The position numbers and the translations under genes are program-made. This document shows positions 1 through 64,000 of a stretch of 64,000 nucleotides of DNA, in pieces. The stretch is from Gammaproteobacteria bacterium (lineage in GTDB: Bacteria; Pseudomonadota; Gammaproteobacteria; JBCCGL01), in the NCBI GenBank assembly GCA_965277715.1, contig OZ255836.1:288001-352000 (forward strand), read 5' to 3'. Under the pieces are notes generated by a model. It saw nothing but the letters and a program-made list of their open reading frames with translations, was not told the origin of the DNA and ran no database searches. Within the stretch, counting starts at the first letter, position 1, and every line of letters begins with the position of its first letter.

Positions 1-918
1 CGGGTTGCCAGTACCGATGCCACGGTGATGATCAGTGGCCCCAGCGGTGCTGGTAAAGAGGTGATTGCGCGTTTTATCCACCAACATTCGGCGCGTGCTG
101 AACGACCGTTTATTGCCATCAACTGCGCCGCTATTCCGGAAAACATGCTCGAAGCGGTGTTGTTTGGTTATGAAAAAGGCGCGTTTACCGGCGCCTATAA
201 ATCCACACCCGGCAAGTTCGAAATGGCGCAAACCGGCACCTTATTGCTCGATGAAATTTCTGAAATGGATCTGGGCCTACAGGCAAAATTGCTGCGTGTA
301 TTACAGGAGAAAGAGGTTGAGCGACTGGGCGGGCGCAACCTTATTTCACTCGATGTGCGCATCCTCGCAACGACCAACCGCAACCTGAAACAGGCGGTGG
401 CAGAGGGGCATTTTCGCGAGGATTTATTTTACCGTCTGAATGTCTTTCCGATTATGTTACCGGCGCTCAATGCCCGGCGTAGCGATATTCCTCTGTTGGC
501 CAATTATTTTATCGCCAAATACCATAAAGACGGTGAAATAGCGCGTGAGCTGACGATGGCTGCTGAGTTGAAGTTAATGGAATATAGCTGGCCCGGCAAT
601 GTCCGCGAGCTGGATAACGTGATTCAACGTGCGCTTATCCTGGCGTCTGGCCAACAGATTGCGATCGACAGTATTTTATTTGAGGAACCCGGCGGACAGG
701 CAACGATTGCTGCGCATGATGGCACCAGCCAGCTTAACTCTAACTTGAGAAACCGTGAAGAGGAAATAATTCTCGACGCGTTGACGGCATCGGGCGGGAG
801 CCGTAAGTCGGCCGCTGCCGCGCTGGGTATATCGGCACGCACATTGCGGTACAAATTATCGCGTATGCGTGAGGAGGGCATTGCCATTCCCGGACAGGCC
901 AACGTGGCATTTCAATGA
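1..918 (+). CDS. fleR: Sigma-54-dependent flagellar regulator FleR/FlrC-like (5' end outside window)
   Basis: Frame open from base 1; Walker [24 protein letters not shown]-terminal Fis HTH; immediately upstream of fliE. Confidence 0.85.
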
Positions 919-936
919 CCATTCGATAAATGGAGG

Positions 937-1299
937 ATGAGTAGTATGAACAATATCGCTGTTACCAGTGTGCCCAATATTCTGCTCGGTGAATTGGAGC
1001 GGATGCGCGCACTCGCTAAAAATGAATCATCGACCAGTGCGGGCCTGGCTGCGCTGGCTATGCCGGAAGACCCACAAGACAGTTTTTCTGCGTTGGTACG
1101 TCGGCAGGTGGAGAGTGTTAACGCCACGCAAAAGCAAGCGGGAAAGCTCGCTGAATTATTTGAAATTGGTGACCCGGATGTCAGCCTGGTCGATGTGATG
1201 ATCGCTGGGCAAAAATCCAGTGTGGCGTTTAGCGCATTGGTGGAAGTGCGCAACAAAATGCTCTCCGCCTACCAGGAAGTGATGAATATGCAGGTGTGA
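937..1299 (+). CDS. fliE: Flagellar hook-basal body protein FliE
   Basis: C-terminal VEVRNKMLSAYQEVMNMQV signature; GGAGG RBS; synteny. Confidence 0.97.
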   Translation: MSSMNNIAVTSVPNILLGELERMRALAKNESSTSAGLAALAMPEDPQDSFSALVRRQVESVNATQKQAGKLAELFEIGDPDVSLVDVMIAGQKSSVAFSALVEVRNKMLSAYQEVMNMQV

Positions 1300-1414
1300 G
1301 TCAGGCGATGAATCTGACAATTTCCCAATCAATATGTATGGATATATCTATATTTGCTTACGTGCAAATTAATACATGGGCGTTAGATCCCCGTATTGAG
1401 CACGGGCTATAAGA

Positions 1415-3313
1415 ATGGTCGATGTTGCAACAATAGAGGACGATTTCCCCGGCACTGGTACTGGCACTGAGCTGCAGGCCAGTCGTGCCGACCAACTCGC
1501 GAGCCCAATGCCCTGGCGTCAGGCCCCGGTATTGCGCCAGGTTGTGGTATTGGTGGCGCTGGCGGTGGCCATTTCCATTGGTGTGGCGGTAGCTTTGTGG
1601 TCCAAAGACCCTAATTACACCCCATTGTTTTCAGAGTTGATGCACGATGATGTGTCGAAAATTGGCGAGGCGCTAAAGAGCGGTGATATCCCGTTTCGCA
1701 TAGACGCAAATACCGGGGGCATACTGGTGCCCAGCGCCCGCGTGCGCGAGGTGCGTATGCGCTTGGCGGCGCAGGGGCTGCCAGAGAGCAGTACCACCGG
1801 GCTGGAGATTCTGCAGGAGGAGCAAGACCTCAGTACCAGTCAGTTTATCGAATCGGCGCGTTACAACCACGCCCTGGAAACCGAGCTGGCCCGCTCGGTT
1901 TCGACACTGAAAAATATCAAGACCGCCCGCGTGCACCTGGCGCTGCCCAAACAGTCGATTTTTGTGCGCAAGCGCATCAAGCCAACGGCATCGGTTATCG
2001 TCTCATTACACCCAGGGCGGATATTGGAGCGCAGCCAGATTGCTGCAATCGTCCACCTGGTATCGTCGAGCATTGCCAATATGGAGGCCGGTCAGGTCAC
2101 GGTGGTCGATCAATATGGTCGTCTGCTGACCGATGCCGACAGCAACCCGGGCATTGCGCTGAGCGCCAAGCAGTTTGAATACCGCCGTTCGCTGGAGCGG
2201 GATTACAGCGAGCGCATTGTCAATTTGCTGGAACCGATTGTGGGGTACGGCAAAGTGCGTGCGCAAGTGACGGCGGAGCTGAATTTCTCGCAGGTTGAGA
2301 GTACCCAGGAAGTCTTCGACCCAGACCAGAAGGATGCGCGCCAACTGGTGCGTAGCGAACAGACCAGCGAAGAGGAAAACCGCCTTGATCGCGCACTGGG
2401 CATACCTGGCGCGCTCACCAATCAGCCACCGGGTGAGGGCACAACCGATGCCGAAGCCACAGCAAATGAAGACGGTGGAAAACCCAGCAGTGTCAGCCGT
2501 GCAGCCACGCGCAACTATGAGATTGATCGCGTTATCAGCCATCAGCGAAAGTCGTCAGGCGATATCCAGCGTTTGGCCGTGGCCGTTATTGTCGATGATA
2601 AACAGGTGGCTGTCACCGTGCCACAACCGGTGAAGATAGGCAGTGCCGACACCAGCAGTGCAGACGATGTGGCTGTCGATGACAATGCCGACGAACCGGC
2701 GGAGGCCGGGTCGGATGCGGTGGAAGGCACTGACCAGGCACCCGTATCTACATCTGGCATAAGCATGAAACGCCAGCCTTATACCGACCTGGAACTTGAA
2801 CGGCTTACCGAGCTGGTACGCGAGGTAACGGGGTTTAGTGTTGCCAGGGGCGACACGATTAAAGTACTGAATGCGTCGTTTTTCGAACCGGAGATCAGTG
2901 ATATTCCTGAGCTGCCTCTCTGGGAGCAAATCTGGTTCCAGGATCTGGTCAAACAGGTGCTGGGGGGGATTTTTATCCTGCTGTTATTACTGCTGATCGT
3001 ACGCCCCATTGTACGTGGGTTGATACCTGTCGATAAAGAGGAGAATGTCGATGATGAGAGCGAAGATAAAGAGGACGACGATGAGGACGATGTGGATGAA
3101 GACGACGACTCGATTGAAGGCGAGCTTGCCGAGGTTGAAATTATCTGGGGTGAAGATGGTCGCCCCATCGACCCGGCAGCCGATGCGAGCATGATGCAAT
3201 TTGATAAAAAACTGAATTACGCACGTATATTGGTACAGGAGGATCCGGCACGCGCTGCCACCATGATGAAGATCTGGATGAACCAGGCCGAAGAAGAAAA
3301 AGATGCCGCTTGA
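1415..3313 (+). CDS. fliF: Flagellar MS-ring protein FliF
   Basis: Two TM helices, ARVHLALPK..F, RNYEIDR, RLAVAVIVD motifs; synteny. Confidence 0.97.
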   Translation: MVDVATIEDDFPGTGTGTELQASRADQLASPMPWRQAPVLRQVVVLVALAVAISIGVAVALWSKDPNYTPLFSELMHDDVSKIGEALKSGDIPFRIDANTGGILVPSARVREVRMRLAAQGLPESSTTGLEILQEEQDLSTSQFIESARYNHALETELARSVSTLKNIKTARVHLALPKQSIFVRKRIKPTASVIVSLHPGRILERSQIAAIVHLVSSSIANMEAGQVTVVDQYGRLLTDADSNPGIALSAKQFEYRRSLERDYSERIVNLLEPIVGYGKVRAQVTAELNFSQVESTQEVFDPDQKDARQLVRSEQTSEEENRLDRALGIPGALTNQPPGEGTTDAEATANEDGGKPSSVSRAATRNYEIDRVISHQRKSSGDIQRLAVAVIVDDKQVAVTVPQPVKIGSADTSSADDVAVDDNADEPAEAGSDAVEGTDQAPVSTSGISMKRQPYTDLELERLTELVREVTGFSVARGDTIKVLNASFFEPEISDIPELPLWEQIWFQDLVKQVLGGIFILLLLLLIVRPIVRGLIPVDKEENVDDESEDKEDDDEDDVDEDDDSIEGELAEVEIIWGEDGRPIDPAADASMMQFDKKLNYARILVQEDPARAATMMKIWMNQAEEEKDAA

Positions 3314-4310
3314 AGACCCTGAAAACATTGGCAGTATTGAGCAGGCAGCTATCTTCCTGCTCAGTATCGGTGAAGACGAAGCCTCCGAAATTATGAAAAA
3401 CCTTGGTCAGCGCGAGGTTCAGGTGCTGGGCGCACGCATGTCAACCCTCAAGGGGGTGACGCGTAGCATTGTCGACGATTCGATTACCCGGTTTGTCAAT
3501 GAAATACAGGACAAAACGTCGGTGGGTATCGGCGGGGATGCATACCTGCGCTCGGTGCTGGTTAAGGCATTGGGGACGGAAAAAGCCGAGGGTATTATTG
3601 ATAAGATTCTGCTCAATGGCACGGGCCAGGGGATTGAGGCACTCAAGTGGATGGAGGCGCGGGCTGTATCTGAAATTGTGCGTTATGAACACCCACAGAT
3701 CATTGCGCTGGTGCTTTCATTCCTCGACCCCGGGCAGGCGGCCAGTGTGCTGAACTTCCTGCCAGAAAACCAACGCACCGACATTATGATGCGTATCGCT
3801 ACACTCGATAGTATTCCGCCTGCGGCAATCCGGGAACTTGACCAGATTCTCGAACAGCACGCCACCTCAGATATAAATATCGAATCTGCCAAGCTGGGCG
3901 GTGTACAGACAGTGGCGGAGATACTCAACAATATCGGCCCGGCATCGGAAGGGGTGATGGAGCAGTTAAAAGAGGAGGACGCCGACCTCGGTGATCGTAT
4001 TGCCGATTTGATGTTTGTCTTTGAAAATCTGATCGATGTCGAGGATCGCGGCATTCAGGCTTTATTGCGTGAAGTGTCTACTGATAGCCTGACCCTGGCA
4101 CTTAAAGGTGTTTCGGAAGAGTTGAAAAATAAAATACTGAAGAATATGTCGAGCCGTGCGGCGGATATGCTCTCTGAGGATATGGAGGCGAAAGGCCCGG
4201 TACGCCTTAGCGAGGTCGAGGAGGCGCAGAAGGAAATTCTTCTTGTTGCGCGCAGGCTGGAATCTGAGGGCTCGATTATGCTAGGTGGCGGTGGAGAGGA
4301 GTTTGTTTAA
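3303..4310 (+). CDS. fliG: Flagellar motor switch protein FliG
   Basis: EHPQIIALVL, MFVFENL, GPVRLSEVEEAQ motifs. Confidence 0.97.
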   Translation: MPLEDPENIGSIEQAAIFLLSIGEDEASEIMKNLGQREVQVLGARMSTLKGVTRSIVDDSITRFVNEIQDKTSVGIGGDAYLRSVLVKALGTEKAEGIIDKILLNGTGQGIEALKWMEARAVSEIVRYEHPQIIALVLSFLDPGQAASVLNFLPENQRTDIMMRIATLDSIPPAAIRELDQILEQHATSDINIESAKLGGVQTVAEILNNIGPASEGVMEQLKEEDADLGDRIADLMFVFENLIDVEDRGIQALLREVSTDSLTLALKGVSEELKNKILKNMSSRAADMLSEDMEAKGPVRLSEVEEAQKEILLVARRLESEGSIMLGGGGEEFV

Positions 4311-4956
4311 TTCAGCGCCCGTAAGCCGCTGGCAATTACCGGATGTCGGCGATCAGGCCGGCACACAATCCATAGCACAAAGCGAAGACCTGGATACTGA
4401 ATCTGAGTTGCCCGCACTGCCCACTGCCGAGGAAATTGCGCGTTGGGAGGAAGAGGCCCGCAAAAAAGGCCAGGAAGAAGGGCATCAATCCGGGTATCAA
4501 GCTGGCTATACCTCGGGGGAGGCCGATGTCGCCGATAAGTCGGCGCAGTTTGCCGCGCTGATCAATGCACTCGAATACCCGTTTGAGCAGCTCGATAAAC
4601 AGGTTGAGCAGGAATTGATGCAATTGGTGGTGACATTGGCACAACAACTGGTGCGGCGTGAAATCCGGCTGGAGCCAGGGGAGATCATTGGTGTGATCCG
4701 CGAGTCGATGGCCTTGCTACCGGCCAACAAACGGCGCGTTTCGATTGATCTTCACCCGGAAGATGCCGCCCTGGTGCGCGAGACACTGATGGCGGGCGAG
4801 AGTGACAACAACTGGCGGCTGGTCGAAGACCCTTTGATTACCCGTGGTGGATGTCGTATTAGCACCGATGTCTCGCAGCTCGACGCGACCCTGGAGGCTA
4901 GGCTCGCCTCACTGGCGGCGACTATGTTAGGGGGTGAGCGCCAGGGTGATGAATAA
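4285..4956 (+). CDS. fliH: Flagellar assembly protein FliH
   Basis: W-x-LP N-terminal motif, GxxxG repeats, LHPED, GGCRI. Confidence 0.93.
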   Translation: MAVERSLFNSAPVSRWQLPDVGDQAGTQSIAQSEDLDTESELPALPTAEEIARWEEEARKKGQEEGHQSGYQAGYTSGEADVADKSAQFAALINALEYPFEQLDKQVEQELMQLVVTLAQQLVRREIRLEPGEIIGVIRESMALLPANKRRVSIDLHPEDAALVRETLMAGESDNNWRLVEDPLITRGGCRISTDVSQLDATLEARLASLAATMLGGERQGDE

Positions 4957-6364
4957 GGTTACTGGGCCAGAACAGCAACCCCCTGACAATAGCCAGCGGT
5001 GGTTAAACTGGCTATCTGAAACGCAACAGCGACTACCAAAAATTTCCAAGCCCCCTGTCGAGGGCATGCTGACGCGTATGGTTGGTTTGACCCTTGAAGC
5101 GGTGGGGTGTCAGGCCGCCATCGGGGCGCGCTGCCATGTCGTGGCTGCGGGTATCGATCCGGTCGAAACAGAGGTTGTGGGTTTTTCCGGTGACAAGTTA
5201 TTTCTGATGCCTACCGGTGACATACAGGGCCTGGTGCCCAATGCGCGGGTGATTCCCAGTGATCGCGTGTACCGCGTACCTGTGGGCAAACAACTCCTTG
5301 GGCGTGTGCTCGATGGCAGCGGGGCACCGCTCGACGGTAAAGGCCCGCTGAACGTGGCGGACGCTATGCCATTGCACAGCCCACCGATCAACCCGCTGCA
5401 ACGTGAACCTATCAGTACAACACTGGATGTCGGGGTGCGCACCATCAATGCGCTGCTCAGTGTGGGGCGTGGTCAGCGGCTGGGTTTGTTTGCCGGTAGT
5501 GGTGTCGGCAAAAGCGTGTTGCTGGGCATGATGACCCGCTACACCAGTGCCGATATCGTCGTGGTTGGCCTGATTGGCGAGCGTGGTCGGGAAGTTAAGG
5601 AGTTTGTCCAGGAGATTTTGGGTGAAACGGGGATGGCGCGTGCTGTCGTTGTCGCGGCTCCGGCAGACACCTCACCCCTGAACCGCCTACACGGTGCACT
5701 GCTGTGCCACAGCATCGCCGAATATTTCCGCGATCAGGGGCACAATGTACTGCTACTGATGGACTCACTCACCCGGTTTGCCCAGGCGCAGCGGGAAATT
5801 GCCCTGGCAATCGGCGAATTGCCCGCCACCAAAGGTTACCCTCCTTCCGTTTTTGCCCGTTTGCCACAGCTCGTTGAGCGGGCGGGTAATGGTGGAATGC
5901 AGGGTGGCTCGATCACCGCGTTTTACACTGTGCTGGTTGAAGGTGACGACAACAACGACCCCATCGCCGATGCATCGCGTGCGATACTCGACGGGCATGT
6001 GGTGCTGTCCAGGCAGTTGGCAGAATCCGGCCACTTTCCGGCTATCGATATAGAGGCATCCATTAGCCGGGCGATGAATGCCATTACCGGGCGCGACCAA
6101 CAAAAATGGGTGCAGCAGTTTCGGTATTTGTATTCCAACTACGAAAAAAACCGCGACCTGATCAGTGTCGGTGCCTATCAACAAGGCACAGATTCGGCCA
6201 TTGATCACGCGATTCTTATGCATCCCCATTTAATGCGTTTCCTCACCCAGGACATGTACAACGCCGTCAACAGTGAAGACAGCCTGAGCCAGTTGCAGGC
6301 CTTATTGGAAGGTAATGCAGCGCCGCCGGTACGGGCAGAGGTAAGCAATGCCGAACCGGCATAA
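4949..6364 (+). CDS. fliI: Flagellum-specific ATPase FliI
   Basis: GSGVGKS, DSLTRFAQAQREI, GYPPSVF; ATG overlaps fliH end. Confidence 0.97.
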   Translation: MNKVTGPEQQPPDNSQRWLNWLSETQQRLPKISKPPVEGMLTRMVGLTLEAVGCQAAIGARCHVVAAGIDPVETEVVGFSGDKLFLMPTGDIQGLVPNARVIPSDRVYRVPVGKQLLGRVLDGSGAPLDGKGPLNVADAMPLHSPPINPLQREPISTTLDVGVRTINALLSVGRGQRLGLFAGSGVGKSVLLGMMTRYTSADIVVVGLIGERGREVKEFVQEILGETGMARAVVVAAPADTSPLNRLHGALLCHSIAEYFRDQGHNVLLLMDSLTRFAQAQREIALAIGELPATKGYPPSVFARLPQLVERAGNGGMQGGSITAFYTVLVEGDDNNDPIADASRAILDGHVVLSRQLAESGHFPAIDIEASISRAMNAITGRDQQKWVQQFRYLYSNYEKNRDLISVGAYQQGTDSAIDHAILMHPHLMRFLTQDMYNAVNSEDSLSQLQALLEGNAAPPVRAEVSNAEPA

Positions 6365-6794
6365 GCAGCTTGAATTGATTAAACGCGTCACCCATGACCG
6401 CGTGCTTGACGCGCAGCAAGTGGCCATCGATTCGCAGCAGGCGTTACAACAAAACAAAGCGCAGCTAACGCAGTTACTCGCCTACCGGGGAGAGTACAGC
6501 ACCCGGTTTGTGGATAACGGCAGTCAGGGCATCAATGCCAGCCAACTGGCTGAATACCGTGCTTTTCTCGCCCGGCTCGATCAGGCGATTGGTGCGCAAC
6601 AAGAGGCGATTAAAAAAAATAACCTGCGATGGATTGATAACCGGGCGTCGTGGCAAAAAGTGCAATCGCATGAAAAAGCTCTGGATAAGGTTATGGAGAA
6701 GCGTAGGGCTGATGAGCTGCATTGGCAGGAACAGCAGGAGCAGCGAGTGAGTGATGAGCGGGTACTGATTAAAGGGGTGAAGGGTGAAGGGTGA
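6348..6794 (+). CDS. fliJ: Flagellar export protein FliJ
   Basis: 148-aa coiled coil, QLLAYRGEY and YRAFLARLDQAI motifs, directly after fliI. Confidence 0.92.
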   Translation: MPNRHKQLELIKRVTHDRVLDAQQVAIDSQQALQQNKAQLTQLLAYRGEYSTRFVDNGSQGINASQLAEYRAFLARLDQAIGAQQEAIKKNNLRWIDNRASWQKVQSHEKALDKVMEKRRADELHWQEQQEQRVSDERVLIKGVKGEG

Positions 6795-6811
6795 AGGGTG
6801 AAGGGTGAAGG
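6775..6811 (+). repeat. Heptamer tandem repeat (GGGTGAA)x5 spanning the fliJ stop codon
   Basis: gggtgaagggtgaagggtgaagggtgaagggtgaagg read directly. Confidence 0.95.
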
Positions 6812-6902
6812 AGTTTGACTCCTTATACGTTAATACTCAGTCGAATATAATCAGATATACTAAGCATACCCTACCTTTATGCGATGCTTGACAATAGCAA
6901 CG

Positions 6903-7112
6903 ATGATTTCTGAAATATACACGGCGTTGCTGGATGCGGGCGTGACAGAAGAAAAAGCGCGTTTGGCGGCGGAGGCTTTGTCCGCTGAAAATCTCGCGAC
7001 AAAGCAGGATGTTAACGAGCTTAAAGGCGAGGTTCGCTTGTTAAAATGGATGTTGGGTATTGTCATTGCTGCCCAAGTAGTGCCTTTGCTAAAGGCGCTT
7101 GGCGTCGTCTGA
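6903..7112 (+). CDS. Small coiled-coil membrane protein (DUF1640/CCDC90-like)
   Basis: IYTALLDAGVTEEKARLAAE, LATKQDV, LLKWMLG followed by a C-terminal TM helix. Confidence 0.7.
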   Translation: MISEIYTALLDAGVTEEKARLAAEALSAENLATKQDVNELKGEVRLLKWMLGIVIAAQVVPLLKALGVV

Positions 7113-7117
7113 AACCA

Positions 7118-7480
7118 TCAACTTTCCACCAGCGTAAAATTAAATTCATCCAAGCCCCAGGTTTGCTCGCCATTGGTATAGTTTGCATACCGCCACGCCA
7201 ACTCGCTGCCGCTTATCTGACCGTTCTTATGGTTAATACTATACCAATGACCTGCGTCGCAGTGTCGTAGTGTGCTGAGGTATTTTCCAGTGTCTGAACA
7301 CCATATTTTTGATGGTATTGTCGTCGGAATTGGAAGCGATGTATTTGCTGTTGTGGTCGAAGGCAACGCTGAGAACTAGGCTTAGGCTTTGATGACCTTT
7401 TAAGGTGTGAATACATTGCCCTGATTGGGCGTTCCATATTTTGATGCTTTGATTAGAGGGAGTAGAAGCGATGGATGTCC
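7118..7480 (-). pseudogene. C-terminal remnant of a WD40-repeat protein (frameshifted)
   Basis: Manual translation: IASTPSNQSIKIWNAQSGQCIHTLKGHQSLSLVLSVAFDHNSKYIASNSDDNTIK, one extra A, then IWCSDTGKYLSTLRH. Confidence 0.8.
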
Positions 7481-7660
7481 CGTTGTGATTGCTGCCTCCG
7501 AGATTACTTTAGTAATGAGCGAGCGCAAATTAAAGGCATGAAGGGTGCTGAAATGAGTGTGGGATGTGTAGAGTGCACATTGAATTGCGGGCTCAAAGAT
7601 TTTGACTTTATATGAGTGGATGAATAAACTCAGACTAAGTGGACTAAGCGAGGTGGTATT

Positions 7661-7909
7661 GTGACGCAGATTGTTAATATGCATGAAGCCAAGACGCATT
7701 TCTCCAGGATAGGCGCAAAAGTCGCCAGCGGGGAAGAGGTCATAATTGCGAAGGCGGGAAAGCCGTATTTTCGTTGCGTACCGTTAAAACAAACGCTTGT
7801 TGACCGTTCAGGACTCATCGGCGCCTTTGGCGGAAAAATTGCACGCACCGATGACGCTTACGATGACCTACCCCCAGATACCTGGGATGTTCACAACGAC
7901 GACACATGA
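7661..7909 (+). CDS. Phd/YefM-family antitoxin
   Basis: VNMHEAKTHFS..GEEVIIAKAGKP; ATGA overlap with PIN toxin. Confidence 0.9.
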   Translation: MTQIVNMHEAKTHFSRIGAKVASGEEVIIAKAGKPYFRCVPLKQTLVDRSGLIGAFGGKIARTDDAYDDLPPDTWDVHNDDT

Positions 7910-8292
7910 ATCAAGGGTATATTGTCGACACACATGTGATGTTGTGGATCCTGGAAAACCGGAAGGTTCCAGAACACATTATTAAGGCCGTCGTCGATAA
8001 GGATAATCAGTGTTACTACAGCCTGGTATCGGTGTGGGAAATTGCGATCAAGTATGCCCTGGAGAAAATAAATATAAGCCCTGAGCAATTCGTCGGTTAT
8101 ATGGAAGCGTATGAGGTTTTTTCACTGGATATCAAAAAGTCGCATATATACCAGGTTGCCACACTCCCCCATATACACAAAGACCCATTTGACCGCCTGA
8201 TGATTGCCCAGGCAATGGTCGAAGGCTTAACGCTTGTTACTGCGGATGAACGTATTGTGCAATATAGGGGTGTAAATATCTTAAAATTTTAG
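7906..8292 (+). CDS. vapC: VapC/PIN-domain toxin
   Basis: IVDTHVMLW, SVWEIAIK, HKDPFDRLMIAQA. Confidence 0.92.
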   Translation: MNQGYIVDTHVMLWILENRKVPEHIIKAVVDKDNQCYYSLVSVWEIAIKYALEKINISPEQFVGYMEAYEVFSLDIKKSHIYQVATLPHIHKDPFDRLMIAQAMVEGLTLVTADERIVQYRGVNILKF

Positions 8293-8342
8293 TGTGGCCA
8301 TGGAAGGGGCACCTTGGTTTTCCTGTGCTGTTTTCGGTCACT

Positions 8343-8748
8343 TTATCGAACCCAATTTTCCAGTTTTAGGCCATCTACACGCTCAAATTCTTTCGTATTA
8401 TTCGTTACCAGGGTTAAATTCCGGCTCAAGGCTATTTATTGCCGCTATTTGTAGATCGTAGGGTCCGATAGGCGTTCCCATGCGTTTTAAAGCGGCGCGA
8501 ATCCTGGCTGCATACAAAGCGTCTTCCTTGCCGAATTCGATAATCTCCAGTGGCGCTAAAAATTGGTTAAGCGCCTGTCGGTTACGTTTGCCTGGCTGGC
8601 CGTTTTCAATGCCAAAGGCGAGTTCGAAAACGCTTATAGATGAGATATATACTTGTGTTTTTTTTAGCGCGGCAAATCGTTGGCGAACAACTGCTGGTTT
8701 ATGTTTGATGATGTAAATACAGATATTGGTATCTAACAGATAATCCAT
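8343..8748 (-). pseudogene. vapC: VapC tRNA(fMet) endonuclease-type toxin, frameshifted
   Basis: LLDTNICIY..IGPYDLQIAA; a 4-nt duplication (gcaATAAATAgcc) shifts the conserved tail ALSRNLTLVTNNTKEFERVDGLKLENWVR out of frame. Confidence 0.88.
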
Positions 8749-8975
8749 TACCAATCCCTTTCCTGCATCTGAGGTTGTTCCCGCCCTTGTTCCATGAAAT
8801 CCTCAGTAAATTTATCCAGCCCATCAAACCAGGCATCCCAATTGGTTTCCAACGGTTCTAAAATAACCTGGTTGCCTTGACGGGTGATTTTTACCTCTTT
8901 ACCTGGCAGGCGGAAAGCTTTTGGTAGCCTGACAGCTTGAGAACGGCCATTTTGAAAGAGCTTAGCAGTTTGCAT
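8748..8975 (-). CDS. vapB: VapB antitoxin (AbrB/SpoVT fold)
   Basis: MQTAKLFQNGRSQAVRLPKAFR. Confidence 0.93.
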   Translation of the reverse strand: MQTAKLFQNGRSQAVRLPKAFRLPGKEVKITRQGNQVILEPLETNWDAWFDGLDKFTEDFMEQGREQPQMQERDW

Positions 8976-9292
8976 TGCGATGGTTTCCACTGGTATATGC
9001 CAAAAGTATATTCCATTTGAAGTGTTCAATTCAGCCTTATTCGTTAATACTATATCGATAATACACATCGCCGTGTACACAGGCATCCCTCAGACTTTCG
9101 ATACTATGTTTTGATGCTTGGGTTAGAGAAAATGAACCAAGGATGTCGAAGTACTCGACGAGCCACGCTGTTTTTTGTTATTTGTCTTTATACAAAAGGA
9201 TTCCCTCTGTCTTAGAAAAGCGCTACTATGCGTCAATAATTTGTCGCTCAGCCGTTGTGGATTGGCGGAGCAGCTTAATGAGGCGTGCGTTT

Positions 9293-9676
9293 ATGTTGAC
9301 ACCCACTGATACTAACGATGTGGTCAAAACCGATTTTTCGACGGTTGATTTTGATGAATGGATGGCGCTCTATCAACAAGACCCGGAAGCGTTTGAGCAG
9401 CGCCGTGCCGACTTGATTCAATCGGCTATTAGCCGTGCGCCCAAGCACCATCAGCGTCGCCTGAATGGCTTACAGTTTCAAGTGGATATGGAGCGACGAC
9501 GCACACACTCTCCATTGAAATGTTGCCTGCGCGTATCAGCGTTGATGTGGGAAAAATTTGATACGCTACGTGCCAATCTGAATGAACTCAGCGACCAGCA
9601 GTACAATACAGCGACTGTACAACGCAGTGAAACACAGCCTCACAACGCAGATATCTTGCCGTTTTCGCCCCAGTAA
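9293..9676 (+). CDS. DUF3135-like protein
   Basis: DFDEWMALYQQDPEAFEQRR..RLNGLQFQVD pattern; start uncertain (9278 or 9293). Confidence 0.75.
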   Translation: MLTPTDTNDVVKTDFSTVDFDEWMALYQQDPEAFEQRRADLIQSAISRAPKHHQRRLNGLQFQVDMERRRTHSPLKCCLRVSALMWEKFDTLRANLNELSDQQYNTATVQRSETQPHNADILPFSPQ

Positions 9677-9719
9677 TTAGCATGCCTATATAAGCATTCT
9701 AGATATTGAGCGGAGGGGC

Positions 9720-10100
9720 GGGCCAGGTATTCACTATTCAGTTCATTTTCAATCTGATGAATCATCTCTTTAAGTTCTCCGTTGTCTAATTGCTTCCTGA
9801 CTTAGGCTATTGCACTCGATACACCACCAGGATGACTCAAGGCAAAATAGTGAGCAATCGCTTTTAATGGCACACTACTAAGCCGCTGGCAGTAAAATAC
9901 ATAGCCAGTTTACGGGGAATGTTCGCACTACTGCCCTTACCTTGGCTGTCTAAAATACTGCCCTCGCTCACCCGGCAACAACTTGCCACAGTTCTTACTA
10001 CCACACGGGCGGGCACCTTTTCCTGCAATTGTGACCGGACATCAAGTCCATTCTGACTTTCCTTGTATTCGATCAACCATGAGAGAAATGTTTTATCCCC
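9720..10100 (-). pseudogene. Remnant of the DnaA-C-like HTH tail of an IS200/RAYT-like transposase
   Basis: GDKTFLSW...NIPRKLAMY, frameshift, CQRLSSVPLKAIAHYFALSHPGGVSSAI with an internal stop. Confidence 0.55.
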
Positions 10101-10230
10101 GTGGGAACTGCTGGGACAATGCATCCATGGAACGCTGTTTTAGATACTTTAAGACAGGGTAGGTGTCAGGCCAGGGTTATCAGAATTATGAGCAAGCCAA
10201 AAAGAATATTTTATCGTATATAAAACTTTA
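10100..10230 (+). pseudogene. IS3-family integrase C-terminal remnant interrupted by IS1595
   Basis: RGNCWDNASMERCFRYFKTG*..YEQAKKNILSYI; IS3-like end TTAACCACTAC at about 11360-11370. Confidence 0.65.
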
Positions 10231-11253
10231 CCTAATTACCACTCAAGCTAAGCCTATTTTCAGCATTTTTTCGGTCATAGGTGGTGTTCTTAATCCCACA
10301 TAGAAGAACCGGGGGAGTATATCTTTAAGTGAAAATCGCCGATTAAACCGGTACTGAAAGTCAGCAAGGTAGCGCTGAGCATATTTTGGCTGAATAGCAT
10401 GATAGGTACTGCGTAAGGCAGACTTAAGACTGCCTAATATCGTATTTACCCAGTAAAACTCCGGTTCCTCTACCGAGGCTTTACCACCACCACACACAAT
10501 TTTATCATGCAGACAATCCGCTTTGGTAACGGCATTAAAACAAGCAAGGCCATCCGATATCACTGTTGTACCCGGTTCAATATGCTGCTTCGCCCACGCT
10601 TCAATCGCGTCACTACGAAACCCCTCAACGACATTTAATTTTATGCGTATAGGTTGGCTGTTGGCTGTCGTTTCAACCGCCGCTACAAATGCTGTTTTCC
10701 CTGTTGCACCGCGTCCTCTCTTGCAACCTGAATGCTCACCCCCTAAATAAGCATCATCGAGTTCAACTAATCCTGATAACGGTTTTGATTCATCACGTTC
10801 ATACATCACTTGCATGATCTTGTGCTTCATATGCCAAGCGGCTTTATATGAAATACCTAGATGCCTGTGTAACGCCATTGCAGACAGGCCTTTTTTATCT
10901 TGGGCAATCAAATACAGTGCTTGAAACCAACAGGTTAATGGGCGTTTTGTGGCTTGAAAAATCGTACCGGCTGTAATGGATGTTTGGTGGTGGCAGCGAT
11001 AGCACTGTTGGAGCTTACGTGTGGTTAATTGACACCCTTTATTATGTCCACAATTGGAACAGATAAACCCTTGGGGTCAGCGCCAATTGTAGCGTGCTGT
11101 AAAACACTGTTCCTCTGTGCCATAGGACTCAATGAAACGACTTAAGCTAAGGCCCATTTGAAACTGTACCGTATTGCGAGACATCATAAAAACCAATTAA
11201 TTCAATGGCTTGTATTTTATCATAGAGTAAGCTTAGCTTGGGTGGTAACTAGG
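10231..11253 (-). mobile_element. IS1595-family element (transposase 11187-10243 with nonsense codon)
   Basis: Terminal IRs CCTAATTACCAC / GTGGTAACTAGG; Zn ribbon, VELDDAYLGG, SDG, YLADFQYRFNRR; TGA at the RWP Trp codon, which is TGG in the second copy. Confidence 0.92.
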
Positions 11254-11369
11254 AAAGACTTTAAACCTAGAAAACGCAGTTGAGCTTGAAAAAGCTGTGC
11301 AAGGCATTGGTGTGCATGGGAAAGTTTAAAAATAACCCCTTCTGGATATACACAATTACTTAACCACTA

Positions 11370-11560
11370 CACCGTCCTTAAATCCTCGACGGCCAGCTCG
11401 GAAAATTCTCCCACTGATAGATTGCCGAACCTCTGTCCATCCAAGCCTTGGCCTGTCTTAGGACTTCCATATGCTGCTGGCGTGCAATAAACACATTCTC
11501 GCCGTACGTCGTAGGGTCTAATCCCTCTACTTCAGATGGCCTGCAGTTCGCCCATTCTTT
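11370..11560 (-). pseudogene. Degenerate fragment resembling the MnmE/TrmE C-terminal helical domain
   Basis: GLDPTTYGENVFIARQQHMEVLRQAKAWMDRG, frameshift, ELAVEDLR; compare MnmE consensus FLARRRHLQAL..ELLAEELR. Confidence 0.55.
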
Positions 11561-11781
11561 CGCTAGTTATGGGATCGAATGAACCTAAACCATTTCTGTG
11601 GGTTCCTTATCTCAACAAAGCCAAGTCTCATAATACTGTGTATACGCCAGTCGCCGAACTTAGCGGAGGAAACACAGTAAGATTGGAAACCATCTACCAA
11701 GCGCGCATATTTCTGCAACCCGATGTTGTTCAAAACGCCCCTACCTCTAGCAAGGGTACAATAGTAATCTGAGGCAAATTA

Positions 11782-12108
11782 ATGCAAGAGAATAAAATGG
11801 CAAAATACATTGTGCTATTTGAAGATAACGTGGAGTTCGCTGACCAACGCACAAATTTCATGTCCGAGCATCTAAAATTTCTAGCGCGCAACGCTGATTG
11901 GTTAGAAGCAGAGAGGCCGTTATTTGATTCTTCAGATGGCAATAGCGCCGGGGGGCTTTGGCTGGTTGACGCCGATACGCCCGAAAAGGTCATGTCCCTG
12001 ACGCATGAAGATCCTTTTTGGCCAACTGGCCTTGGCCTGCGCAAAAGTGTTCGGATACTGAATTGGAAGCAAGTATTTAACAAAAGCTCGCGCACAACCC
12101 TACTATGA
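11782..12108 (+). CDS. YciI-family protein
   Basis: HLKFL, GGLWLVDA, EDPFW motifs. Confidence 0.8.
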   Translation: MQENKMAKYIVLFEDNVEFADQRTNFMSEHLKFLARNADWLEAERPLFDSSDGNSAGGLWLVDADTPEKVMSLTHEDPFWPTGLGLRKSVRILNWKQVFNKSSRTTLL

Positions 12109-13061
12109 ATGGCACTATCTTTACGGACTTTACTTTAGCCAGTTTGCCAATCTTGCTACTTATTGCAACTGGCTTCCTTACCCGACGTCTACTGGTACAG
12201 GATAGTGCGGTTTGGACTGCACTTGATCGGATAAATTTCCGCATTCTCATTCCTGCGCTGATTATTAGCACGATAGCACAAACGAATATTCACGCCGTAT
12301 CTGGTCTGCGGCTTGGAGCAGCAATTGTGCTGGTGCTGCTTACTTTGACGCTTATTCTGGTTTTTCTATGCCGTTTACTGGTTCCTGCAGTGGTAGATTA
12401 CCCAGCATATTCAAGCATATTTCAGACATCGACTCGTTGGAATGCGTCAATTGCAATTGTGGTCGCAACCCTCATCTTCGATCCTGTTGCTATCACTGTA
12501 ATCGCTATAATAATGGTTGTGCTTATGCCAATTGTAAACGTGATCAATATATCGATGATGATGCGTTTACCTGGTGCACACGATACATCGGTTGCAGGTA
12601 CCCTAGTGCAGTTTTCGCGAAACCCAATCATACTCGGCTGCCTAATTGGCATCCTGCTTTCTGTAACAAGAGCGCCATTGCCAGAACCGATTATTAACAG
12701 CCTAGATATTCTCGGCATGGCGTCAATCGGAACGATACTACTCAGTCTCGGAGCGGGATTGAACCTTAGCGCCTTCCAAAGAAGGCTGATACCGATTGCA
12801 ATAAGCTCTTTCTTAAAGCTTATCGCCATGCCTAGCTTGGTTCTACTCTTCGGTAGTTTGCTCGATATTGGTGCGGCCTTTCTAATTGTTATAACTGTCG
12901 CAACGGCTATGCCGACAGCGACTAACGGGTATGTAGTTGCTCAGGAGATGGGAGGTGACGCCCCTCTCTATGCATCCATCTGCACAGTTCAGATGCTGCT
13001 ATCATTTGTCACTGTACCACTATGGCTTCTGTTGTGCTTACAGTTGCCCTTGCCTTCCTGA
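12105..13061 (+). CDS. AEC (auxin efflux carrier)-family membrane transporter
   Basis: About 10 TM helices, RNPIILG, AMPTATNGYVVAQEMGGD. Confidence 0.88.
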   Translation: MNGTIFTDFTLASLPILLLIATGFLTRRLLVQDSAVWTALDRINFRILIPALIISTIAQTNIHAVSGLRLGAAIVLVLLTLTLILVFLCRLLVPAVVDYPAYSSIFQTSTRWNASIAIVVATLIFDPVAITVIAIIMVVLMPIVNVINISMMMRLPGAHDTSVAGTLVQFSRNPIILGCLIGILLSVTRAPLPEPIINSLDILGMASIGTILLSLGAGLNLSAFQRRLIPIAISSFLKLIAMPSLVLLFGSLLDIGAAFLIVITVATAMPTATNGYVVAQEMGGDAPLYASICTVQMLLSFVTVPLWLLLCLQLPLPS

Positions 13062-14066
13062 GAATGAATGGCCCTAAGGCCAAGAGGTCGATTCCGGTTG
13101 AGAAAAAGCAGCGAAGCGCGTCAAGTGGAGATCCAACAATTGGCTCACCCATTATATTAAAGCTGGTGTTGAGTATTACTGGGTGTCCCGATAGCCGACC
13201 GAATTCAGTGATCAGTGCGTGGTACTCGGGCGCAACACGTGAATCCACCGTTTGTACACGCGCAGTGCCATCAACGTGTACCAATCGCCGGGATTTTTTC
13301 GCGCATCTCATGCCGTACGGCAGCTACTTTCAACATGTATGGGACGTCTACGGAAATATCAAAGTAATCTTGCGCATGCTCGCGAACCACCGATGGTGCA
13401 AATGGACGAAATGCCTCGCGGTGCTTGACTTCCGCATTGATCTTGCGTTTCATGTCGGGGTTTGTTGGATCTGCTAGTATACTACGTGCTCCAAGCGCCC
13501 TAGGGCCGAATTCCATGCGGCCCTGAAACCAACCGACGATGGCTCCTTGATGCAGTGCCTGCGCGACCACCAATGGGATGTCATTCACTTTCTCAAAGTG
13601 CACTTTTGCCTCCTCAAGCACTCTTAGAATCTCATCGTCAGAGTAATTTCGCCCTAAAAAGGGGGTAAAATGACGAATAGGTGGTTTCTGGCCGAGGCGT
13701 ACCGAATGAACATATGCCGCCGCCCCAATTGCAGTGCCATTGTCACCAGCCCCCGGTATTAGGAATACGTCGTCGAAGATACCTTCCTTAAGTATTCGTC
13801 CATTCGCCACACTGTTCAGAGCCACTCCACCTGAATAGATGAGGTGCCGCTCACCAGTCTGCTCCCGCAGATATCTCGCGATCTTTAGCACGCTCTTCTC
13901 AAGTACACATTGAAAGGCCGCCGCAATATCGCAATGGTAGTCACGAAACTCCCCACTGGGTTGGCGTGGTGAACCAAACATTCTGATGAATTTGTCGCCA
14001 CAGAGACGTCCACCCAGTGAAGGATAATCGAACCAATCTAGATCGATTGAAACTCGGGCATCCTCC
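13009..14066 (-). pseudogene. NodU/CmcH-family carbamoyltransferase, N-truncated and frameshifted
   Basis: SGGVALNSVANG, GRMEFGPRALGARSIL, FRPFAP; frameshift near 13280, then HVDGTARVQTV and LNTSFN. Confidence 0.88.
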
Positions 14067-14270
14067 TAAAGCGTTGTCTGGTGGTTACATTGGACGCTGT
14101 AACAGCAGCAATGAAAGCTATCCTAAAAGATGTCCAATTCGGAAACGGCAACACAAGTATCGAAAGCGCGTATACTATTATTAGCGTCAGAATTAACATC
14201 TAAAATCTCCTCTATCAAAATCGCTGAATCTAGACTACGACCAGAACAGAGAGGTATGGAATAGCAAATC

Positions 14271-15173
14271 ATGCAAGCCGTTATTGCAAGAAACTGGAAG
14301 AGCGTCAAATGGAGCAACTTGCATTGCGTACTCATTGTAGCTAATGCTAAATCGATCAAAAAAGCCGCCGTGCAGCTAAAAACGACGGAAAGTACAGTCT
14401 CTCGCCGTGTAAGTAATATTGAAAGCGCTCTCGGTTTTTCTATTTTTGAGAGAACACCAATGGGAGTCGTGCTAACAAAGGCTGGTGAAAAACTTGTTCA
14501 GCACCTTACTCGCGCAGAAGCTGAAGTGGAAGCGGGTCTAGAGGAGGCCATCAACCAGCAAAACGCACCGAAAGGAAGGATACGCCTCACAACCGTCCCT
14601 ACCCTTATGAACTACCTATTGATACCTGCAACCAAGCGCTTTTTTACCCGTTACCCTGAGATCGAGTTAGAGCTCGTTGGGTTGGCTGCGGATTTGAGCA
14701 TGATGAGGCGCGAAGCCGATATTGCTATTCGGTTGGCCCGTCCCTCATCCGATCTAAATGCTGTAACACGTCGCCTCGGAGCTATCGAATACGGTGTGTT
14801 TACTTCCACAACCGCTATTTCCAATACTGATAAGAGCGTGCTACAACCTTGGGTGACTTATGAAAAAGATATGTCCCAACTACCGCAGGCTAAGTGGATC
14901 GAGAAACGAACACAGGAGAGTAATGAGTCGATCAGTATGCTTAGATGCAACGATGCCGATGGCCTAATTCAGGCTTTGCGCAACGATTTAGGCAGAAGTT
15001 TGCTGCCGAAGCTTGTCGCTTCAAATATCCCCGACCTCGAAGAGTTGCCTGGATACGATAACCTTCCCTCGCGTGAAATTTGGTTATTAGTCCATCCTAA
15101 TGTAATAATGACAAAGAGAATCAGAGTCGTAATTGATTGGCTGCAAGAGATATTTCGCTCGTCCAAAATCTGA
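14271..15173 (+). CDS. LysR-family transcriptional regulator
   Basis: N-terminal HTH (AAVQL..STVSRRV..LG..IFERT), READIAIR. Confidence 0.92.
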   Translation: MQAVIARNWKSVKWSNLHCVLIVANAKSIKKAAVQLKTTESTVSRRVSNIESALGFSIFERTPMGVVLTKAGEKLVQHLTRAEAEVEAGLEEAINQQNAPKGRIRLTTVPTLMNYLLIPATKRFFTRYPEIELELVGLAADLSMMRREADIAIRLARPSSDLNAVTRRLGAIEYGVFTSTTAISNTDKSVLQPWVTYEKDMSQLPQAKWIEKRTQESNESISMLRCNDADGLIQALRNDLGRSLLPKLVASNIPDLEELPGYDNLPSREIWLLVHPNVIMTKRIRVVIDWLQEIFRSSKI

Positions 15174-15408
15174 ATTCCTGCAAAACGCTTAAGTGTAGTA
15201 GTCAAGCATCCTCGTACTATTGGATAGGTTTTTTAAGCCACGTAAGCCATAGTGTCCGGTTGTGCTTGTTTGTAAGTATTATAACTATATTTAGTCATCC
15301 ACTCGTTTTTGAAACTACGGAATGTACGTTCCATGGGGATGTTGATATATAAGATATAAGGAGTAAGTATCATTTTGAATTTTAAATTATTTTTTTAAAA
15401 TCTTCTAG

Positions 15409-16057
15409 GGCTTGTTGACGTTTCACATGGGCAACCAAAGAAAGGAGCATGCCAAGGCAAGCATGCTCCGATAGTTCCGCTTCAACTTATCATATCGAGT
15501 GGCAATCGCTCGAAAATGCTTCAATCGAGCAAACACATTTTCAACCAGGTGTCGGTATTTGTATAAACACCAGTCGATATCCTCATTGCCTATTTTTGAG
15601 TTGCTTCGCCGTGGAATAACCGGAATTGACTTTTTCTGTCTAATCTGATGGCGTAACGCTTCGCTGTCACACCTTATAGCCCCTGCGCTATGTTGGTGTG
15701 CCTTCACAATACTCCTATCGATAAAGGCCCATTCTTGATCGGGTTCTTCGACAAGCGCATGGAAAATGTTCATTAGCTTGCCTTTCGATGACCATTCATT
15801 GAAGCGTTTATAAACGCTATTCCAGTCACCAAATGACGCCGGTAAATCTCGCCATGGACACCCCACACGCAATCGATAAAGAATTCCTTCAACGACTAAC
15901 CTTCACTTCGGCTTGTCATAAATGCCTTCTTTAAACATGATATTCCGTAGCTTCGACCAATACTCATCGTTGAGCAATAATCGGGGCATGGCAAACTCGT
16001 ATTTGTTGTTTTTCGCACATCCAATGATACGGGTTTGCCTTTTGTTTCAAAAGCTTA
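15409..16057 (-). mobile_element. IS5-family element, degenerate copy (internal deletion, stop codon, left end replaced by IS1595)
   Basis: Near-identical to 52600-53451; CTAG flank and GGCTTGTTGACGTTT end at 15405-15423. Confidence 0.88.
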
Positions 16058-16584
16058 CCTAATTACCACCCAAGCTAAGCTTACTCTATGATAAAATACA
16101 AGCCATTGAATTAATTGATTTTTATGATGTCTCGCAATACGGTACAGTTTCAAATGGGCCTTAGCTTAAGTCGTTTCATTGAGTCTTATGGCACAGAGGA
16201 ACAGTGTTTTACAGCACTCTACAATTGGCGCTGGCCCCAAGGGTTTATCTGTTCCAATTGTGGGCATAATAAAGGGTGTCAATTAACCACACGTAAGCTC
16301 CAACAGTGCTATCGCTGCCACCACCAAACATCCATTACAGCCGGTACGATTTTTCAAGCCACAAAACGCCCGTTAACCTGTTGGTTTCAAGCACTGTATT
16401 TGATTGCCCAAGATAAAAAAGGCCTGTCTGCAATGGCGTTACACAGGCATCTAGGTATTTCATATAAAGCCGCTTGGCATATGAAGCACAAGATCATGCA
16501 AGTGATGTATGAACGTGATGAATCAAAACCGTTATCAGGATTTGTTGAACTCGATGATGCTTATTTAGGGGGTGAGCATTCAGG
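16058..16584 (+). mobile_element. IS1595-family element, 5' half only
   Basis: Inverted near-identical copy of 10727-11253; truncated after GGEHSG. Confidence 0.9.
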
Positions 16585-16699
16585 ACTTATGTGTTTAGGT
16601 ACTAGGTGCACCAGAAAATACTCCACTGCTGAATGGATTATGAGTGAAAACCTGTTCAAGGGCAGTGTCTGCTATTGTTACTGCTTTCAAATGGCAGAC

Positions 16700-17015
16700 C
16701 TTGAACAGCAGATCAATGGATGTGTTTTTTTAAAGATGCAGATTAAGTGGGAAATACTTCCCACCGAACTTGATACCGACGAAATGAGGCAGGCAATGGC
16801 CATATTGAAACGCTTTTCAGAGTAAAGAACAAGACTATCACCTTTACCAAGCCAGACAGAATGTCTAGCGAGAAGAAAAGACCTAGTACAATCTATTAAC
16901 CGAGGCGATCCAGGCGAGCAATTATGAGTGCAGGCAAAAAGAAGCCATATTTCAGGAAAAAGACCGCTTACGTACCCTTTTACAGCAAGCGAGTATTGAC
17001 CCAGATAGCGAATAG
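16700..17015 (+). pseudogene. C-terminal remnant of an Rpn/PD-(D/E)XK nuclease-family protein
   Basis: LPTELDTDEMRQAMAILKRFSE, frameshift, KEQDYHLYQARQN..EKDRLRTLLQQASIDPD with internal stops. Confidence 0.55.
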
Positions 17016-17165
17016 TCGGTTTTTTATATTTATACTCATGCGTCTTCCGCGTCGTTGTTGCAGCCACAAGTGTGGAAATAAAAAATTAACAAAATCAATA
17101 GCTTGTAATACTCTATTTAAGAAGAGGTTCTTGCGTTCACGTAAAGATAACTACTTTTCAGCGGT

Positions 17166-19943
17166 GTGCATAATTTGATTATCTCTTCATATCTCACCGC
17201 AATGGCGAACGGTGCGGTTGCTGTGACTGTTAACCGGCGGCTATCGCGCACACTGCGTAAGCAATATGACCAGGCGCAGGTTGATGCTGGCAGGTTGGCC
17301 TGGCCAGCACCGCATATGCTTCCCTGGGATGCTTGGTTAAATCAGCTTTTTCAACAGTTACGCTGTATTGATAATGAACCGTGGCAATTGCTTAACAGTG
17401 CGCAATCGCTCTGCCTATGGGAACAGGTGCTGGCTGAGTCAGACATTGCCGAATCTCTACTAAATGTAACGGCAGCGGCATCGCTGGCCCAATCCGCCTG
17501 GGCTATCCAACACAATTGGGGGGTAAACCCGGCTAATGCGCACTTGTCTGGTGACCAACTCGCTTATACACAGTGGGCGCGTAGTTACCAACGCCGTTGT
17601 GAACGCAGTCACTGGCTGGATTCTGCCAGCCTGATAAATTGGCTGGCTGCGCGGATCACTGATATCAAGCCATTGCCGTCGCAGTTACTTCCCACGCAAC
17701 TATTAGTACTCGGCTTCGATACTTTATCGCCTGCCCACACGGCGTTATTGGAGGTGCTGCGGTGCAGTGGTGTGCAGGTAGCGATTGATGATCTACCGGG
17801 TGTCGATAGGCATAACGCGGTGTTACTGGCGTGTGAGGATGAATACCAGGAAGGTCTAGCGGCGGTCAATTGGGCGTGTAGTCAACTGCGGCAAAATGCC
17901 GATTGCACAATAGGCATTGTGGTACCGGATTTGGCGGTACGGCGTACGGCGCTATTGCAGGCATTAGACCAAACCCTCGAACCGGATAGCGCATTGATTC
18001 CGATGCCGCCGGTTTCGCCACACTACAATATTTCGTTGGGTAAGCCACTGGGTGAGTACCCGATGGTCGGCGATGCTCTGCGTTGGCTGGGCCTGATGTG
18101 TCGGCCACAACCGCTCGAACAGTGTACACAACTGATACTGTCGGCGTACCTCGGTCTGAGTGACGCTGAGCGATTGCACTGCGCCCAGGCCGATGTGCAA
18201 CTGCGCCGGATGGGGGGGAGCCGCTTTTCTCTGCACGCGCTGGCACGGGCATTACGGCAGTATGCTCCAGGTGGTTTTTGTGCGCGTCTGGATAAGCTGA
18301 TTGCACTGTGTGACACCTTGCCACCCCGGCAGTGTTGTTCGGCCTGGTCTCAGTGTATCGAGGCGTTATTGGCGTGTATTGGCTGGCCGGGTGAGGTGGG
18401 TTTATCCAGTGAGGAGTTCCAGTTACACGGCGCCTGGCGGCAAATACTGCAAGCGCTAGCGGGCTTTGATACCGTAAGCCCATTGTGCAGTTTTTCAGTG
18501 GCGCTTGAGTACCTCGGTGCGCTGGCGCGCAATAATGTGTTTCAGGTCGAATCGCAGAGCGATGCGCGCCTGCAAATCGTCGGCCTGCTCGAAGTGGCGG
18601 GCATGCAATTTGATGCCCTATGGGTGATGGGCATGGACGAACAGCGCTGGCCGCCACGGCCTCAGCTCAACCCGTTTCTACCACTGGCTATGCAGCGCAG
18701 TGCGCATATACCCCACAGTACTGCCGCCTGGGAGGTCGACTTCGCCCGGCGCTCGATGTTGCGCCTGTCAAGCAGTGCCGGGCGGGTGATCTTTAGTTAT
18801 GCAGGCAATGAGGGCGATACACCAATAGCGCCCAGCCCGTTGGTTGCGGATAGGCCGCTTTGCCGTGTTACCGCCGAGGTAGCGGGCTGTTATGGGCCTG
18901 CCGATCTCCAACCTGTCGACCTCGAACCCCTATTGCCTGAACCTGTTTATCATGGCCCAGCCTATGAGTTACAGGCACAGGCGGGCCATTTAAATCGGCT
19001 GGATGACAGCGTAGCCCCCGCCCGCCAACCCGGTTTGCCCGTGCGGGGTGGGGTGACGGTGTTATCCGATCAGGCCGAGTGCCCGTTCCGTGCCTTTGCC
19101 CGCCACCGCTTGCGTGCAGAACCGCTCGATGAACCCCATACTGGGGTGAGTGCCAGTGAACGCGGCTCGATTTTGCATACGGCGATGGAGTTTCTCTGGC
19201 GGGCGCTGCAATCGCAATCCAAATTATTATCACTAGGCGGTGACGCGCTGAAAACCCTGATTGATGAGGCGATTAACCACGCCATCCAAAAAGTGTATGG
19301 CGCTGTCAGCAACGCTTTTATCACATTGGAACGTGGCCACCTGGCCGGGCTGATCGATAGCTGGTTAAAGCTTGAGAAAAACCGCCCGGCGTTTCAGATT
19401 GAGTCACTGGAACAGGCGCATGTGCTGGCCATCGGTGGCCTGTCACTTGAATTGCGCATAGACCGGGTGGATAAGCTGGAAACCGACGCGTACCTACTGA
19501 TCGATTACAAAACCGGAAAGCCCCAGGCACAGGACTGGATGAAAGCGCGCCCTGGCGATGTGCAGCTACCGTTGTACACACTCGCGTATGCACAGCCGGT
19601 GAGCGCGCTTGCGCTGGCCTATGTACGGCCTCAACAATCGACCTTTGCGGGGGTCTCCGCTGATGAGACCGGGTTGTCAGGTATCAAACTGTGCAGTGAA
19701 AAATTCAGGCGGCAGGACGCCTTGCAGTTTCAGGACTGGACGGCGCTACAGCAACACTGGCGCACTGAAATCACCACGCTGGCGGAGGAGTTTGTCGGTG
19801 GTACGGCATCCGTGACCCCGCGTGCCCTGCCACAAACCTGTGCGTATTGTGCGCTTGACCCACTGTGCCGGGTGGGTAGCCAAGCTGTCGTTAACCAGGC
19901 CGTTGCTAACCAGGCCGACACTGACCAGGGTAACGATGAGTAA
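17166..19943 (+). CDS. addB: AddB-like inactive-helicase/PD-(D/E)XK nuclease subunit
   Basis: RIDRVD..IDYKTG, QLPLY, Fe-S staple cysteines (CPFR..CAYCALDPLC); overlaps addA start. Confidence 0.8.
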   Translation: MHNLIISSYLTAMANGAVAVTVNRRLSRTLRKQYDQAQVDAGRLAWPAPHMLPWDAWLNQLFQQLRCIDNEPWQLLNSAQSLCLWEQVLAESDIAESLLNVTAAASLAQSAWAIQHNWGVNPANAHLSGDQLAYTQWARSYQRRCERSHWLDSASLINWLAARITDIKPLPSQLLPTQLLVLGFDTLSPAHTALLEVLRCSGVQVAIDDLPGVDRHNAVLLACEDEYQEGLAAVNWACSQLRQNADCTIGIVVPDLAVRRTALLQALDQTLEPDSALIPMPPVSPHYNISLGKPLGEYPMVGDALRWLGLMCRPQPLEQCTQLILSAYLGLSDAERLHCAQADVQLRRMGGSRFSLHALARALRQYAPGGFCARLDKLIALCDTLPPRQCCSAWSQCIEALLACIGWPGEVGLSSEEFQLHGAWRQILQALAGFDTVSPLCSFSVALEYLGALARNNVFQVESQSDARLQIVGLLEVAGMQFDALWVMGMDEQRWPPRPQLNPFLPLAMQRSAHIPHSTAAWEVDFARRSMLRLSSSAGRVIFSYAGNEGDTPIAPSPLVADRPLCRVTAEVAGCYGPADLQPVDLEPLLPEPVYHGPAYELQAQAGHLNRLDDSVAPARQPGLPVRGGVTVLSDQAECPFRAFARHRLRAEPLDEPHTGVSASERGSILHTAMEFLWRALQSQSKLLSLGGDALKTLIDEAINHAIQKVYGAVSNAFITLERGHLAGLIDSWLKLEKNRPAFQIESLEQAHVLAIGGLSLELRIDRVDKLETDAYLLIDYKTGKPQAQDWMKARPGDVQLPLYTLAYAQPVSALALAYVRPQQSTFAGVSADETGLSGIKLCSEKFRRQDALQFQDWTALQQHWRTEITTLAEEFVGGTASVTPRALPQTCAYCALDPLCRVGSQAVVNQAVANQADTDQGNDE

Positions 19944-22900
19944 CACAGTCGCCGATGCGGTCGCACGCCACCGGGCGCTTGATCCCGCGCAATCGTTTAT
20001 TGTGCAGGCGCCCGCAGGCTCCGGTAAAACCGAGTTACTGACACAACGTTTTTTGCGCCTGTTGGCGTGTGTCAGGCACCCGGAAGAAATCATTGCACTG
20101 ACATTTACCCGCAAGGCGGCTGCTGAAATGCGGGCGCGTATCAGCACCGCCCTGCACGATGTGGCGGCGGGCAAAACCCCTGAATCAGATAACGACAAAA
20201 CCCGCTTTTCACTGGCGGCGAAAGCGCTGCAACGCGATGCCGAGTGCCACTGGCAATTACAGGAGAACCCCCAGCGCCTGCGCGTGATGACTATCGATGC
20301 CTTCAATGGCGCCCTGGTGCGGCAGATGCCTTTGATGTCACGTATGGGCGGGCCGCTGACGACCACCGACAGGGCCGGTGCACATTACCGCGAGGCGGTG
20401 CGTCGCAGTATCCTGCACCTGGAGCAGGAGGGTGAATATCAGAGTGCGCTGGCGACGCTGCTGGGCTATTTTGACAACCGTGTCGAGCGCGTCGAACAGC
20501 AGTTGGTGACCATGCTGGCGAAGCGCGAGCAGTGGCTGTCGCTGGTCGGCTCAACGCTGGCGCTCGATGAAGCCGAATTAAAGCGGCAACTCGAAGCAGT
20601 GCTCGCTGAGCACGTTGAAACACGCATACGGGCGTTGTGTGAAGCCGTTCCCGAGGGTTTGCCCGCCCGCCTGTTACCACTGGCGCGCTTTGCCGCTGAA
20701 CAATTGCGGGTGAGTGGGCGGCAATCCCCTATTCTGTCGTTGCTGGACATCACTGAAATGCCGGGCAGCGACTGGCCTGCGCTTGACCAGTGGAAGGCGA
20801 TAGCGGCCTTATTGCTGATCAGCGACAAGGCGACTCCACGAAAGAAGGTGAATGTTGGGCAGGGGTTTCCCGCAGGGGCCAATTTTGCCGACAACAAACA
20901 GGCGATGCAGGCTGTACTCGGTGCGCTTGTGGATGCCCCGGCGTTTCTTCATTGCCTGGATAGTGTGCGCAATCTGCCTGAACGCGGCTACTCGGATCTG
21001 CGCTGGCGCGTATTGCGCGCCTTATGCAAGGTGCTGTTATTGACCGTGGCAGCGTTGCGTGTGGAATTTGCCGCGCACGGCCAGGTGGATCACAGTGAGA
21101 ACACCCTGCGTGCGCTACAAGCGCTGGGTGACGAAGATCAACCGAGCGACCTCGCCCTGTCGTTGGATTACCGCATTCACCATTTGTTGGTCGACGAATT
21201 TCAGGATACCTCGGTAGCGCAATTTGATCTGCTGGCGCGTTTGCTGCGCGGTTGGCAGCCAGGCGACGGGCGCAGCCTGTTTCTGGTCGGTGACCCGATG
21301 CAGTCGATCTATCGGTTTCGGCAGGCCGAGGTGAGTTTATTCCTCGGTGCACGCGAATACGGTGTGGGCGATGTTGCCCTGACGCCCTTGTACTTAACGC
21401 AGAACTTTCGCGCCAGTGCTGCGCTAGTCGGTTGGGTGAACCGCACCTTTGCCCAGGTATTTCCCGCAGTGGAAAATCTGGCTGAGGGAACGGTTGCGTT
21501 TGCCGCCTCGACTACAACGGTCGATGCACCCTCTGATGATGCCTCCTCTCACGATACCCCCCCGGACGATACCCAGGTACATATCTACCCCGCACCTGAC
21601 TGGCGGCAGGAGGCACAACAAATCGTCGATATTATTCAACACTCCCAGCAGGCGCACCCGGAGCGCACTATTGCTGTACTGGTGCGCAGCCGTACGCACT
21701 TGCTTCCGCTGTATCCATTGTTGCAGGCGCACGCTATCGACTACCAGGCTGTCGGTATCGAGAAATTGTCCGAGCGCGAGGTGGTGCGCGACCTACTCTC
21801 ACTTACCCGGGCGCTGTTACACCCTGCCGATGCGATTGCCTGGCTGGCGATCTTGCGCGCGCCCTGGTGTGGGTTGACACTGGCCGATCTGCTCGTGTTA
21901 AGCGATGTGGCAAGTGCCTCGGCTGCGGTGCTGGATGCGGCACTGGTCGAGCGGCTAAGCGATGACGGCGCGCAACGCCTGCAGCGTTTTCAGTCGGCGT
22001 TACGCCCCGCTTTGCAGTGTGCGGGCCGTGTGCCCTGGGCCGGGCTGGTGAGGAGTACCTGGCTGGCACTGGGTGGCCCGGCCTGTGTCGCCAATACAGC
22101 GGCGATCAACGATGCAAAGTGTTTTTTTGAGCAACTCACTGCCGCGCAGAATGCTTCACCAACGCTGTCAGTGAGCGATTTGCAGCAGCGCCTGGCGGAG
22201 CAGGTGGCACCGGTGGAAACCCCCGGCGATACCCGCCTGCAACTGATGACTATCCACAAATCCAAAGGGTTGGAGTTCGATACGGTGATCGTGCCTGGCC
22301 TGGGGCGGTTTGGTCGCGGCGATGAGGCGCTGCCCATCAAATGGTTGCAAACCCACGATGGCCGACTATTGCTCGCCCCGGCAAAACAACCGGACGAGCC
22401 TGAAGCCGACGCCATCTACCAATTGATTGGCGCCGTCGAAAAAGAAAAGGCCGACAATGAATTGAAACGCCTGCTCTATGTGGCGGTGACCCGCGCTCGC
22501 TCCAGCATTCACCTGCTGGGCCACGCTACCATAAGAAACAATGGTGTGAGTTGCGATAAGCGATCACTGTTGCAGGTTATCTGGCCACAGGTTGAGGCAG
22601 CGTTTGCCGACTTGTGTGCAGCGTGTGATGACGATGAAGTGATCCAGGACTTACCGGCTTCTCCGCCATTGTTGCACCGCCTGCCAGGTGATTGGCGTAT
22701 GCCGCCCTTGCAGCCTGCTCTGGGTTGTGATGATGGGGTGCTGAATACGCAATCACCTTCGCAGCCGGATCAACAGGCTATCGAATTCGACTGGGCCAGC
22801 CTGGTTGCACGCCACATCGGCACGGTAGTGCACCAATACCTTCAGCGCATTGCCGATGAAGGCGTCGCCCACTGGTCGTTGCCACGCATTAGTGCACAGC

Positions 22901-23331
22901 GGGCCGCTATCAGCGCCTCGCTAAAGGAGCTTGGCGTTGCCCAGGAAGCGTGTGAACAGGCGGTAAAACGTTGCCAGGAAACGCTCAACAATACACTGGA
23001 TGATCCACGTGGTCGGTGGTTGTTGTCATCGCATCAGCACGCTGCCAGCGAGTTTGCTGTGTCGGGGCTACACGAGGGGGGCGTGGCAATGTACATTATT
23101 GACCGCACTTTTATCGATGAGAGCGGTGTTCGCTGGATAGTCGACTACAAAACCGGTGACCATCAGGGCGGCGATAGCGCGCAGTTTCTCGACCGCGAGA
23201 AAACCCGCTACCAGCAGCAGTTACAGGGTTACGCGGAACTGATGCAGCACCTGGATTCTGCGCCCATTCGACTGGGGTTGTATTTTCCCACGATCAAGGG
23301 GTGGCGTGAGTGGGCTGCAGGTGAAGGGTGA
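19936..23331 (+). CDS. addA: AddA-like UvrD-family helicase-nuclease
   Basis: APAGSGKT, VDEFQD, GDPMQSIYRFRQA, TIHKSKGLEF, YVAVTRA, C-terminal IDR..VDYKTG. Confidence 0.85.
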   Translation: MSNTVADAVARHRALDPAQSFIVQAPAGSGKTELLTQRFLRLLACVRHPEEIIALTFTRKAAAEMRARISTALHDVAAGKTPESDNDKTRFSLAAKALQRDAECHWQLQENPQRLRVMTIDAFNGALVRQMPLMSRMGGPLTTTDRAGAHYREAVRRSILHLEQEGEYQSALATLLGYFDNRVERVEQQLVTMLAKREQWLSLVGSTLALDEAELKRQLEAVLAEHVETRIRALCEAVPEGLPARLLPLARFAAEQLRVSGRQSPILSLLDITEMPGSDWPALDQWKAIAALLLISDKATPRKKVNVGQGFPAGANFADNKQAMQAVLGALVDAPAFLHCLDSVRNLPERGYSDLRWRVLRALCKVLLLTVAALRVEFAAHGQVDHSENTLRALQALGDEDQPSDLALSLDYRIHHLLVDEFQDTSVAQFDLLARLLRGWQPGDGRSLFLVGDPMQSIYRFRQAEVSLFLGAREYGVGDVALTPLYLTQNFRASAALVGWVNRTFAQVFPAVENLAEGTVAFAASTTTVDAPSDDASSHDTPPDDTQVHIYPAPDWRQEAQQIVDIIQHSQQAHPERTIAVLVRSRTHLLPLYPLLQAHAIDYQAVGIEKLSEREVVRDLLSLTRALLHPADAIAWLAILRAPWCGLTLADLLVLSDVASASAAVLDAALVERLSDDGAQRLQRFQSALRPALQCAGRVPWAGLVRSTWLALGGPACVANTAAINDAKCFFEQLTAAQNASPTLSVSDLQQRLAEQVAPVETPGDTRLQLMTIHKSKGLEFDTVIVPGLGRFGRGDEALPIKWLQTHDGRLLLAPAKQPDEPEADAIYQLIGAVEKEKADNELKRLLYVAVTRARSSIHLLGHATIRNNGVSCDKRSLLQVIWPQVEAAFADLCAACDDDEVIQDLPASPPLLHRLPGDWRMPPLQPALGCDDGVLNTQSPSQPDQQAIEFDWASLVARHIGTVVHQYLQRIADEGVAHWSLPRISAQRAAISASLKELGVAQEACEQAVKRCQETLNNTLDDPRGRWLLSSHQHAASEFAVSGLHEGGVAMYIIDRTFIDESGVRWIVDYKTGDHQGGDSAQFLDREKTRYQQQLQGYAELMQHLDSAPIRLGLYFPTIKGWREWAAGEG

Positions 23332-23537
23332 AGGGGCCAAATGGTTGGAAATAGTGAGGCCAGTTGAAGTTGAACGGTTTTTTTTTTGTTGAGAATGAAG
23401 TAAGTTTGCCTACACAAAATAGTTGATAATGCGTGCAACGCTATTCCGCCGTGGTGGGTGGCGTGGTTGTTAGTTATTTTGCACTAAAGCAGCGGGTGTT
23501 TGTGTCATCCGTATTTGCGTTAATCTGGAGGAAGAGT

Positions 23538-24683
23538 ATGTCCAAAAAGCTATCTCACACTGTCAATCGATCTCGTCGCGATTTTTTGAAGACGAGCACA
23601 ATCGCAGGTACAGCCGTCGCTGCGCCCTGGATCATTAGCCGCGAGGCGATGGGTGCAGGCGAGCTCAACGTGCTGATGTGGTCAGATTACCTGCCCCCCG
23701 ACTGGATTGCTGCGTTTGAAAAAGAAACCGGCATCAAGTTGAACTACACCGGCATCGGCTCTAATGAAGAAATTATCAATAAAATGAAAGCCACCAACGG
23801 TGCGGGCATTGATATCTGTAGCCCAACCAACAACCGCTCGGGTCAATGGGTCGATCTCGGTCTGTTACAACCCTGGGATTATGGCCGTGTCAGCAACATC
23901 GCAAATGCCAACCCAGCGATGTTGAAAGTGGGCGATACCGAGTGGAATTTTGCCGGTAAAGGTTCGCATTGGTTACCGCATATCTGGGGTACTGAGGCAA
24001 TTGGCTGGCGCACCGATCTGTTCTCACCTGCTGGTGGTGTGCCGAGCTATGGCAATATCTGGGATAAAGACAATGCCGGTAAAACCATGATCCGTCCGCA
24101 CAGCGGTATGCTGGGTGCCGGTTTGTACATGGAAACCATCGGTGAACTGGAGCCGGGTGATGTCTGGAAGGCCTATGGCAGTGAAGCGGCTATGCGCCCG
24201 ATCTGGCAGAAAATCACCGATTTCTGTATTGCCCGCAAATCACAGATCAAACTGTTCTGGAATGATGCAGACAGCCAGAAAAACGGCCTGCTCAACGACG
24301 GCGTTATCGTCGGTCAAACCTGGGATGGCCCGATACTGGCACTCAAAGGTGCTGGCGAGCCGGTTACCTATCAGGCACCCAAAGAAGGTGCGATGGCCTG
24401 GGTCGATGGTATGTCATTGTCCAAGTCGGCTAAAAATGTCGATGCAGCTTACGCATTCGTCGAGTTCTGTTTCCGTAAAGAACCGGCGGGTAAAGCGATC
24501 GACAAGCACGGTTATAACTCCGCTGTTCTCGGTGCCGATGCATACGCTGGTGCACAGTACAAAACGAACTTTGCAGAAGCGTATCCGGGTGATGCACTGG
24601 CCAACCTCAACCCCTGGCCAGCAGAGCCACAATGGTACGCAGACGTACGCACCGAATACCGCAACAAATTCGTTAATGCGTAG
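23538..24683 (+). CDS. PotD/PotF-like ABC substrate-binding protein with Tat signal
   Basis: SRRDFLK twin-arginine motif, WSDY, WGT, WVDG; GGAGG RBS. Confidence 0.88.
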   Translation: MSKKLSHTVNRSRRDFLKTSTIAGTAVAAPWIISREAMGAGELNVLMWSDYLPPDWIAAFEKETGIKLNYTGIGSNEEIINKMKATNGAGIDICSPTNNRSGQWVDLGLLQPWDYGRVSNIANANPAMLKVGDTEWNFAGKGSHWLPHIWGTEAIGWRTDLFSPAGGVPSYGNIWDKDNAGKTMIRPHSGMLGAGLYMETIGELEPGDVWKAYGSEAAMRPIWQKITDFCIARKSQIKLFWNDADSQKNGLLNDGVIVGQTWDGPILALKGAGEPVTYQAPKEGAMAWVDGMSLSKSAKNVDAAYAFVEFCFRKEPAGKAIDKHGYNSAVLGADAYAGAQYKTNFAEAYPGDALANLNPWPAEPQWYADVRTEYRNKFVNA

Positions 24684-24710
24684 TAACCGTACAAACCTGT
24701 AGTACCCATA

Positions 24711-24736
24711 GCTGCCCTGGTGTGTATCAGGGCAGT
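24711..24736 (+). terminator. Intercistronic stem-loop after the binding-protein gene
   Basis: CTGCCCTG-N8-CAGGGCAG. Confidence 0.5.
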
Positions 24737-24782
24737 TGTGGTTTTGTATAACAATATCAATACCACCGGGAGACAGCGAGCT

Positions 24783-25880
24783 ATGAGCGCTGACGTACAG
24801 TTAGATAACGTCTGGATCCGATTTGGCGACTTTGTCGCTGCACGCGAGGCGAACCTCACTATTGAAGGCGGCGAGTTTTTTAGTTTTCTGGGGCCGTCCG
24901 GCTGCGGTAAAACCACCTTGCTGCGTGCGGTATCCGGCTTTCTTGAACCCTCTGAAGGGCGTGTCCTGATCGGTGGTAAGGATATGCACGGCATTGGCCC
25001 GAATAAGCGCCCCACTGCCCTTATCTTCCAAAACCTGGCGTTATTTCCCTTGATGCCGGTGTGGGAAAATATCGCCTTTTCGCTTGAAGTCAAAGGCGTC
25101 TCCAAAGCGGCGCGGCGCAAGCGAGCAGATGAATTGCTCGACCTGATTGCCCTGCCCGGCCAGGGTGATAAAAAAGTCAGCGAGCTATCGGGAGGCCAGA
25201 AACAACGCGTTGCCATTGCACGGGCACTGGCGGCCGAACCCAACGTTTTACTGCTCGATGAGCCTCTATCGGCACTCGATCTAAAACTGCGCCAGCACAT
25301 GCGCACGGAACTGCGTGAAATTCAACAGCGTGTTGGCCTGACATTTATCTACATCACCCATGATCAGGGCGAGGCGTTGACCATGTCGGATCGCGTTGCG
25401 GTGATGAGTGCCGGTGTGATCGAACAGATTGCCGATGGCACAACGATTTACGACAAACCCGGCTCGGCTTTCGTCGCTTCGTTTGTCGGAGAAAACAATT
25501 TATTTAAAGGTAAAGTGGCCGCCGTAAATGCCGGTGTCGCCGATGTCGAGACCAATGTCGGTGTGTTACATGCACGGATTTCCGGGGATAAACCGCTGAA
25601 TACCGGTGATGAGGCGTTTGTGTTTGTTCGGCCTGAATCACTGCGTTTTGCCAATGGCGCAGAGGCAGACAATCTGTTTGATGCTGAAGTGCAACAGCAG
25701 GAATTTGAAGGCAGTTTTCATCAGGTGTTTATGCGCGTTGCGGGTAGCGAAAAACCGATTCGCCTGTCGATGGTCAACGATGGCCATTCATTAGTCCATG
25801 GCAGCGGTGATAAGGTGCGGCTGGCGTGCTCTGCTGACCTGGCTGTGGCGCTTCCCGCTGGCCCGCTGGCGGCGGAGTAG
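24783..25880 (+). CDS. PotA-like ABC ATP-binding protein
   Basis: GPSGCGKT, LSGGQKQR, LLDEPLSALD, TOBE-like C-terminus. Confidence 0.93.
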   Translation: MSADVQLDNVWIRFGDFVAAREANLTIEGGEFFSFLGPSGCGKTTLLRAVSGFLEPSEGRVLIGGKDMHGIGPNKRPTALIFQNLALFPLMPVWENIAFSLEVKGVSKAARRKRADELLDLIALPGQGDKKVSELSGGQKQRVAIARALAAEPNVLLLDEPLSALDLKLRQHMRTELREIQQRVGLTFIYITHDQGEALTMSDRVAVMSAGVIEQIADGTTIYDKPGSAFVASFVGENNLFKGKVAAVNAGVADVETNVGVLHARISGDKPLNTGDEAFVFVRPESLRFANGAEADNLFDAEVQQQEFEGSFHQVFMRVAGSEKPIRLSMVNDGHSLVHGSGDKVRLACSADLAVALPAGPLAAE

Positions 25881-25884
25881 CGGC

Positions 25885-26814
25885 ATGAACCCACGTGCTT
25901 ATTTTCAGGATTTTTTCCGCCGTAACGGCACGGCTCTATCGATCTTTCTGTTGGTATCGGTGGGGGTTTGGCTGTTTATTATGATTATCCTGCCGCAGCT
26001 GTTTATGGTGGATTTTTCATTCCGCTATAACCTGCCACCTGCCGATATGGGCAGCCACAAGGATGTTTACACAATAAGCCATTATAAGTTCATGGTGTTT
26101 GGTAGCGAGAGTAGTGGCGAGGCCTATAACACGGTGGATATCAGTGTTTTTTTCCGCACTATTCTGGCGGCTGTGTTTGTCACCGTTTTTGATTTAATCC
26201 TGTGCTACCCGGTCGCTTATGTCATGGCACATACCGCCGTGGGTGGCTGGGGACGGCTTATGGTATTGGCGTTGATTGTGCCCTATTGGGTGAATGAATT
26301 GCTGCGTGCGTTTGCATTCAAGATTATGTTTGGCTCCACCGGCATCATCAATGGCGCCTTGATGTGGCTGGGTGTGATCGATCAGCCGTATGATTTTATC
26401 CGTGAAAATGTGGCGCTTTACTCGGGCTTGGGCTATGCCTACCTGTTATTGATGATTTTCCCCATTTACAATGCCGTGGAGAGCCTCGACAAAAGCCAGC
26501 TGGAGGCGGCGGTGGATATGGGTTCACCCTGGTGGCGGACGCATTTGCGGGTGGTGATTCCCTATGCCAAGCCCGGCATTACCTCGGGTTGTACGATGGT
26601 GTTTATGTTGAGCGCCGGAGCATTGGCCGCGCCGCAAATTCTGGGTGGTCCCAGCAGTCTGTGGTTTACCCAAATCATCTACCAGTGGTTTAACACGGGG
26701 GGCAATTGGCCGCGTGGATCTGCCTATGGGATTATCCTGCTTGGCAGTTGTATCATCTTTGTGTTGATTATGATGAAGGTGTTTAAAGTCCGGCTTGGGG
26801 AGATCGCACGATGA
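25885..26814 (+). CDS. PotB-like ABC permease
   Basis: TM helices, EAAVDMG EAA loop. Confidence 0.9.
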   Translation: MNPRAYFQDFFRRNGTALSIFLLVSVGVWLFIMIILPQLFMVDFSFRYNLPPADMGSHKDVYTISHYKFMVFGSESSGEAYNTVDISVFFRTILAAVFVTVFDLILCYPVAYVMAHTAVGGWGRLMVLALIVPYWVNELLRAFAFKIMFGSTGIINGALMWLGVIDQPYDFIRENVALYSGLGYAYLLLMIFPIYNAVESLDKSQLEAAVDMGSPWWRTHLRVVIPYAKPGITSGCTMVFMLSAGALAAPQILGGPSSLWFTQIIYQWFNTGGNWPRGSAYGIILLGSCIIFVLIMMKVFKVRLGEIAR

Positions 26815-28091
26815 GATCGGAAACCATGCTGCGCCTCTGGTCGGTTTTTTTCGTTCTCGGCTTTTTCATCTACCTGTTTGGTCCATTGATTCTAATGAGC
26901 TTCACCGCGTTTAACAGCTCGGCATTTCCACGTGTTAGCCCCTGGGATTGTTTTAGCGTCGAATGGTTTAATGTGTTGAGTCAGGATGACCGCCTAATGC
27001 TCGGTTTGCGCAATAGCATCATTATCGGTTTTGGTGTCGTCTGTGTCTCAGTGCCCGTTGGTTTGGCGGGCTCGCTGATGTTGATGCAGGTCAGTACCCG
27101 CCTGCGCCCCTGGTATTACACTATCGTTATCTCACCGATTCTGATTCCCGGTGTAGTGCTGGGGATCTCCACGCTGATTTTCTGGGAGCGCATTCGCCAG
27201 ATGTTTGGCCTGGGGGCGGATACGTTTATGAGCAACGGTATATTTCTCACCATCATCGGTCAGGCAACCTTTATCTCTGCTTATGTCATGCTTGTGTTTA
27301 TCGCCCGTTTACAGCGATTTGATCCGGTGTTGGAGGAGGCCTCGCTCGACCTGGGGGCCACACACGTACAGACATTTCGTAAAATCCTGTTGCCGTTTTT
27401 GAAGCCTGCTATTGCCTCTGGTGCGGTGTTGGCCTTTTTGGCGTCGTTTGAAAACTACAACACCACCGTGTTTACGGCTTTATCTGAGAGTACGCTAACG
27501 ACCGTGTTGGCCAGTAAAGTACGTTACGGTATCGATCCGTCGATCAGTGCACTGGCGGTGATTATTGTTTTTCTGACATTGGTTGGGGCGGTGGTATATG
27601 AAATTGCCAAGCGCCGGGAACTTGCCGAGGCAATCCTGTCATCCGGTTCAGAAAAACCTGCCCGGTTAAAAAAGCCGCTGTTTATGGACCCTGCACTGTT
27701 GATTATGGTGTGCGTGGTTATCGCGGGGTTGGGCACGGTCTATTTTGCGGGCACTATTGGTGTTGACGAGTGTAAAGTCGCCGTTAAGGAACAAAAGCGC
27801 CTCGATACGCAACGACGCATTGAAGCGCTGAAAAAGAAACAAATGTTTCAAAGTGCACAGCCGCAGGAAGAGGCTGCCAGCAGTGAAATAGTACCGAAAG
27901 CTAAAAGTAAGGATAAGGCGAAGGGAACAGAAAATTTCCAGAATTTATTTGCCCCGGATAATCTTGAGGGACAGTCCGGCTCTTCTAATGATCAACCGGT
28001 GAAAGGCACGGAGAACTTTCAGAATCTGTTTGCCCCGGATAACCTGGAAGGGCAGGTGGATTCTGCTGAGGGGGCGGAAACAGACCAGTAA
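26811..28091 (+). CDS. PotC-like ABC permease with an extra TM helix and a long C-terminal tail
   Basis: EEASLDLGA loop; about 160-aa extension beyond the usual PotC end. Confidence 0.88.
   Translation: MRSETMLRLWSVFFVLGFFIYLFGPLILMSFTAFNSSAFPRVSPWDCFSVEWFNVLSQDDRLMLGLRNSIIIGFGVVCVSVPVGLAGSLMLMQVSTRLRPWYYTIVISPILIPGVVLGISTLIFWERIRQMFGLGADTFMSNGIFLTIIGQATFISAYVMLVFIARLQRFDPVLEEASLDLGATHVQTFRKILLPFLKPAIASGAVLAFLASFENYNTTVFTALSESTLTTVLASKVRYGIDPSISALAVIIVFLTLVGAVVYEIAKRRELAEAILSSGSEKPARLKKPLFMDPALLIMVCVVIAGLGTVYFAGTIGVDECKVAVKEQKRLDTQRRIEALKKKQMFQSAQPQEEAASSEIVPKAKSKDKAKGTENFQNLFAPDNLEGQSGSSNDQPVKGTENFQNLFAPDNLEGQVDSAEGAETDQ
27921..28055 (+). repeat. Two copies of the 18-codon repeat KGTENFQNLFAPDNLEGQ
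   Basis: 27921-27974 and 28002-28055: identical peptide, divergent codons. Confidence 0.95.
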
Positions 28092-28152
28092 ACAGGCCGA
28101 CAAACAAGTCAGGTAAAATATTGGAACGGCAGTATTGAAGCGGTGATAATGA

Positions 28153-28365
28153 CTATTCGGCCCGCGCAAAGCGCGGGTCGAAATCAAAACGTATAGAAAG
28201 TATTGAGAATCGCTTCGCGTTTGAGGTGCACGGGTAATTCCATTGCCTCCAGTGCTTTGCTTGAGGCGAGGTAGACTACCCGTACACCTTTACTGTTCCA
28301 GCGGCCACCGTGCAAAAAGGCGCCTTCACCGGATAGCATTTGCCCGGTTGATACTGCGTATTTGA
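28153..28365 (-). pseudogene. RES-domain toxin remnant (internal deletion)
   Basis: SGEGAFLHGGRWNSKGVRVVYLASS then an out-of-frame FDFDPR terminal motif. Confidence 0.75.
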
Positions 28366-28370
28366 TTTGC

Positions 28371-29327
28371 CTATCTCGACGTTGTCCGCAGTTTCTGTGG
28401 CGTAATATTGTAGTGATCGCGAAAGCACTTGGTGAAATGCGATTGTGTGGTGAAGCCTGTCGCAATGGCAATTTGCATCACCGACATTCCGGTTTCCAAC
28501 AGCATACTGCGTGCGTGTTGAATGCGGATTTTCATATAAAATTTTTGCGGTGTGCAGTGGCAGTATTTGTGGCAGAGCCTTTCCAGTTGGCGCAACGATA
28601 AGCCAATTTTCTGCGCTATCGCCATCGGGTTCAGTGGAAACTCGACGTTTTGTGTCATCAGCCGCACAGCCTCTGCCAATTTGGGGGATTTTCTGGCCAG
28701 TGCTAAGCGTTCGGCCAATTGCTGTTGATCCTGTGGGGTACGCATACGGTCGTGTTGAAAAAATACCGCTACACGTGAAGCCAGGTCCACGCCGTGGTGG
28801 TCACCAATAAGGTTTAAAATCATATCCATTGACGATGTACCGCCAGAGCTGGTCAGTCGATTGCGGTCAATTTCAAACAGGCTGTAGGATGTGTCCAGTG
28901 TGGGAAATGCCTCGACAAACGCGGGCATATCGTCCCAGTGGATCGTGCAACGATAGCCATCCAGCAATTTGGCATTGGCGAGCACAAAGGGGCCGGAACT
29001 GACCGCACCAACAACAATATTTCGGCTGGCTGCATTGCGTAACCAATGTAGAATAGATGGGCTTTTAACCTTGTGAGCGCCCACACCGGCGGTGACAAAC
29101 AGATAGTCGACATCGGCCGGTGCCTCGATGCTGGTATCGGGAACAATCTCGATATTGTGTTTGGACGAGATATTGTTCCCATCCGGTGAATACACTTTCC
29201 AGGTGTAGAGCAGTTCACCACTGAGCTGGTTCGCCGCTCGCAGTGGCTCGATGGTGGCGGTGAATGCCATCAGTGAAAAACCGGGGATGAGCAAGAAACC
29301 GAATGATCGGGGGGAACTGGGCTGCAT
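28371..29327 (-). CDS. GlxA/GbdR-family AraC transcriptional regulator
   Basis: FSLMAF..EPLRAAN, CTIHW amidase-like domain plus C-terminal AraC double HTH. Confidence 0.92.
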   Translation of the reverse strand: MQPSSPRSFGFLLIPGFSLMAFTATIEPLRAANQLSGELLYTWKVYSPDGNNISSKHNIEIVPDTSIEAPADVDYLFVTAGVGAHKVKSPSILHWLRNAASRNIVVGAVSSGPFVLANAKLLDGYRCTIHWDDMPAFVEAFPTLDTSYSLFEIDRNRLTSSGGTSSMDMILNLIGDHHGVDLASRVAVFFQHDRMRTPQDQQQLAERLALARKSPKLAEAVRLMTQNVEFPLNPMAIAQKIGLSLRQLERLCHKYCHCTPQKFYMKIRIQHARSMLLETGMSVMQIAIATGFTTQSHFTKCFRDHYNITPQKLRTTSR

Positions 29328-29438
29328 GGTTTTTCCGACGAAATAATCGATGAAGTCAATTCTGAATAATACGATAAAAAAAGTCGTTTAAAAAATAATT
29401 ACTGGCATATCAATAGTTTTTATTGAGGTTTTTATACG

Positions 29439-30713
29439 TTGCAAACACCGAACTGCGCTGCTCCCGCTTCCACGCCTACACCACTCGATGGCATCAGGGT
29501 GCTGGACTTAAGCCGTATTTTGGCGGGGCCAAGCTGCACCCAGCTATTGGGCGATCTGGGGGCCGATGTGATCAAAGTCGAGCGCCCTGATGTGGGCGAT
29601 GATACGCGTAGCTGGGGGCCGCCCTATATTAAAGATGTGGAGGGTGAAAACACCAGCGAAAGTGCTTATTACCTGTGCGCGAACCGTAACAAACGCTCGA
29701 TTGCTATCGATATTACCCGCCCCGAAGGGCAATCACTGATTTGTGATTTATTGGCACATTGCGATGTGTTGGTGGAAAATTTTAAAGTCGGTGGGCTGCA
29801 AAAGTACACACTTGCCTATCCACAATTAAAGGCAGCATTTCCCGATCTGGTCTATTGCTCGATCACCGGGTTTGGTCAAACCGGGCCTTATGCCGCCCGC
29901 GCAGGCTACGATTTTATGATTCAGGGCATGGGCGGCGTGATGAGTTTGACAGGAGAGCCAAACGGTACGCCACAAAAAGTTGGTGTTGCGATTGCCGATA
30001 TTATGGCTGGCATGTATGCCAGCAATGCGATACTCGCCGCCTTACGGCACCGCGATAATGGCGGTGGCGGTCAGCATATCGACCTGTCGCTATTGGATAC
30101 ACAGCTAGCCTGGCTGATGAATACCGCGACCAATTACCTGACTTCCAACGAAGTACCCGCCCGCTACGGCAATGCACACCCGAATATTGTCCCTTATCAG
30201 GCATTTCCCACCGCTGATGGTTTTTTGATTCTGGCGATTGGCAACGACACGCAGTTTCAGAAGTTTTGTGGTTTTGCCGGGTGTACCGGGCTGGCTGAGG
30301 ATCAACGCTTTGCCAGCAACCCGTCACGCGTGGTCCATCGCGATACGCTGGTGCCGATGCTCAATAACATCATGCAGACAAAAACCTCACAGCAATGGTT
30401 GGATGGCCTGGAAAATCTTGGCGTGCCCTGCGGCCCTATAAACGATCTTGAGCAGGTGTTTAATGACCCACAGGTACAATACCGGGAAATGAAGCTGTCT
30501 ATATCGCATCCTTTGTCGGGAAAGGGGGTGGAATCACCCGCTGAACCCGGCACTATAGATTTAGTGGCAAACCCGATTCGATTTTCAGAAACACCTGTGC
30601 GTTACCGCCATCCACCGCCCACATTGGCACAGCATACAGATGAAATTCTTGAAACGTTATTGGGGATGGATAAAGCGCAACGTGAGCGGCTGAGGGCGTT
30701 AGATATTATTTGA
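29439..30713 (+). CDS. CaiB/BaiF class III CoA-transferase
   Basis: LDLSRILAGP, LGADVIKVE, NRNKRS, HPNIVPYQ. Confidence 0.93.
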   Translation: MQTPNCAAPASTPTPLDGIRVLDLSRILAGPSCTQLLGDLGADVIKVERPDVGDDTRSWGPPYIKDVEGENTSESAYYLCANRNKRSIAIDITRPEGQSLICDLLAHCDVLVENFKVGGLQKYTLAYPQLKAAFPDLVYCSITGFGQTGPYAARAGYDFMIQGMGGVMSLTGEPNGTPQKVGVAIADIMAGMYASNAILAALRHRDNGGGGQHIDLSLLDTQLAWLMNTATNYLTSNEVPARYGNAHPNIVPYQAFPTADGFLILAIGNDTQFQKFCGFAGCTGLAEDQRFASNPSRVVHRDTLVPMLNNIMQTKTSQQWLDGLENLGVPCGPINDLEQVFNDPQVQYREMKLSISHPLSGKGVESPAEPGTIDLVANPIRFSETPVRYRHPPPTLAQHTDEILETLLGMDKAQRERLRALDII

Positions 30714-31155
30714 GCGTAGTGGTCGTTACATTGGTTGTGTCAGTCTTTTGTTTAACTTGGTGTCTAATTATTTTACGGTAATTTTTTTTGGGTGAAACTT
30801 CAATCAAATCGACATACCCCTGTGATTAAGTGAGCAGACCACTAAGACCCTAAACGCTCCAGGAAACGTTTGCGCAGTGTTGAGCTTATTGTAGGGTGTA
30901 ACAGGTTTTGCTTTTATTACAGGTGGATTTTTTTTGTTATTTAAAGGTGTAGCGTTCTTATTATATTGAAAACGATAATGTTTTTGCTGTCCATAGCATC
31001 ACAAGCCAAACAATACCGTATCTGTGTGGCTCAGTCTAACGCTTATGGTGGTAGTTTGTAGCATAAGTTTGTTTGAGGGGGCTGGCGTCAGTGACCCGCT
31101 GCCAACCAGCTGTTAAAATAAGCGGATTTGATTGCGTAGTAATCTGAGAGACACT

Positions 31156-31881
31156 ATGGCTGGACACAGTAAATGGGCAAATATTCAACACCGCAAAGGC
31201 GCTCAGGATGCCAAGCGCGGTAAGTTGTTTACCCGGCTCATTCGGGAAATCACCATCGCGGCAAAAATGGGTGGTTCTGACCCGGCGTCAAACCCACGTT
31301 TGCGCCTGGCTATTGATAAAGCGCTGTCTGGCAATATGACCAAGGACACCATCGAACGGGCGGTCAAACGCGGTGCCGGTGAGCTCGAAGGGGTTAACTA
31401 CGAAGAGGTGCGCTATGAGGGTTACGGTACTGGGGGCGTTGCCATTATGGTCGACTGCCTCACGGATAACCGCAACCGCACCGTGGCTGAAGTGCGCCAT
31501 GCGTTCACAAAATACGGTGGCAATATGGGCACAGATGGCTCGGTGGCTTATCTGTTTGGCAAGATTGGGGTATTGGTATACCCACCGGGTAGCGATGAAG
31601 AGTTGATTATGGAGGCGGCGCTGGAGGCGGGAGCCGATGATGTGGTTGCACACGACGATGGTTCGGTGGAAGTGATCACTGATACGGAGCACTTTGTCGA
31701 TGTGAAGCAGGCTATTAGCCTGGATGCAGAACACGCAGAAGTGACCATGAAAGCCGCTACGGAAATAACCCTGGACGACGAACAGGCCGAAAAGCTATTG
31801 AGAATGCTCGATGCCATTGAAGAGCTTGATGATGTGCAGGATGTCTATACCAACGCCGATTTCCCCGATTCTGTACTGTAG
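31156..31881 (+). CDS. yebC: YebC/PmpR-family protein
   Basis: [19 protein letters not shown]. Confidence 0.97.
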
Positions 31882-31889
31882 CCCGTTTA

Positions 31890-32393
31890 GTGGCCACTCC
31901 CCTTGTACGCATACTGGGCATCGACCCCGGCTCGGTTATCACCGGTTACGGCGTTATCCAGAGTGATGGAATGCGCAGCCAACATCTGTCGCACGGGCAT
32001 ATCCGCGTACAGGGTGGCGACTTTCCCCAGCGGTTGGGGAATATTTTTGCCCGCATTCGCGAGGTTATTATCGAGTGGCAACCACAGGAGTGCGCGGTGG
32101 AATCGGTATTTATGAGTAATAACGCCCTGTCTGCACTCAAGCTGGGACAGGCACGCGGCGCGGCGATCAGTGCGGTGGTCGATGCGGGTGTCGATGTCAG
32201 CGAATACATGCCACGGCGGATTAAACAAAGCGTGACGGGCACCGGCGGTGCCACTAAAGAACAGGTGCAACACATGGTGGGCGTATTGCTAAACATACGC
32301 AATAGCCTGCAGGCCGATGCGGCTGACGGGCTGGCGGTGGCTTTGTGCCATGCCCACTCGCGTGGCCTCAAATCAGTGGGAGTAAAAAAATGA
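31890..32393 (+). CDS. ruvC: Holliday junction resolvase RuvC
   Basis: ILGIDPG, LGQARG, DAADGLAVA. Confidence 0.97.
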   Translation: MATPLVRILGIDPGSVITGYGVIQSDGMRSQHLSHGHIRVQGGDFPQRLGNIFARIREVIIEWQPQECAVESVFMSNNALSALKLGQARGAAISAVVDAGVDVSEYMPRRIKQSVTGTGGATKEQVQHMVGVLLNIRNSLQADAADGLAVALCHAHSRGLKSVGVKK

Positions 32394-32995
32394 TTGGCAG
32401 ACTCACCGGCCTGCTGTTGGAAAAGCGGCCACCGCAACTGTTGCTCGATGTCAACGGGGTTGGCTACGAAATTGAAGCGCCGATGTCGACGTTTTACGCG
32501 TTACCTGAGCTGGAACAGCGCGTTGCACTGCACACACACCTGGTGGTACGTGACGATGCGCATTTGCTCTTTGGCTTTGCCAGCGAGGCTGAACGCGGCC
32601 TGTTTCGCGCCCTGATTAAGGTGAACGGTGTGGGTGCCAAGGTGGCGCTGGCGATTCTCTCGGGGATTAGCGCCAGTGATTTCGCCCTCAGTATCAATAG
32701 CGGTGACGTCGCCACCCTGACGCGCCTGCCTGGCATTGGCAAGAAAACCGCCGAACGCCTGATTGTGGAAATGCGCGACAAACTCAACGAGCAACTATTG
32801 GGCATGGTGCCTGGCGCCCGTATTGATGGTGCTGGCCATGAAATACTGGGAGATGCCGCATCGCAGGCGGGTCAAGCCCTGGTCTCGCTGGGATACAAAC
32901 CGGCAGATGCCGCAAAAATGGTAAAATCGGTGGCCAGGGAAAACGCCAGCACCGAAGACATTATTCGCCTCGCACTGCAATCCCTACAGAGCTAA
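32390..32995 (+). CDS. ruvA: Holliday junction DNA-binding protein RuvA
   Basis: MIGRLTG, VNGVGAK, PGIGKKTAER. Confidence 0.97.
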   Translation: MIGRLTGLLLEKRPPQLLLDVNGVGYEIEAPMSTFYALPELEQRVALHTHLVVRDDAHLLFGFASEAERGLFRALIKVNGVGAKVALAILSGISASDFALSINSGDVATLTRLPGIGKKTAERLIVEMRDKLNEQLLGMVPGARIDGAGHEILGDAASQAGQALVSLGYKPADAAKMVKSVARENASTEDIIRLALQSLQS

Positions 32996-33022
32996 CCCTG
33001 CTCCCTACGCCAGTCCAATGCA

Positions 33023-34060
33023 ATGAGTGAAGAAGACCGCATAATCGCCGCTAAAGAGCAATCTGAAGACGATGCGCACGAGCGCGCTCTACGGCCCAAA
33101 TCACTGGCTGACTACCGGGGGCAACCGGCGGTTAACGAACAAATGGGCGTGTTTATCCCCGCTGCGCGGGCACGCCATGAGCCACTCGACCATGTGTTGA
33201 TATTTGGCCCGCCGGGGCTGGGTAAAACCACTTTGGCGAATATCATTGGCTACGAGATGGAGGTCAACGTTCGCCACACTTCTGGCCCGGTACTTGAAAA
33301 AGCGGGTGATCTAGCGGCTTTATTGACAAACCTGGAACCGCGTGATGTGCTGTTTATCGATGAAATCCATCGGCTCAGCCCGGTGGTTGAAGAAGTACTG
33401 TACCCGGCAATGGAGGATTACCAACTCGATATCGTTATTGGCGAAGGCCCTGCCGCTCGTGCCATCAAGCTCGACTTGCCACCGTTTACACTGGTTGGTG
33501 CGACAACCCGTGCCGGGCTGCTGACCTCGCCGCTGCGGGATCGGTTTGGCATCGTACAGCGCCTGGAGTTTTACAACACGCGTGACCTGGCCAATATCGT
33601 TCAGCGTTCAGCACGCATTCTAGACACCCCGATGGACGACCAGGGTGCCAATGAAATCGCCCGCCGTTCACGGGGTACACCGCGTATTGCCAATCGCCTG
33701 CTGCGCCGCGTGCGCGACTACGCTCAGGTCAAGGCAGATGGCACGGTGACTATCGATATTGCCGACCGCGCGCTAAATATGCTGCATGTCGATGCCCAGG
33801 GGCTGGATGGTATGGATCACAAACTGCTGCGTGCGGTTATCGATAAATTCTCAGGTGGCCCGGTGGGTGTGGATAATCTGGGTGCGGCGATTGGCGAGGA
33901 GAGCGGCACGATTGAAGATGTTATCGAGCCGTATTTGATTCAGCAGGGGCTATTGATGCGCACACCGCGTGGTCGTGTTGCGACAGCCAACACCTACCGG
34001 TTGTTTGGTTTGGCGTATGAAGGCGCCACTGGGGGTAGCACCCCCGATTTGTTTACATGA
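33023..34060 (+). CDS. ruvB: Holliday junction helicase RuvB
   Basis: [29 protein letters not shown]. Confidence 0.98.
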
Positions 34061-34554
34061 GCGGTAATGCACCCCACACACTACCGATTCGCGTTTACTA
34101 TGAAGACACCGATGTGGGTGGTGTGGTTTATTACGCCAACTACTTGAAGTTTATGGAGCGCGGTCGCACTGAGTTTTTGCGCTGCCTGGGTTTTCACCAA
34201 CGTCTGTTGCAGAGTGAAACACACTGTCAATTTGTGGTGCGTTCAGTGGCGATGGATTTGCACCGGCCCGCGCACCTCGATGACCTACTGCAACTCGAAA
34301 CCGAGGTGGTACATTGCGGTCGGGCAAGCCTGCGTTTTCACCAACGCGTCATGCGCCATAATACCGCCCAAGGTAATGTGGTTTCGGATAAAACGATTCA
34401 GGCGCCTGTATTGTTGTGTGCCGCCACTATCAGGATAGCGTGTGTCGATACGCTATCATTTCGACCCATTGCTATGCCGGCTATTCTGGCGGCCCAATTG
34501 GTCGATATCGCCGGGGCCGCTACTGCGGCCAACCCAGCCACTGTGAGAAAATAA
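34057..34554 (+). CDS. ybgC: Tol-Pal-associated acyl-CoA thioesterase YbgC
   Basis: [28 protein letters not shown]. Confidence 0.95.
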
Positions 34555-34557
34555 ATT

Positions 34558-35235
34558 GTGAATGCCGATCTCTCCTATATACAGCTAATTTATAACGCCA
34601 GCCTACTGGTGCAACTGGTGATGTTGGCGCTATTGCTGACATCGGTGTTGTCCTGGTCAGTCATCTATAAGAAGTACAGACAATTTACTCAGGCAAAACG
34701 CGCCGCCACACGTTTTGAGACCCTGTTCTGGTCGGGGGGGGATGTCAACGCCATCTACAAAGCCCTGACTTCGCGCCGTGCCAGTCTGCACGGTCTGGAG
34801 CGTATATTCGAGGCGGGCTTTTCAGAGTATGGCCGTCTGCACAAACAGACCAACAATGGTGAGCAGATCCTTGAGGGCGCGCAGCGTGCGATGAAAGTGG
34901 CCTTATCACGCGAAACAGACGAGATAGAATCCAGCCTGCCATTTCTCGCCACCGTCGGCTCGACCAGCCCTTACATTGGTCTGTTTGGCACGGTGTGGGG
35001 GATTATGAACGCCTTTCGTGGGCTCGGTGGTGTACAACAGGCGACCTTGGCAATGGTCGCACCTGGTATCGCCGAGGCGCTGATTGCCACCGCGATGGGC
35101 CTGTTTGCTGCAATACCCGCAGTGATTGCCTACAACCGCTTCGTCAACACAGTCGATCGGCTACTGAACCGCTACGATAACTTTCTCGAAGAGTTCTCCA
35201 CCCTGCTGCAGCGCCAGGTCTATTCACGCCAGTGA
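34558..35235 (+). CDS. tolQ: TolQ
   Basis: SPYIGLFGTVWGIM, VAPGIAEAL. Confidence 0.97.
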   Translation: MNADLSYIQLIYNASLLVQLVMLALLLTSVLSWSVIYKKYRQFTQAKRAATRFETLFWSGGDVNAIYKALTSRRASLHGLERIFEAGFSEYGRLHKQTNNGEQILEGAQRAMKVALSRETDEIESSLPFLATVGSTSPYIGLFGTVWGIMNAFRGLGGVQQATLAMVAPGIAEALIATAMGLFAAIPAVIAYNRFVNTVDRLLNRYDNFLEEFSTLLQRQVYSRQ

Positions 35236-35288
35236 GGAAACAGCAGAGAAACGGGGAGTAAAATGCCTATTTTTACGGGGTGGCAGTA

Positions 35289-35717
35289 ATGACAAGACAC
35301 ACTAAACAGCGCAAACGCCCGATGGGTGAAATTAACGTAGTACCGTATATCGACGTTATGCTGGTGCTATTGGTGATCTTCATGATTACCGCGCCGTTGC
35401 TAAAAACCGGCGTTGATGTGGAACTGCCCAAAGCGGCATCCAGCCCCTTGGCGAATGATCAACAGGACGAACCCTTAATATTGACCGTACAAAAAGACGG
35501 TGCCTTTTTACTCGGTGATGAACCGATGGAAAACGATGAACAGGTGAGGTTGAAAGTGTCTGCGATACTGCGCCTGGCAAACCAAAACGGCAGGCAGCCT
35601 GAAGTATTGGTGGCGGGTGATGCCGGTGTCAATTATGGCCGTGTTGTACAGGGCATGGCGCTGTTGCAGGCTGCAGGTGTCCCTCAGGTTGGTCTGATTA
35701 CCGAACCGGCGCAGTGA
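35289..35717 (+). CDS. tolR: TolR
   Basis: EINVVPYIDVMLVLL. Confidence 0.97.
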   Translation: MTRHTKQRKRPMGEINVVPYIDVMLVLLVIFMITAPLLKTGVDVELPKAASSPLANDQQDEPLILTVQKDGAFLLGDEPMENDEQVRLKVSAILRLANQNGRQPEVLVAGDAGVNYGRVVQGMALLQAAGVPQVGLITEPAQ

Positions 35718-35721
35718 CCTA

Positions 35722-36642
35722 ATGTGGGAGCTGGTCAAACATCATCCACAGTCGTTGTGTATTTCCGTGATCGGGCATGCGCTGTTGTTAGGTGTGCTGG
35801 TTTACGGTATCGATTTCGATGCGCTGAAAAAAGATGATCAGGGGCACGCTCAAATAGACCGGATCAAAGCGGTTGCTGTCGATCAAAAGCTGATCCAGGA
35901 TGAAGTCGGAAAACTCAAAAAAGCCAATGAAGTAGAAGCTAAGAGGCAAAAAGAAGCGGAGATTAAAAAACAAAAGGAAGCGGAGGCCAGGAGGCAAAAA
36001 GAGATAGAGGTTAAAAAGCAAAAGGAGGCCGAAACCAAGAGGCAAAAAGAAGCGGAGGCCAAAAAACAGAAAGAGGCCGAAGCCAGACGGCAAAAAGCGG
36101 CTGAGGCCAAAAAACAAAAGGAGATTGAAGCCAAAAAGCAAAAAGAAGCTGAGGCTAAAAAACAAAAAGCGGCCGAGGCAAAGCGCCAACAGCAGGAGCG
36201 CGAGCGTATTGCGGCCCTGGAGGTGGAACGCAAGCGCGAAGAGGAGCGCATTGCCGCCCTGGAAGCCGAACGCAAACGCGAAGAGCAGCGTATCGCCGCA
36301 ATCGAGGCGGAGCGCCAGAGCGCCTTGCAAGCTGAGCGCTCGCGCAAACAACAGCGGCGATTGGCGGGTTTACTCGCTGAGTATCAGGCCGCCATCAAAC
36401 AAAAAGTGCGGCGCAAATGGATCAAACCGGGCAGTGCCAATCAAAGCCACCAGTGCACAGTACGGGCGGTACAAATACCCTCGGGAGAAGTGATTGATGT
36501 GAACGTCTTGTCATGCACTGGCGGTGGCGATGCCCTGGCACGCTCGGTAGAATTGGCTGTGCGCAAGGCCTCGCCTTTGCCATTGCCCAAAGATATGGCA
36601 CTGTTTTCCCGTCAACTGGAATTTACATTCAGGCCGGAATAG
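35722..36642 (+). CDS. tolA: TolA
   Basis: TM helix with S-x3-H, long K/E/A helical repeat, C-terminal SPLPLP domain; synteny. Confidence 0.93.
   Translation: MWELVKHHPQSLCISVIGHALLLGVLVYGIDFDALKKDDQGHAQIDRIKAVAVDQKLIQDEVGKLKKANEVEAKRQKEAEIKKQKEAEARRQKEIEVKKQKEAETKRQKEAEAKKQKEAEARRQKAAEAKKQKEIEAKKQKEAEAKKQKAAEAKRQQQERERIAALEVERKREEERIAALEAERKREEQRIAAIEAERQSALQAERSRKQQRRLAGLLAEYQAAIKQKVRRKWIKPGSANQSHQCTVRAVQIPSGEVIDVNVLSCTGGGDALARSVELAVRKASPLPLPKDMALFSRQLEFTFRPE
35929..36318 (+). repeat. TolA coding repeats: about eleven 24-nt units (EAEAKKQK) then three 42-nt units (EERIAALEAERKR-type)
   Basis: Visible in both protein and DNA. Confidence 0.85.
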
Positions 36643-36708
36643 GTCATTCTGGTGCCGGTTGCCCACACTTAAAATTAAACCAGATACAGATACATTGCGA
36701 ACAACACC

Positions 36709-38016
36709 ATGCGCCTGATCCGATCATTACTCTTCTTTATGTTCGCCTTCCATGCTTTGATGCTCAATGCCGCCGATGACATACTGCATATTGAAGTGAC
36801 CGGTGGTACTGAAGGGGCCTTACCTATTGCGATAGTCCCTTTTACCTGGGAGGGGGCGGGTGCACCACCCCAAGACCTGGCACACATTGTCAGCGCAGAC
36901 CTGGCGCGCAGTGGTCAGTTTGCACCGCTGCCTGTCGGTGATCTACTGGCACGGCCAAAAAGTGGTGCCGAAGTAACCTTTGCCAACTGGAAAACGGGCG
37001 GCATTGAAAACCTGGTTATCGGCAAACTCAAACAGGTGGATAACGGTGGCTATGTTGCACAGTTTCAGTTGTTCGATGTGTTTAACGAAAAACAAATGCT
37101 CGGCTACAGCTTTCCGGTGCAGGCCACGCAGCTCCGCCAGGTGGCACACGAAATCAGCGATATTATTTTTGAAAAACTCACTGGGCTGCGCGGTGCGTTT
37201 AATACACAGGTCGCCTACGTCTCGGTAGTGAACACGGCTGATGGCAAGCGCAGCCATATCTTGAAAATTGCCGATTCGGACGGGTTTGACCCACAGACCA
37301 TTCTCTCGTCAAAATTGCCGCTGATGTCACCATCCTGGTCACCAGATGGCCAACAAATTGCCTACGTCTCCTTTGAAAACCGCCGCACATCCGCCATCTA
37401 TATACAATCGGTCAATACCGGCAAACGCCAAAAGATATCCTCTGTACAAGGCATTAACGGCGCCCCGGTATGGTCACCAGACGGCAGTAAGCTGGCCCTG
37501 ACCCTGTCGCACCAGGGCAACCCTGACATCTATCTGCTCGATGTGGCATCGGGCCGTTTGACACAGCTAACGCGCAATCGGGCCATCGATACCGAGGCCA
37601 CCTGGGATCCCTCCGGCGACAGCCTGATTTTTACCTCTGATCGCAGCAGTGGCGTGCAGTTGTACGAGATACCGGTTACCGGTGGGCGGGCGCAACGTTT
37701 AACTTTTGAAGGTCGTTACAATGCCAGCCCATCGGTCTCGCCTGATGGCCAGTTGATCGCGTTCGTATACGGTGATCAGGGGCGTTTTCGTATCGCGGTG
37801 CTCAATCGGCAGACCGCTGAGCTGCGTATTCTCACTGATGGTCGTCTCGACGAATCCCCCAGCTTTGCACCCAATGGTAGTATGATTATCTACGCGGCGG
37901 CTGGCAGTCCTCGGGGGGTATTGGGTGCCGTCTCGGCTGATGGTCGGATCAAGCAACGTTTTACCCTGAGCGAAGGGGATGTGCGCGAGCCAGCCTGGTC
38001 GCCCTTTTTAAAATAG
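36709..38016 (+). CDS. tolB: TolB
   Basis: Signal peptide, WSPDG beta-propeller repeats. Confidence 0.97.
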   Translation: MRLIRSLLFFMFAFHALMLNAADDILHIEVTGGTEGALPIAIVPFTWEGAGAPPQDLAHIVSADLARSGQFAPLPVGDLLARPKSGAEVTFANWKTGGIENLVIGKLKQVDNGGYVAQFQLFDVFNEKQMLGYSFPVQATQLRQVAHEISDIIFEKLTGLRGAFNTQVAYVSVVNTADGKRSHILKIADSDGFDPQTILSSKLPLMSPSWSPDGQQIAYVSFENRRTSAIYIQSVNTGKRQKISSVQGINGAPVWSPDGSKLALTLSHQGNPDIYLLDVASGRLTQLTRNRAIDTEATWDPSGDSLIFTSDRSSGVQLYEIPVTGGRAQRLTFEGRYNASPSVSPDGQLIAFVYGDQGRFRIAVLNRQTAELRILTDGRLDESPSFAPNGSMIIYAAAGSPRGVLGAVSADGRIKQRFTLSEGDVREPAWSPFLK

Positions 38017-38107
38017 CATTTACAATAGGCACTCTGTTTATCGGGAGAGCCGCAATACGATGAACATAAACCGATTAACCAAGGCATAGGTGCCATAGGA
38101 GTATTTG

Positions 38108-38668
38108 ATGATAAAAATGTTAGTTAAAGTAGTGTTTGTATCCCTGTTTCTTGGTGGGTTGATAAGTTGTAGTACAACCACTGAAAAGCCTCCAGAAGTC
38201 ACTGTCGATACGAGTGATAAAAGTGCAGCCACTGATTCAGGTGATGATGCCGGAAACGACACGGGGGCGACCACCAGTGGCACTGAAATAGCGGCTACAT
38301 TTGCGCGTAACGCAATCAGTGATCCAAGCAGCCCGCTCAACCAAAAAGTCATCTATTTCGATTACGACAAGAGTGCTGTATTGGCCGAGTATATGGGGGT
38401 GGTCGACAACCACGCCAGATACCTGACTGATTACCCGGACGTGAGAATACGCCTGGAAGGCCATACCGATGAGCGCGCCTCACGGGAGTACAATATTGCC
38501 CTGGGTGAACGCCGTGCTGCCACTGTGCGTCGCTTATTGTTATTGCAGGGCGTGTCTGCTGATCAGGTCAGTATCCTCAGTTACGGTGAAGAGCTGCCCG
38601 CCGCGCTGGGGCACGATGAATCTGCCTGGGCGCAAAACCGCCGCGTCGAATTTGTCTATGAGCCTTAA
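38108..38668 (+). CDS. pal: Peptidoglycan-associated lipoprotein Pal
   Basis: Lipobox LISC, EGHTDER..YNIALGERRA, NRRVE. Confidence 0.97.
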   Translation: MIKMLVKVVFVSLFLGGLISCSTTTEKPPEVTVDTSDKSAATDSGDDAGNDTGATTSGTEIAATFARNAISDPSSPLNQKVIYFDYDKSAVLAEYMGVVDNHARYLTDYPDVRIRLEGHTDERASREYNIALGERRAATVRRLLLLQGVSADQVSILSYGEELPAALGHDESAWAQNRRVEFVYEP

Positions 38669-38771
38669 TCTTTCCACGAGTACCTAAACCTGATAGAAGG
38701 TGTTGGAAGTGTTGTGAGTGCAGCAGTTTTTCGGCACCTTCAATAGGTATTTAATCCAGGAATATAACGGT

Positions 38772-39629
38772 ATGTTCAAAACTGCCTCTGTTGCGTTAGT
38801 TGCCCTGACAGGGTTTGTGTGTGTGGGAGAGGCCTTAGCGGCTACCTCTGTGACCAGCACCACGGCTGAATCAGCGGCTACCAGTACCTCCCTTGCCGGT
38901 GTCAATCAGCGACTCAAACGTATTGAGCGCGTACTCGAAAACCAGGTAATGCTGGAAATGTTGCAGCGTATCGAAAGCCTGCAGATAGAAGTGCGCGAAC
39001 TGCGTGGGGAAATTGAAAGCCAGGGGTTTGAGCTACAATCGATGCGTAAACAACAACGCGATCTGTACCTCGATACAGACCGGCGTTTACGTGACCTTGA
39101 GCTGGTTGGCAGCGCCCCTAACAGCCAATCCTCTGGAGTAACCATTGAACCGACGGAGACAGCTCCATCAGGTGGTGATGCGACAGCGGCTCTTAACACT
39201 GCCGGTACAAATAGTACTGGGACTATAGCCTCTTTCGACCCGGCCCAGGAAAAGGCTGCTTATACCGATGCCTTCAATTATCTTAAAGAAGGACGCTATG
39301 AAGGCGCTATCAAGGCGTTTGGCCAGTTTTTACAGAATTACCCTAATGGTAACTATGCCGATAATGCACAGTACTGGCTGGGCGAAGCCAATTACGTATC
39401 ACGTTTTTATGATGTCGCGATTAAAGAATTTAAGACCGTTGTCAGTAAATACCCCGCCAGCCCAAAGATAGCTGATGCGCGTTTGAAGATAGGGTATGTG
39501 CACTATGAACTTAAAAACTGGCAAGCTGCACGTGATGCCCTCACCGCACTGGAAAGTGACTTCCCCGGCACTTCTGTTGCCCGCTTGGCTAATAAGCGAT
39601 TGGCGCGGATGCGCGATGAAGGTCACTGA
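38772..39629 (+). CDS. cpoB: Tol-Pal system protein CpoB/YbgF
   Basis: Coiled coil plus TPR (NAQYWLGE). Confidence 0.95.
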   Translation: MFKTASVALVALTGFVCVGEALAATSVTSTTAESAATSTSLAGVNQRLKRIERVLENQVMLEMLQRIESLQIEVRELRGEIESQGFELQSMRKQQRDLYLDTDRRLRDLELVGSAPNSQSSGVTIEPTETAPSGGDATAALNTAGTNSTGTIASFDPAQEKAAYTDAFNYLKEGRYEGAIKAFGQFLQNYPNGNYADNAQYWLGEANYVSRFYDVAIKEFKTVVSKYPASPKIADARLKIGYVHYELKNWQAARDALTALESDFPGTSVARLANKRLARMRDEGH

Positions 39630-39729
39630 TAATCAGTGATTGTCAGGGGTATGCATTTGGCACGCGTTTATAAACAGGAAACGCTTTAAAATGGTTTGTG
39701 ACTCCTGTATTATGCCCCGCTTTCTTCCA

Positions 39730-39805
39730 GGGCCGTTAGCTCAGTCGGTAGAGCATCTGACTTTTAATCAGGTGGTCGAAGGTTCGAATCCTTCACGGCC
39801 CACCA
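39730..39805 (+). tRNA. tRNA-Lys (anticodon TTT)
   Basis: 76 nt, GGGCCGT/ACGGCCC acceptor stem, CTTTTAA anticodon loop, GTTCGAATC, encoded CCA. Confidence 0.98.
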
Positions 39806-39908
39806 TTTTTTCAGCTTTTGCTTATAAGTTAATGAATTATAAGTAAATAGTTTGGTCGAGATTCGATCAAGTCTCATTAATGTTGTGAGGAAGGTAAGCC
39901 CCCTCTTT

Positions 39909-39943
39909 CTAAGGCCTGCACCGTGAATGCGGGCCTTAGTTTT
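39909..39943 (+). terminator. Intrinsic terminator-like hairpin downstream of tRNA-Lys
   Basis: CTAAGGCCTGCA-N7-TGCGGGCCTTAG then TTTT. Confidence 0.6.
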
Positions 39944-39977
39944 ATATGAGGTTCTCTACCATCTACTATCAGAATCA

Positions 39978-41291
39978 TCAGTGTTTCAAAATTCCTGGCT
40001 GTCGAGGTTTTAAATGCCTCACTAAGCTATGCATAATAGTTCTAAGGGACTTTCTTGTCATTATTGCATTTTGCAGAGAGCGGATGGTGAATGAGCATAT
40101 ACGGGTAATTCTAGCGTAAAAAAACAATGGATTAACAAAGCCGCCTTTTTTCTGGGCAATTTGTTGTCTCTTATCAAGCATTTTAGTGTATTTTTTATCA
40201 GATGGATGAATACATTCCAGGTTTTTTGTTTTTGATGTTTCTTCAAAAATACGCATGATATTATAGGCCATAGCAGTAAAACGCATTTGACTGTTCAGCG
40301 CATTCAGGTTTGACGACCAGGCTTTTCTTTCGGTGAAATCACTTTTACTATTGTTGAATGATTTTTCTATCGTCCAACGCTTGTAATAGAGCATAGCAAT
40401 AGTGCCTGGGTTAATTGACTCTGGTAGCGTTGAAATAAATTGATGTAATTGACCTGTTTCTGGGTCGCGGTATTTAACAATATGAAATTGGGCCTTTTTA
40501 TTTTTATATACACTATAGCCTTCAACCCCTGTATTAATTTCACTACCCTGGTCATAGGGTGTAGAGTTGACAAAAGTTGCAACTGCATTTTCTTTGAGTA
40601 CTGAAATCATAAAATTCTGATGCTGTTTTTGCTTTTCCCACCATGCATAATCAGTCACCGCCTTATCGTATATATAGAGATGCTTTTGCCAAGTCTCTTT
40701 TTCGCCACAACGTTGTTCAATATAAGAACGTAACGCGGGTATTTCCTGGTGCCGTTCAGTACCGTTAGTCACGACACAAAGTGGTCTTAGAAGTCCATTT
40801 CTGAGGTTCAAGGCATGAATAAAGCCTGCTGCGAAGACGTTGCCCTGACGATTTTTCTCTGTGTGACAAGCATGCTGTATAAAATGACCATCAGCTGCTT
40901 CTACTCGATATTCTTCAAGTTCAGGAAATTGTTTTAAATAATCAATGTCCAAAGAAGATAATTTCTCACTTTGCAGTTGATAGCTTTGCTTTTCCATGGC
41001 TTGCATCATCTTCATCCGTCTTGTCGACTTCAATGCGTTAAAATAGCTTGAATGACAAATTGTCTCGTCGTATATTTCATCCGTAACCTGTAGATAGTGA
41101 CGACCACTATGTACAAGACTTATACAGCGAAGTAACCCATGGCGAGAAAAAGCTACGTCATCAATGGCATCGCATGATCTTTTCCATAAAGGGAAGCGTT
41201 CAGCAGCAATTGCTTTTTACATACTTATTTTACAGTGTTCGGTGATATATTCTTCAACGGTCATTATTTCGTTCATATTAAATTTTCCCAT
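39978..41291 (-). pseudogene. IS4-superfamily DDE transposase with early nonsense codon
   Basis: AADGHF, YDKA, YYKRWTIEKSF; in-frame TAA at 41217-41219. Confidence 0.8.
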
Positions 41292-41509
41292 TTAATCAGA
41301 TACTAAATGGGTATTTTAAAAAAAATTCTGCTGGTGAATGCAAGTGTTTTTTTGGATAATTTTATTTATTTTATGAATTATAAAGCGTGTTATCGGTTTA
41401 TAAAAAAACAGTACAAATTTTATAAAAAATACTATTTGTAGCTTATGGCGGCTCTTTTCAGGTGTTATTCATTGCGTTATTAGCTTCCTGGTAGGATTCT
41501 AGTGGTACA

Positions 41510-41729
41510 CCCATGAATGGGATAGTATTTTTCCCGACAGTATGATGACCGTGGCTGCCGTTGACAGGCTCATTCACCATGCCGCCATTGTCGAAATGAA
41601 CGGCGACAGCTATCGGAAAAAACAACAAATTAATAGTTTGAAAACACAGGGGAAAACAACCTCCCTTTTGTGACAACTAACCGGACAACTTAATTGACGC
41701 CTATCGGACAAAATAATTGACACTTAACA
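41510..41729 (+). mobile_element. IS21-family right-end remnant (istB C-terminus plus repeated terminal boxes)
   Basis: WDSIFPDSMMTVAAVDRLIHHAAIVEMNGDSYRK; repeated CGGACAA..TAATTGAC ending in CA. Confidence 0.82.
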
Positions 41730-41917
41730 AGCGTACCTTGTGCAATGCCTTCTTCCTTGGCTAACCGGGAAATTGTCTGATTGTTCGGCGGCAGCATCTT
41801 CTTTAAAACAGCGGCCTTTCTTTCTACTGGATAACACATACCACTCTCTCTTTGCCTCCTGTAAAAACTTATTGAATCCCAATTTAGGGAGGGGGACAAA
41901 TACCCTGACACAGGGGG
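41730..41917 (-). mobile_element. Left-end fragment of the IS3-family element at 49432
   Basis: Near-identical to 49432-49618. Confidence 0.88.
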
Positions 41918-41918
41918 C

Positions 41919-42032
41919 ATTATCCGTAACGACAACCGCGCTATCTTTAAAGCCGCTGCACAGGCGCAGAAGGCCCATGAGTGGATTACTCAGGCTTATG
42001 AAGCCAATCAAATTCACACCAAGGCAGCGTAG
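41919..42032 (+). pseudogene. C-terminal remnant of an ArdC-like antirestriction protein
   Basis: IIRNDNRAIFKAAAQAQKAHEWI matches the ArdC tail pattern; cut by the IS3 end; followed by hairpin CCACGGGGCA-TT-TGCCCCGTGG (42051-42072). Confidence 0.6.
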
Positions 42033-42168
42033 ATATACAAACCACTAACACCACGGGGCATTTGCCCCGTGGCCTACACTCTACTTTGAATAACCTAGTA
42101 AGTAATCGTTGTATATCAAAATAAGTACAAGTACAATAATAAGTACAAATAAAGAGAGATGTCAAATT

Positions 42169-42423
42169 ATGAACACAATGAGCTATTCAGCTTTTCGAAC
42201 TCAACTGGCAGGTACTCTGGATAAGGTAAACGAAGATCAAAAGCCATTATTAATCACTCGACAGAATGGTAAGCCTGCTGTCGTGATGAGCCTGGTGGAA
42301 TTTCACTCCTATGAAGAAACAGCCTACTTGATGGCCAATCCTCGTAATGCGGCTCGTCTAGCGGAGTCTATTGCCCAAATTGAGTCAGGTGATGTTGTTG
42401 AAAATGGTCTAATCGAAGAATGA
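42169..42423 (+). CDS. yefM: YefM antitoxin
   Basis: MNTMSYSAFR..LLITRQNGKPAVVMSL..EETAYL; GTACA repeats upstream resemble the YefM operator. Confidence 0.95.
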   Translation: MNTMSYSAFRTQLAGTLDKVNEDQKPLLITRQNGKPAVVMSLVEFHSYEETAYLMANPRNAARLAESIAQIESGDVVENGLIEE

Positions 42424-42674
42424 GGCTCACTTGGTCGCTAAATGCTTGGGAAGATTATTTGTACTGGCAACAAATCGATAAAAAGCTGTTAAAACGCATT
42501 AATAAACTGATCAAAGATATTATGCGCAATCCGTTTGACGGTATTGGAGACCCTGAACCTTTAAAGCATAGCTGGTCTGGTTATTGGTCTCGACGTATCA
42601 ACAGGGAGCACAGGCTTGTTTATAAAATTGAAGGTTCGACAGTGATTATTGCTCAGTGTCGATACCATTATTAA
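42420..42674 (+). CDS. yoeB: YoeB (Txe) mRNA interferase toxin
   Basis: AWEDYLYWQ, GIGDPEPLK, WSRRI..HRLVY, CRYHY. Confidence 0.96.
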   Translation: MRLTWSLNAWEDYLYWQQIDKKLLKRINKLIKDIMRNPFDGIGDPEPLKHSWSGYWSRRINREHRLVYKIEGSTVIIAQCRYHY

Positions 42675-42919
42675 ACGGAAGGAATTAGGTATGTTGGATT
42701 CAAATGTAATTTCATTAGAGGGAAAACTGGTTGAAAAATACAGAATTTTTTCAGTTAAAGATCTCCATCTTTAAACATTTTATAAACGAATATCTATTAT
42801 AAACTAGTAGGTATAAAAACCTTACCCGATATAATCAGAAAAACAGGAGAGGCAGCAATGCTTATATGGTTTGCGGTGAACTGGTTTCAAATCACTTATT
42901 AGGGCTGATCGAAAATTTA

Positions 42920-43075
42920 TGTGACCGGCTGATCGCCAACGCTTGATACTGATACTCCAACGCCTCATCGTGTCGGCCTAACTCACCCAGGGTACTCCCC
43001 ACATTATCCACACTGATTGGCTGATCGCCAATGCTTGCTGTTGGTACTCCAGTGCCTCATCATAATAGCCGTCTA
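42920..43075 (-). pseudogene. TPR (TPR_12-like) repeat remnant
   Basis: YDEALEYQQQALAIS and NVGSTLGELGRHDEALEYQYQALAIS. Confidence 0.7.
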
Positions 43076-43132
43076 AGCCGGTAACATGACCTAACAAGCT
43101 GTAATAAACTCCCCCTTCCTGGTTATGCGGTA

Positions 43133-43228
43133 TGCCACCCGATATGATAAGTTGAAGCGGAATTATCGGAGCATGTTCGCCTTGGCATGCTCCTTTCTTT
43201 GGTTACCCATGTGAAACGCCAATAGGCC
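43133..43228 (+). mobile_element. IS5-family right-end remnant
   Basis: Matches about 53356-53451; followed by CTAG. Confidence 0.85.
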
Positions 43229-43402
43229 CTAGGTTCTGAGTTCTCTTTGGCAGAAGTTATTGTCGTATTCATCATCTTATTCCGTCATCTATATTCAATA
43301 GTATAGGCGCTTTCATTGTCTTTTCAATGGCTGAAAAAGAGGGGGTTTTCTTGTGGTATGTAACAAGGAAAAATCGGCGAAAAATTTTTTGTGCGCAGGC
43401 TT

Positions 43403-43789
43403 TTAGGCATCCAATAACCCACCAAGCTCGGCCTTCAGCCTTGTTTCTATATCGTCGTTGAAGATATCACGTATCGCGATATACTGAATACCGGCATTCT
43501 CAAGGGCGATTTTTTTAATACCGTCACGAAAGCCCGATGTGTCGTTATCGTGGCCTGAACCATTAACTTCAATGATAGCTATGGGCAAGTACTTTCGGTC
43601 GGTGATACAAATATCAACACGTTTGCTATTGATAAACCGATAACCTTCTTCGTTATCACACGACAATACCTCACCAAGATTAACCTGGCCAAAAATGTGG
43701 TAGCGCTTTGGTGCATACTGAGTAATGAAGTGATTGCACCACAAATGCATCAAACTCATCTGAATCATCAGGCATAGGCTATTCTCCAC
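43403..43789 (-). CDS. DUF2726-domain protein (restriction-endonuclease-like), probably N-truncated
   Basis: QVNLGEVL, INSKRVD, IEVNGSGH, RDGIKK..AGI. Confidence 0.75.
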   Translation of the reverse strand: MENSLCLMIQMSLMHLWCNHFITQYAPKRYHIFGQVNLGEVLSCDNEEGYRFINSKRVDICITDRKYLPIAIIEVNGSGHDNDTSGFRDGIKKIALENAGIQYIAIRDIFNDDIETRLKAELGGLLDA

Positions 43790-44000
43790 GAGGCTACGTA
43801 ACTAACTTTCTTGAGGCAACATAATGGGAGTAACGGAACTTCCGTACGGCTGCAATAGTAAATAGTGTTGTCGGTATATCGTGCGCGGTAAAGTGCATCA
43901 TAGTGCAATGGCACTAAGTTAAGCGGTTTTAGTGGGTAAAATAAACGAAAAAATAACTGTAATAGACCCAATAAAACAGGCTGAAATGTTATAATTTTGT

Positions 44001-45085
44001 ATGAAAAATACAACCTTATTTCTACCCGGATTTAACATCCAAACACTACGCAAAACACCCCGTTCAGCCATTCAAATCTTGCACGATAAGATAGCAAAAA
44101 TACGTCACAAATCACTGAGTGAACTATCTGTTTTTCTTGGCGATATCATACCCACGAATATTCTTAAACCGAATGATTGTGGTGTGAATAGTCGTCGACG
44201 TATTTTCAGTAAAGAAAATACTTTCTGGTTGTTTTTTTCACAAATAATAAACGCCGATGGTGGCTGTAAAGAAGTCGTTAGACAATTGCAAAATGTCGCC
44301 CACAACCAAGGCATTCCCATACCTTCATCATCCACCTCCGCCTATTGCCAAGCACGTAAAAAACTACCCATGGACGATCTTAAAAACGTATTTTCAGGGA
44401 CGTGTCGATTATCGCCACCTCAACCCAAAGCGCTCCAAGGTCGACCGGTTATCGTTGCCGATGGGACAGGCCTATCCATGCCCGATACGCCCGCGAATCA
44501 ACAAACTTACCCACAACCGAAATCACAAAAACAGGGATGCGGATTTCCTCAAGCACGGCTTTTAGCTTGTTTTAATCTTTATAGCGGTTTAATTCTGAGA
44601 TATGCACTAGGAAATAAAAAAAGTCATGAGCTAAGACTTTTAGAAGAACAATGGGATACCTTCAATGAAGGTGACATTTTCTTAGGTGATAAAGGTTTTT
44701 GCAGCTTCTACGATATTGACTGCCTCTCTCGACGAACGGTTGACAGTGTCGTTACATTGGCGCGGAGAACGCCCAGCACTGCCTCCCAGGCCAAAAAGAA
44801 GATAGCCGATAATGACCTTCATATTGAATGGCAAAAACCTAAACACACAAAAGCGACCCGTTACACAAAAGAGCAGCATAGCGACCTTCCAAAGACCTTA
44901 ACTTTACGACAAATACACGTCAGTATTGTACGAAAAGGATTTAGGACGAGCCATTTTTATATCATCACGACACTACTTGATGCTCAGCAATATCCCGCTA
45001 TAGAAATTATCGACCTCTATGCACAGCGCTGAAATGTGGAACTGTATTTTCGCGATATTAAAACCACCATGGGTATGGATATATT
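44001..45085 (+). pseudogene. IS4-family transposase, nonsense codon plus IS66 interruption
   Basis: SAYCQAR, ADGT, LGDKGF, YAQR*NVELYFRDIK (TGA at the conserved Trp). Confidence 0.88.
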
Positions 45086-45172
45086 GTAAGCGCCAAAGAA
45101 TAGACGTCTAGCAATTACTCGGGTTGGTCCTCACACTGCACCACAGCAACCCAATACCCGCATAGGTGTAAT

Positions 45173-45490
45173 ATGAGTAATAAAGAACGTGCGTTGTACT
45201 GGCGCAATCAAATTGAACAATGGCAAGCATCCGGTTTGAGTGGTGCGCAGTTTTGCCAGGATAACGGCATCAACTTGAAGCAGTTTTACTATTGGAACCG
45301 AAAATGTTCTCGTAAAACTATTCAATCAAGACAGAATAAAACCCCTTTGGCAGGCTTTGCTAATATCGTAGTGGCCGACACCCAAAGGGCTGATCCGGGT
45401 TTGTGTTTTAAGCTGGCCAATGGCTGTGCCATTTCTGGCATTACCGCCGCTAACGTGACGTTAGTTGGCGCGTTACTGGCGCAGTTATGA
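45173..45490 (+). CDS. tnpA: IS66 accessory protein TnpA
   Basis: WQASGLSGAQFC..FYYW HTH. Confidence 0.9.
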   Translation: MSNKERALYWRNQIEQWQASGLSGAQFCQDNGINLKQFYYWNRKCSRKTIQSRQNKTPLAGFANIVVADTQRADPGLCFKLANGCAISGITAANVTLVGALLAQL

Positions 45491-45855
45491 CGGCCCGTTA
45501 TTTACGGCCATCGCTCGATATTCCAAAGGTGTTTTTATACCGAGAGGCGGTGGACTTTCGTAAGCAAAGCAATGGCCTTGCGGCCATTGTTGAGCGAGAG
45601 CTGGGTCACAACCTGTTTGAGGGTGGCTTATACGTGTTCACCAACCGCCACCGCAACAAAATCAAGTGTCTGATGTGGGAGGACAACGGCTTTGTACTGT
45701 ATTACAAAGCCTTGGCCGAAGAGCAGTTTAAGTGGCCTGACCTCGATGAGGAAATCATTTCACTGACCGGCACACAAATAAATTGGTTGCTTGATGGCTA
45801 TGATTTAGCCGCAATGAAAGGCCACAAAGTATTGCATTACGAATCTGTTTTTTAG
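45487..45855 (+). CDS. tnpB: IS66 accessory protein TnpB
   Basis: VDFRKQSNGL, LYVFTNR, FKWP. Confidence 0.93.
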   Translation: MTARYLRPSLDIPKVFLYREAVDFRKQSNGLAAIVERELGHNLFEGGLYVFTNRHRNKIKCLMWEDNGFVLYYKALAEEQFKWPDLDEEIISLTGTQINWLLDGYDLAAMKGHKVLHYESVF

Positions 45856-45922
45856 CCTGCTAAAGGGTGAAAAAGTGTTTAATTTTAATGATCTTTAGAC
45901 AGCTATTTGGTATTATTACGCG

Positions 45923-47551
45923 ATGGTTTTGGCATCGGAAATTCAACAAAAACAACACGATTACATCGGCTTAACGGCTGCTGAATTAGTGACCGTGCTG
46001 GCAGAAAAAGAAGCCGAATTAGCGCACCATAACCAAATTATTCAACGTCATAAAAACACTATTCGACGTCACACAAATACCATTAAAAACCGCGATCACT
46101 ACATTCGTTTGCTGGAAGAACGGTTGCGTCTTTCCAAGGTTCAGAGGTTCGGTGCTAACAGCGAAAAGCTTGCCTTTCAGATCGATTTGTTTGATGAAGC
46201 AGAGCTCGAACAAGCCATTGTCGACATTGATAGCCAGCTACCGGATGAGTTGCTACCTCAGCCTACGACCACGAACAAGAAAAAACGTCAACGCGGCTTC
46301 TCCAACCGTTTACCCCGTGTGCGCGTTGAGCTGGCCTTAAGCGATGAGGAAAAAGCAGGTGCTACACGTACTTTCTTCGTTAAAGTCAAAGAAGAACTCC
46401 AATACATTCCCGCACAACTCAACGTTTTGGAGTACTGGCAAGAAAAGGCCGTCTTCAGCTACGCAGGTGATGACCACATCATCGCCGCGCAACGACCCAT
46501 ACACCCTTTAGGTAAGTGCTTTGCCAGCACGGCCTTGCTCGCCAACATCATGGTGTCCAAATACGCCGATGGGTTGCCCTTGTATCGCCAGGAAAGCATT
46601 TTAAAGCGTTATGGACATGCCGTGAGCCGCACCAACATGGCCAACTGGATGATTCGCCTGGAAGCGGTTTTTAAACCCCTGATGACCTTGCTGCGGGAAA
46701 GTCAAAATGACGGTGATTATGTGCAAATGGACGAAACACGTATCCAGGTACTCAAAGAAAATGGCAAAACCGCCCAATCCGATAAATGGATGTGGCTAAC
46801 GCGGAGTGGCCCTCCAGACCAGCCCAGTGTGTTGTTTGAATACGACCCCTCTCGTTCGGGTGAAGTGCCGCAACGCTTACTGGAAGGTTTTCAAGGCATT
46901 CTGCAAGTCGATGGCTATGCGGGTTACCAGCCGGTGTGCGAACAGCAAAACCTAACACGTATCGGTTGCTGGGATCATGTGCGCCGAAAATTCATTGATG
47001 CCATTAAAGCCGCCGATAAAGCAAACACGAAAAACCCCCGTGCCTCGAAAGCCGATGTCGCCATCGGTAAAATCCGCAAGCTTTATCTCATTGAGAAAAA
47101 GATACAAGCGCTTGAACCCGCAGAAAAACAAAGGTTTCGCCAAGCACTTAGCCAACCGGTGTTGGAAGACTTCAAACAATGGCTGGATAAGCATATTACT
47201 AAGGTGGCTAAAAAGTCCCTTACTCGTAACGCCATGGACTATGCACTGAATCAATGGCATACCCTCACAGGCTACTGTGATGATGGACGGTTACACATCA
47301 GCAACGTGCTGGCTGAAAATGCCATTAGGCCTTTTGCCGTGGGTAGAAAAGCCTGGTTGTTTGCCGATTCAACCCGTGGCGCCCATGCCAGTGCCACATG
47401 TTACTCATTGATCGAAACGGCCAAAGCTAATGGGCTTGAACCCTATGCGTACATACTATACGTCCTTAACCATATCGGTGACGCCGATACTTTAGAGAAG
47501 ATAGAGACCTTGCTGCCTTGGAATGTCGTTTTGGACATTACGGGGGAATAG
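45923..47551 (+). CDS. tnpC: IS66 DDE transposase TnpC
   Basis: KYADGLPLYRQ, MDET, VDGYAGY, CWDHVRRKF, NVLAENAIR, LLPW. Confidence 0.95.
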   Translation: MVLASEIQQKQHDYIGLTAAELVTVLAEKEAELAHHNQIIQRHKNTIRRHTNTIKNRDHYIRLLEERLRLSKVQRFGANSEKLAFQIDLFDEAELEQAIVDIDSQLPDELLPQPTTTNKKKRQRGFSNRLPRVRVELALSDEEKAGATRTFFVKVKEELQYIPAQLNVLEYWQEKAVFSYAGDDHIIAAQRPIHPLGKCFASTALLANIMVSKYADGLPLYRQESILKRYGHAVSRTNMANWMIRLEAVFKPLMTLLRESQNDGDYVQMDETRIQVLKENGKTAQSDKWMWLTRSGPPDQPSVLFEYDPSRSGEVPQRLLEGFQGILQVDGYAGYQPVCEQQNLTRIGCWDHVRRKFIDAIKAADKANTKNPRASKADVAIGKIRKLYLIEKKIQALEPAEKQRFRQALSQPVLEDFKQWLDKHITKVAKKSLTRNAMDYALNQWHTLTGYCDDGRLHISNVLAENAIRPFAVGRKAWLFADSTRGAHASATCYSLIETAKANGLEPYAYILYVLNHIGDADTLEKIETLLPWNVVLDITGE

Positions 47552-47573
47552 AGGCTGGTTTAAGGGCGCTTAC

Positions 47574-47843
47574 AAACAATGGCTGGATAAGCATATTACT
47601 AAGGTGGCTAAAAAGTCCCTTACTCGTAACGCCATGGACTATGCACTGAATCAATGGCATACCCCCACAAGCTACTGTGATGATGGACGGTTACACATCA
47701 GCAACGTGCTGGCTGAAAATGCCATTAGGCCTTTTGCCGTGGGTAGAAAAGCCTGGTTGTTTGCCGATTCAACCCGTGGCGCCCATGCCAGTGCCACATG
47801 TTACTCATTGATCGAAACGGCCAAAGCTAATGGGCTTGAACCC
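47574..47843 (+). repeat. Duplicated internal tnpC segment (copy of 47174-47443)
   Basis: Near-identical 270-bp sequence directly after the IS66 right end. Confidence 0.9.
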
Positions 47844-49371
47844 AATACCGCTACCTCAGGTTTAACCCAATGAATCTTTTAGTCTCTGAGAGGCCTTGAT
47901 ACGAGGTTCAGTTAACCGTGGGTAGGCTTTTGGTCGTCGTTTAATTGCCCTTGGTTGGGGTGATCGTTTTCTCCTGCCAATTAACGTTGAAGCGATCATT
48001 TTTAATAAGGAAGTGTACGCTTTTTGTATCATACTGGATGTTGAATGGATGAATTTAATATGAGCAATACCCAGTAGCTGTACCGTTGCCTTAAAACTTA
48101 TTTGACGTGCTATTTCACCCTCTGTTTTTGCTGACTCTGCCATGCTACCCCGAATCAGGTTATAAGCCATAAAGGTTGTTGCTATTTCTTTTTCAACCAT
48201 CTCGGGTGAATGGCATCGCAACATATCCATTTTCAAATCTGTTTTAATTGTACGAAAATCCAATTCAACTTTCCAACGTTCCTTATACAGTGTTGAAAGC
48301 TCTTTCTTAGGGTAAGTATCAACCTCCAACAAAGTGCTAACATAGACTGTCCCATCCACTGAAAATTCTCGAACTGTCAGTGTTTTCGGCAATAGATCAA
48401 AGTCTGATTGCGACATCCAAACCGGTTTTCTTTTAGGTTTTTCCCACTCGATAAGATGATCTTTTGCACCAAGCGTTAACCCTGTTTTGTAATCCGCTTT
48501 CTTTTGTGCGTGATTCATTGAGACGAATGCAACCCCTTTCGATTGTAGAGCCGCTAAGACAGCATAAGTACAGTAATAGCGGTCTGCCAGTAACAGATCA
48601 TTGGCGGTTAATGACGTCATCAGGGTACTGAATAATGACATTTCCCCTGTTCCCTTTCCTTGATACTCTCCCATCGCATAATCAATAATAGCACCAGAAC
48701 TTAAAGAAATGAGTCCGACTATTCGAGCAATAGGAAAACCTAAACCCGGTTTTTGAGTCTGTTGCTGGGGGTATTTATGTTGATTTTTCTGGGTATCAGG
48801 CATGAGAACAGTGGTTCCATCCACAAGCACCACATTATACCCTTTCCATGTCCAAATTTTACCTGCTCTGGCATGTAACGTTGAACCGATTGAACGTACC
48901 TCCTGAAGTACCCACGACAGAGATAAACGTTGACGGGCTTTACAGTAAGGACCGCTATTAAAAGAACTTGGAAGCAGGTTTTCCTGTAAACGATCAACTA
49001 GCAGACGGGCGACTGTTTCTTTACAACTGCCATTATCACTTAACACCTGCCAGAGAAATAAACGCAGTGTAACAAGTGGGGTGAATACCCGGTCTCGATA
49101 GCTGCCCGATAGTTCGCTTAGGTCGTTTAGACGCTTGGAACAGAGTAAATTATTAAAGTCTCCTGTGTCTAACTGAAAAAAAACACGTTTGATCGTTTTA
49201 ATTTGCTGTCGGATAGTGAATTTCATAGAATAGGTCAGCGTTAGGTTTTTTGGCGAAGTACTTGTGTGTTTTGTCGCTTACAAGGATACTTCAAAAGGAA
49301 ACCTAACGTTACCCATCTATATGACTTTTAACGTTATTTTAGTTCTTCACCAAGCTGAGGTAGCGGTATTG
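47843..49371 (-). mobile_element. IS4-family element, intact copy 1 (transposase 49226-47862)
   Basis: 17-bp IRs CAATACCGCTACCTCAG / CTGAGGTAGCGGTATTG; VDGT, ADRYY, YKERWKVELDFRTIK. Confidence 0.95.
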
Positions 49372-49382
49372 GGGTCTGAGCA

Positions 49383-52300
49383 CAATACCGCTACCTCAGG
49401 TTTAACCCAATGAATCTTTTAGCCTCTGAGACCCCCTGTGTCAGGCTAGTTGTCCCCCTCCCTAAATTGGGATTCAATAAGTTATTACAGGAGGCAAAGA
49501 GAGAGATATGGGTTATCCAATAGAAAGAAAGGCCGCTGTTTTAAAGAAGATGCTGCCGCCGAACAATCAGACAATTTCCCGGTTAGCCAAAGAAGAAGGC
49601 ATTGCACAAGGTACGCTTTATAGTTGGCGAGCCCAAGCAAGAGCGAAAGGCGAACTCATGCCAGATGGCGATTTGACACCAGCAGGTTGGGGTTCTTCGG
49701 ATAAGTTTGCAGCGGTTCTGGAAAGTGCGTCATTAAGCGAAACAGACCTTTCAGCTTATTGCCGTCATCGTGGTTTGTACCCTGATCAGATTAAGGCATG
49801 GCGAATGGCTTGTGAACAAGCCAATGACTGGGATCGCGCCCAAACGAAACGTTTACAAACCAGTCGTAGAGAAGCGGATAAACGTATTAAACGTCTCGAA
49901 CAAGACCTGCACCGAAAGGAGAAAGCGTTAGCCGAAACAGCCGCTTTGCTGGTGCTTAGAAAAAAGGCCCAAGCGATCTGGGGGGAGGTAGAGGACGAAT
50001 GACCTGCCATTCAGATCGCCAAAATAGTATCCGTTTAATCAAAGAGGCCGTTGTCGCTGGCGCTACATTAAGCAAAGCGTGCAAAGTGCTTGAGTGACAC
50101 CCTAAGACGTACCGACGCTGGGCAAACGCGGGTACTGTCCGTGCTGATGGCAGACCCACTGCCCATCGACAGGCGCCTAGTAATAAGTTCACAACAGAAG
50201 AGCGGGCATTGATCGTCACCACTTGTAATGAAGCGAAATACCAAGCGCTACCCCCCTCGCAAATTGTGCCCAAATTGGCGGATGAAGGTGTGTATATTGG
50301 GTCAGAGTCAAGCTTCTATCGGGTGTTAAAGTCGGAAAACCAACTGCAGCGGCGAGGTAAGGCGGCGGCGCCTAAAAAACGGCACAAACCTAACAGCTAC
50401 CTGGCATCAAGGCCAAACGAGGTGTGGTCTTGGGATATTACCTTTTTGAAATCGAACATAACCGGGTGGTTTTACCGGCTTTACATGATGATGGATATTT
50501 ACAGTCGTAAAATTGTTGCCTGGGAAGTGCATGACAGTGAATCGGCTGATCTGGCAGCGGCGCTGATCCAGCGTGCCTGTTTAGCGGAGGGGTGCAGCCA
50601 AAGTCAATTGGTATTACACGCGGATAATGGTGGCCCGATGAAAGGTGCTACCATGTTAGCAAAACTGCAATGGTTGGGTGTGATACCTTCGTTTAGCAGG
50701 CCATCGGTAAGCGATGATAATCCTTATTCAGAAAGTCTGTTTAGAACCTTAAAATACACGCCTGCCTATCCGTCAAAGCCATTTGATAGTTTAGCCTCTG
50801 CCCGAAACTGGGTGCATGGATTTGTGCAATGGTACAACGGCTCTCATTGCCATAGCGGCATTGGGTTTGTGACACCAACCTCACGTCATAAAGGCGAAGA
50901 CCACGCGATACTGGCAGCCAGAAAAGCAGTTTATGAACAAGCAAAGGCCAAACACCCTGAACGCTGGAGTCAGGATATTAAACACCTCGAACCGGTATCG
51001 GGGGTGTGGTTAAACCCGGAAAAGGAAGGCTTGACCATGAGACAAAAGCACAATGGAATTGAAAAGCAAGTAGCATAGTAAAACGGACAACTACCTTGAC
51101 AAACACCGGAGAGGCCTTGATACGAGGTTCAGTTAACAGTGGGTAGGCTTTTGGTCGTCGTTTAATTGCCCTTGGTTGGGGTGATCGTTTTCTCCTGCCA
51201 ATTAACGTTGAAGCGATTATCCTTAATAAGGAAGTGTACGCTTTTTGTATCATACTGGATGTTGAATGGATGAATTTAATATGAGCAATACCCAGTAGCT
51301 GTACCGTTGCCTTAAAACTTATTTGACGTGCTACTTCACCCTCTGTTTTTGCTGACTCTGCCATACTACCCCGAATCAGGTTATAAGCCATAAAGGTTGT
51401 TGCTATTTCTTTTTCAACCATCTCGGGTGAATGGCATCGCAACATATCCATTTTCAAATCTGTTTTAATTGTACGAAAATCCAATTCAACTTTCCAACGT
51501 TCCTTATACAGTGTTGAAAGCTCTTTCTTAGGGTAAGTATCAACCTCCAACAAAGTGCTAACATAGACTGTCCCATCCACTGAAAATTCTCGAACTGTCA
51601 GTGTTTTCGGCAATAGATCAAAGTCTGATTGCGACATCCAAACCGGTTTTCTTTTAGGTTTTTTCCACTCGATAAGATGATCTTTTGCACCAAGCGTTAA
51701 CCCTGTTTTGTAATCCGCTTTCTTTTGTGCGTGATTCATTGAGACGAATGCAACCCCTTTCGATTGTAGAGCCGCTAAGACAGCATAAGTACAGTAATAG
51801 CGGTCTGCCAGTAACAGATCATTGGCGGTTAATGACGTCATCAGGGTACTGAATAATGACATTTCCCCTGTTCCCTTTCCTTGATACTCTCCCATCGCAT
51901 AATCAATAATAGCACCAGAACTTAAAGAAATGAGTCCGACTATTCGAGCAATAGGAAAACCTAAACCCGGTTTTTGAGTCTGTTGCTGGGGGTATTTATG
52001 TTGATTTTTCTGGGTATCAGGCATGAGAACAGTGGTTCCATCCACAAGCACCACATTATACCCTTTCCATGTCCAAATTTTACCTGCTCTGGCATGTAAC
52101 GTTGAACCGATTGAACGTACCTCCTGAAGTACCCACGACAGAGATAAACGTTGACGGGCTTTACAGTAAGGACCGCTATTAAAAGAACTTGGAAGCAGGT
52201 TTTCCTGTAAACGATCAACTAGCAGACGGGCGACTGTTTCTTTACAACTGCCATTATCACTTAACACCTGCCAGAGAAATAAACGCAGTGTAACAAGTGG

Positions 52301-52592
52301 GGTGAATACCCGGTCTCGATAGCTGCCCGATAGTTCGCTTAGGTCGTTTAGACGCTTGGAACAGAGTAAATTATTAAAGTCTCCTGTGTCTAACTGAAAA
52401 AAAACACGTTTGATCGTTTTAATTTGCTGTCGGATAGTGAATTTCATAGAATAGGTCAGCGTTAGGTTTTTTGGCGAAGTACTTGTGTGTTTTGTCGCTT
52501 ACAAGGATACTTCAAAAGGAAACCTAACGTTACCCATCTATATGACTTTTAACGTTATTTTAGTTCTTCACCAGGCTGAGGTAGCGGTATTG
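49383..52592 (-). mobile_element. IS4-family element, copy 2, interrupted near the transposase 3' end by IS3
   Basis: Same IRs at 49383 and 52576-52592; transposase from 52447 near-identical to copy 1. Confidence 0.93.
49432..51108 (+). mobile_element. IS3-family element (orfA 49508-50002; orfB 49999-51078 with early TGA)
   Basis: Imperfect 24-bp IRs, 4-bp TSD GAGA, WSWDIT, HADNG, DNPYSESLF. Confidence 0.92.
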
Positions 52593-52599
52593 GTGCTAG

Positions 52600-53451
52600 G
52601 GCCTGTTGACGTTTGGCTATAAGCTTTTGAAACAAAAGGCAAACTCGTATCATTGGATGTGATAAAAACAACAAATACGAGTTTGCCATGCCCCGATTAT
52701 TGCTCAACGATGAGTATTGGTCGAAGCTACGGAGTATCATGCTTAAAGAAGGCATTTATGACAAGCCGAAGTTACGGTTAGTCGTTGAAGGAATTCTTTA
52801 TCGATTGCGTGTGGGGTGTCCGTGGCGAGATTTACCGGCGTCATTTGGTGACTGGAATAGCGTTTATAAACGCTTCAATGACTGGTCATCAAAAGGCAAG
52901 TTAATGAACATTTTCCATGTGCTTGTCGAAGAACCCGATCAAGAATGGGCATTTATTGATGGAAGTATTGTGAAGGCACACCAACATAGCGCAGGGGCTA
53001 GAGGGCATGAAAATCAAGCCATTGGCAACAGTCGAGGCGGGAAAACAACGAAAACACACATGATTGTAGATGGGTTTGGGTTGCCCGTATTATTTGACAT
53101 CACTGCTGGGCAGGTTAATGACTCCACAGCGGCTCCTGAATTGATTGATGCCTTGCCAAAAAGCGAGTATGTGGTGGCTGACAAAGGGTATGACAGCGAG
53201 GCGTTACGCCATCAGATCAGACAGAAAAAATCAGTTCCGGTTATTCCACGGCGAAGCAACTCAAAAATAGGCAATGAGGATATCGACTGGTGTTTATACA
53301 AATACCGACACCTGGTTGAAAATGTGTTTGCTCAATTGAAGCATTTTCGATCGATTGCCACCCGATATGATAAGTTGAAGCGGAATTATCGGAGCATGCT
53401 CGCCTTGGCATGCTCCTTTCTTTGGTTATCCATGTGAAACGTCAACAGGCC
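52600..53451 (+). mobile_element. IS5-family element, intact (transposase 52688-53437)
   Basis: IRs GGCCTGTTGACGTTT / AAACGTCAACAGGCC, CTAG on both sides; GCPWRDLP, IDG, ADKGYD, IATRYDK. Confidence 0.95.
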
Positions 53452-53524
53452 CTAGGTCTTGTCGTGAAACTTAGACAACTTGAAAGAGGTTTATCTTTAC
53501 ATTTATTCCTTTTATTTCAATGCT

Positions 53525-54139
53525 TTAATTTATTTTTGTCCTGTACAGAGCAAGATTCGTCAGGTCTTCCTCTAAAAGCAACCGTACTCTTTCAATTTGC
53601 CTGGTTAACGCCGACACCAGCTCCAGGGCTAAAGTGGTAAACCTGTGTTTGCGGCCCTTGCCATTCCAGATACGAAGCTGTAACAAATCCATATCAACAT
53701 CATGTACACGTAAACGTACAGATTCCATGCGACGTAACCCAGACCCATATAGGATACCGATTATTAGTTTGTATTTAGGGTCAACATGTTTAAGTAGACG
53801 GCTGACTTCACTTTGTGTACGCACCACGGGTAGTTTTGCCTGGCGACTTGCACGTTTAAATTCCACCATTTCTCCCAAAGGCTGTTCGAGAAAGCGGTTG
53901 TACAAAAATACCAGCGCATTCAGCGCCACCTGCTGCGTGGCAATAGCAATCGTGCGGTTGATGGCCAAGCGCGACAAAAAACGGACGACATCTTGCTCTC
54001 CCATTTCCTGAGGGTGTCGGTTGTGGTGGAAACGAATATAGGAACGAATCCAGGTGATATAAGCCGAGATTGTGCGCTTACTGTAATGCCGCACCAACAT
54101 GAACTCGTAAAGAGACTACAAAAAGGGCGACTTGTACAC
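53525..54139 (-). pseudogene. intI: Integron integrase IntI, inactivated
   Basis: HYSKRT..Y..WI, HPQEMG, TQQVALNALVFLY, LPVV, YGSGLR, GKGRKHR; GTG start with RBS, TAG at codon 8, homology ends near 53551 before the HxxR and catalytic Tyr; divergent from the cassette array. Confidence 0.93.
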
Positions 54140-54342
54140 GTATAAATCCTTGTAAAGCAGAGAGTGTTATATGATAATCCAAAACCAAAGGTTTAGGGAG
54201 TCGTTCCAGCATTTTTTTGTCTGTTATTTGCGATTTTCGTAGGGTTTTGTCATGTTAATTAATACTTTAGTGTGTCTTTATGAACTCAGTCTCGCGAAAT
54301 TATCGCGATTCCACATAATATTGTTATCGAGGATTCGTTCCT

Positions 54343-54361
54343 CGATAACAGGCTGTTAGCA
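54343..54361 (+). other. Putative attI simple site (L CGATAAC, 5-bp spacer, R GTTAGCA)
   Basis: GTTAGCA is complementary to the first attC R'' (TGCTAAC); located between intI and cassette 1. Confidence 0.7.
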
Positions 54362-54368
54362 TCAATAA

Positions 54369-55058
54369 ATGGCAGACAACGCGATGGCAGAAGGTACAAA
54401 TGGGAAGCTGTGGGCAGTCATTCTGACCGGTGCATTCGCTCTTGCGGGTACAGTAGTAGGTGGATGGCTAGAAGCACAATCCAAAATAAGCCTTGAAAGG
54501 ACAAAATTAGATTCAAGCATTATTTCTCTTGCCTTGTCCCAAAAAACAAAACAAGAACGCCAAGACTTTTTAGAGTTTCTAGTGGATACAAATTTAATCA
54601 AAGATGATGCCACTAAAGAAGGCCTAAGGGGCTATTTTGGAGGGCCAGAAGCAAAATCGCCTCCTTTTTTAGCGCCTGAAACCAACACTCCTCTTACTAA
54701 GCGAACTTCAGAAAACACTCAAAACACGGATATAGATTTCTTTGTCTGCGCAAAAGACCTCGAGAATCCCGACATTATCAATCTAGCAAGAAAGTCGCAT
54801 GCTGCAATTTCAAGCGCCGGTGATTTCGGTGAAAGTATCTACAAAGAATGGGGAGGAGATCTTTATAAAGAAGTTGCAGAGGGTGAATTAAAAGGGAAAG
54901 TAACTGTAATAATGGACTTCGACCATCCGGAATATGGTGAGAGGCAAAAAATTGAAAAACGCTTAAAAAGCGTTTCTAACCAATTGCCTGTATTTTTCCT
55001 GGACAATAGGGTAGAACTTAGCCCCTGGAGAGTCAGCGTAGTTTTTTGTGCGAGCTAA
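54369..55058 (+). CDS. Cassette 1: hypothetical protein with N-terminal TM helix
   Basis: 229-aa ORF filling the cassette. Confidence 0.8.
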   Translation: MADNAMAEGTNGKLWAVILTGAFALAGTVVGGWLEAQSKISLERTKLDSSIISLALSQKTKQERQDFLEFLVDTNLIKDDATKEGLRGYFGGPEAKSPPFLAPETNTPLTKRTSENTQNTDIDFFVCAKDLENPDIINLARKSHAAISSAGDFGESIYKEWGGDLYKEVAEGELKGKVTVIMDFDHPEYGERQKIEKRLKSVSNQLPVFFLDNRVELSPWRVSVVFCAS

Positions 55059-55061
55059 AGA

Positions 55062-55134
55062 TGCTAACAATCACATCCAGCCGACCCGAAAACCGCTGCG
55101 CGGTTTTCGGGTCGGCTGATGTGAAGCGTTAGGT
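55062..55134 (+). other. attC1 (73 bp)
   Basis: TGCTAAC...CCGACCCGAAAACC/GGTTTTCGGGTCGG...GTTAGGT. Confidence 0.95.
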
Positions 55135-55152
55135 GAAACTTAGGCTATTCCC

Positions 55153-55539
55153 ATGAAATTAAAATTTTTCATCGTCATGCTTTGTTTGTCCAGTAATGTC
55201 TATGGCCTTGAGCTTTCTAAAGAAATACCAAAGAATTTCCACGGGAGGTGGGCAGATCATCCAGATAACTGCGCATTTATCGAGATGATTGGATCATATC
55301 ATCCCAATTCCATGAAGATTGACTCTAATTCAATTACCTATTTTGAAAGTGGTGGGAAAGCTGCTGCAATTGTTTCTCGAAAAAGAAATGAGGTCGCAAT
55401 GATTTTCGATTTCCATAGTGAAGCAGATAAGTTTATTTACTTTAAACACTTTTCGCTGTCTGAAGACGGTAACAAGCTTTATGATTATTCCAAATATGAA
55501 TCAAGCAAAGAAATTTATTTTCGGTGTGCAAAGGAATGA
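55153..55539 (+). CDS. Cassette 2: exported hypothetical protein
   Basis: Signal peptide; IPKNFHGRW..C motif. Confidence 0.8.
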   Translation: MKLKFFIVMLCLSSNVYGLELSKEIPKNFHGRWADHPDNCAFIEMIGSYHPNSMKIDSNSITYFESGGKAAAIVSRKRNEVAMIFDFHSEADKFIYFKHFSLSEDGNKLYDYSKYESSKEIYFRCAKE

Positions 55540-55546
55540 AGGACTC

Positions 55547-55621
55547 ACCTAACAAGGGCATGCAGCCGGATCAAAATGCCCGCTACGCGCTCATTTTGAC
55601 CGCTGATGCCAAGCGTTATAT
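55547..55621 (+). other. attC2 (75 bp)
   Basis: ACCTAAC...TCAAAATG/CATTTTGA...GTTATAT. Confidence 0.95.
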
Positions 55622-55634
55622 TTTAGGAGTATTC

Positions 55635-56018
55635 ATGAGGTTTTTACTATTTTCAGTTCTTGCTCTAGTTGTTTCAACAGGAGCGTTTGCAAACGAAGCA
55701 GCTGACCTTCGCCTTAAAGGTGTACAAGCTGCATCAACCGGAGATTATACAACCGCTCAAAAGCATCTCCGTCAAAGTGCTGAGTTGGGCTACTACACCG
55801 CCCAAGTAGAGTATGCTTACCTTCTTGAATCTAGCCCTGAAAATATTCAAAACAAGCTTGAATCTTACGCTTGGTATAATGTAGTTATCACACAAAAAGG
55901 TACGGATACAGTATTTGCTAAAGAGGGTTTGGCTCGTTTATCTAAACTCATGTCAGTATCCGAGATTGAGCATGCAAAACAATTAACTGCAAAGTATATT
56001 GAGCAATATGCTAAGTAA
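55635..56018 (+). CDS. Cassette 3: exported Sel1-like repeat protein
   Basis: AGGAG RBS, signal peptide, SAELGYYTAQ and ESYAWY motifs. Confidence 0.75.
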   Translation: MRFLLFSVLALVVSTGAFANEAADLRLKGVQAASTGDYTTAQKHLRQSAELGYYTAQVEYAYLLESSPENIQNKLESYAWYNVVITQKGTDTVFAKEGLARLSKLMSVSEIEHAKQLTAKYIEQYAK

Positions 56019-56020
56019 AA

Positions 56021-56135
56021 ATATAACAATTTGCTCCAGTTGGCGCAGCGGTCTACGCGATTTTTGTGTATTCGCTGCGCTCAATAATCACACAAAAACA
56101 CTACAACCGCTGCGCAACTGAGCAAGGCGTTATGT
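56021..56135 (+). other. attC3 (115 bp)
   Basis: ATATAAC...TTTTTGTGT/ACACAAAAA...GTTATGT. Confidence 0.93.
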
Positions 56136-56148
56136 GGCCCGAGCAACA

Positions 56149-56643
56149 ATGAATAACTTCATTGTCCTAGTCTCATTATTGTTAACTTTGAGCGGATGCG
56201 TCTCTGTAGAACAGCAACGAGTGAACATCGAAAGTAATATTGCTGAAGTTTATACGGTTCACTATAGCGAGGAAATCCAACAGTTCTTTATTGAGGAGGC
56301 TATCAATGCTGGTGTAAGAACTATCCGAGCGATGAAACCATCTGAGAAACGTCAAAGCTCTAATAAAAACGAAATCGTCGGTTGTGCTTATGCAGACATT
56401 TGGAGAAAGCTCATTTTAATCGAAGTTAACCAGCCACTGTGCACAAAACTATCGCACTTGGCTCATGAAATCGCCCATATTGGTTCAAACTGCGGTGCTC
56501 ACGATAGCGTGTTTTATAAGTACAACTTTGCAATAGCAAAGCGATATGAAGCGGAGTTTCCTAATGCAGCCACAAGAAAATGGTTCGCACCAGTACAGAG
56601 TGTCGCAAACGTTGAGGCAATATATAGAAATGGGAGTTGTTAA
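56149..56643 (+). CDS. Cassette 4: lipoprotein with zincin HExxH motif
   Basis: Lipobox LSGC; LAHEIAH followed by H..F as in SprT-like/minigluzincin peptidases. Confidence 0.75.
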   Translation: MNNFIVLVSLLLTLSGCVSVEQQRVNIESNIAEVYTVHYSEEIQQFFIEEAINAGVRTIRAMKPSEKRQSSNKNEIVGCAYADIWRKLILIEVNQPLCTKLSHLAHEIAHIGSNCGAHDSVFYKYNFAIAKRYEAEFPNAATRKWFAPVQSVANVEAIYRNGSC

Positions 56644-56675
56644 TTTTTCGTGACCCAGGATGAAACCCAATTGCC

Positions 56676-56750
56676 ACATAACAAACGTATGCAGTCGGAT
56701 CAAAATGTTCGCTACGCTCTCATTTTGCCCGCTGATGCGAGGCGTTAAGC
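56676..56750 (+). other. attC4 (75 bp, related to attC2)
   Basis: ACATAAC...CAAAATG/CATTTTG...GTTAAGC. Confidence 0.95.
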
Positions 56751-56775
56751 TTCAAAACATATAAATAGAGAGTGT

Positions 56776-57432
56776 ATGTTGAAAATAGTCGTTTTATCTT
56801 TGATCATATTTGTAACAGGCTGCGCGACAAATTCGCTTGCCCCAACCCCTGTAACTCAATCAGATTTGAGTGCGACCCAAGGAATTCTAGTTGGAAGTTT
56901 TTCTAGAGACCCAAGTGGGCCAAACTATTACAGCCAAACTTTCCGTTTCAAGAATGTCTTAACCGATGAAGATCATCGAATAACCTCTCAACCAACCTTC
57001 AATATGTTTACCGGCAAGACTCCCGACGACTTTAGGACACCAAATAGTAACGGTGGTGTGTTTGTATTTTCATTACCTGCAGGAGAATACATTTTTCACA
57101 ATTTTCGTTTATATCAATCAAACGGTTACTTTGAGCAAAACTGGACTTCTAAAGAACCATATGCGATTCCATTCGTTGTTCAGCCGAATAAAGTAAATTA
57201 CGTTGGGGAAATAAAACTCATACCTCATACAGGAAAAAACTTTTTTGGGATGCAAATACATGCTGGAGGAATATGGGTGATAAACGAACAATGGGATAGA
57301 GATATAGAGGTCCTATCAAGAAAGCACCCAGAAATTCCATTAGAGGAAATCGTTAATGTTATTCCAAACAAAAAAGATATTTTTACTCCACTAGTAGTTC
57401 TTCCTTCAGAAACAGAAGAGTTTAACAAGTAA
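56776..57432 (+). CDS. Cassette 5: hypothetical lipoprotein
   Basis: Lipobox VTGC; LPAGEY..VNYVGEI beta-sandwich pattern. Confidence 0.8.
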   Translation: MLKIVVLSLIIFVTGCATNSLAPTPVTQSDLSATQGILVGSFSRDPSGPNYYSQTFRFKNVLTDEDHRITSQPTFNMFTGKTPDDFRTPNSNGGVFVFSLPAGEYIFHNFRLYQSNGYFEQNWTSKEPYAIPFVVQPNKVNYVGEIKLIPHTGKNFFGMQIHAGGIWVINEQWDRDIEVLSRKHPEIPLEEIVNVIPNKKDIFTPLVVLPSETEEFNK

Positions 57433-57489
57433 GTCGTGCGGGACATTTCACCGCTGCGCGCCTCATGCCCCACACCCTAAGCGTTATGC
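57420..57489 (+). other. attC5 (70 bp, somewhat degenerate)
   Basis: GTTTAAC...GTTATGC with imperfect internal stem. Confidence 0.8.
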
Positions 57490-57533
57490 AAAATAAGTTG
57501 TGAATCGTACTAATAATTGAATTGGAGAAATGA

Positions 57534-58436
57534 ATGAAGAAAATTTATATGCTTTCAATGTTAGTGGCTGGGTTGCTAATTTCGACATTAGCCACTGCAG
57601 CTCCTAAATTTCCGATACAAGAGCCCATGGGCGGGAAGGCCTTTGGTCATAGCGTAAAAAACATTGGTAATGGGTTGTATGTATTTCGCTGGTGGGTTTA
57701 TCGAAATATTTTTCTTGTCACTGATGAGGGAGTTATTGTTACCGACCCAATGAACCCCAAGGCGGCAAAATTATTACGAAACGAGATTCGTAAGGTAACA
57801 GACAAGCCGGTGAAATATGTTGTTTATAGCCATAATCATCATGATCATATTTCAGGTGGGAATGTTTTTGAGGCAGAGGGTGCAAAATTTGTGGGCCATG
57901 AGAACCTGCTAAAGGAATTGGGCGATCATCCGAGTCCAGTAATACCATTGCCAAGTATCACATTTTCAGACAAGCACACATTGACACTGGGTGGTAGAAC
58001 TTTGGAATTATCCTACTTCGGGCCAAACCATGGTGAAAGCTTGGTTGTTATGCGGCTTCCGAAAGAGAAGATATTATTTACGGTAGATATTGTCACGCCG
58101 CGTAGAGTGGCCTTTCGTGGCATGCCCGATTTTTGGCCTGATGAGTGGGTAAGGTCACTGAAAGAAATAGAGCAGATGGATTTTGACTATGTCATCTCGG
58201 GCCACGGGCCAGAAAATCAACCTGCAATAGATCCTGCCTCAATTGTTGCAGAGCAACGCATATATTTAGAAGATTTGATGGCAGCTGTAAAAAAAGCAAT
58301 GGATTCAGGAACTCACAGCCCTGATGCATTAAGAAAAACCGTTAAGCTTCCTAAGTATGAAAACTGGCAATACTACAAAGAATGGCTCCCAATGAATATT
58401 GAGCGCATATGGACTTATTATCATATGGGATGGTGA
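57534..58436 (+). CDS. Cassette 6: exported MBL-fold metallo-hydrolase
   Basis: Signal peptide; SHNHHDH, PNHG, TVD, SGHG metal-ligand motifs. Confidence 0.9.
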   Translation: MKKIYMLSMLVAGLLISTLATAAPKFPIQEPMGGKAFGHSVKNIGNGLYVFRWWVYRNIFLVTDEGVIVTDPMNPKAAKLLRNEIRKVTDKPVKYVVYSHNHHDHISGGNVFEAEGAKFVGHENLLKELGDHPSPVIPLPSITFSDKHTLTLGGRTLELSYFGPNHGESLVVMRLPKEKILFTVDIVTPRRVAFRGMPDFWPDEWVRSLKEIEQMDFDYVISGHGPENQPAIDPASIVAEQRIYLEDLMAAVKKAMDSGTHSPDALRKTVKLPKYENWQYYKEWLPMNIERIWTYYHMGW

Positions 58437-58445
58437 TAGCCAATG

Positions 58446-58494
58446 GCATAACAATGCATTGCACCGGGCTTCGCCGGTGAATGCGGCGTTATGC
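58446..58494 (+). other. attC6 (49 bp)
   Basis: GCATAAC-AATGC-ATTGCACC-GGGCTTCGCC-GGTGAAT-GCGGC-GTTATGC. Confidence 0.9.
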
Positions 58495-58512
58495 GACCTC
58501 AAGAATCAAAAT

Positions 58513-58896
58513 ATGATTAAAAAATTATTTACAGTAGATCTTTACATTAAAATCAGAAAAAATAGATTCGAAGCCAAGAACTTATCGTCTAACAGCATTT
58601 GGGAAACTATTCATTCGGAGCTACCGTTTACAACCGAGAGGTTACTGGTTGGTACTTTTTCGGCTGCCGAGCCAGCTTTAACTAAGCTGATGAAAGATAT
58701 TATTCCTAATGGTCTATTTAAAAAGAATCCTCAAGTAGTGGTTCAGCCAATGGAGTTAGTTCACGGCGGGTTATCGGAGGTCGAGGAGCGCACATTTAAA
58801 GAGCTAGCACTTGGCTCAGGTGCTTTTAAAGTAGTGTTACACACTGGCCCTGAGCTAACTGACAGTAAGGCAGTAAAATTAATACACAGCACATAA
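58513..58896 (+). CDS. Cassette 7: YjaA-like protein
   Basis: LYIKIRKN, FTTERLLVG.F..AE, GGLSEVEER resemble E. coli YjaA. Confidence 0.7.
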   Translation: MIKKLFTVDLYIKIRKNRFEAKNLSSNSIWETIHSELPFTTERLLVGTFSAAEPALTKLMKDIIPNGLFKKNPQVVVQPMELVHGGLSEVEERTFKELALGSGAFKVVLHTGPELTDSKAVKLIHST

Positions 58897-58978
58897 CAAA
58901 GCCAAGCACAATCGTACAATGCAAAAAACGCATTGCACTGGACCTCGCTTTGTTCGGCCTGTGTTGGCGGCGTTATAC
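58891..58978 (+). other. attC7 (88 bp)
   Basis: ACATAAC...GTTATAC, GCCAAGCACA/TGTGTTGGC. Confidence 0.9.
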
Positions 58979-59010
58979 GTACTTTAATTCAGGTTACAAC
59001 TGGAAGAATA

Positions 59011-59322
59011 GTGGAAATAATAAGAAGTAAAGAATTCAGATCTGATCGTGCTTGGGGCGCAAAAAATATCTCCAATATGAATGGAATTACGACTAAGTTG
59101 CATTGGACGGACCAGCCTTATAAATGGCACATTAACGATGGCGAAGAAGTATTTGTTGTTTTAGATGGTATCGTTGTGATGCTTTATAAAGAGAATGGTA
59201 TCGAAAAATCTACCACACTAAATGCGGGAGATATATTTTTTGCATCGGTAGGTACTGAACACGTGGCTCGCCCAAAGGGGGAGGCTAGAATTCTAGTTGT
59301 AGAGTCAGAGGGTAGCGTATAA
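59011..59322 (+). CDS. Cassette 8: cupin-domain protein
   Basis: WHINDGEEVFVVLDG..GTEH. Confidence 0.88.
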   Translation: MEIIRSKEFRSDRAWGAKNISNMNGITTKLHWTDQPYKWHINDGEEVFVVLDGIVVMLYKENGIEKSTTLNAGDIFFASVGTEHVARPKGEARILVVESEGSV

Positions 59323-59430
59323 CAAAGCTATCGTAGGGACTTTTGTTGCTGCGCTTCGTTTTGGGGTGGCTTCGCCACTGTACCCCAAAACTACACTACA
59401 CAACAAAAGCCCCACATAGCGGCGTTATGC
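59317..59430 (+). other. attC8 (114 bp)
   Basis: GTATAAC...CTTTTGTTG/CAACAAAAG...GTTATGC. Confidence 0.92.
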
Positions 59431-59442
59431 AGAAGGGTAACT

Positions 59443-59807
59443 ATGAATTTAATTGCGTACTTTTTTTTGGTTTCGCAGCAATGTCCTTTCTAGGGATATT
59501 TGTAATGCCTGGAGGTTTTGGCGTTTCAATATTCTATATTTTTATGGTCGGGCTTTGGTACCAAACAGGTGCAAGTTTTCTTAAGAGAAAAAAGTGGGCA
59601 TGGTGGGTATCGCTAATATTGATATTACTCATCTGCGTGGGTAGTTTTGCTTCTGTATGGTCAACTATTATTGAGCCTCTTTTCAACTCTAGTGTTAAGG
59701 GTGTAGGTTTTGGTCGTTGGCTTTCGCTAGCAATCCTTTGTTTAGCTGAGTACTTAATAGTTTTATTGTTTAACACGAGTACTAGGCAGGCTTTTAAAAA
59801 TGCATAA
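59443..59807 (+). pseudogene. Cassette 9: 4-TM membrane protein, frameshifted at a T8 run
   Basis: RBS plus ATG 59443 is out of frame by one T; T9 would give MNLIAYFFFGFAAMSFLG; an alternative ATG at 59481 lacks an obvious RBS. Confidence 0.65.
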
Positions 59808-59858
59808 CAATACGGTCAAGGGGACGCAAAAAACGCGCCGCTTACCTCGGCGTTAGGC
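59802..59858 (+). other. attC9 (57 bp)
   Basis: GCATAAC...GTTAGGC. Confidence 0.88.
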
Positions 59859-59879
59859 AGGCACACACAGAGATGACCA

Positions 59880-60096
59880 TAAGAGTTTCAAGTAATGGAC
59901 GATTATTACAGGCGTTTCAGTTGAAACACTCCCCCGCTCTAACGCGGAGCAGTCGACCAACACATCGGGATAATAGTAGTTGTTTTCTACCTGTACTTTC
60001 ATATTCGATGAAAATGGCTGGCAGGGACCATTTTTCACATGATTTCTTATTTCTCCAAAAACATTTCCGGTTATTTGGTTATGCTCCAGCTTGGCA
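59880..60096 (-). pseudogene. Cassette 10: antisense Uma2-family endonuclease remnant
   Basis: EHNQITGNVF..CQPFSSNMKV..YYYPDVLVDC..PVIIV; N-terminus lost at the IS junction. Confidence 0.75.
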
Positions 60097-61483
60097 GGGT
60101 ATGACCTTAATTTAATGTTATGGAGATATTCAGTATAATATGATTGTGATCAATTAGAGTGTTTTAGAGATGAATGCTAGCATAGTAGAACAAAACGATA
60201 CGCATTTTACCGTACAAGTTAAAATTGCTTATAGTAGCAGCATGCTAGATTTTGAAGAGGCAATACAGACAGGAGTTAATGAGGTAGGAGCAGTATCTAC
60301 CCAGGAGGCCTTGTCACAATTTGACGCAGATGGTTCACCTATAATAGTGGGCAGCACTAAATTTACCAGCAAGGGTAAAGAATCAAAAATATATCAAACG
60401 CCTTATGGAGCAGTAGATATACAACGCCATGTTTATCAAGGTTCAAAAGGGGGAAAGACGTATTGCCCTGTTGATGCCAATGCCCGTATTATCATTTCCT
60501 CGACCCCCAAATTTGCCAAGATGGTCTCTTCAAAATATGCCGACCTTGGTGCATCGCGTGTTAGAGCTGACCTTGAAGAAAACCATAGTAGAAAAGTGGC
60601 ACGTTGTTTTATACAAGATATCGCTGAGGCGGTGAGTGCGGTGGTTACGGCTAAGGAAGCACAGTGGAACGATGAGCTGCCCAAGATGGCCTATCCGGTG
60701 AAAACGGTATCGATAGGGATGGATGGTACTTGTATGCTGCTTTGCAATGAAGGCTATCGTGAAGCAATGGTGGGCACCATTGCTTTTTATGACAAAAAGG
60801 GTGATAGACAACATATTACCTATATGGCGGCTACGCCTGAGTATGGCAAGGAGACCTTTTTGGGGCGTTTTGAACAGGCGATCATCAAAGTAAAGAAGTA
60901 CTACCCTGATGCCCACTATGTAGGAATTGCTGATGGTGCGAAATGTAATTGGCCTTTTTTAAAGCGACATACTCATACCCAAACAATCGACTTTTGGCAT
61001 GTGAGCGAATACCTTGGAAAAGCCGCTCATGTGATGTTTCATGGAAAAAGAAACGCGTTAGATAGGAGTGAATGGCTTGATCAATCTTGCCATAAGCTAA
61101 AGCACTGTGTGGGTTCGGCAACGCGGTTACTGAACGAAATGGTGGCTTTTGGCAATAACAGTGATCTATCGAAAGAGAAACGAAATGCCCTTAATTCTGT
61201 TATCACCTATTTTACAAACAACAAAGATAAGATGAAATATGCTCATAATGTAAAAAATAGCTTACCCATTGGTTCGGGTGTAACGGAAGCGGCTTGCAAG
61301 GTGATTGTGAAACAACGGTTATGTGGTTGTGCAATGAAGTGGAAAGAAAAAGGGGCGGCAGCCGTGTTAGGTTTACGCTGCATAAACTATAGTACTGGTA
61401 GATGGCAGCAGTTTTGGCAAAAGGTCGGTCAATTTGGTTTGCCTATCGCCGCTTAAATACAACATCAAATTAAGGTCATACCC
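60097..61483 (+). mobile_element. ISKra4-family element (transposase 60170-61456)
   Basis: IRs GGGTATGACCTTAATTT / AAATTAAGGTCATACCC; MDG, ADGA, DFWH, PIGSGVTEAACK. Confidence 0.92.
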
Positions 61484-61488
61484 TCTGT

Positions 61489-61593
61489 TCCTAACGAGGC
61501 CAGCAAATCTGACCTCCGTAAACTGTCTTCTTTTTTGCAAAAACACGCAAAAAAGCAGCCAATTCACTCCGGCAGTTTCTGGCGGCGTTAAAT
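61489..61593 (+). other. attC10 (105 bp)
   Basis: TCCTAAC..GCCAGCAAA/TTTCTGGC..GTTAAAT. Confidence 0.85.
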
Positions 61594-61603
61594 GGCAATT
61601 CGG

Positions 61604-61882
61604 ATGAGTAAGGTAGTCTTAATTTCAGAGGGTGGATATAGCTCGGAATATGATGAATTGTTATTGTCATTTCTAGATCACAAGTTCGAGCTATTTTGCG
61701 CCGTAGGTAAAGATTGTGAACTTTGGGAGGATGTAATGGATGAATTGGCTGTTGGTAATGGCGAAAACCCTAGATTCATTACAACTACTAGTCATCCCGA
61801 TGAATCAATTGAAAACGTAATAGAGTTTGCCAAAATGTTTACCACAAAAACAAAAGGCGAGGTTCAAGTTGTTCGCATTTAA
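61604..61882 (+). CDS. Cassette 11: small acidic hypothetical protein
   Basis: ORF ends in R''; FCAVGKDCELWEDVMDE and TTSHPDES. Confidence 0.8.
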   Translation: MSKVVLISEGGYSSEYDELLLSFLDHKFELFCAVGKDCELWEDVMDELAVGNGENPRFITTTSHPDESIENVIEFAKMFTTKTKGEVQVVRI

Positions 61883-61972
61883 CAAAGCAATCTTGCCTCG
61901 TTCGCTGCGCTCACTGGACCTCCGTTTCGGTGCTTCGCACCTACACTACGGCCGCAAATTGCGGCGTTATGT
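61877..61972 (+). other. attC11 (96 bp)
   Basis: ATTTAAC..GCAATCTTGC/GCAAATTGC..GTTATGT. Confidence 0.9.
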
Positions 61973-61980
61973 GTAAAAAC

Positions 61981-62310
61981 ATGGATGCGAAGCAGATACA
62001 AAAAAAACTAGATGACCTCGGTATCGAGGAGAGACTAAATCTGCTGATAGGTTACGGTCACCAACTGACGATAATGTGCCGAGATGCTTACGAATTTCAA
62101 GGCCCTGGTGTTACGGATCCCCGTTTGCTTAGGGACGCAAATGAAATTCAACATAGAGTTTATCAAGCTATTCGTGAGCTGACCCAAGGTGAAAGCAATG
62201 GGTTTTCAGTAAATGGTATTTCTAATTGGATTTCTGCGAAAGAAAGAAATGAAAAAATTCAAAGTGCAAGTATTGAAGCATTCAAATGGGCGATCCAGAA
62301 ATACACATAA
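61981..62310 (+). CDS. Cassette 12: hypothetical helical protein
   Basis: 109-aa ORF filling the cassette. Confidence 0.78.
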   Translation: MDAKQIQKKLDDLGIEERLNLLIGYGHQLTIMCRDAYEFQGPGVTDPRLLRDANEIQHRVYQAIRELTQGESNGFSVNGISNWISAKERNEKIQSASIEAFKWAIQKYT

Positions 62311-62376
62311 TAAGCGCATGCAACGGACTGCCAAACCGCTACGCGCTTTGTCAGCCGCTGATGCGAGGCGTTATGC
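62305..62376 (+). other. attC12 (72 bp) with non-canonical R'' (ACATAAT)
   Basis: GCATGCAACGG/CCGCTGATGC stem, GTTATGC. Confidence 0.85.
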
Positions 62377-62427
62377 TTCCCAAACTTTAAGTCTGTGCTG
62401 TTGAAAGGAAACTGATATTATTCACCT

Positions 62428-63285
62428 ATGAAAACTTCACTTGACCACCTGCCGGAACAGAAACAGCAGGAACTACAGCGAGCTGTGGAAATTATCCGTG
62501 AAGAGATCAATCCCGATATGCTCATTTTGTTTGGTAGTTATGCGCGTGGTGATTGGGTGGAGGATATAGACCTGGAAACCCTGCACTACCGTTATCAAAG
62601 TGACTTTGATCTATTGGTTGTTACAGAAACCCGGAAAGAAGCTAGTAAAATTGAGCAAAATAATCAACTCAATCAGCGTTTGATAAAAACCATCCACCGA
62701 ACTCCAATCAGCCTGATCGCGGAAGATATCCAATTTATTAACCGACGCTTAAGAAAGAGCCAGTACTTTTATATTGATATCAAGCGTGAAGGAATTGTGT
62801 TGTATAACTCAGGAGCATTTGAGTTAGTCGAGCCAAAGGAAATATCGCCAAGTGAGCGAAAAAAACTGGCAGAAGAGGATTTTGAATATTGGTTTATAAG
62901 TGCTAAAGAATATTTTCTCGATTTTAACGCACCATTTGATAGGAGTAACTATAATAATGCTGCATTTTTACTCCACCAAGTCACAGAGCGCCTTTACGGT
63001 ACAATTCTTTTAGTTTTTACCCGTTATAAACCTAGCACACATGATTTAGTAAAATTGGGTCAACGTGTAAGCAGCATTGAACCACAGTTTCTTACTGTAT
63101 TTCCACAAAGTACAGAAGAAGAAAAAAACCGCTTTAAAATTTTACGCAAGGCATATGTGGATGCTCGCTATAAACCCAGCTACATAATTACAAAAGAGGA
63201 GCTAAAATGGTTAGCAGAGCGGGTACAAAAATTACAAGTTTTAACAGAAAAACTGTGCAAAGAAAAAATTACAAGCTTTATATAG
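62428..63285 (+). CDS. Cassette 13: minimal nucleotidyltransferase-HEPN fusion
   Basis: LFGSYARGD..SDFDLL MNT motif; HEPN AAFLLHQ..E, THDL, AYVDARY. Confidence 0.9.
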   Translation: MKTSLDHLPEQKQQELQRAVEIIREEINPDMLILFGSYARGDWVEDIDLETLHYRYQSDFDLLVVTETRKEASKIEQNNQLNQRLIKTIHRTPISLIAEDIQFINRRLRKSQYFYIDIKREGIVLYNSGAFELVEPKEISPSERKKLAEEDFEYWFISAKEYFLDFNAPFDRSNYNNAAFLLHQVTERLYGTILLVFTRYKPSTHDLVKLGQRVSSIEPQFLTVFPQSTEEEKNRFKILRKAYVDARYKPSYIITKEELKWLAERVQKLQVLTEKLCKEKITSFI

Positions 63286-63300
63286 TCATGAAGCAAATAG

Positions 63301-63364
63301 GCATAACAATAGCTTCGTGTGGAACGCTCCGCGTTGCTGCGCGCCGCACAAGCAAGCGTTAGCA
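63301..63364 (+). other. attC13 (64 bp)
   Basis: GCATAAC..GCTTCGTG/CACAAGC..GTTAGCA. Confidence 0.88.
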
Positions 63365-63375
63365 CGATGAAAGAA

Positions 63376-63897
63376 ATGAAGAAAATTCTCACCTTAGTAT
63401 TAATGCTTGTTCCTCTTGTTTTATCTGCCGCTGAGTATCCGTCACTACTCAAAGTTCCGGTAGGCGAAAGATTTTCCCACCCTCAAGGGATGCAAAACAA
63501 AGATAAAGGTGGGCCTACAACTCAATTCCGAGTCCCAAATCATGGTAACATTTCATCTATTTTTCCTGAGTATTCAATTGCCTATTTAAATGCAACAGGT
63601 CACGTGGTAATAGTAACAGCAGAAAAGGCAGTTAAAAATTGGGAAGAATGTGAGAGCCTGGAAGAGAAGGCATCGCTGCTAATCAGTCAAGCATTTCCTA
63701 ACTATAAGAGTTCACCCGTTTCCAATAGTCAGCTTGGCGCTCCCGGCGAGTTTTCGTTAGAATCAGCAGATACTTACTACGTGCTTCGGTGTAAAGGTTC
63801 GTATGGCCCGTTTGCATACCTTCATTTTCAAATTCGCAGCAAGAGCCAAGATATAGAGTTAAAAAATGCATGGGATGAATACTTCAAAAAGCAATAG
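63376..63897 (+). CDS. Cassette 14: exported hypothetical protein
   Basis: Signal peptide MKKILTLVLMLVPLVLSA; alternative start 63367. Confidence 0.8.
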   Translation: MKKILTLVLMLVPLVLSAAEYPSLLKVPVGERFSHPQGMQNKDKGGPTTQFRVPNHGNISSIFPEYSIAYLNATGHVVIVTAEKAVKNWEECESLEEKASLLISQAFPNYKSSPVSNSQLGAPGEFSLESADTYYVLRCKGSYGPFAYLHFQIRSKSQDIELKNAWDEYFKKQ

Positions 63898-63978
63898 TGC
63901 TAACAAGGCGCTCAAAATCGCCCACAAAAAGCGTGGGCTGGGACGCGCTAACGCGCGCCCTTTAGTGCGACGTTAACT
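63898..63978 (+). other. attC14 (81 bp)
   Basis: TGCTAAC...GTTAACT with two internal hairpins. Confidence 0.9.
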
Positions 63979-64000
63979 GCCTACGAATGGAGAATCAATG

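Follow-up and report, generated by a model that had tools for sequence, protein, structure and literature searches.

In the window, by which we mean the whole stretch of 64,000 nt that was analysed, the first 39 kb carry flagellar, ruvCAB and tol-pal genes at a G+C content of 50-60%; from the tRNA-Lys gene (39730-39805) on, the G+C content is 38-50%. The low-G+C stretch is dense with IS4, IS66, IS3 and IS5 elements and toxin-antitoxin genes. The IS5-family element beside the integron is the first of a nest of insertion sequences reaching back to ~39.9 kb; its transposase scores 276 bits against NCBIfam transpos_IS5_3 (cutoff 110) and is also recognized by Pfam. The IS4-like copies are 99.5% identical over 1,485 bp, and IS5 and ISKra4 are multi-copy as well. 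Next to the nest lies an intI remnant, followed in the usual divergent arrangement by attI and then by at least 14 cassettes, bounded by attC sites, promoterless and with a single ORF each; the tenth cassette is a remnant. The features are listed below; for each attC, E is that of covariance model R2 and z compares the fold with dinucleotide shuffles.

52596-53455, plus strand: IS5-family insertion sequence, 19-nt perfect terminal inverted repeats, 249-aa transposase (52688-53437)
53456-53554: A+T-rich DNA, 99 bp, from the intI breakpoint to the IS5-family element; ORF 53525-54100 enters it
53555-54139, minus strand: intI remnant, the first 195 of the 325 codons of an integron integrase gene, beginning with GTG at 54139
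54116-54118, minus strand: in-frame TAG, codon 8 of intI
54140-54354: intI-attI intergenic region with a palindrome (54322-54350) and promoter-like hexamers
54150-54178, plus strand: promoter-like hexamers, possible Pc
54327-54299, minus strand: promoter-like hexamers, possible PintI
54355-54361, plus strand: attI crossover heptamer GTTAGCA; its reverse complement TGCTAAC is R'' of attC1
54356-55128, plus strand: cassette 1, ORF 54369-55058 (229 aa); attC1 55062-55134 (73 nt, E 1e-11, z -11.0)
55129-55615, plus strand: cassette 2, ORF 55153-55539 (128 aa); attC2 55547-55621 (75 nt, E 9.1e-15, z -3.4)
55616-56129, plus strand: cassette 3, ORF 55635-56018 (127 aa); attC3 56021-56135 (115 nt, E 1.6e-8, z -6.9)
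56130-56744, plus strand: cassette 4, ORF 56149-56643 (164 aa); attC4 56676-56750 (75 nt, E 9.8e-14, z only -0.15)
56745-57483, plus strand: cassette 5, ORF 56776-57432 (218 aa); attC5 57420-57489 (70 nt, E 6.8e-11, z -0.88)
57484-58488, plus strand: cassette 6, ORF 57534-58436 (300 aa); attC6 58446-58494 (49 nt, E 2.7e-9)
58489-58972, plus strand: cassette 7, ORF 58513-58896 (127 aa); attC7 58891-58978 (88 nt, E 7e-7, z -2.3)
58973-59424, plus strand: cassette 8, ORF 59011-59322 (103 aa; the GTG start is our choice); attC8 59317-59430 (114 nt, E 7e-8, z -5.1)
59425-59852, plus strand: cassette 9, ORF 59427-59807 (126 aa); attC9 59802-59858 (57 nt, E 4.5e-8, z -0.09)
59853-61587, plus strand: cassette 10, a remnant interrupted by an insertion sequence; attC10 61489-61593 (105 nt, E 2.2e-6, z -5.2)
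59853-60038, minus strand: sole ORF of cassette 10, 61 aa, weak Uma2
60096-61484, plus strand: ISKra4-family insertion sequence within cassette 10, 24-nt inverted repeats, 428-aa transposase (60170-61456)
61588-61966, plus strand: cassette 11, ORF 61592-61882 (96 aa); attC11 61877-61972 (96 nt, E 1e-5, z -1.5)
61967-62370, plus strand: cassette 12, ORF 61981-62310 (109 aa, no family); attC12 62305-62376 (72 nt, E 1.2e-11, z -4.2)
62371-63358, plus strand: cassette 13, ORF 62428-63285 (285 aa); attC13 63301-63364 (64 nt, E 1.5e-7, z +1.0)
63359-63972, plus strand: cassette 14, ORF 63367-63897 (176 aa); attC14 63898-63978 (81 nt, E 4.3e-5, z -3.2)
63973-64000, plus strand: start of a 15th cassette (28 nt), past G|TT of attC14; the array exceeds the window

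The intI remnant, attI and the IntI paralogs

The intI remnant matches residues 1-196 of P0121, a 325-aa full-length IntI paralog, with 184/196 identical residues (tblastn, 54139..53552, minus strand). The homology ends after residue 195, at ~53555, beyond which the remnant ORF (53525-54100) continues into unrelated sequence up to a stop at 53525. In the rest of the 64 kb, tblastn found no P0121 match (next best E = 2.0); therefore, residues 196-325, including HTLRH and the Tyr of IYTHV, are absent. In alignment A4, HxxR and the catalytic Tyr are missing from the remnant, and Pfam recognizes SAM_4 and only positions 4-87 of the 172-position Phage_integrase profile. At codon 8, the sequence and its translation have TAG, whereas P0121 has Gln; we read TAG as a stop here because the ORFs of cassettes 13 and 14 also end in TAG. 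The first-pass annotation had described an intI with a TAG at codon 8 and truncated before HxxR and Tyr, and tblastn, alignment A4 and Pfam all confirm it. Judged from its sequence, the remnant cannot make an active tyrosine recombinase. The DNA between the breakpoint and the IS5-family element is single-copy within the window (blastn-short), and the inverted-repeat search gave it no part in the IS5 inverted repeats.

attI is conserved in four relatives (L001, L003, L004 and L015; alignment A5), as is the position of the palindrome; the CTAAC of attI lines up with a CTAAC in L001 and L003. The promoter scan of the intI-attI region returned two sites against 2.1 expected, which gives no support for function of the hexamers.

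The search for further intI genes yielded two paralogs, one of them full length. P0121 covers positions 1-315 of 315 of TIGR02249 (432.7 bits, cutoff 265), and all its catalytic motifs align in A4; the shorter P0002 (280 aa) begins only at residue 46, and the Gly of its LGH motif is replaced by Ser. The contig given for both measures 4,294,796 bp, as does that of the window proteins P0001, P0122 and RuvB (P0138); judged by this equal size, the full-length IntI appears to lie on the array's own replicon. The remnant, P0121 and P0002 are 94-98% identical to one another (94% for the full-length copy and the remnant across their shared part), and the closest IntI outside the three reaches 73% identity at best.

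Cassettes and attC sites

In 13 of the 14 cassettes, a single plus-strand ORF fills 0.89-0.99 of the non-attC part. The earlier statement that 12 of 14 cassette ORFs are intact holds in that the cassettes are largely intact; the count of cassettes with one ORF is 13. Of these 13 ORFs, the five compared with relatives (cassettes 1, 5, 6, 7 and 13) are full length. The cassette 1 ORF has a hydrophobic N-terminal stretch and belongs to no family; its homologs are of 224 aa (71-84% identity, 97-98% coverage), and one is of 193 aa at 90%. Cassette 5 encodes a lipoprotein-like member of an unnamed family with 797 representatives at E<=1e-3, whose members are mostly 205-230 aa and align end to end. 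The cassette 6 protein is a metallo-beta-lactamase (MBL)-fold hydrolase with an HNHHDH motif (Pfam Lactamase_B 2.4e-17; best PDB match 8d2z at 1.1e-16), falling under all NCBIfam cutoffs; its 90% cluster contains two 300-aa relatives, and a second copy, on a contig of that same length (4,294,796 bp), differs at 4/300 residues. Cassette 7 is YjaA-like (NCBIfam stress_YjaA 79.5 bits, cutoff 125, positions 3-120 of 125), and its TAA stop sits within R''. Cassette 13 carries a nucleotidyltransferase fused to HEPN (Pfam NTP_transf_2 and HEPN; PDB 4nqf 1.1e-17 on residues 139-282; PADLOC PDC-S09 1.2e-8).

The remaining products are less distinctive. Cassette 8 encodes a cupin (Pfam Cupin_2 27.5 bits, cutoff 27.2), and cassette 11 a DUF7684 protein (Pfam 26.4 bits, cutoff 26). 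By eye, the N-terminus is signal-peptide-like for cassette 2 (ORF/non-attC 0.93) and lipoprotein-like for cassette 4, which also has a HEIAH motif and matched no NCBIfam family or PDB entry. Cassette 3 gives weak TPR/Sel1-like hints only, with NCBIfam AlgK_TPR far under cutoff; cassette 9 (0.99) is hydrophobic, with its ATG within the R' heptamer, and cassette 14 (0.99) is signal-peptide-like and of no family. In cassette 10, the sole ORF matches Pfam Uma2 at E 0.03 (positions 51-87 of 172). The inverted repeats of its ISKra4-family element are 96% complementary, only 4 nt separate the element's right end from R'' of attC10, and the transposase scores 195.4 bits against transpos_ISKra4 (NCBIfam cutoff 205); two further members of its cluster are on the 4,294,796-bp contig.

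Model R2 was built from 82 attC sites, all from other genomes; it was seeded by a model from six window attC sites and is thus only partly independent. Run unfiltered over the 64 kb, it recovered all 14 proposed sites at full length (E 9.1e-15 to 4.3e-5), with the ends and lengths that the first-pass annotation had given, and all on the intI strand. No further attC was found by R2 on either strand of the 64 kb; the next match (E 0.4) is the opposite strand of attC1. On 80 related loci, R2 gave 192 matches at E<=1e-3; by eye comparison of coordinates, all 192 lie on the intI strand upstream of the intI start, and none downstream.

In 10 of 14 cassettes, the leading heptamer and the R'' of the same cassette are complementary at every base, exactly as claimed before, and the exceptions (5, 7, 10 and 12) have one mismatch each. 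Permutation of heptamers gave a mean of 1.7, and none of 200,000 permutations reached 10. Against the physically adjacent R', the leading heptamer matches in only one of 14.

Mean pairwise identity of the window attC sites is 0.55, so the array is heterogeneous as first described. However, the sites are not all unrelated, and the claim that only attC2 and attC4 are clearly related fails: 11/91 pairs reach >=0.65 identity, led by 2-4 (0.81), 4-12 (0.79), 2-12 (0.77), 1-2 and 1-12 (both 0.71) and 5-13 (0.70). By sequence likeness, attC1, 2, 4, 5, 12 and 13 are one family. Their fold consensus has an R box of 5 bp, a spacer that stays unpaired and a stem; in the bottom strand, the 3' arm of this stem carries two bulges of one base each. 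Of the 19 consensus pairs, 7 have compensatory change.

In predicted folding, the ensemble fraction with a paired R box exceeds 0.1 in 12/14 sites and is low for attC11 (0.006) and attC13 (0.07). Five sites (attC4, 5, 9, 11 and 13; z -1.5 to +1.0) fold no better than shuffles, and R'' of attC12 is ACATAAT, in which the conserved AAC has become AAT. Some attC sites may already be poor substrates. The earlier view that the cargo survived while neighbouring DNA decayed is descriptive and only partly right, since the array itself has these weakly folding sites, the mutated attC12 and the disrupted cassette 10.

Origin and present state of the array

The locus is very probably a chromosomal integron platform without a working recombinase of its own, but with a real, largely intact cassette array. 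Pairing of a cassette's start with its own R'' is what crossover at G|TT leaves behind. Because the first six bases of the cassettes still pair with their own R'', the array would have been assembled by ordinary IntI-mediated attI x attC insertion, probably from a cassette pool common to marine and sediment Gammaproteobacteria. Later, a point mutation and a rearrangement next to the IS nest would have put the platform out of action; given the adjacency, an insertion sequence may have mediated the break.

It is very improbable that the broken gene is an assembly artefact, in which intI copies and multi-copy insertion sequences misled the assembler and the true locus has an intact intI. Misjoin-prone repeats are indeed present (the IS4-like copies, IS5, ISKra4 and three intI paralogs), and a Xanthomonas study (PMC12444791) cautions that assembly errors can affect integrons flanked by insertion sequences. 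However, the break lies in window-unique sequence, 99 bp off the IS5 end and away from any repeat boundary, and the contig is one piece of 4.29 Mb. The remnant has its own TAG and six residues within positions 46-195 found in neither paralog, and is therefore a distinct locus. An imported origin, with a recently acquired low-G+C island at tRNA-Lys and a mobile-like integron within the chromosome, is unlikely too. It would explain heterogeneous, short, efficiently folding attC sites, and it draws on the G+C drop that starts at the tRNA gene, on the crowd of insertion sequences and toxin-antitoxin genes, and on the estimate of Cury et al. (PMC4889954) that ~67% of chromosomal integrons are classed as mobile in species with pan-genomes. 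Against it, none of 72,556 plasmids matches the 10.5-kb array at the DNA level, the IntI is <60% identical to all plasmid-borne IntIs found, and neither a transposition module nor an island integrase is among the 48 upstream ORFs scanned. Each of the three intI copies has its closest relatives in the other two, by a wide margin, which indicates duplication within the lineage, and GC skew suggests that the leading-strand template is the strand with the attC bottom strands.

Within the platform reading, whether the array still moves is a closer matter. It had been proposed that the array is frozen, or shuffled in trans by another IntI; P0121 supplies the precondition for the latter, and such movement may occur. 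With a full-length IntI apparently on the replicon, a conserved attI and 12/14 attC sites predicted to pair their R box, the chances are about even that the cassettes could still be excised and reinserted in trans, the array being quiescent rather than irreversibly frozen. That it is a frozen relic, unrearranged since intI died, with the other IntIs silent, non-cognate or defective and the cassettes too young for decay, has a somewhat smaller chance. Nothing in the array points directly to recent movement of cassettes, cassette 10 holds an undisturbed insertion sequence, attC4 is a weakened attC2-type copy, and attC11, 12 and 13 look worn; the late start and Ser substitution of P0002 make at least one other IntI copy look damaged, and in Xanthomonas, stable arrays accompany inactivated intI (PMC12444791). 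These points are opposed by the full-length P0121 with its aligned catalytic motifs, by the conserved attI and by the 12/14 attC sites predicted to fold with a paired R box. The MBL-fold copies differ less (4/300) than the intI copies (9 substitutions/195), which fits later movement or, equally, stronger constraint on the enzyme.

Comparison with other integrons

Fourteen arrays adjoining related intI genes, many on multi-megabase chromosomes, have mean pairwise attC identities of 0.536-0.735, and the window array is the third lowest of the 15. Heterogeneous attC sites are therefore usual in this IntI clade and need no special explanation; the premise that chromosomal integrons have homogeneous attC sites, which had made the array look odd, gets no support from these relatives. 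Cury et al. 2016 (PMC4889954) describe integron types as a continuum rather than a dichotomy.

IntegronFinder definitions would make the array a CALIN (a cluster of attC sites lacking an integrase), accompanied by an intI pseudogene next to it. A broken recombinase gene beside a cassette array is a well-known fate of such arrays: one survey (PMC4889954) reports intI pseudogenes near 15/279 CALINs and finds insertion sequences in one of every four complete integrons, and CALINs are described as mobilizable in trans (PMC12444791). Like the sedentary integrons of Loot et al. 2017 (PMC5371416), 25/30 of which have their attC bottom strands on the leading-strand template, the window array has this same orientation, as suggested by GC skew.

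The integrase remnant and the attI site

An integron occupies the right-hand 10.5 kb of the window. The intI gene at the head of its array is only partly preserved. In a tblastn search of the window with P0121, a 325-aa IntI protein apparently encoded in the same genome, residues 1–196 aligned to 54139..53552 with 184 identities. The similarity stops after residue 195, at about 53555; the frame then continues through unrelated DNA to a stop at 53525. The ORF end at 53525 in the first-pass annotation is therefore the place to which the frame drifts past the breakpoint. Codon 8 (54118-54116), which encodes Gln in P0121, is TAG. TAG also terminates the ORFs of cassettes 13 and 14 (cassettes and attCs are numbered from the attI side), so it is an ordinary stop in the host organism.

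Features at the broken end of intI
52596-53455: IS5-family element, delimited by perfect 19-nt inverted repeats
53456-53554, no strand assigned: 99 bp beyond the intI break, with no match elsewhere in the window
53555..54139, minus strand: intI remnant, residues 1-195 of 325, GTG start at 54139, found by tblastn with P0121

The missing 130 IntI residues have no match elsewhere in the 64-kb window (tblastn; the next best E is 2.0). As judged from the IntI protein alignment A4, the absent part comprises the IntI-specific segment, the HTLRH motif and the tyrosine of IYTHV. In the Pfam search, the remnant showed the N-terminal SAM-like domain and only positions 4–87 of the 172 of the catalytic domain profile. 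A complete integron comprises intI, attI, a Pc promoter and cassettes, and its integrase gene must be functional, with the tyrosine recombinase catalytic residues and the IntI-specific insertion; the window locus has no such gene, and its platform is unable to supply its own recombinase.

The lost 3′ half of intI borders a nest of IS elements. The IS5-family element is abutted by an IS4-family copy (51109-52593) that shares 99.5% identity with the one at 47888-49372; IS3 and IS66 elements and IS fragments follow farther back, as far as the tRNA-Lys gene at 39730-39805. No repeat of the 99-bp breakpoint DNA (53456-53554) was found within the window. The adjacency to the nest suggests that the 3′ half was lost through IS activity.

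On the other side of intI, the first crossover is marked by GTTAGCA at 54355, the reverse complement of which is identical to the R″ of cassette 1 (R″ and R′ are the outer boxes of attC). The region upstream of intI was aligned with those of four related loci from other genomes, L001, L003, L004 and L015. One CTAAC motif and an adjoining palindrome stand at the same position in all of them, and GTTAGCA at 54355 aligns with the CTAAC of L001 and L003. By sequence, an attI lies beside intI with the first cassette joined there; it appears conserved and is apparently intact. The palindrome (54322-54350, 29 nt, TGTTATCGAGG...CCTCGATAACA) directly adjoins the crossover; across the four loci its position is kept, with changes on both arms, and it is probably part of the integrase-binding region of attI. 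It was also scored as a terminator-like hairpin on the minus strand. Promoter-like hexamers were found at 54150-54178 on the plus strand, toward the array, and at 54327-54299 on the minus strand, two against 2.1 expected in shuffled sequence. No LexA box (CTGT-N8-ACAG, at most one mismatch) is present in 54140-54355; across the whole window the pattern matches 22 times against 18.7 expected.

The attC sites and their cassettes

By every test applied, all 14 proposed attCs are real, some of them as weak members. The 14 coordinates and lengths agree with those of the first-pass annotation (attC4 is located at 56676-56750). Among the outer boxes, R″ (RYYYAAC) carries AAC in 13 of the 14 sites and R′ (GTTRRRY) carries GTT in all. 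When folded as bottom-strand DNA, nine sites form the canonical imperfect hairpin, with z from -2.3 to -11.0; attC4, 5, 9, 11 and 13 fold no better than dinucleotide shuffles (z -1.5 to +1.0). MAFFT and RNAalifold gave no consensus structure (0 pairs) for all 14 sites, because their lengths differ too much, and six sites of similar length (attC1, 2, 4, 5, 12 and 13) were used instead. Their consensus contains one 5-bp R box, an unpaired spacer and a three-base apex; its stem has two single-base bulges on the 3′ arm and compensatory change in 7 of 19 pairs. These correspond to the paired R box, the unpaired central spacer and the extrahelical bases on the L″ arm by which an attC hairpin is recognized.

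Two covariance models of our own, not those of IntegronFinder, were used to search for the sites. R1 was made from the same six window attCs. It found three of the other eight at E<0.05 (attC6, attC9 and attC7) and attC3 in part, and gave 82 matches at E<=0.01 in 80 loci around related intI genes in other genomes. R2 was made from those 82 foreign attCs only and was run on the window with filters off. It recovered 14 of 14 attCs at full length, with the same ends and all on the intI strand, at rough E-values from 9.1e-15 to 4.3e-5; the next match in the window, at E 0.4, is the opposite strand of attC1. Being seeded through R1, R2 is not wholly independent of the window. In a control on the 80 loci, it gave 192 matches at E<=1e-3; every one of them lies upstream of the intI start and on the same strand as intI, and a comparable amount of downstream sequence has none (coordinates compared by eye). 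Rejection of most attCs by covariance models, the outcome against which the original proposal had been staked, thus did not occur with R2.

Two other detectors were discarded. One, a regular expression with constrained folding, found 9 of the 14 attCs on the correct strand but also 19 matches outside the array, mostly in G+C-rich genes, and was unspecific. The other demanded complementarity between R″ and the adjacent R′ and recovered only 4 true attCs; this filter was wrong because R′ belongs to the next cassette. At gathering thresholds, Rfam matched only the tRNA gene in the window and no attC family.

The array shows signs of wear. The R″ of attC12 (62305-62311) reads ACATAAT, in which the otherwise invariant AAC has become AAT; this puts a C-A mismatch into the R-box stem of the folded bottom strand, and cassette 12 may be hard to excise on its own. 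With a paired-R-box constraint simpler than that of Loot et al., the ensemble fraction is 0.006 for attC11 and 0.07 for attC13, and above 0.1 for the other 12 sites. attC4 belongs to the attC2 type but has been destabilised.

One heptamer, GC-GNA-GC, recurs on the bottom strand, in 10 of the 14 window attCs and in 96 of the 192 foreign ones, the latter frequency being inflated because the set was collected by models containing the motif. On the top strand it occurs in only 1 of 14 and 4 of 192. In short attCs it usually sits at the hairpin apex. GNA triloops of the d(GCGAAGC) type are unusually stable DNA mini-hairpins, and their stability would favour folding of the recombinogenic strand. Nivina et al. 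2016 (PMC5027507) describe a conserved 5′-GAA-3′ in the bottom-strand terminal loop of most mobile-integron attCs; a narrow literature search found no paper on attC, integron and triloop together.

The leading heptamer is perfectly complementary to the R″ of its own cassette in 10 of the 14 cassettes, with one mismatch each in cassettes 5, 7, 10 and 12, and the physically adjacent R′ is complementary to R″ in only one of 14. Shuffled heptamer assignment gave 1.7 matches on average and 10 or more in 0 of 200,000 shuffles. Since pairing with the own R″ is the footprint of crossover between G and TT, the cassettes are discrete units inserted by integrase. The initial observation was accurate: sites, lengths, heptamer pairing, TAG and truncation were all reproduced.

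Besides the 14 attCs recovered by R2, cassettes of one ORF and one attC are seen throughout the array: in 13 of 14 cassettes, a single plus-strand, co-oriented ORF fills 0.89–0.99 of the non-attC part. ORF lengths were compared with relatives for cassettes 1, 5, 6, 7 and 13. Relatives of the cassette 1 protein are 224 aa long and 71–84% identical. The cassette 5 family has 797 representatives at E<=1e-3, mostly of 205–230 aa, which align end to end and have no Pfam model. The 90% cluster of the cassette 6 protein holds two more 300-aa members, the YjaA profile is covered by cassette 7 at positions 3–120 of 125, and both Pfam domains of cassette 13 are complete.

Features in cassettes 6, 10 and 13
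57534-58436: cassette 6, MBL-fold protein of 300 aa, exported-looking, with an HNHHDH metal motif
Cassette 10, minus strand: remnant with a 61-aa ORF and a weak Uma2 match (E 0.03)
60096-61484: ISKra4-family element in cassette 10, with 24-nt inverted repeats, ending 4 nt before attC10
62428-63285: cassette 13, fusion of 285 aa, MntA-like nucleotidyltransferase domain plus HEPN domain

The cassette 6 protein is distant from the subclass B1 enzymes (BlaB-1, E 1.2e-10) and matches an uncharacterised MBL-superfamily structure, 8d2z, at 1.1e-16. Its NCBIfam scores are 66.3 bits for bla subclass B1 (cutoff 200) and, best overall, 112.1 bits for a SoxH-related family (cutoff 280). Below every curated NCBIfam cutoff, it has the MBL fold only and does not qualify as a resistance metallo-beta-lactamase; judged by these scores, cassette 6 is not a recognised resistance gene. 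A second copy of the protein, apparently from the same genome, differs from it at 4 of 300 positions; another close relative is found in a JGI metagenome. In cassette 13, MntA scores 27 bits in NCBIfam, below the cutoff of 60, and the PDB match is 4nqf. MntA-like nucleotidyltransferase and HEPN are usually separate partners of a type VII toxin-antitoxin pair. PADLOC matched one of 13 proteins, assigning the nucleotidyltransferase part of cassette 13 to the candidate system PDC-S09.

Other details of the cargo were noted. Cassette 4 (56149-56643) encodes a lipoprotein-like protein of 164 aa with a HEIAH (HExxH-type) motif, which matched neither a family nor a PDB structure; cassette 5 (56776-57432) belongs to a large unnamed lipoprotein-like family of about 215 aa. 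At least 7 of 13 cassette proteins have a signal-peptide-like or hydrophobic start by eye. The TAA stop is the TAA inside R″ in five cassettes, 7 (58894-58896), 8 (59320-59322), 9 (59805-59807), 11 (61880-61882) and 12 (62308-62310), and the ATG of cassette 9 (59427-59429) lies inside its R′ heptamer GTTATGC, so that the coding sequence reaches into the recombination sites at either end. When 16 cassette and IS proteins (that of cassette 7 in the wrong frame and thus effectively outside the search) were searched by tblastn against the 80 related loci, no match was found at E<=1e-3, and the cassette content is not common to the sampled relatives. The array extends beyond the window end, after attC14.

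The attCs of the window have a mean pairwise identity of 0.55 and lengths of 49–115 nt. The first-pass annotation regarded such heterogeneity as unusual for a chromosomal integron, and the sites as essentially unrelated apart from attC2 and attC4. Neither view holds. Fourteen related arrays with at least 6 detected attCs, many of them on multi-megabase chromosomes, have mean pairwise identities of 0.536–0.735, a conservative comparison because the divergent attCs of the relatives are the most likely to be missed. The window has the third-lowest identity of the 15, and only the arrays of L052 and L001 are clearly homogeneous. Within the window, 11 of 91 attC pairs reach at least 0.65 identity, and sites 1, 2, 4, 12, 5 and 13 form one family. 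The best foreign match of each window attC has 0.71–0.89 identity, as good as the best match within the array, so attC types are common to different genera. Cury et al. 2016 (PMC4889954) found larger arrays to be more homogeneous and describe a continuum from sedentary to mobile integrons. Heterogeneous attC arrays are usual among the chromosomal relatives of this integrase, and the contrast between homogeneous chromosomal and heterogeneous mobile arrays is unfit for flagging oddities in this IntI clade.

Genomic setting, further IntI copies and the fate of the array

The left 39 kb of the window contains fliE-J, an AddAB-like nuclease pair, an ABC transporter and yebC-ruvCAB-ybgC-tolQRAB-pal-cpoB. 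Owing to the fli, ruv and tol-pal genes in the flanks, the window is assigned to the chromosome. RuvB is 75–78% identical to proteins from Granulosicoccaceae, Candidatus Thiodiazotropha and Endothiovibrio, and by this comparison the host is placed among the gammaproteobacteria. A RuvB with 99% identity to that of the window, P0139, is encoded on a contig of 22,971 bp. The array DNA has no match in 72,556 plasmids, and P0121 is less than 60% identical to every plasmid-borne IntI among the best 5,000 records. As tested by the comparison with plasmid-borne IntI proteins, the locus does not belong to the mobile integrons of classes 1-5, which have a class 1-5 IntI or a plasmid or transposon location. 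Over nearly all of the window, the plus strand has a positive GC skew; if it marks the leading strand, the attC bottom strands would lie on the leading-strand template, as far as these 64 kb tell. Loot et al. 2017 (PMC5371416) report that position for 25 of 30 sedentary chromosomal integrons.

G+C content is 50–60% in the core, 38–50% from the tRNA-Lys gene onward and 40–42% in the array. The tRNA-Lys(TTT) gene (39730-39805) is the switch point, and 39730-53455 consists almost wholly of IS elements and fragments: two IS4-like copies (99.5% identity), IS3, IS5, IS5 fragments, and one IS66 element with a 274-bp internal duplication (47173-47446 and 47573-47846). A Phd/YefM antitoxin gene and a DUF2726 gene are also carried there. 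Decay and IS traffic are seen in the core region 7900-16900 as well. Two PIN-domain genes lie there together with a MazE-like antitoxin (7906-9086), as do IS1595-type pieces that are split (10243-10911 and 16115-16825), a carbamoyltransferase fragment that retains just the last part of the N domain and the first part of the C domain (13271-13981), and an IS5-family fragment (15405-16057) that is 95% identical to the one beside intI.

Two more IntI proteins, P0121 and P0002, are apparently encoded in the same genome as the window. The search for a second intact intI, proposed along with the original reading, was run at protein level and yielded P0121, which is full length and apparently intact. 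It scores 432.7 bits with TIGR02249 (cutoff 265) over positions 1–315 of 315, as an integron integrase should, and every motif aligns with intact relatives in A4. P0002 (280 aa) is 98% identical to P0121; its sequence begins no earlier than residue 46, and Ser replaces the Gly of LGH. The window copy is 94% identical to P0121. In a scan of genome contigs, the nearest IntI of any other genome reached 73% identity at best. With 94–98% mutual identity against at most 73% outside, the three copies are paralogs that arose within the lineage. Within residues 46–195, the window copy has 6 private changes, P0002 has 2 and P0121 has 1 (binomial P = 0.125, not significant); faster decay of the window remnant is not demonstrated by this relative-rate comparison of the three IntI copies. 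More than one IntI is found in 22% of IntI-encoding genomes, according to PMC9024848.

Taken together, the attI and attCs of the window are of the normal kind, and its cassettes are discrete and mostly intact. We suppose that the array would have been built by IntI-mediated insertion from a cassette pool common to related bacteria and orphaned afterwards by the loss of intI. Its cassettes and attI are probably usable in trans: recognition of attCs depends on their structure, and the genome encodes a near-identical IntI that is apparently intact. PMC2095811 describes attCs as promiscuous and attI as needing the cognate integrase, and CALINs, as stated in PMC12444791, "can be mobilized in trans by a functional IntI". 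Whether recombination in trans has acted on the array since intI was inactivated is a matter of roughly even chances. The alternative is a frozen relic, as in Xanthomonas, in which an inactivated intI accompanies stable arrays (PMC12444791). A more elaborate scheme goes beyond usability in trans: IS-driven duplication would have produced at least three platforms, with intI genes 94–98% identical, two of which were disabled, and P0121 would serve as master for the orphan attI sites and arrays in trans, with cassettes such as the MBL-fold one moving between arrays. We consider such a distributed integron rather improbable; if it were true, orphan arrays would be extra storage, shielded from the cis-preference of their own integrase.

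For the simpler reading, an array orphaned by the loss of intI, the importance is modest, and the surprise implied by the original reading is absent. The locus otherwise fits the already known class of orphaned integron arrays. It offers one clean, fully annotated case of the passage from a complete integron to an orphan cassette cluster through point mutation and rearrangement beside an IS nest; such decay is a route that Cury et al. suggested for part of the CALINs and were seldom able to document. Given the full genome and the organism or its DNA, the locus, with its apparently intact paralog, would be well suited to testing whether orphan arrays are serviced in trans.

Comparison with known systems

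Like the attCs of mobile class 1-type integrons, the window sites are short, have a three-base apex and mostly a high predicted folding probability, and form heterogeneous arrays. Unlike in those integrons, the window IntI is less than 60% identical to plasmid-borne integrases, the DNA matches no plasmid, and neither a transposon backbone nor a recognised resistance cassette is present.

With the superintegron of Vibrio cholerae type, the locus has in common its chromosomal location, cassettes of mostly unknown function, a gammaproteobacterial IntI of chromosomal type and, if GC skew is a guide, the placement of attC bottom strands on the leading-strand template. However, Vibrio arrays hold more than 100 cassettes with near-identical repeats, whereas the window has heterogeneous attCs, at least 14 cassettes seen and a dead integrase. 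Presence in 100% of a species' genomes, or more than 19 attCs, marks a sedentary integron according to Cury et al. 2016 (PMC4889954); 14 attCs are seen in the window, with the array continuing past its end.

The Xanthomonas integrons, as described by Gillings et al. 2005 (via PMC12444791; Microb Genom 2025), are also chromosomal, with intI disabled by stops, frameshifts, deletions or truncation while the arrays persist, and some of the loci are surrounded by transposases (PMC12444791). The window differs in IntI clade and host and in having nearly identical extra intI copies, and it is a single locus rather than a strain series.

By the definitions of IntegronFinder, judged with our own models, the locus is a CALIN with a neighbouring intI pseudogene. 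A CALIN has at least two clustered attCs and no integrase gene detected nearby; here, 14 attCs lie at most 1.7 kb apart, and the sole intI sequence in 64 kb is without the C-terminal part targeted by the intI_Cterm profile. The locus works like any integron array; by its integrase it is not a complete integron. According to Cury et al. 2016 (PMC4889954), intI pseudogenes lie near 15 of 279 CALINs, a quarter of the complete integrons contain IS elements, and half of the CALINs are in IntI-encoding replicons. As in the CALINs described there, the window has an attC array without functional intI, an adjoining remnant, IS elements nearby and IntI elsewhere in the genome. Different from them, its array has at least 14 attCs against an average of 5 in the same study, and it keeps the N-terminal 60% of IntI together with an apparently intact attI. 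With remnant and attI retained, it can be read from the sequence, and need not be guessed, that the array arose from a complete integron by decay.
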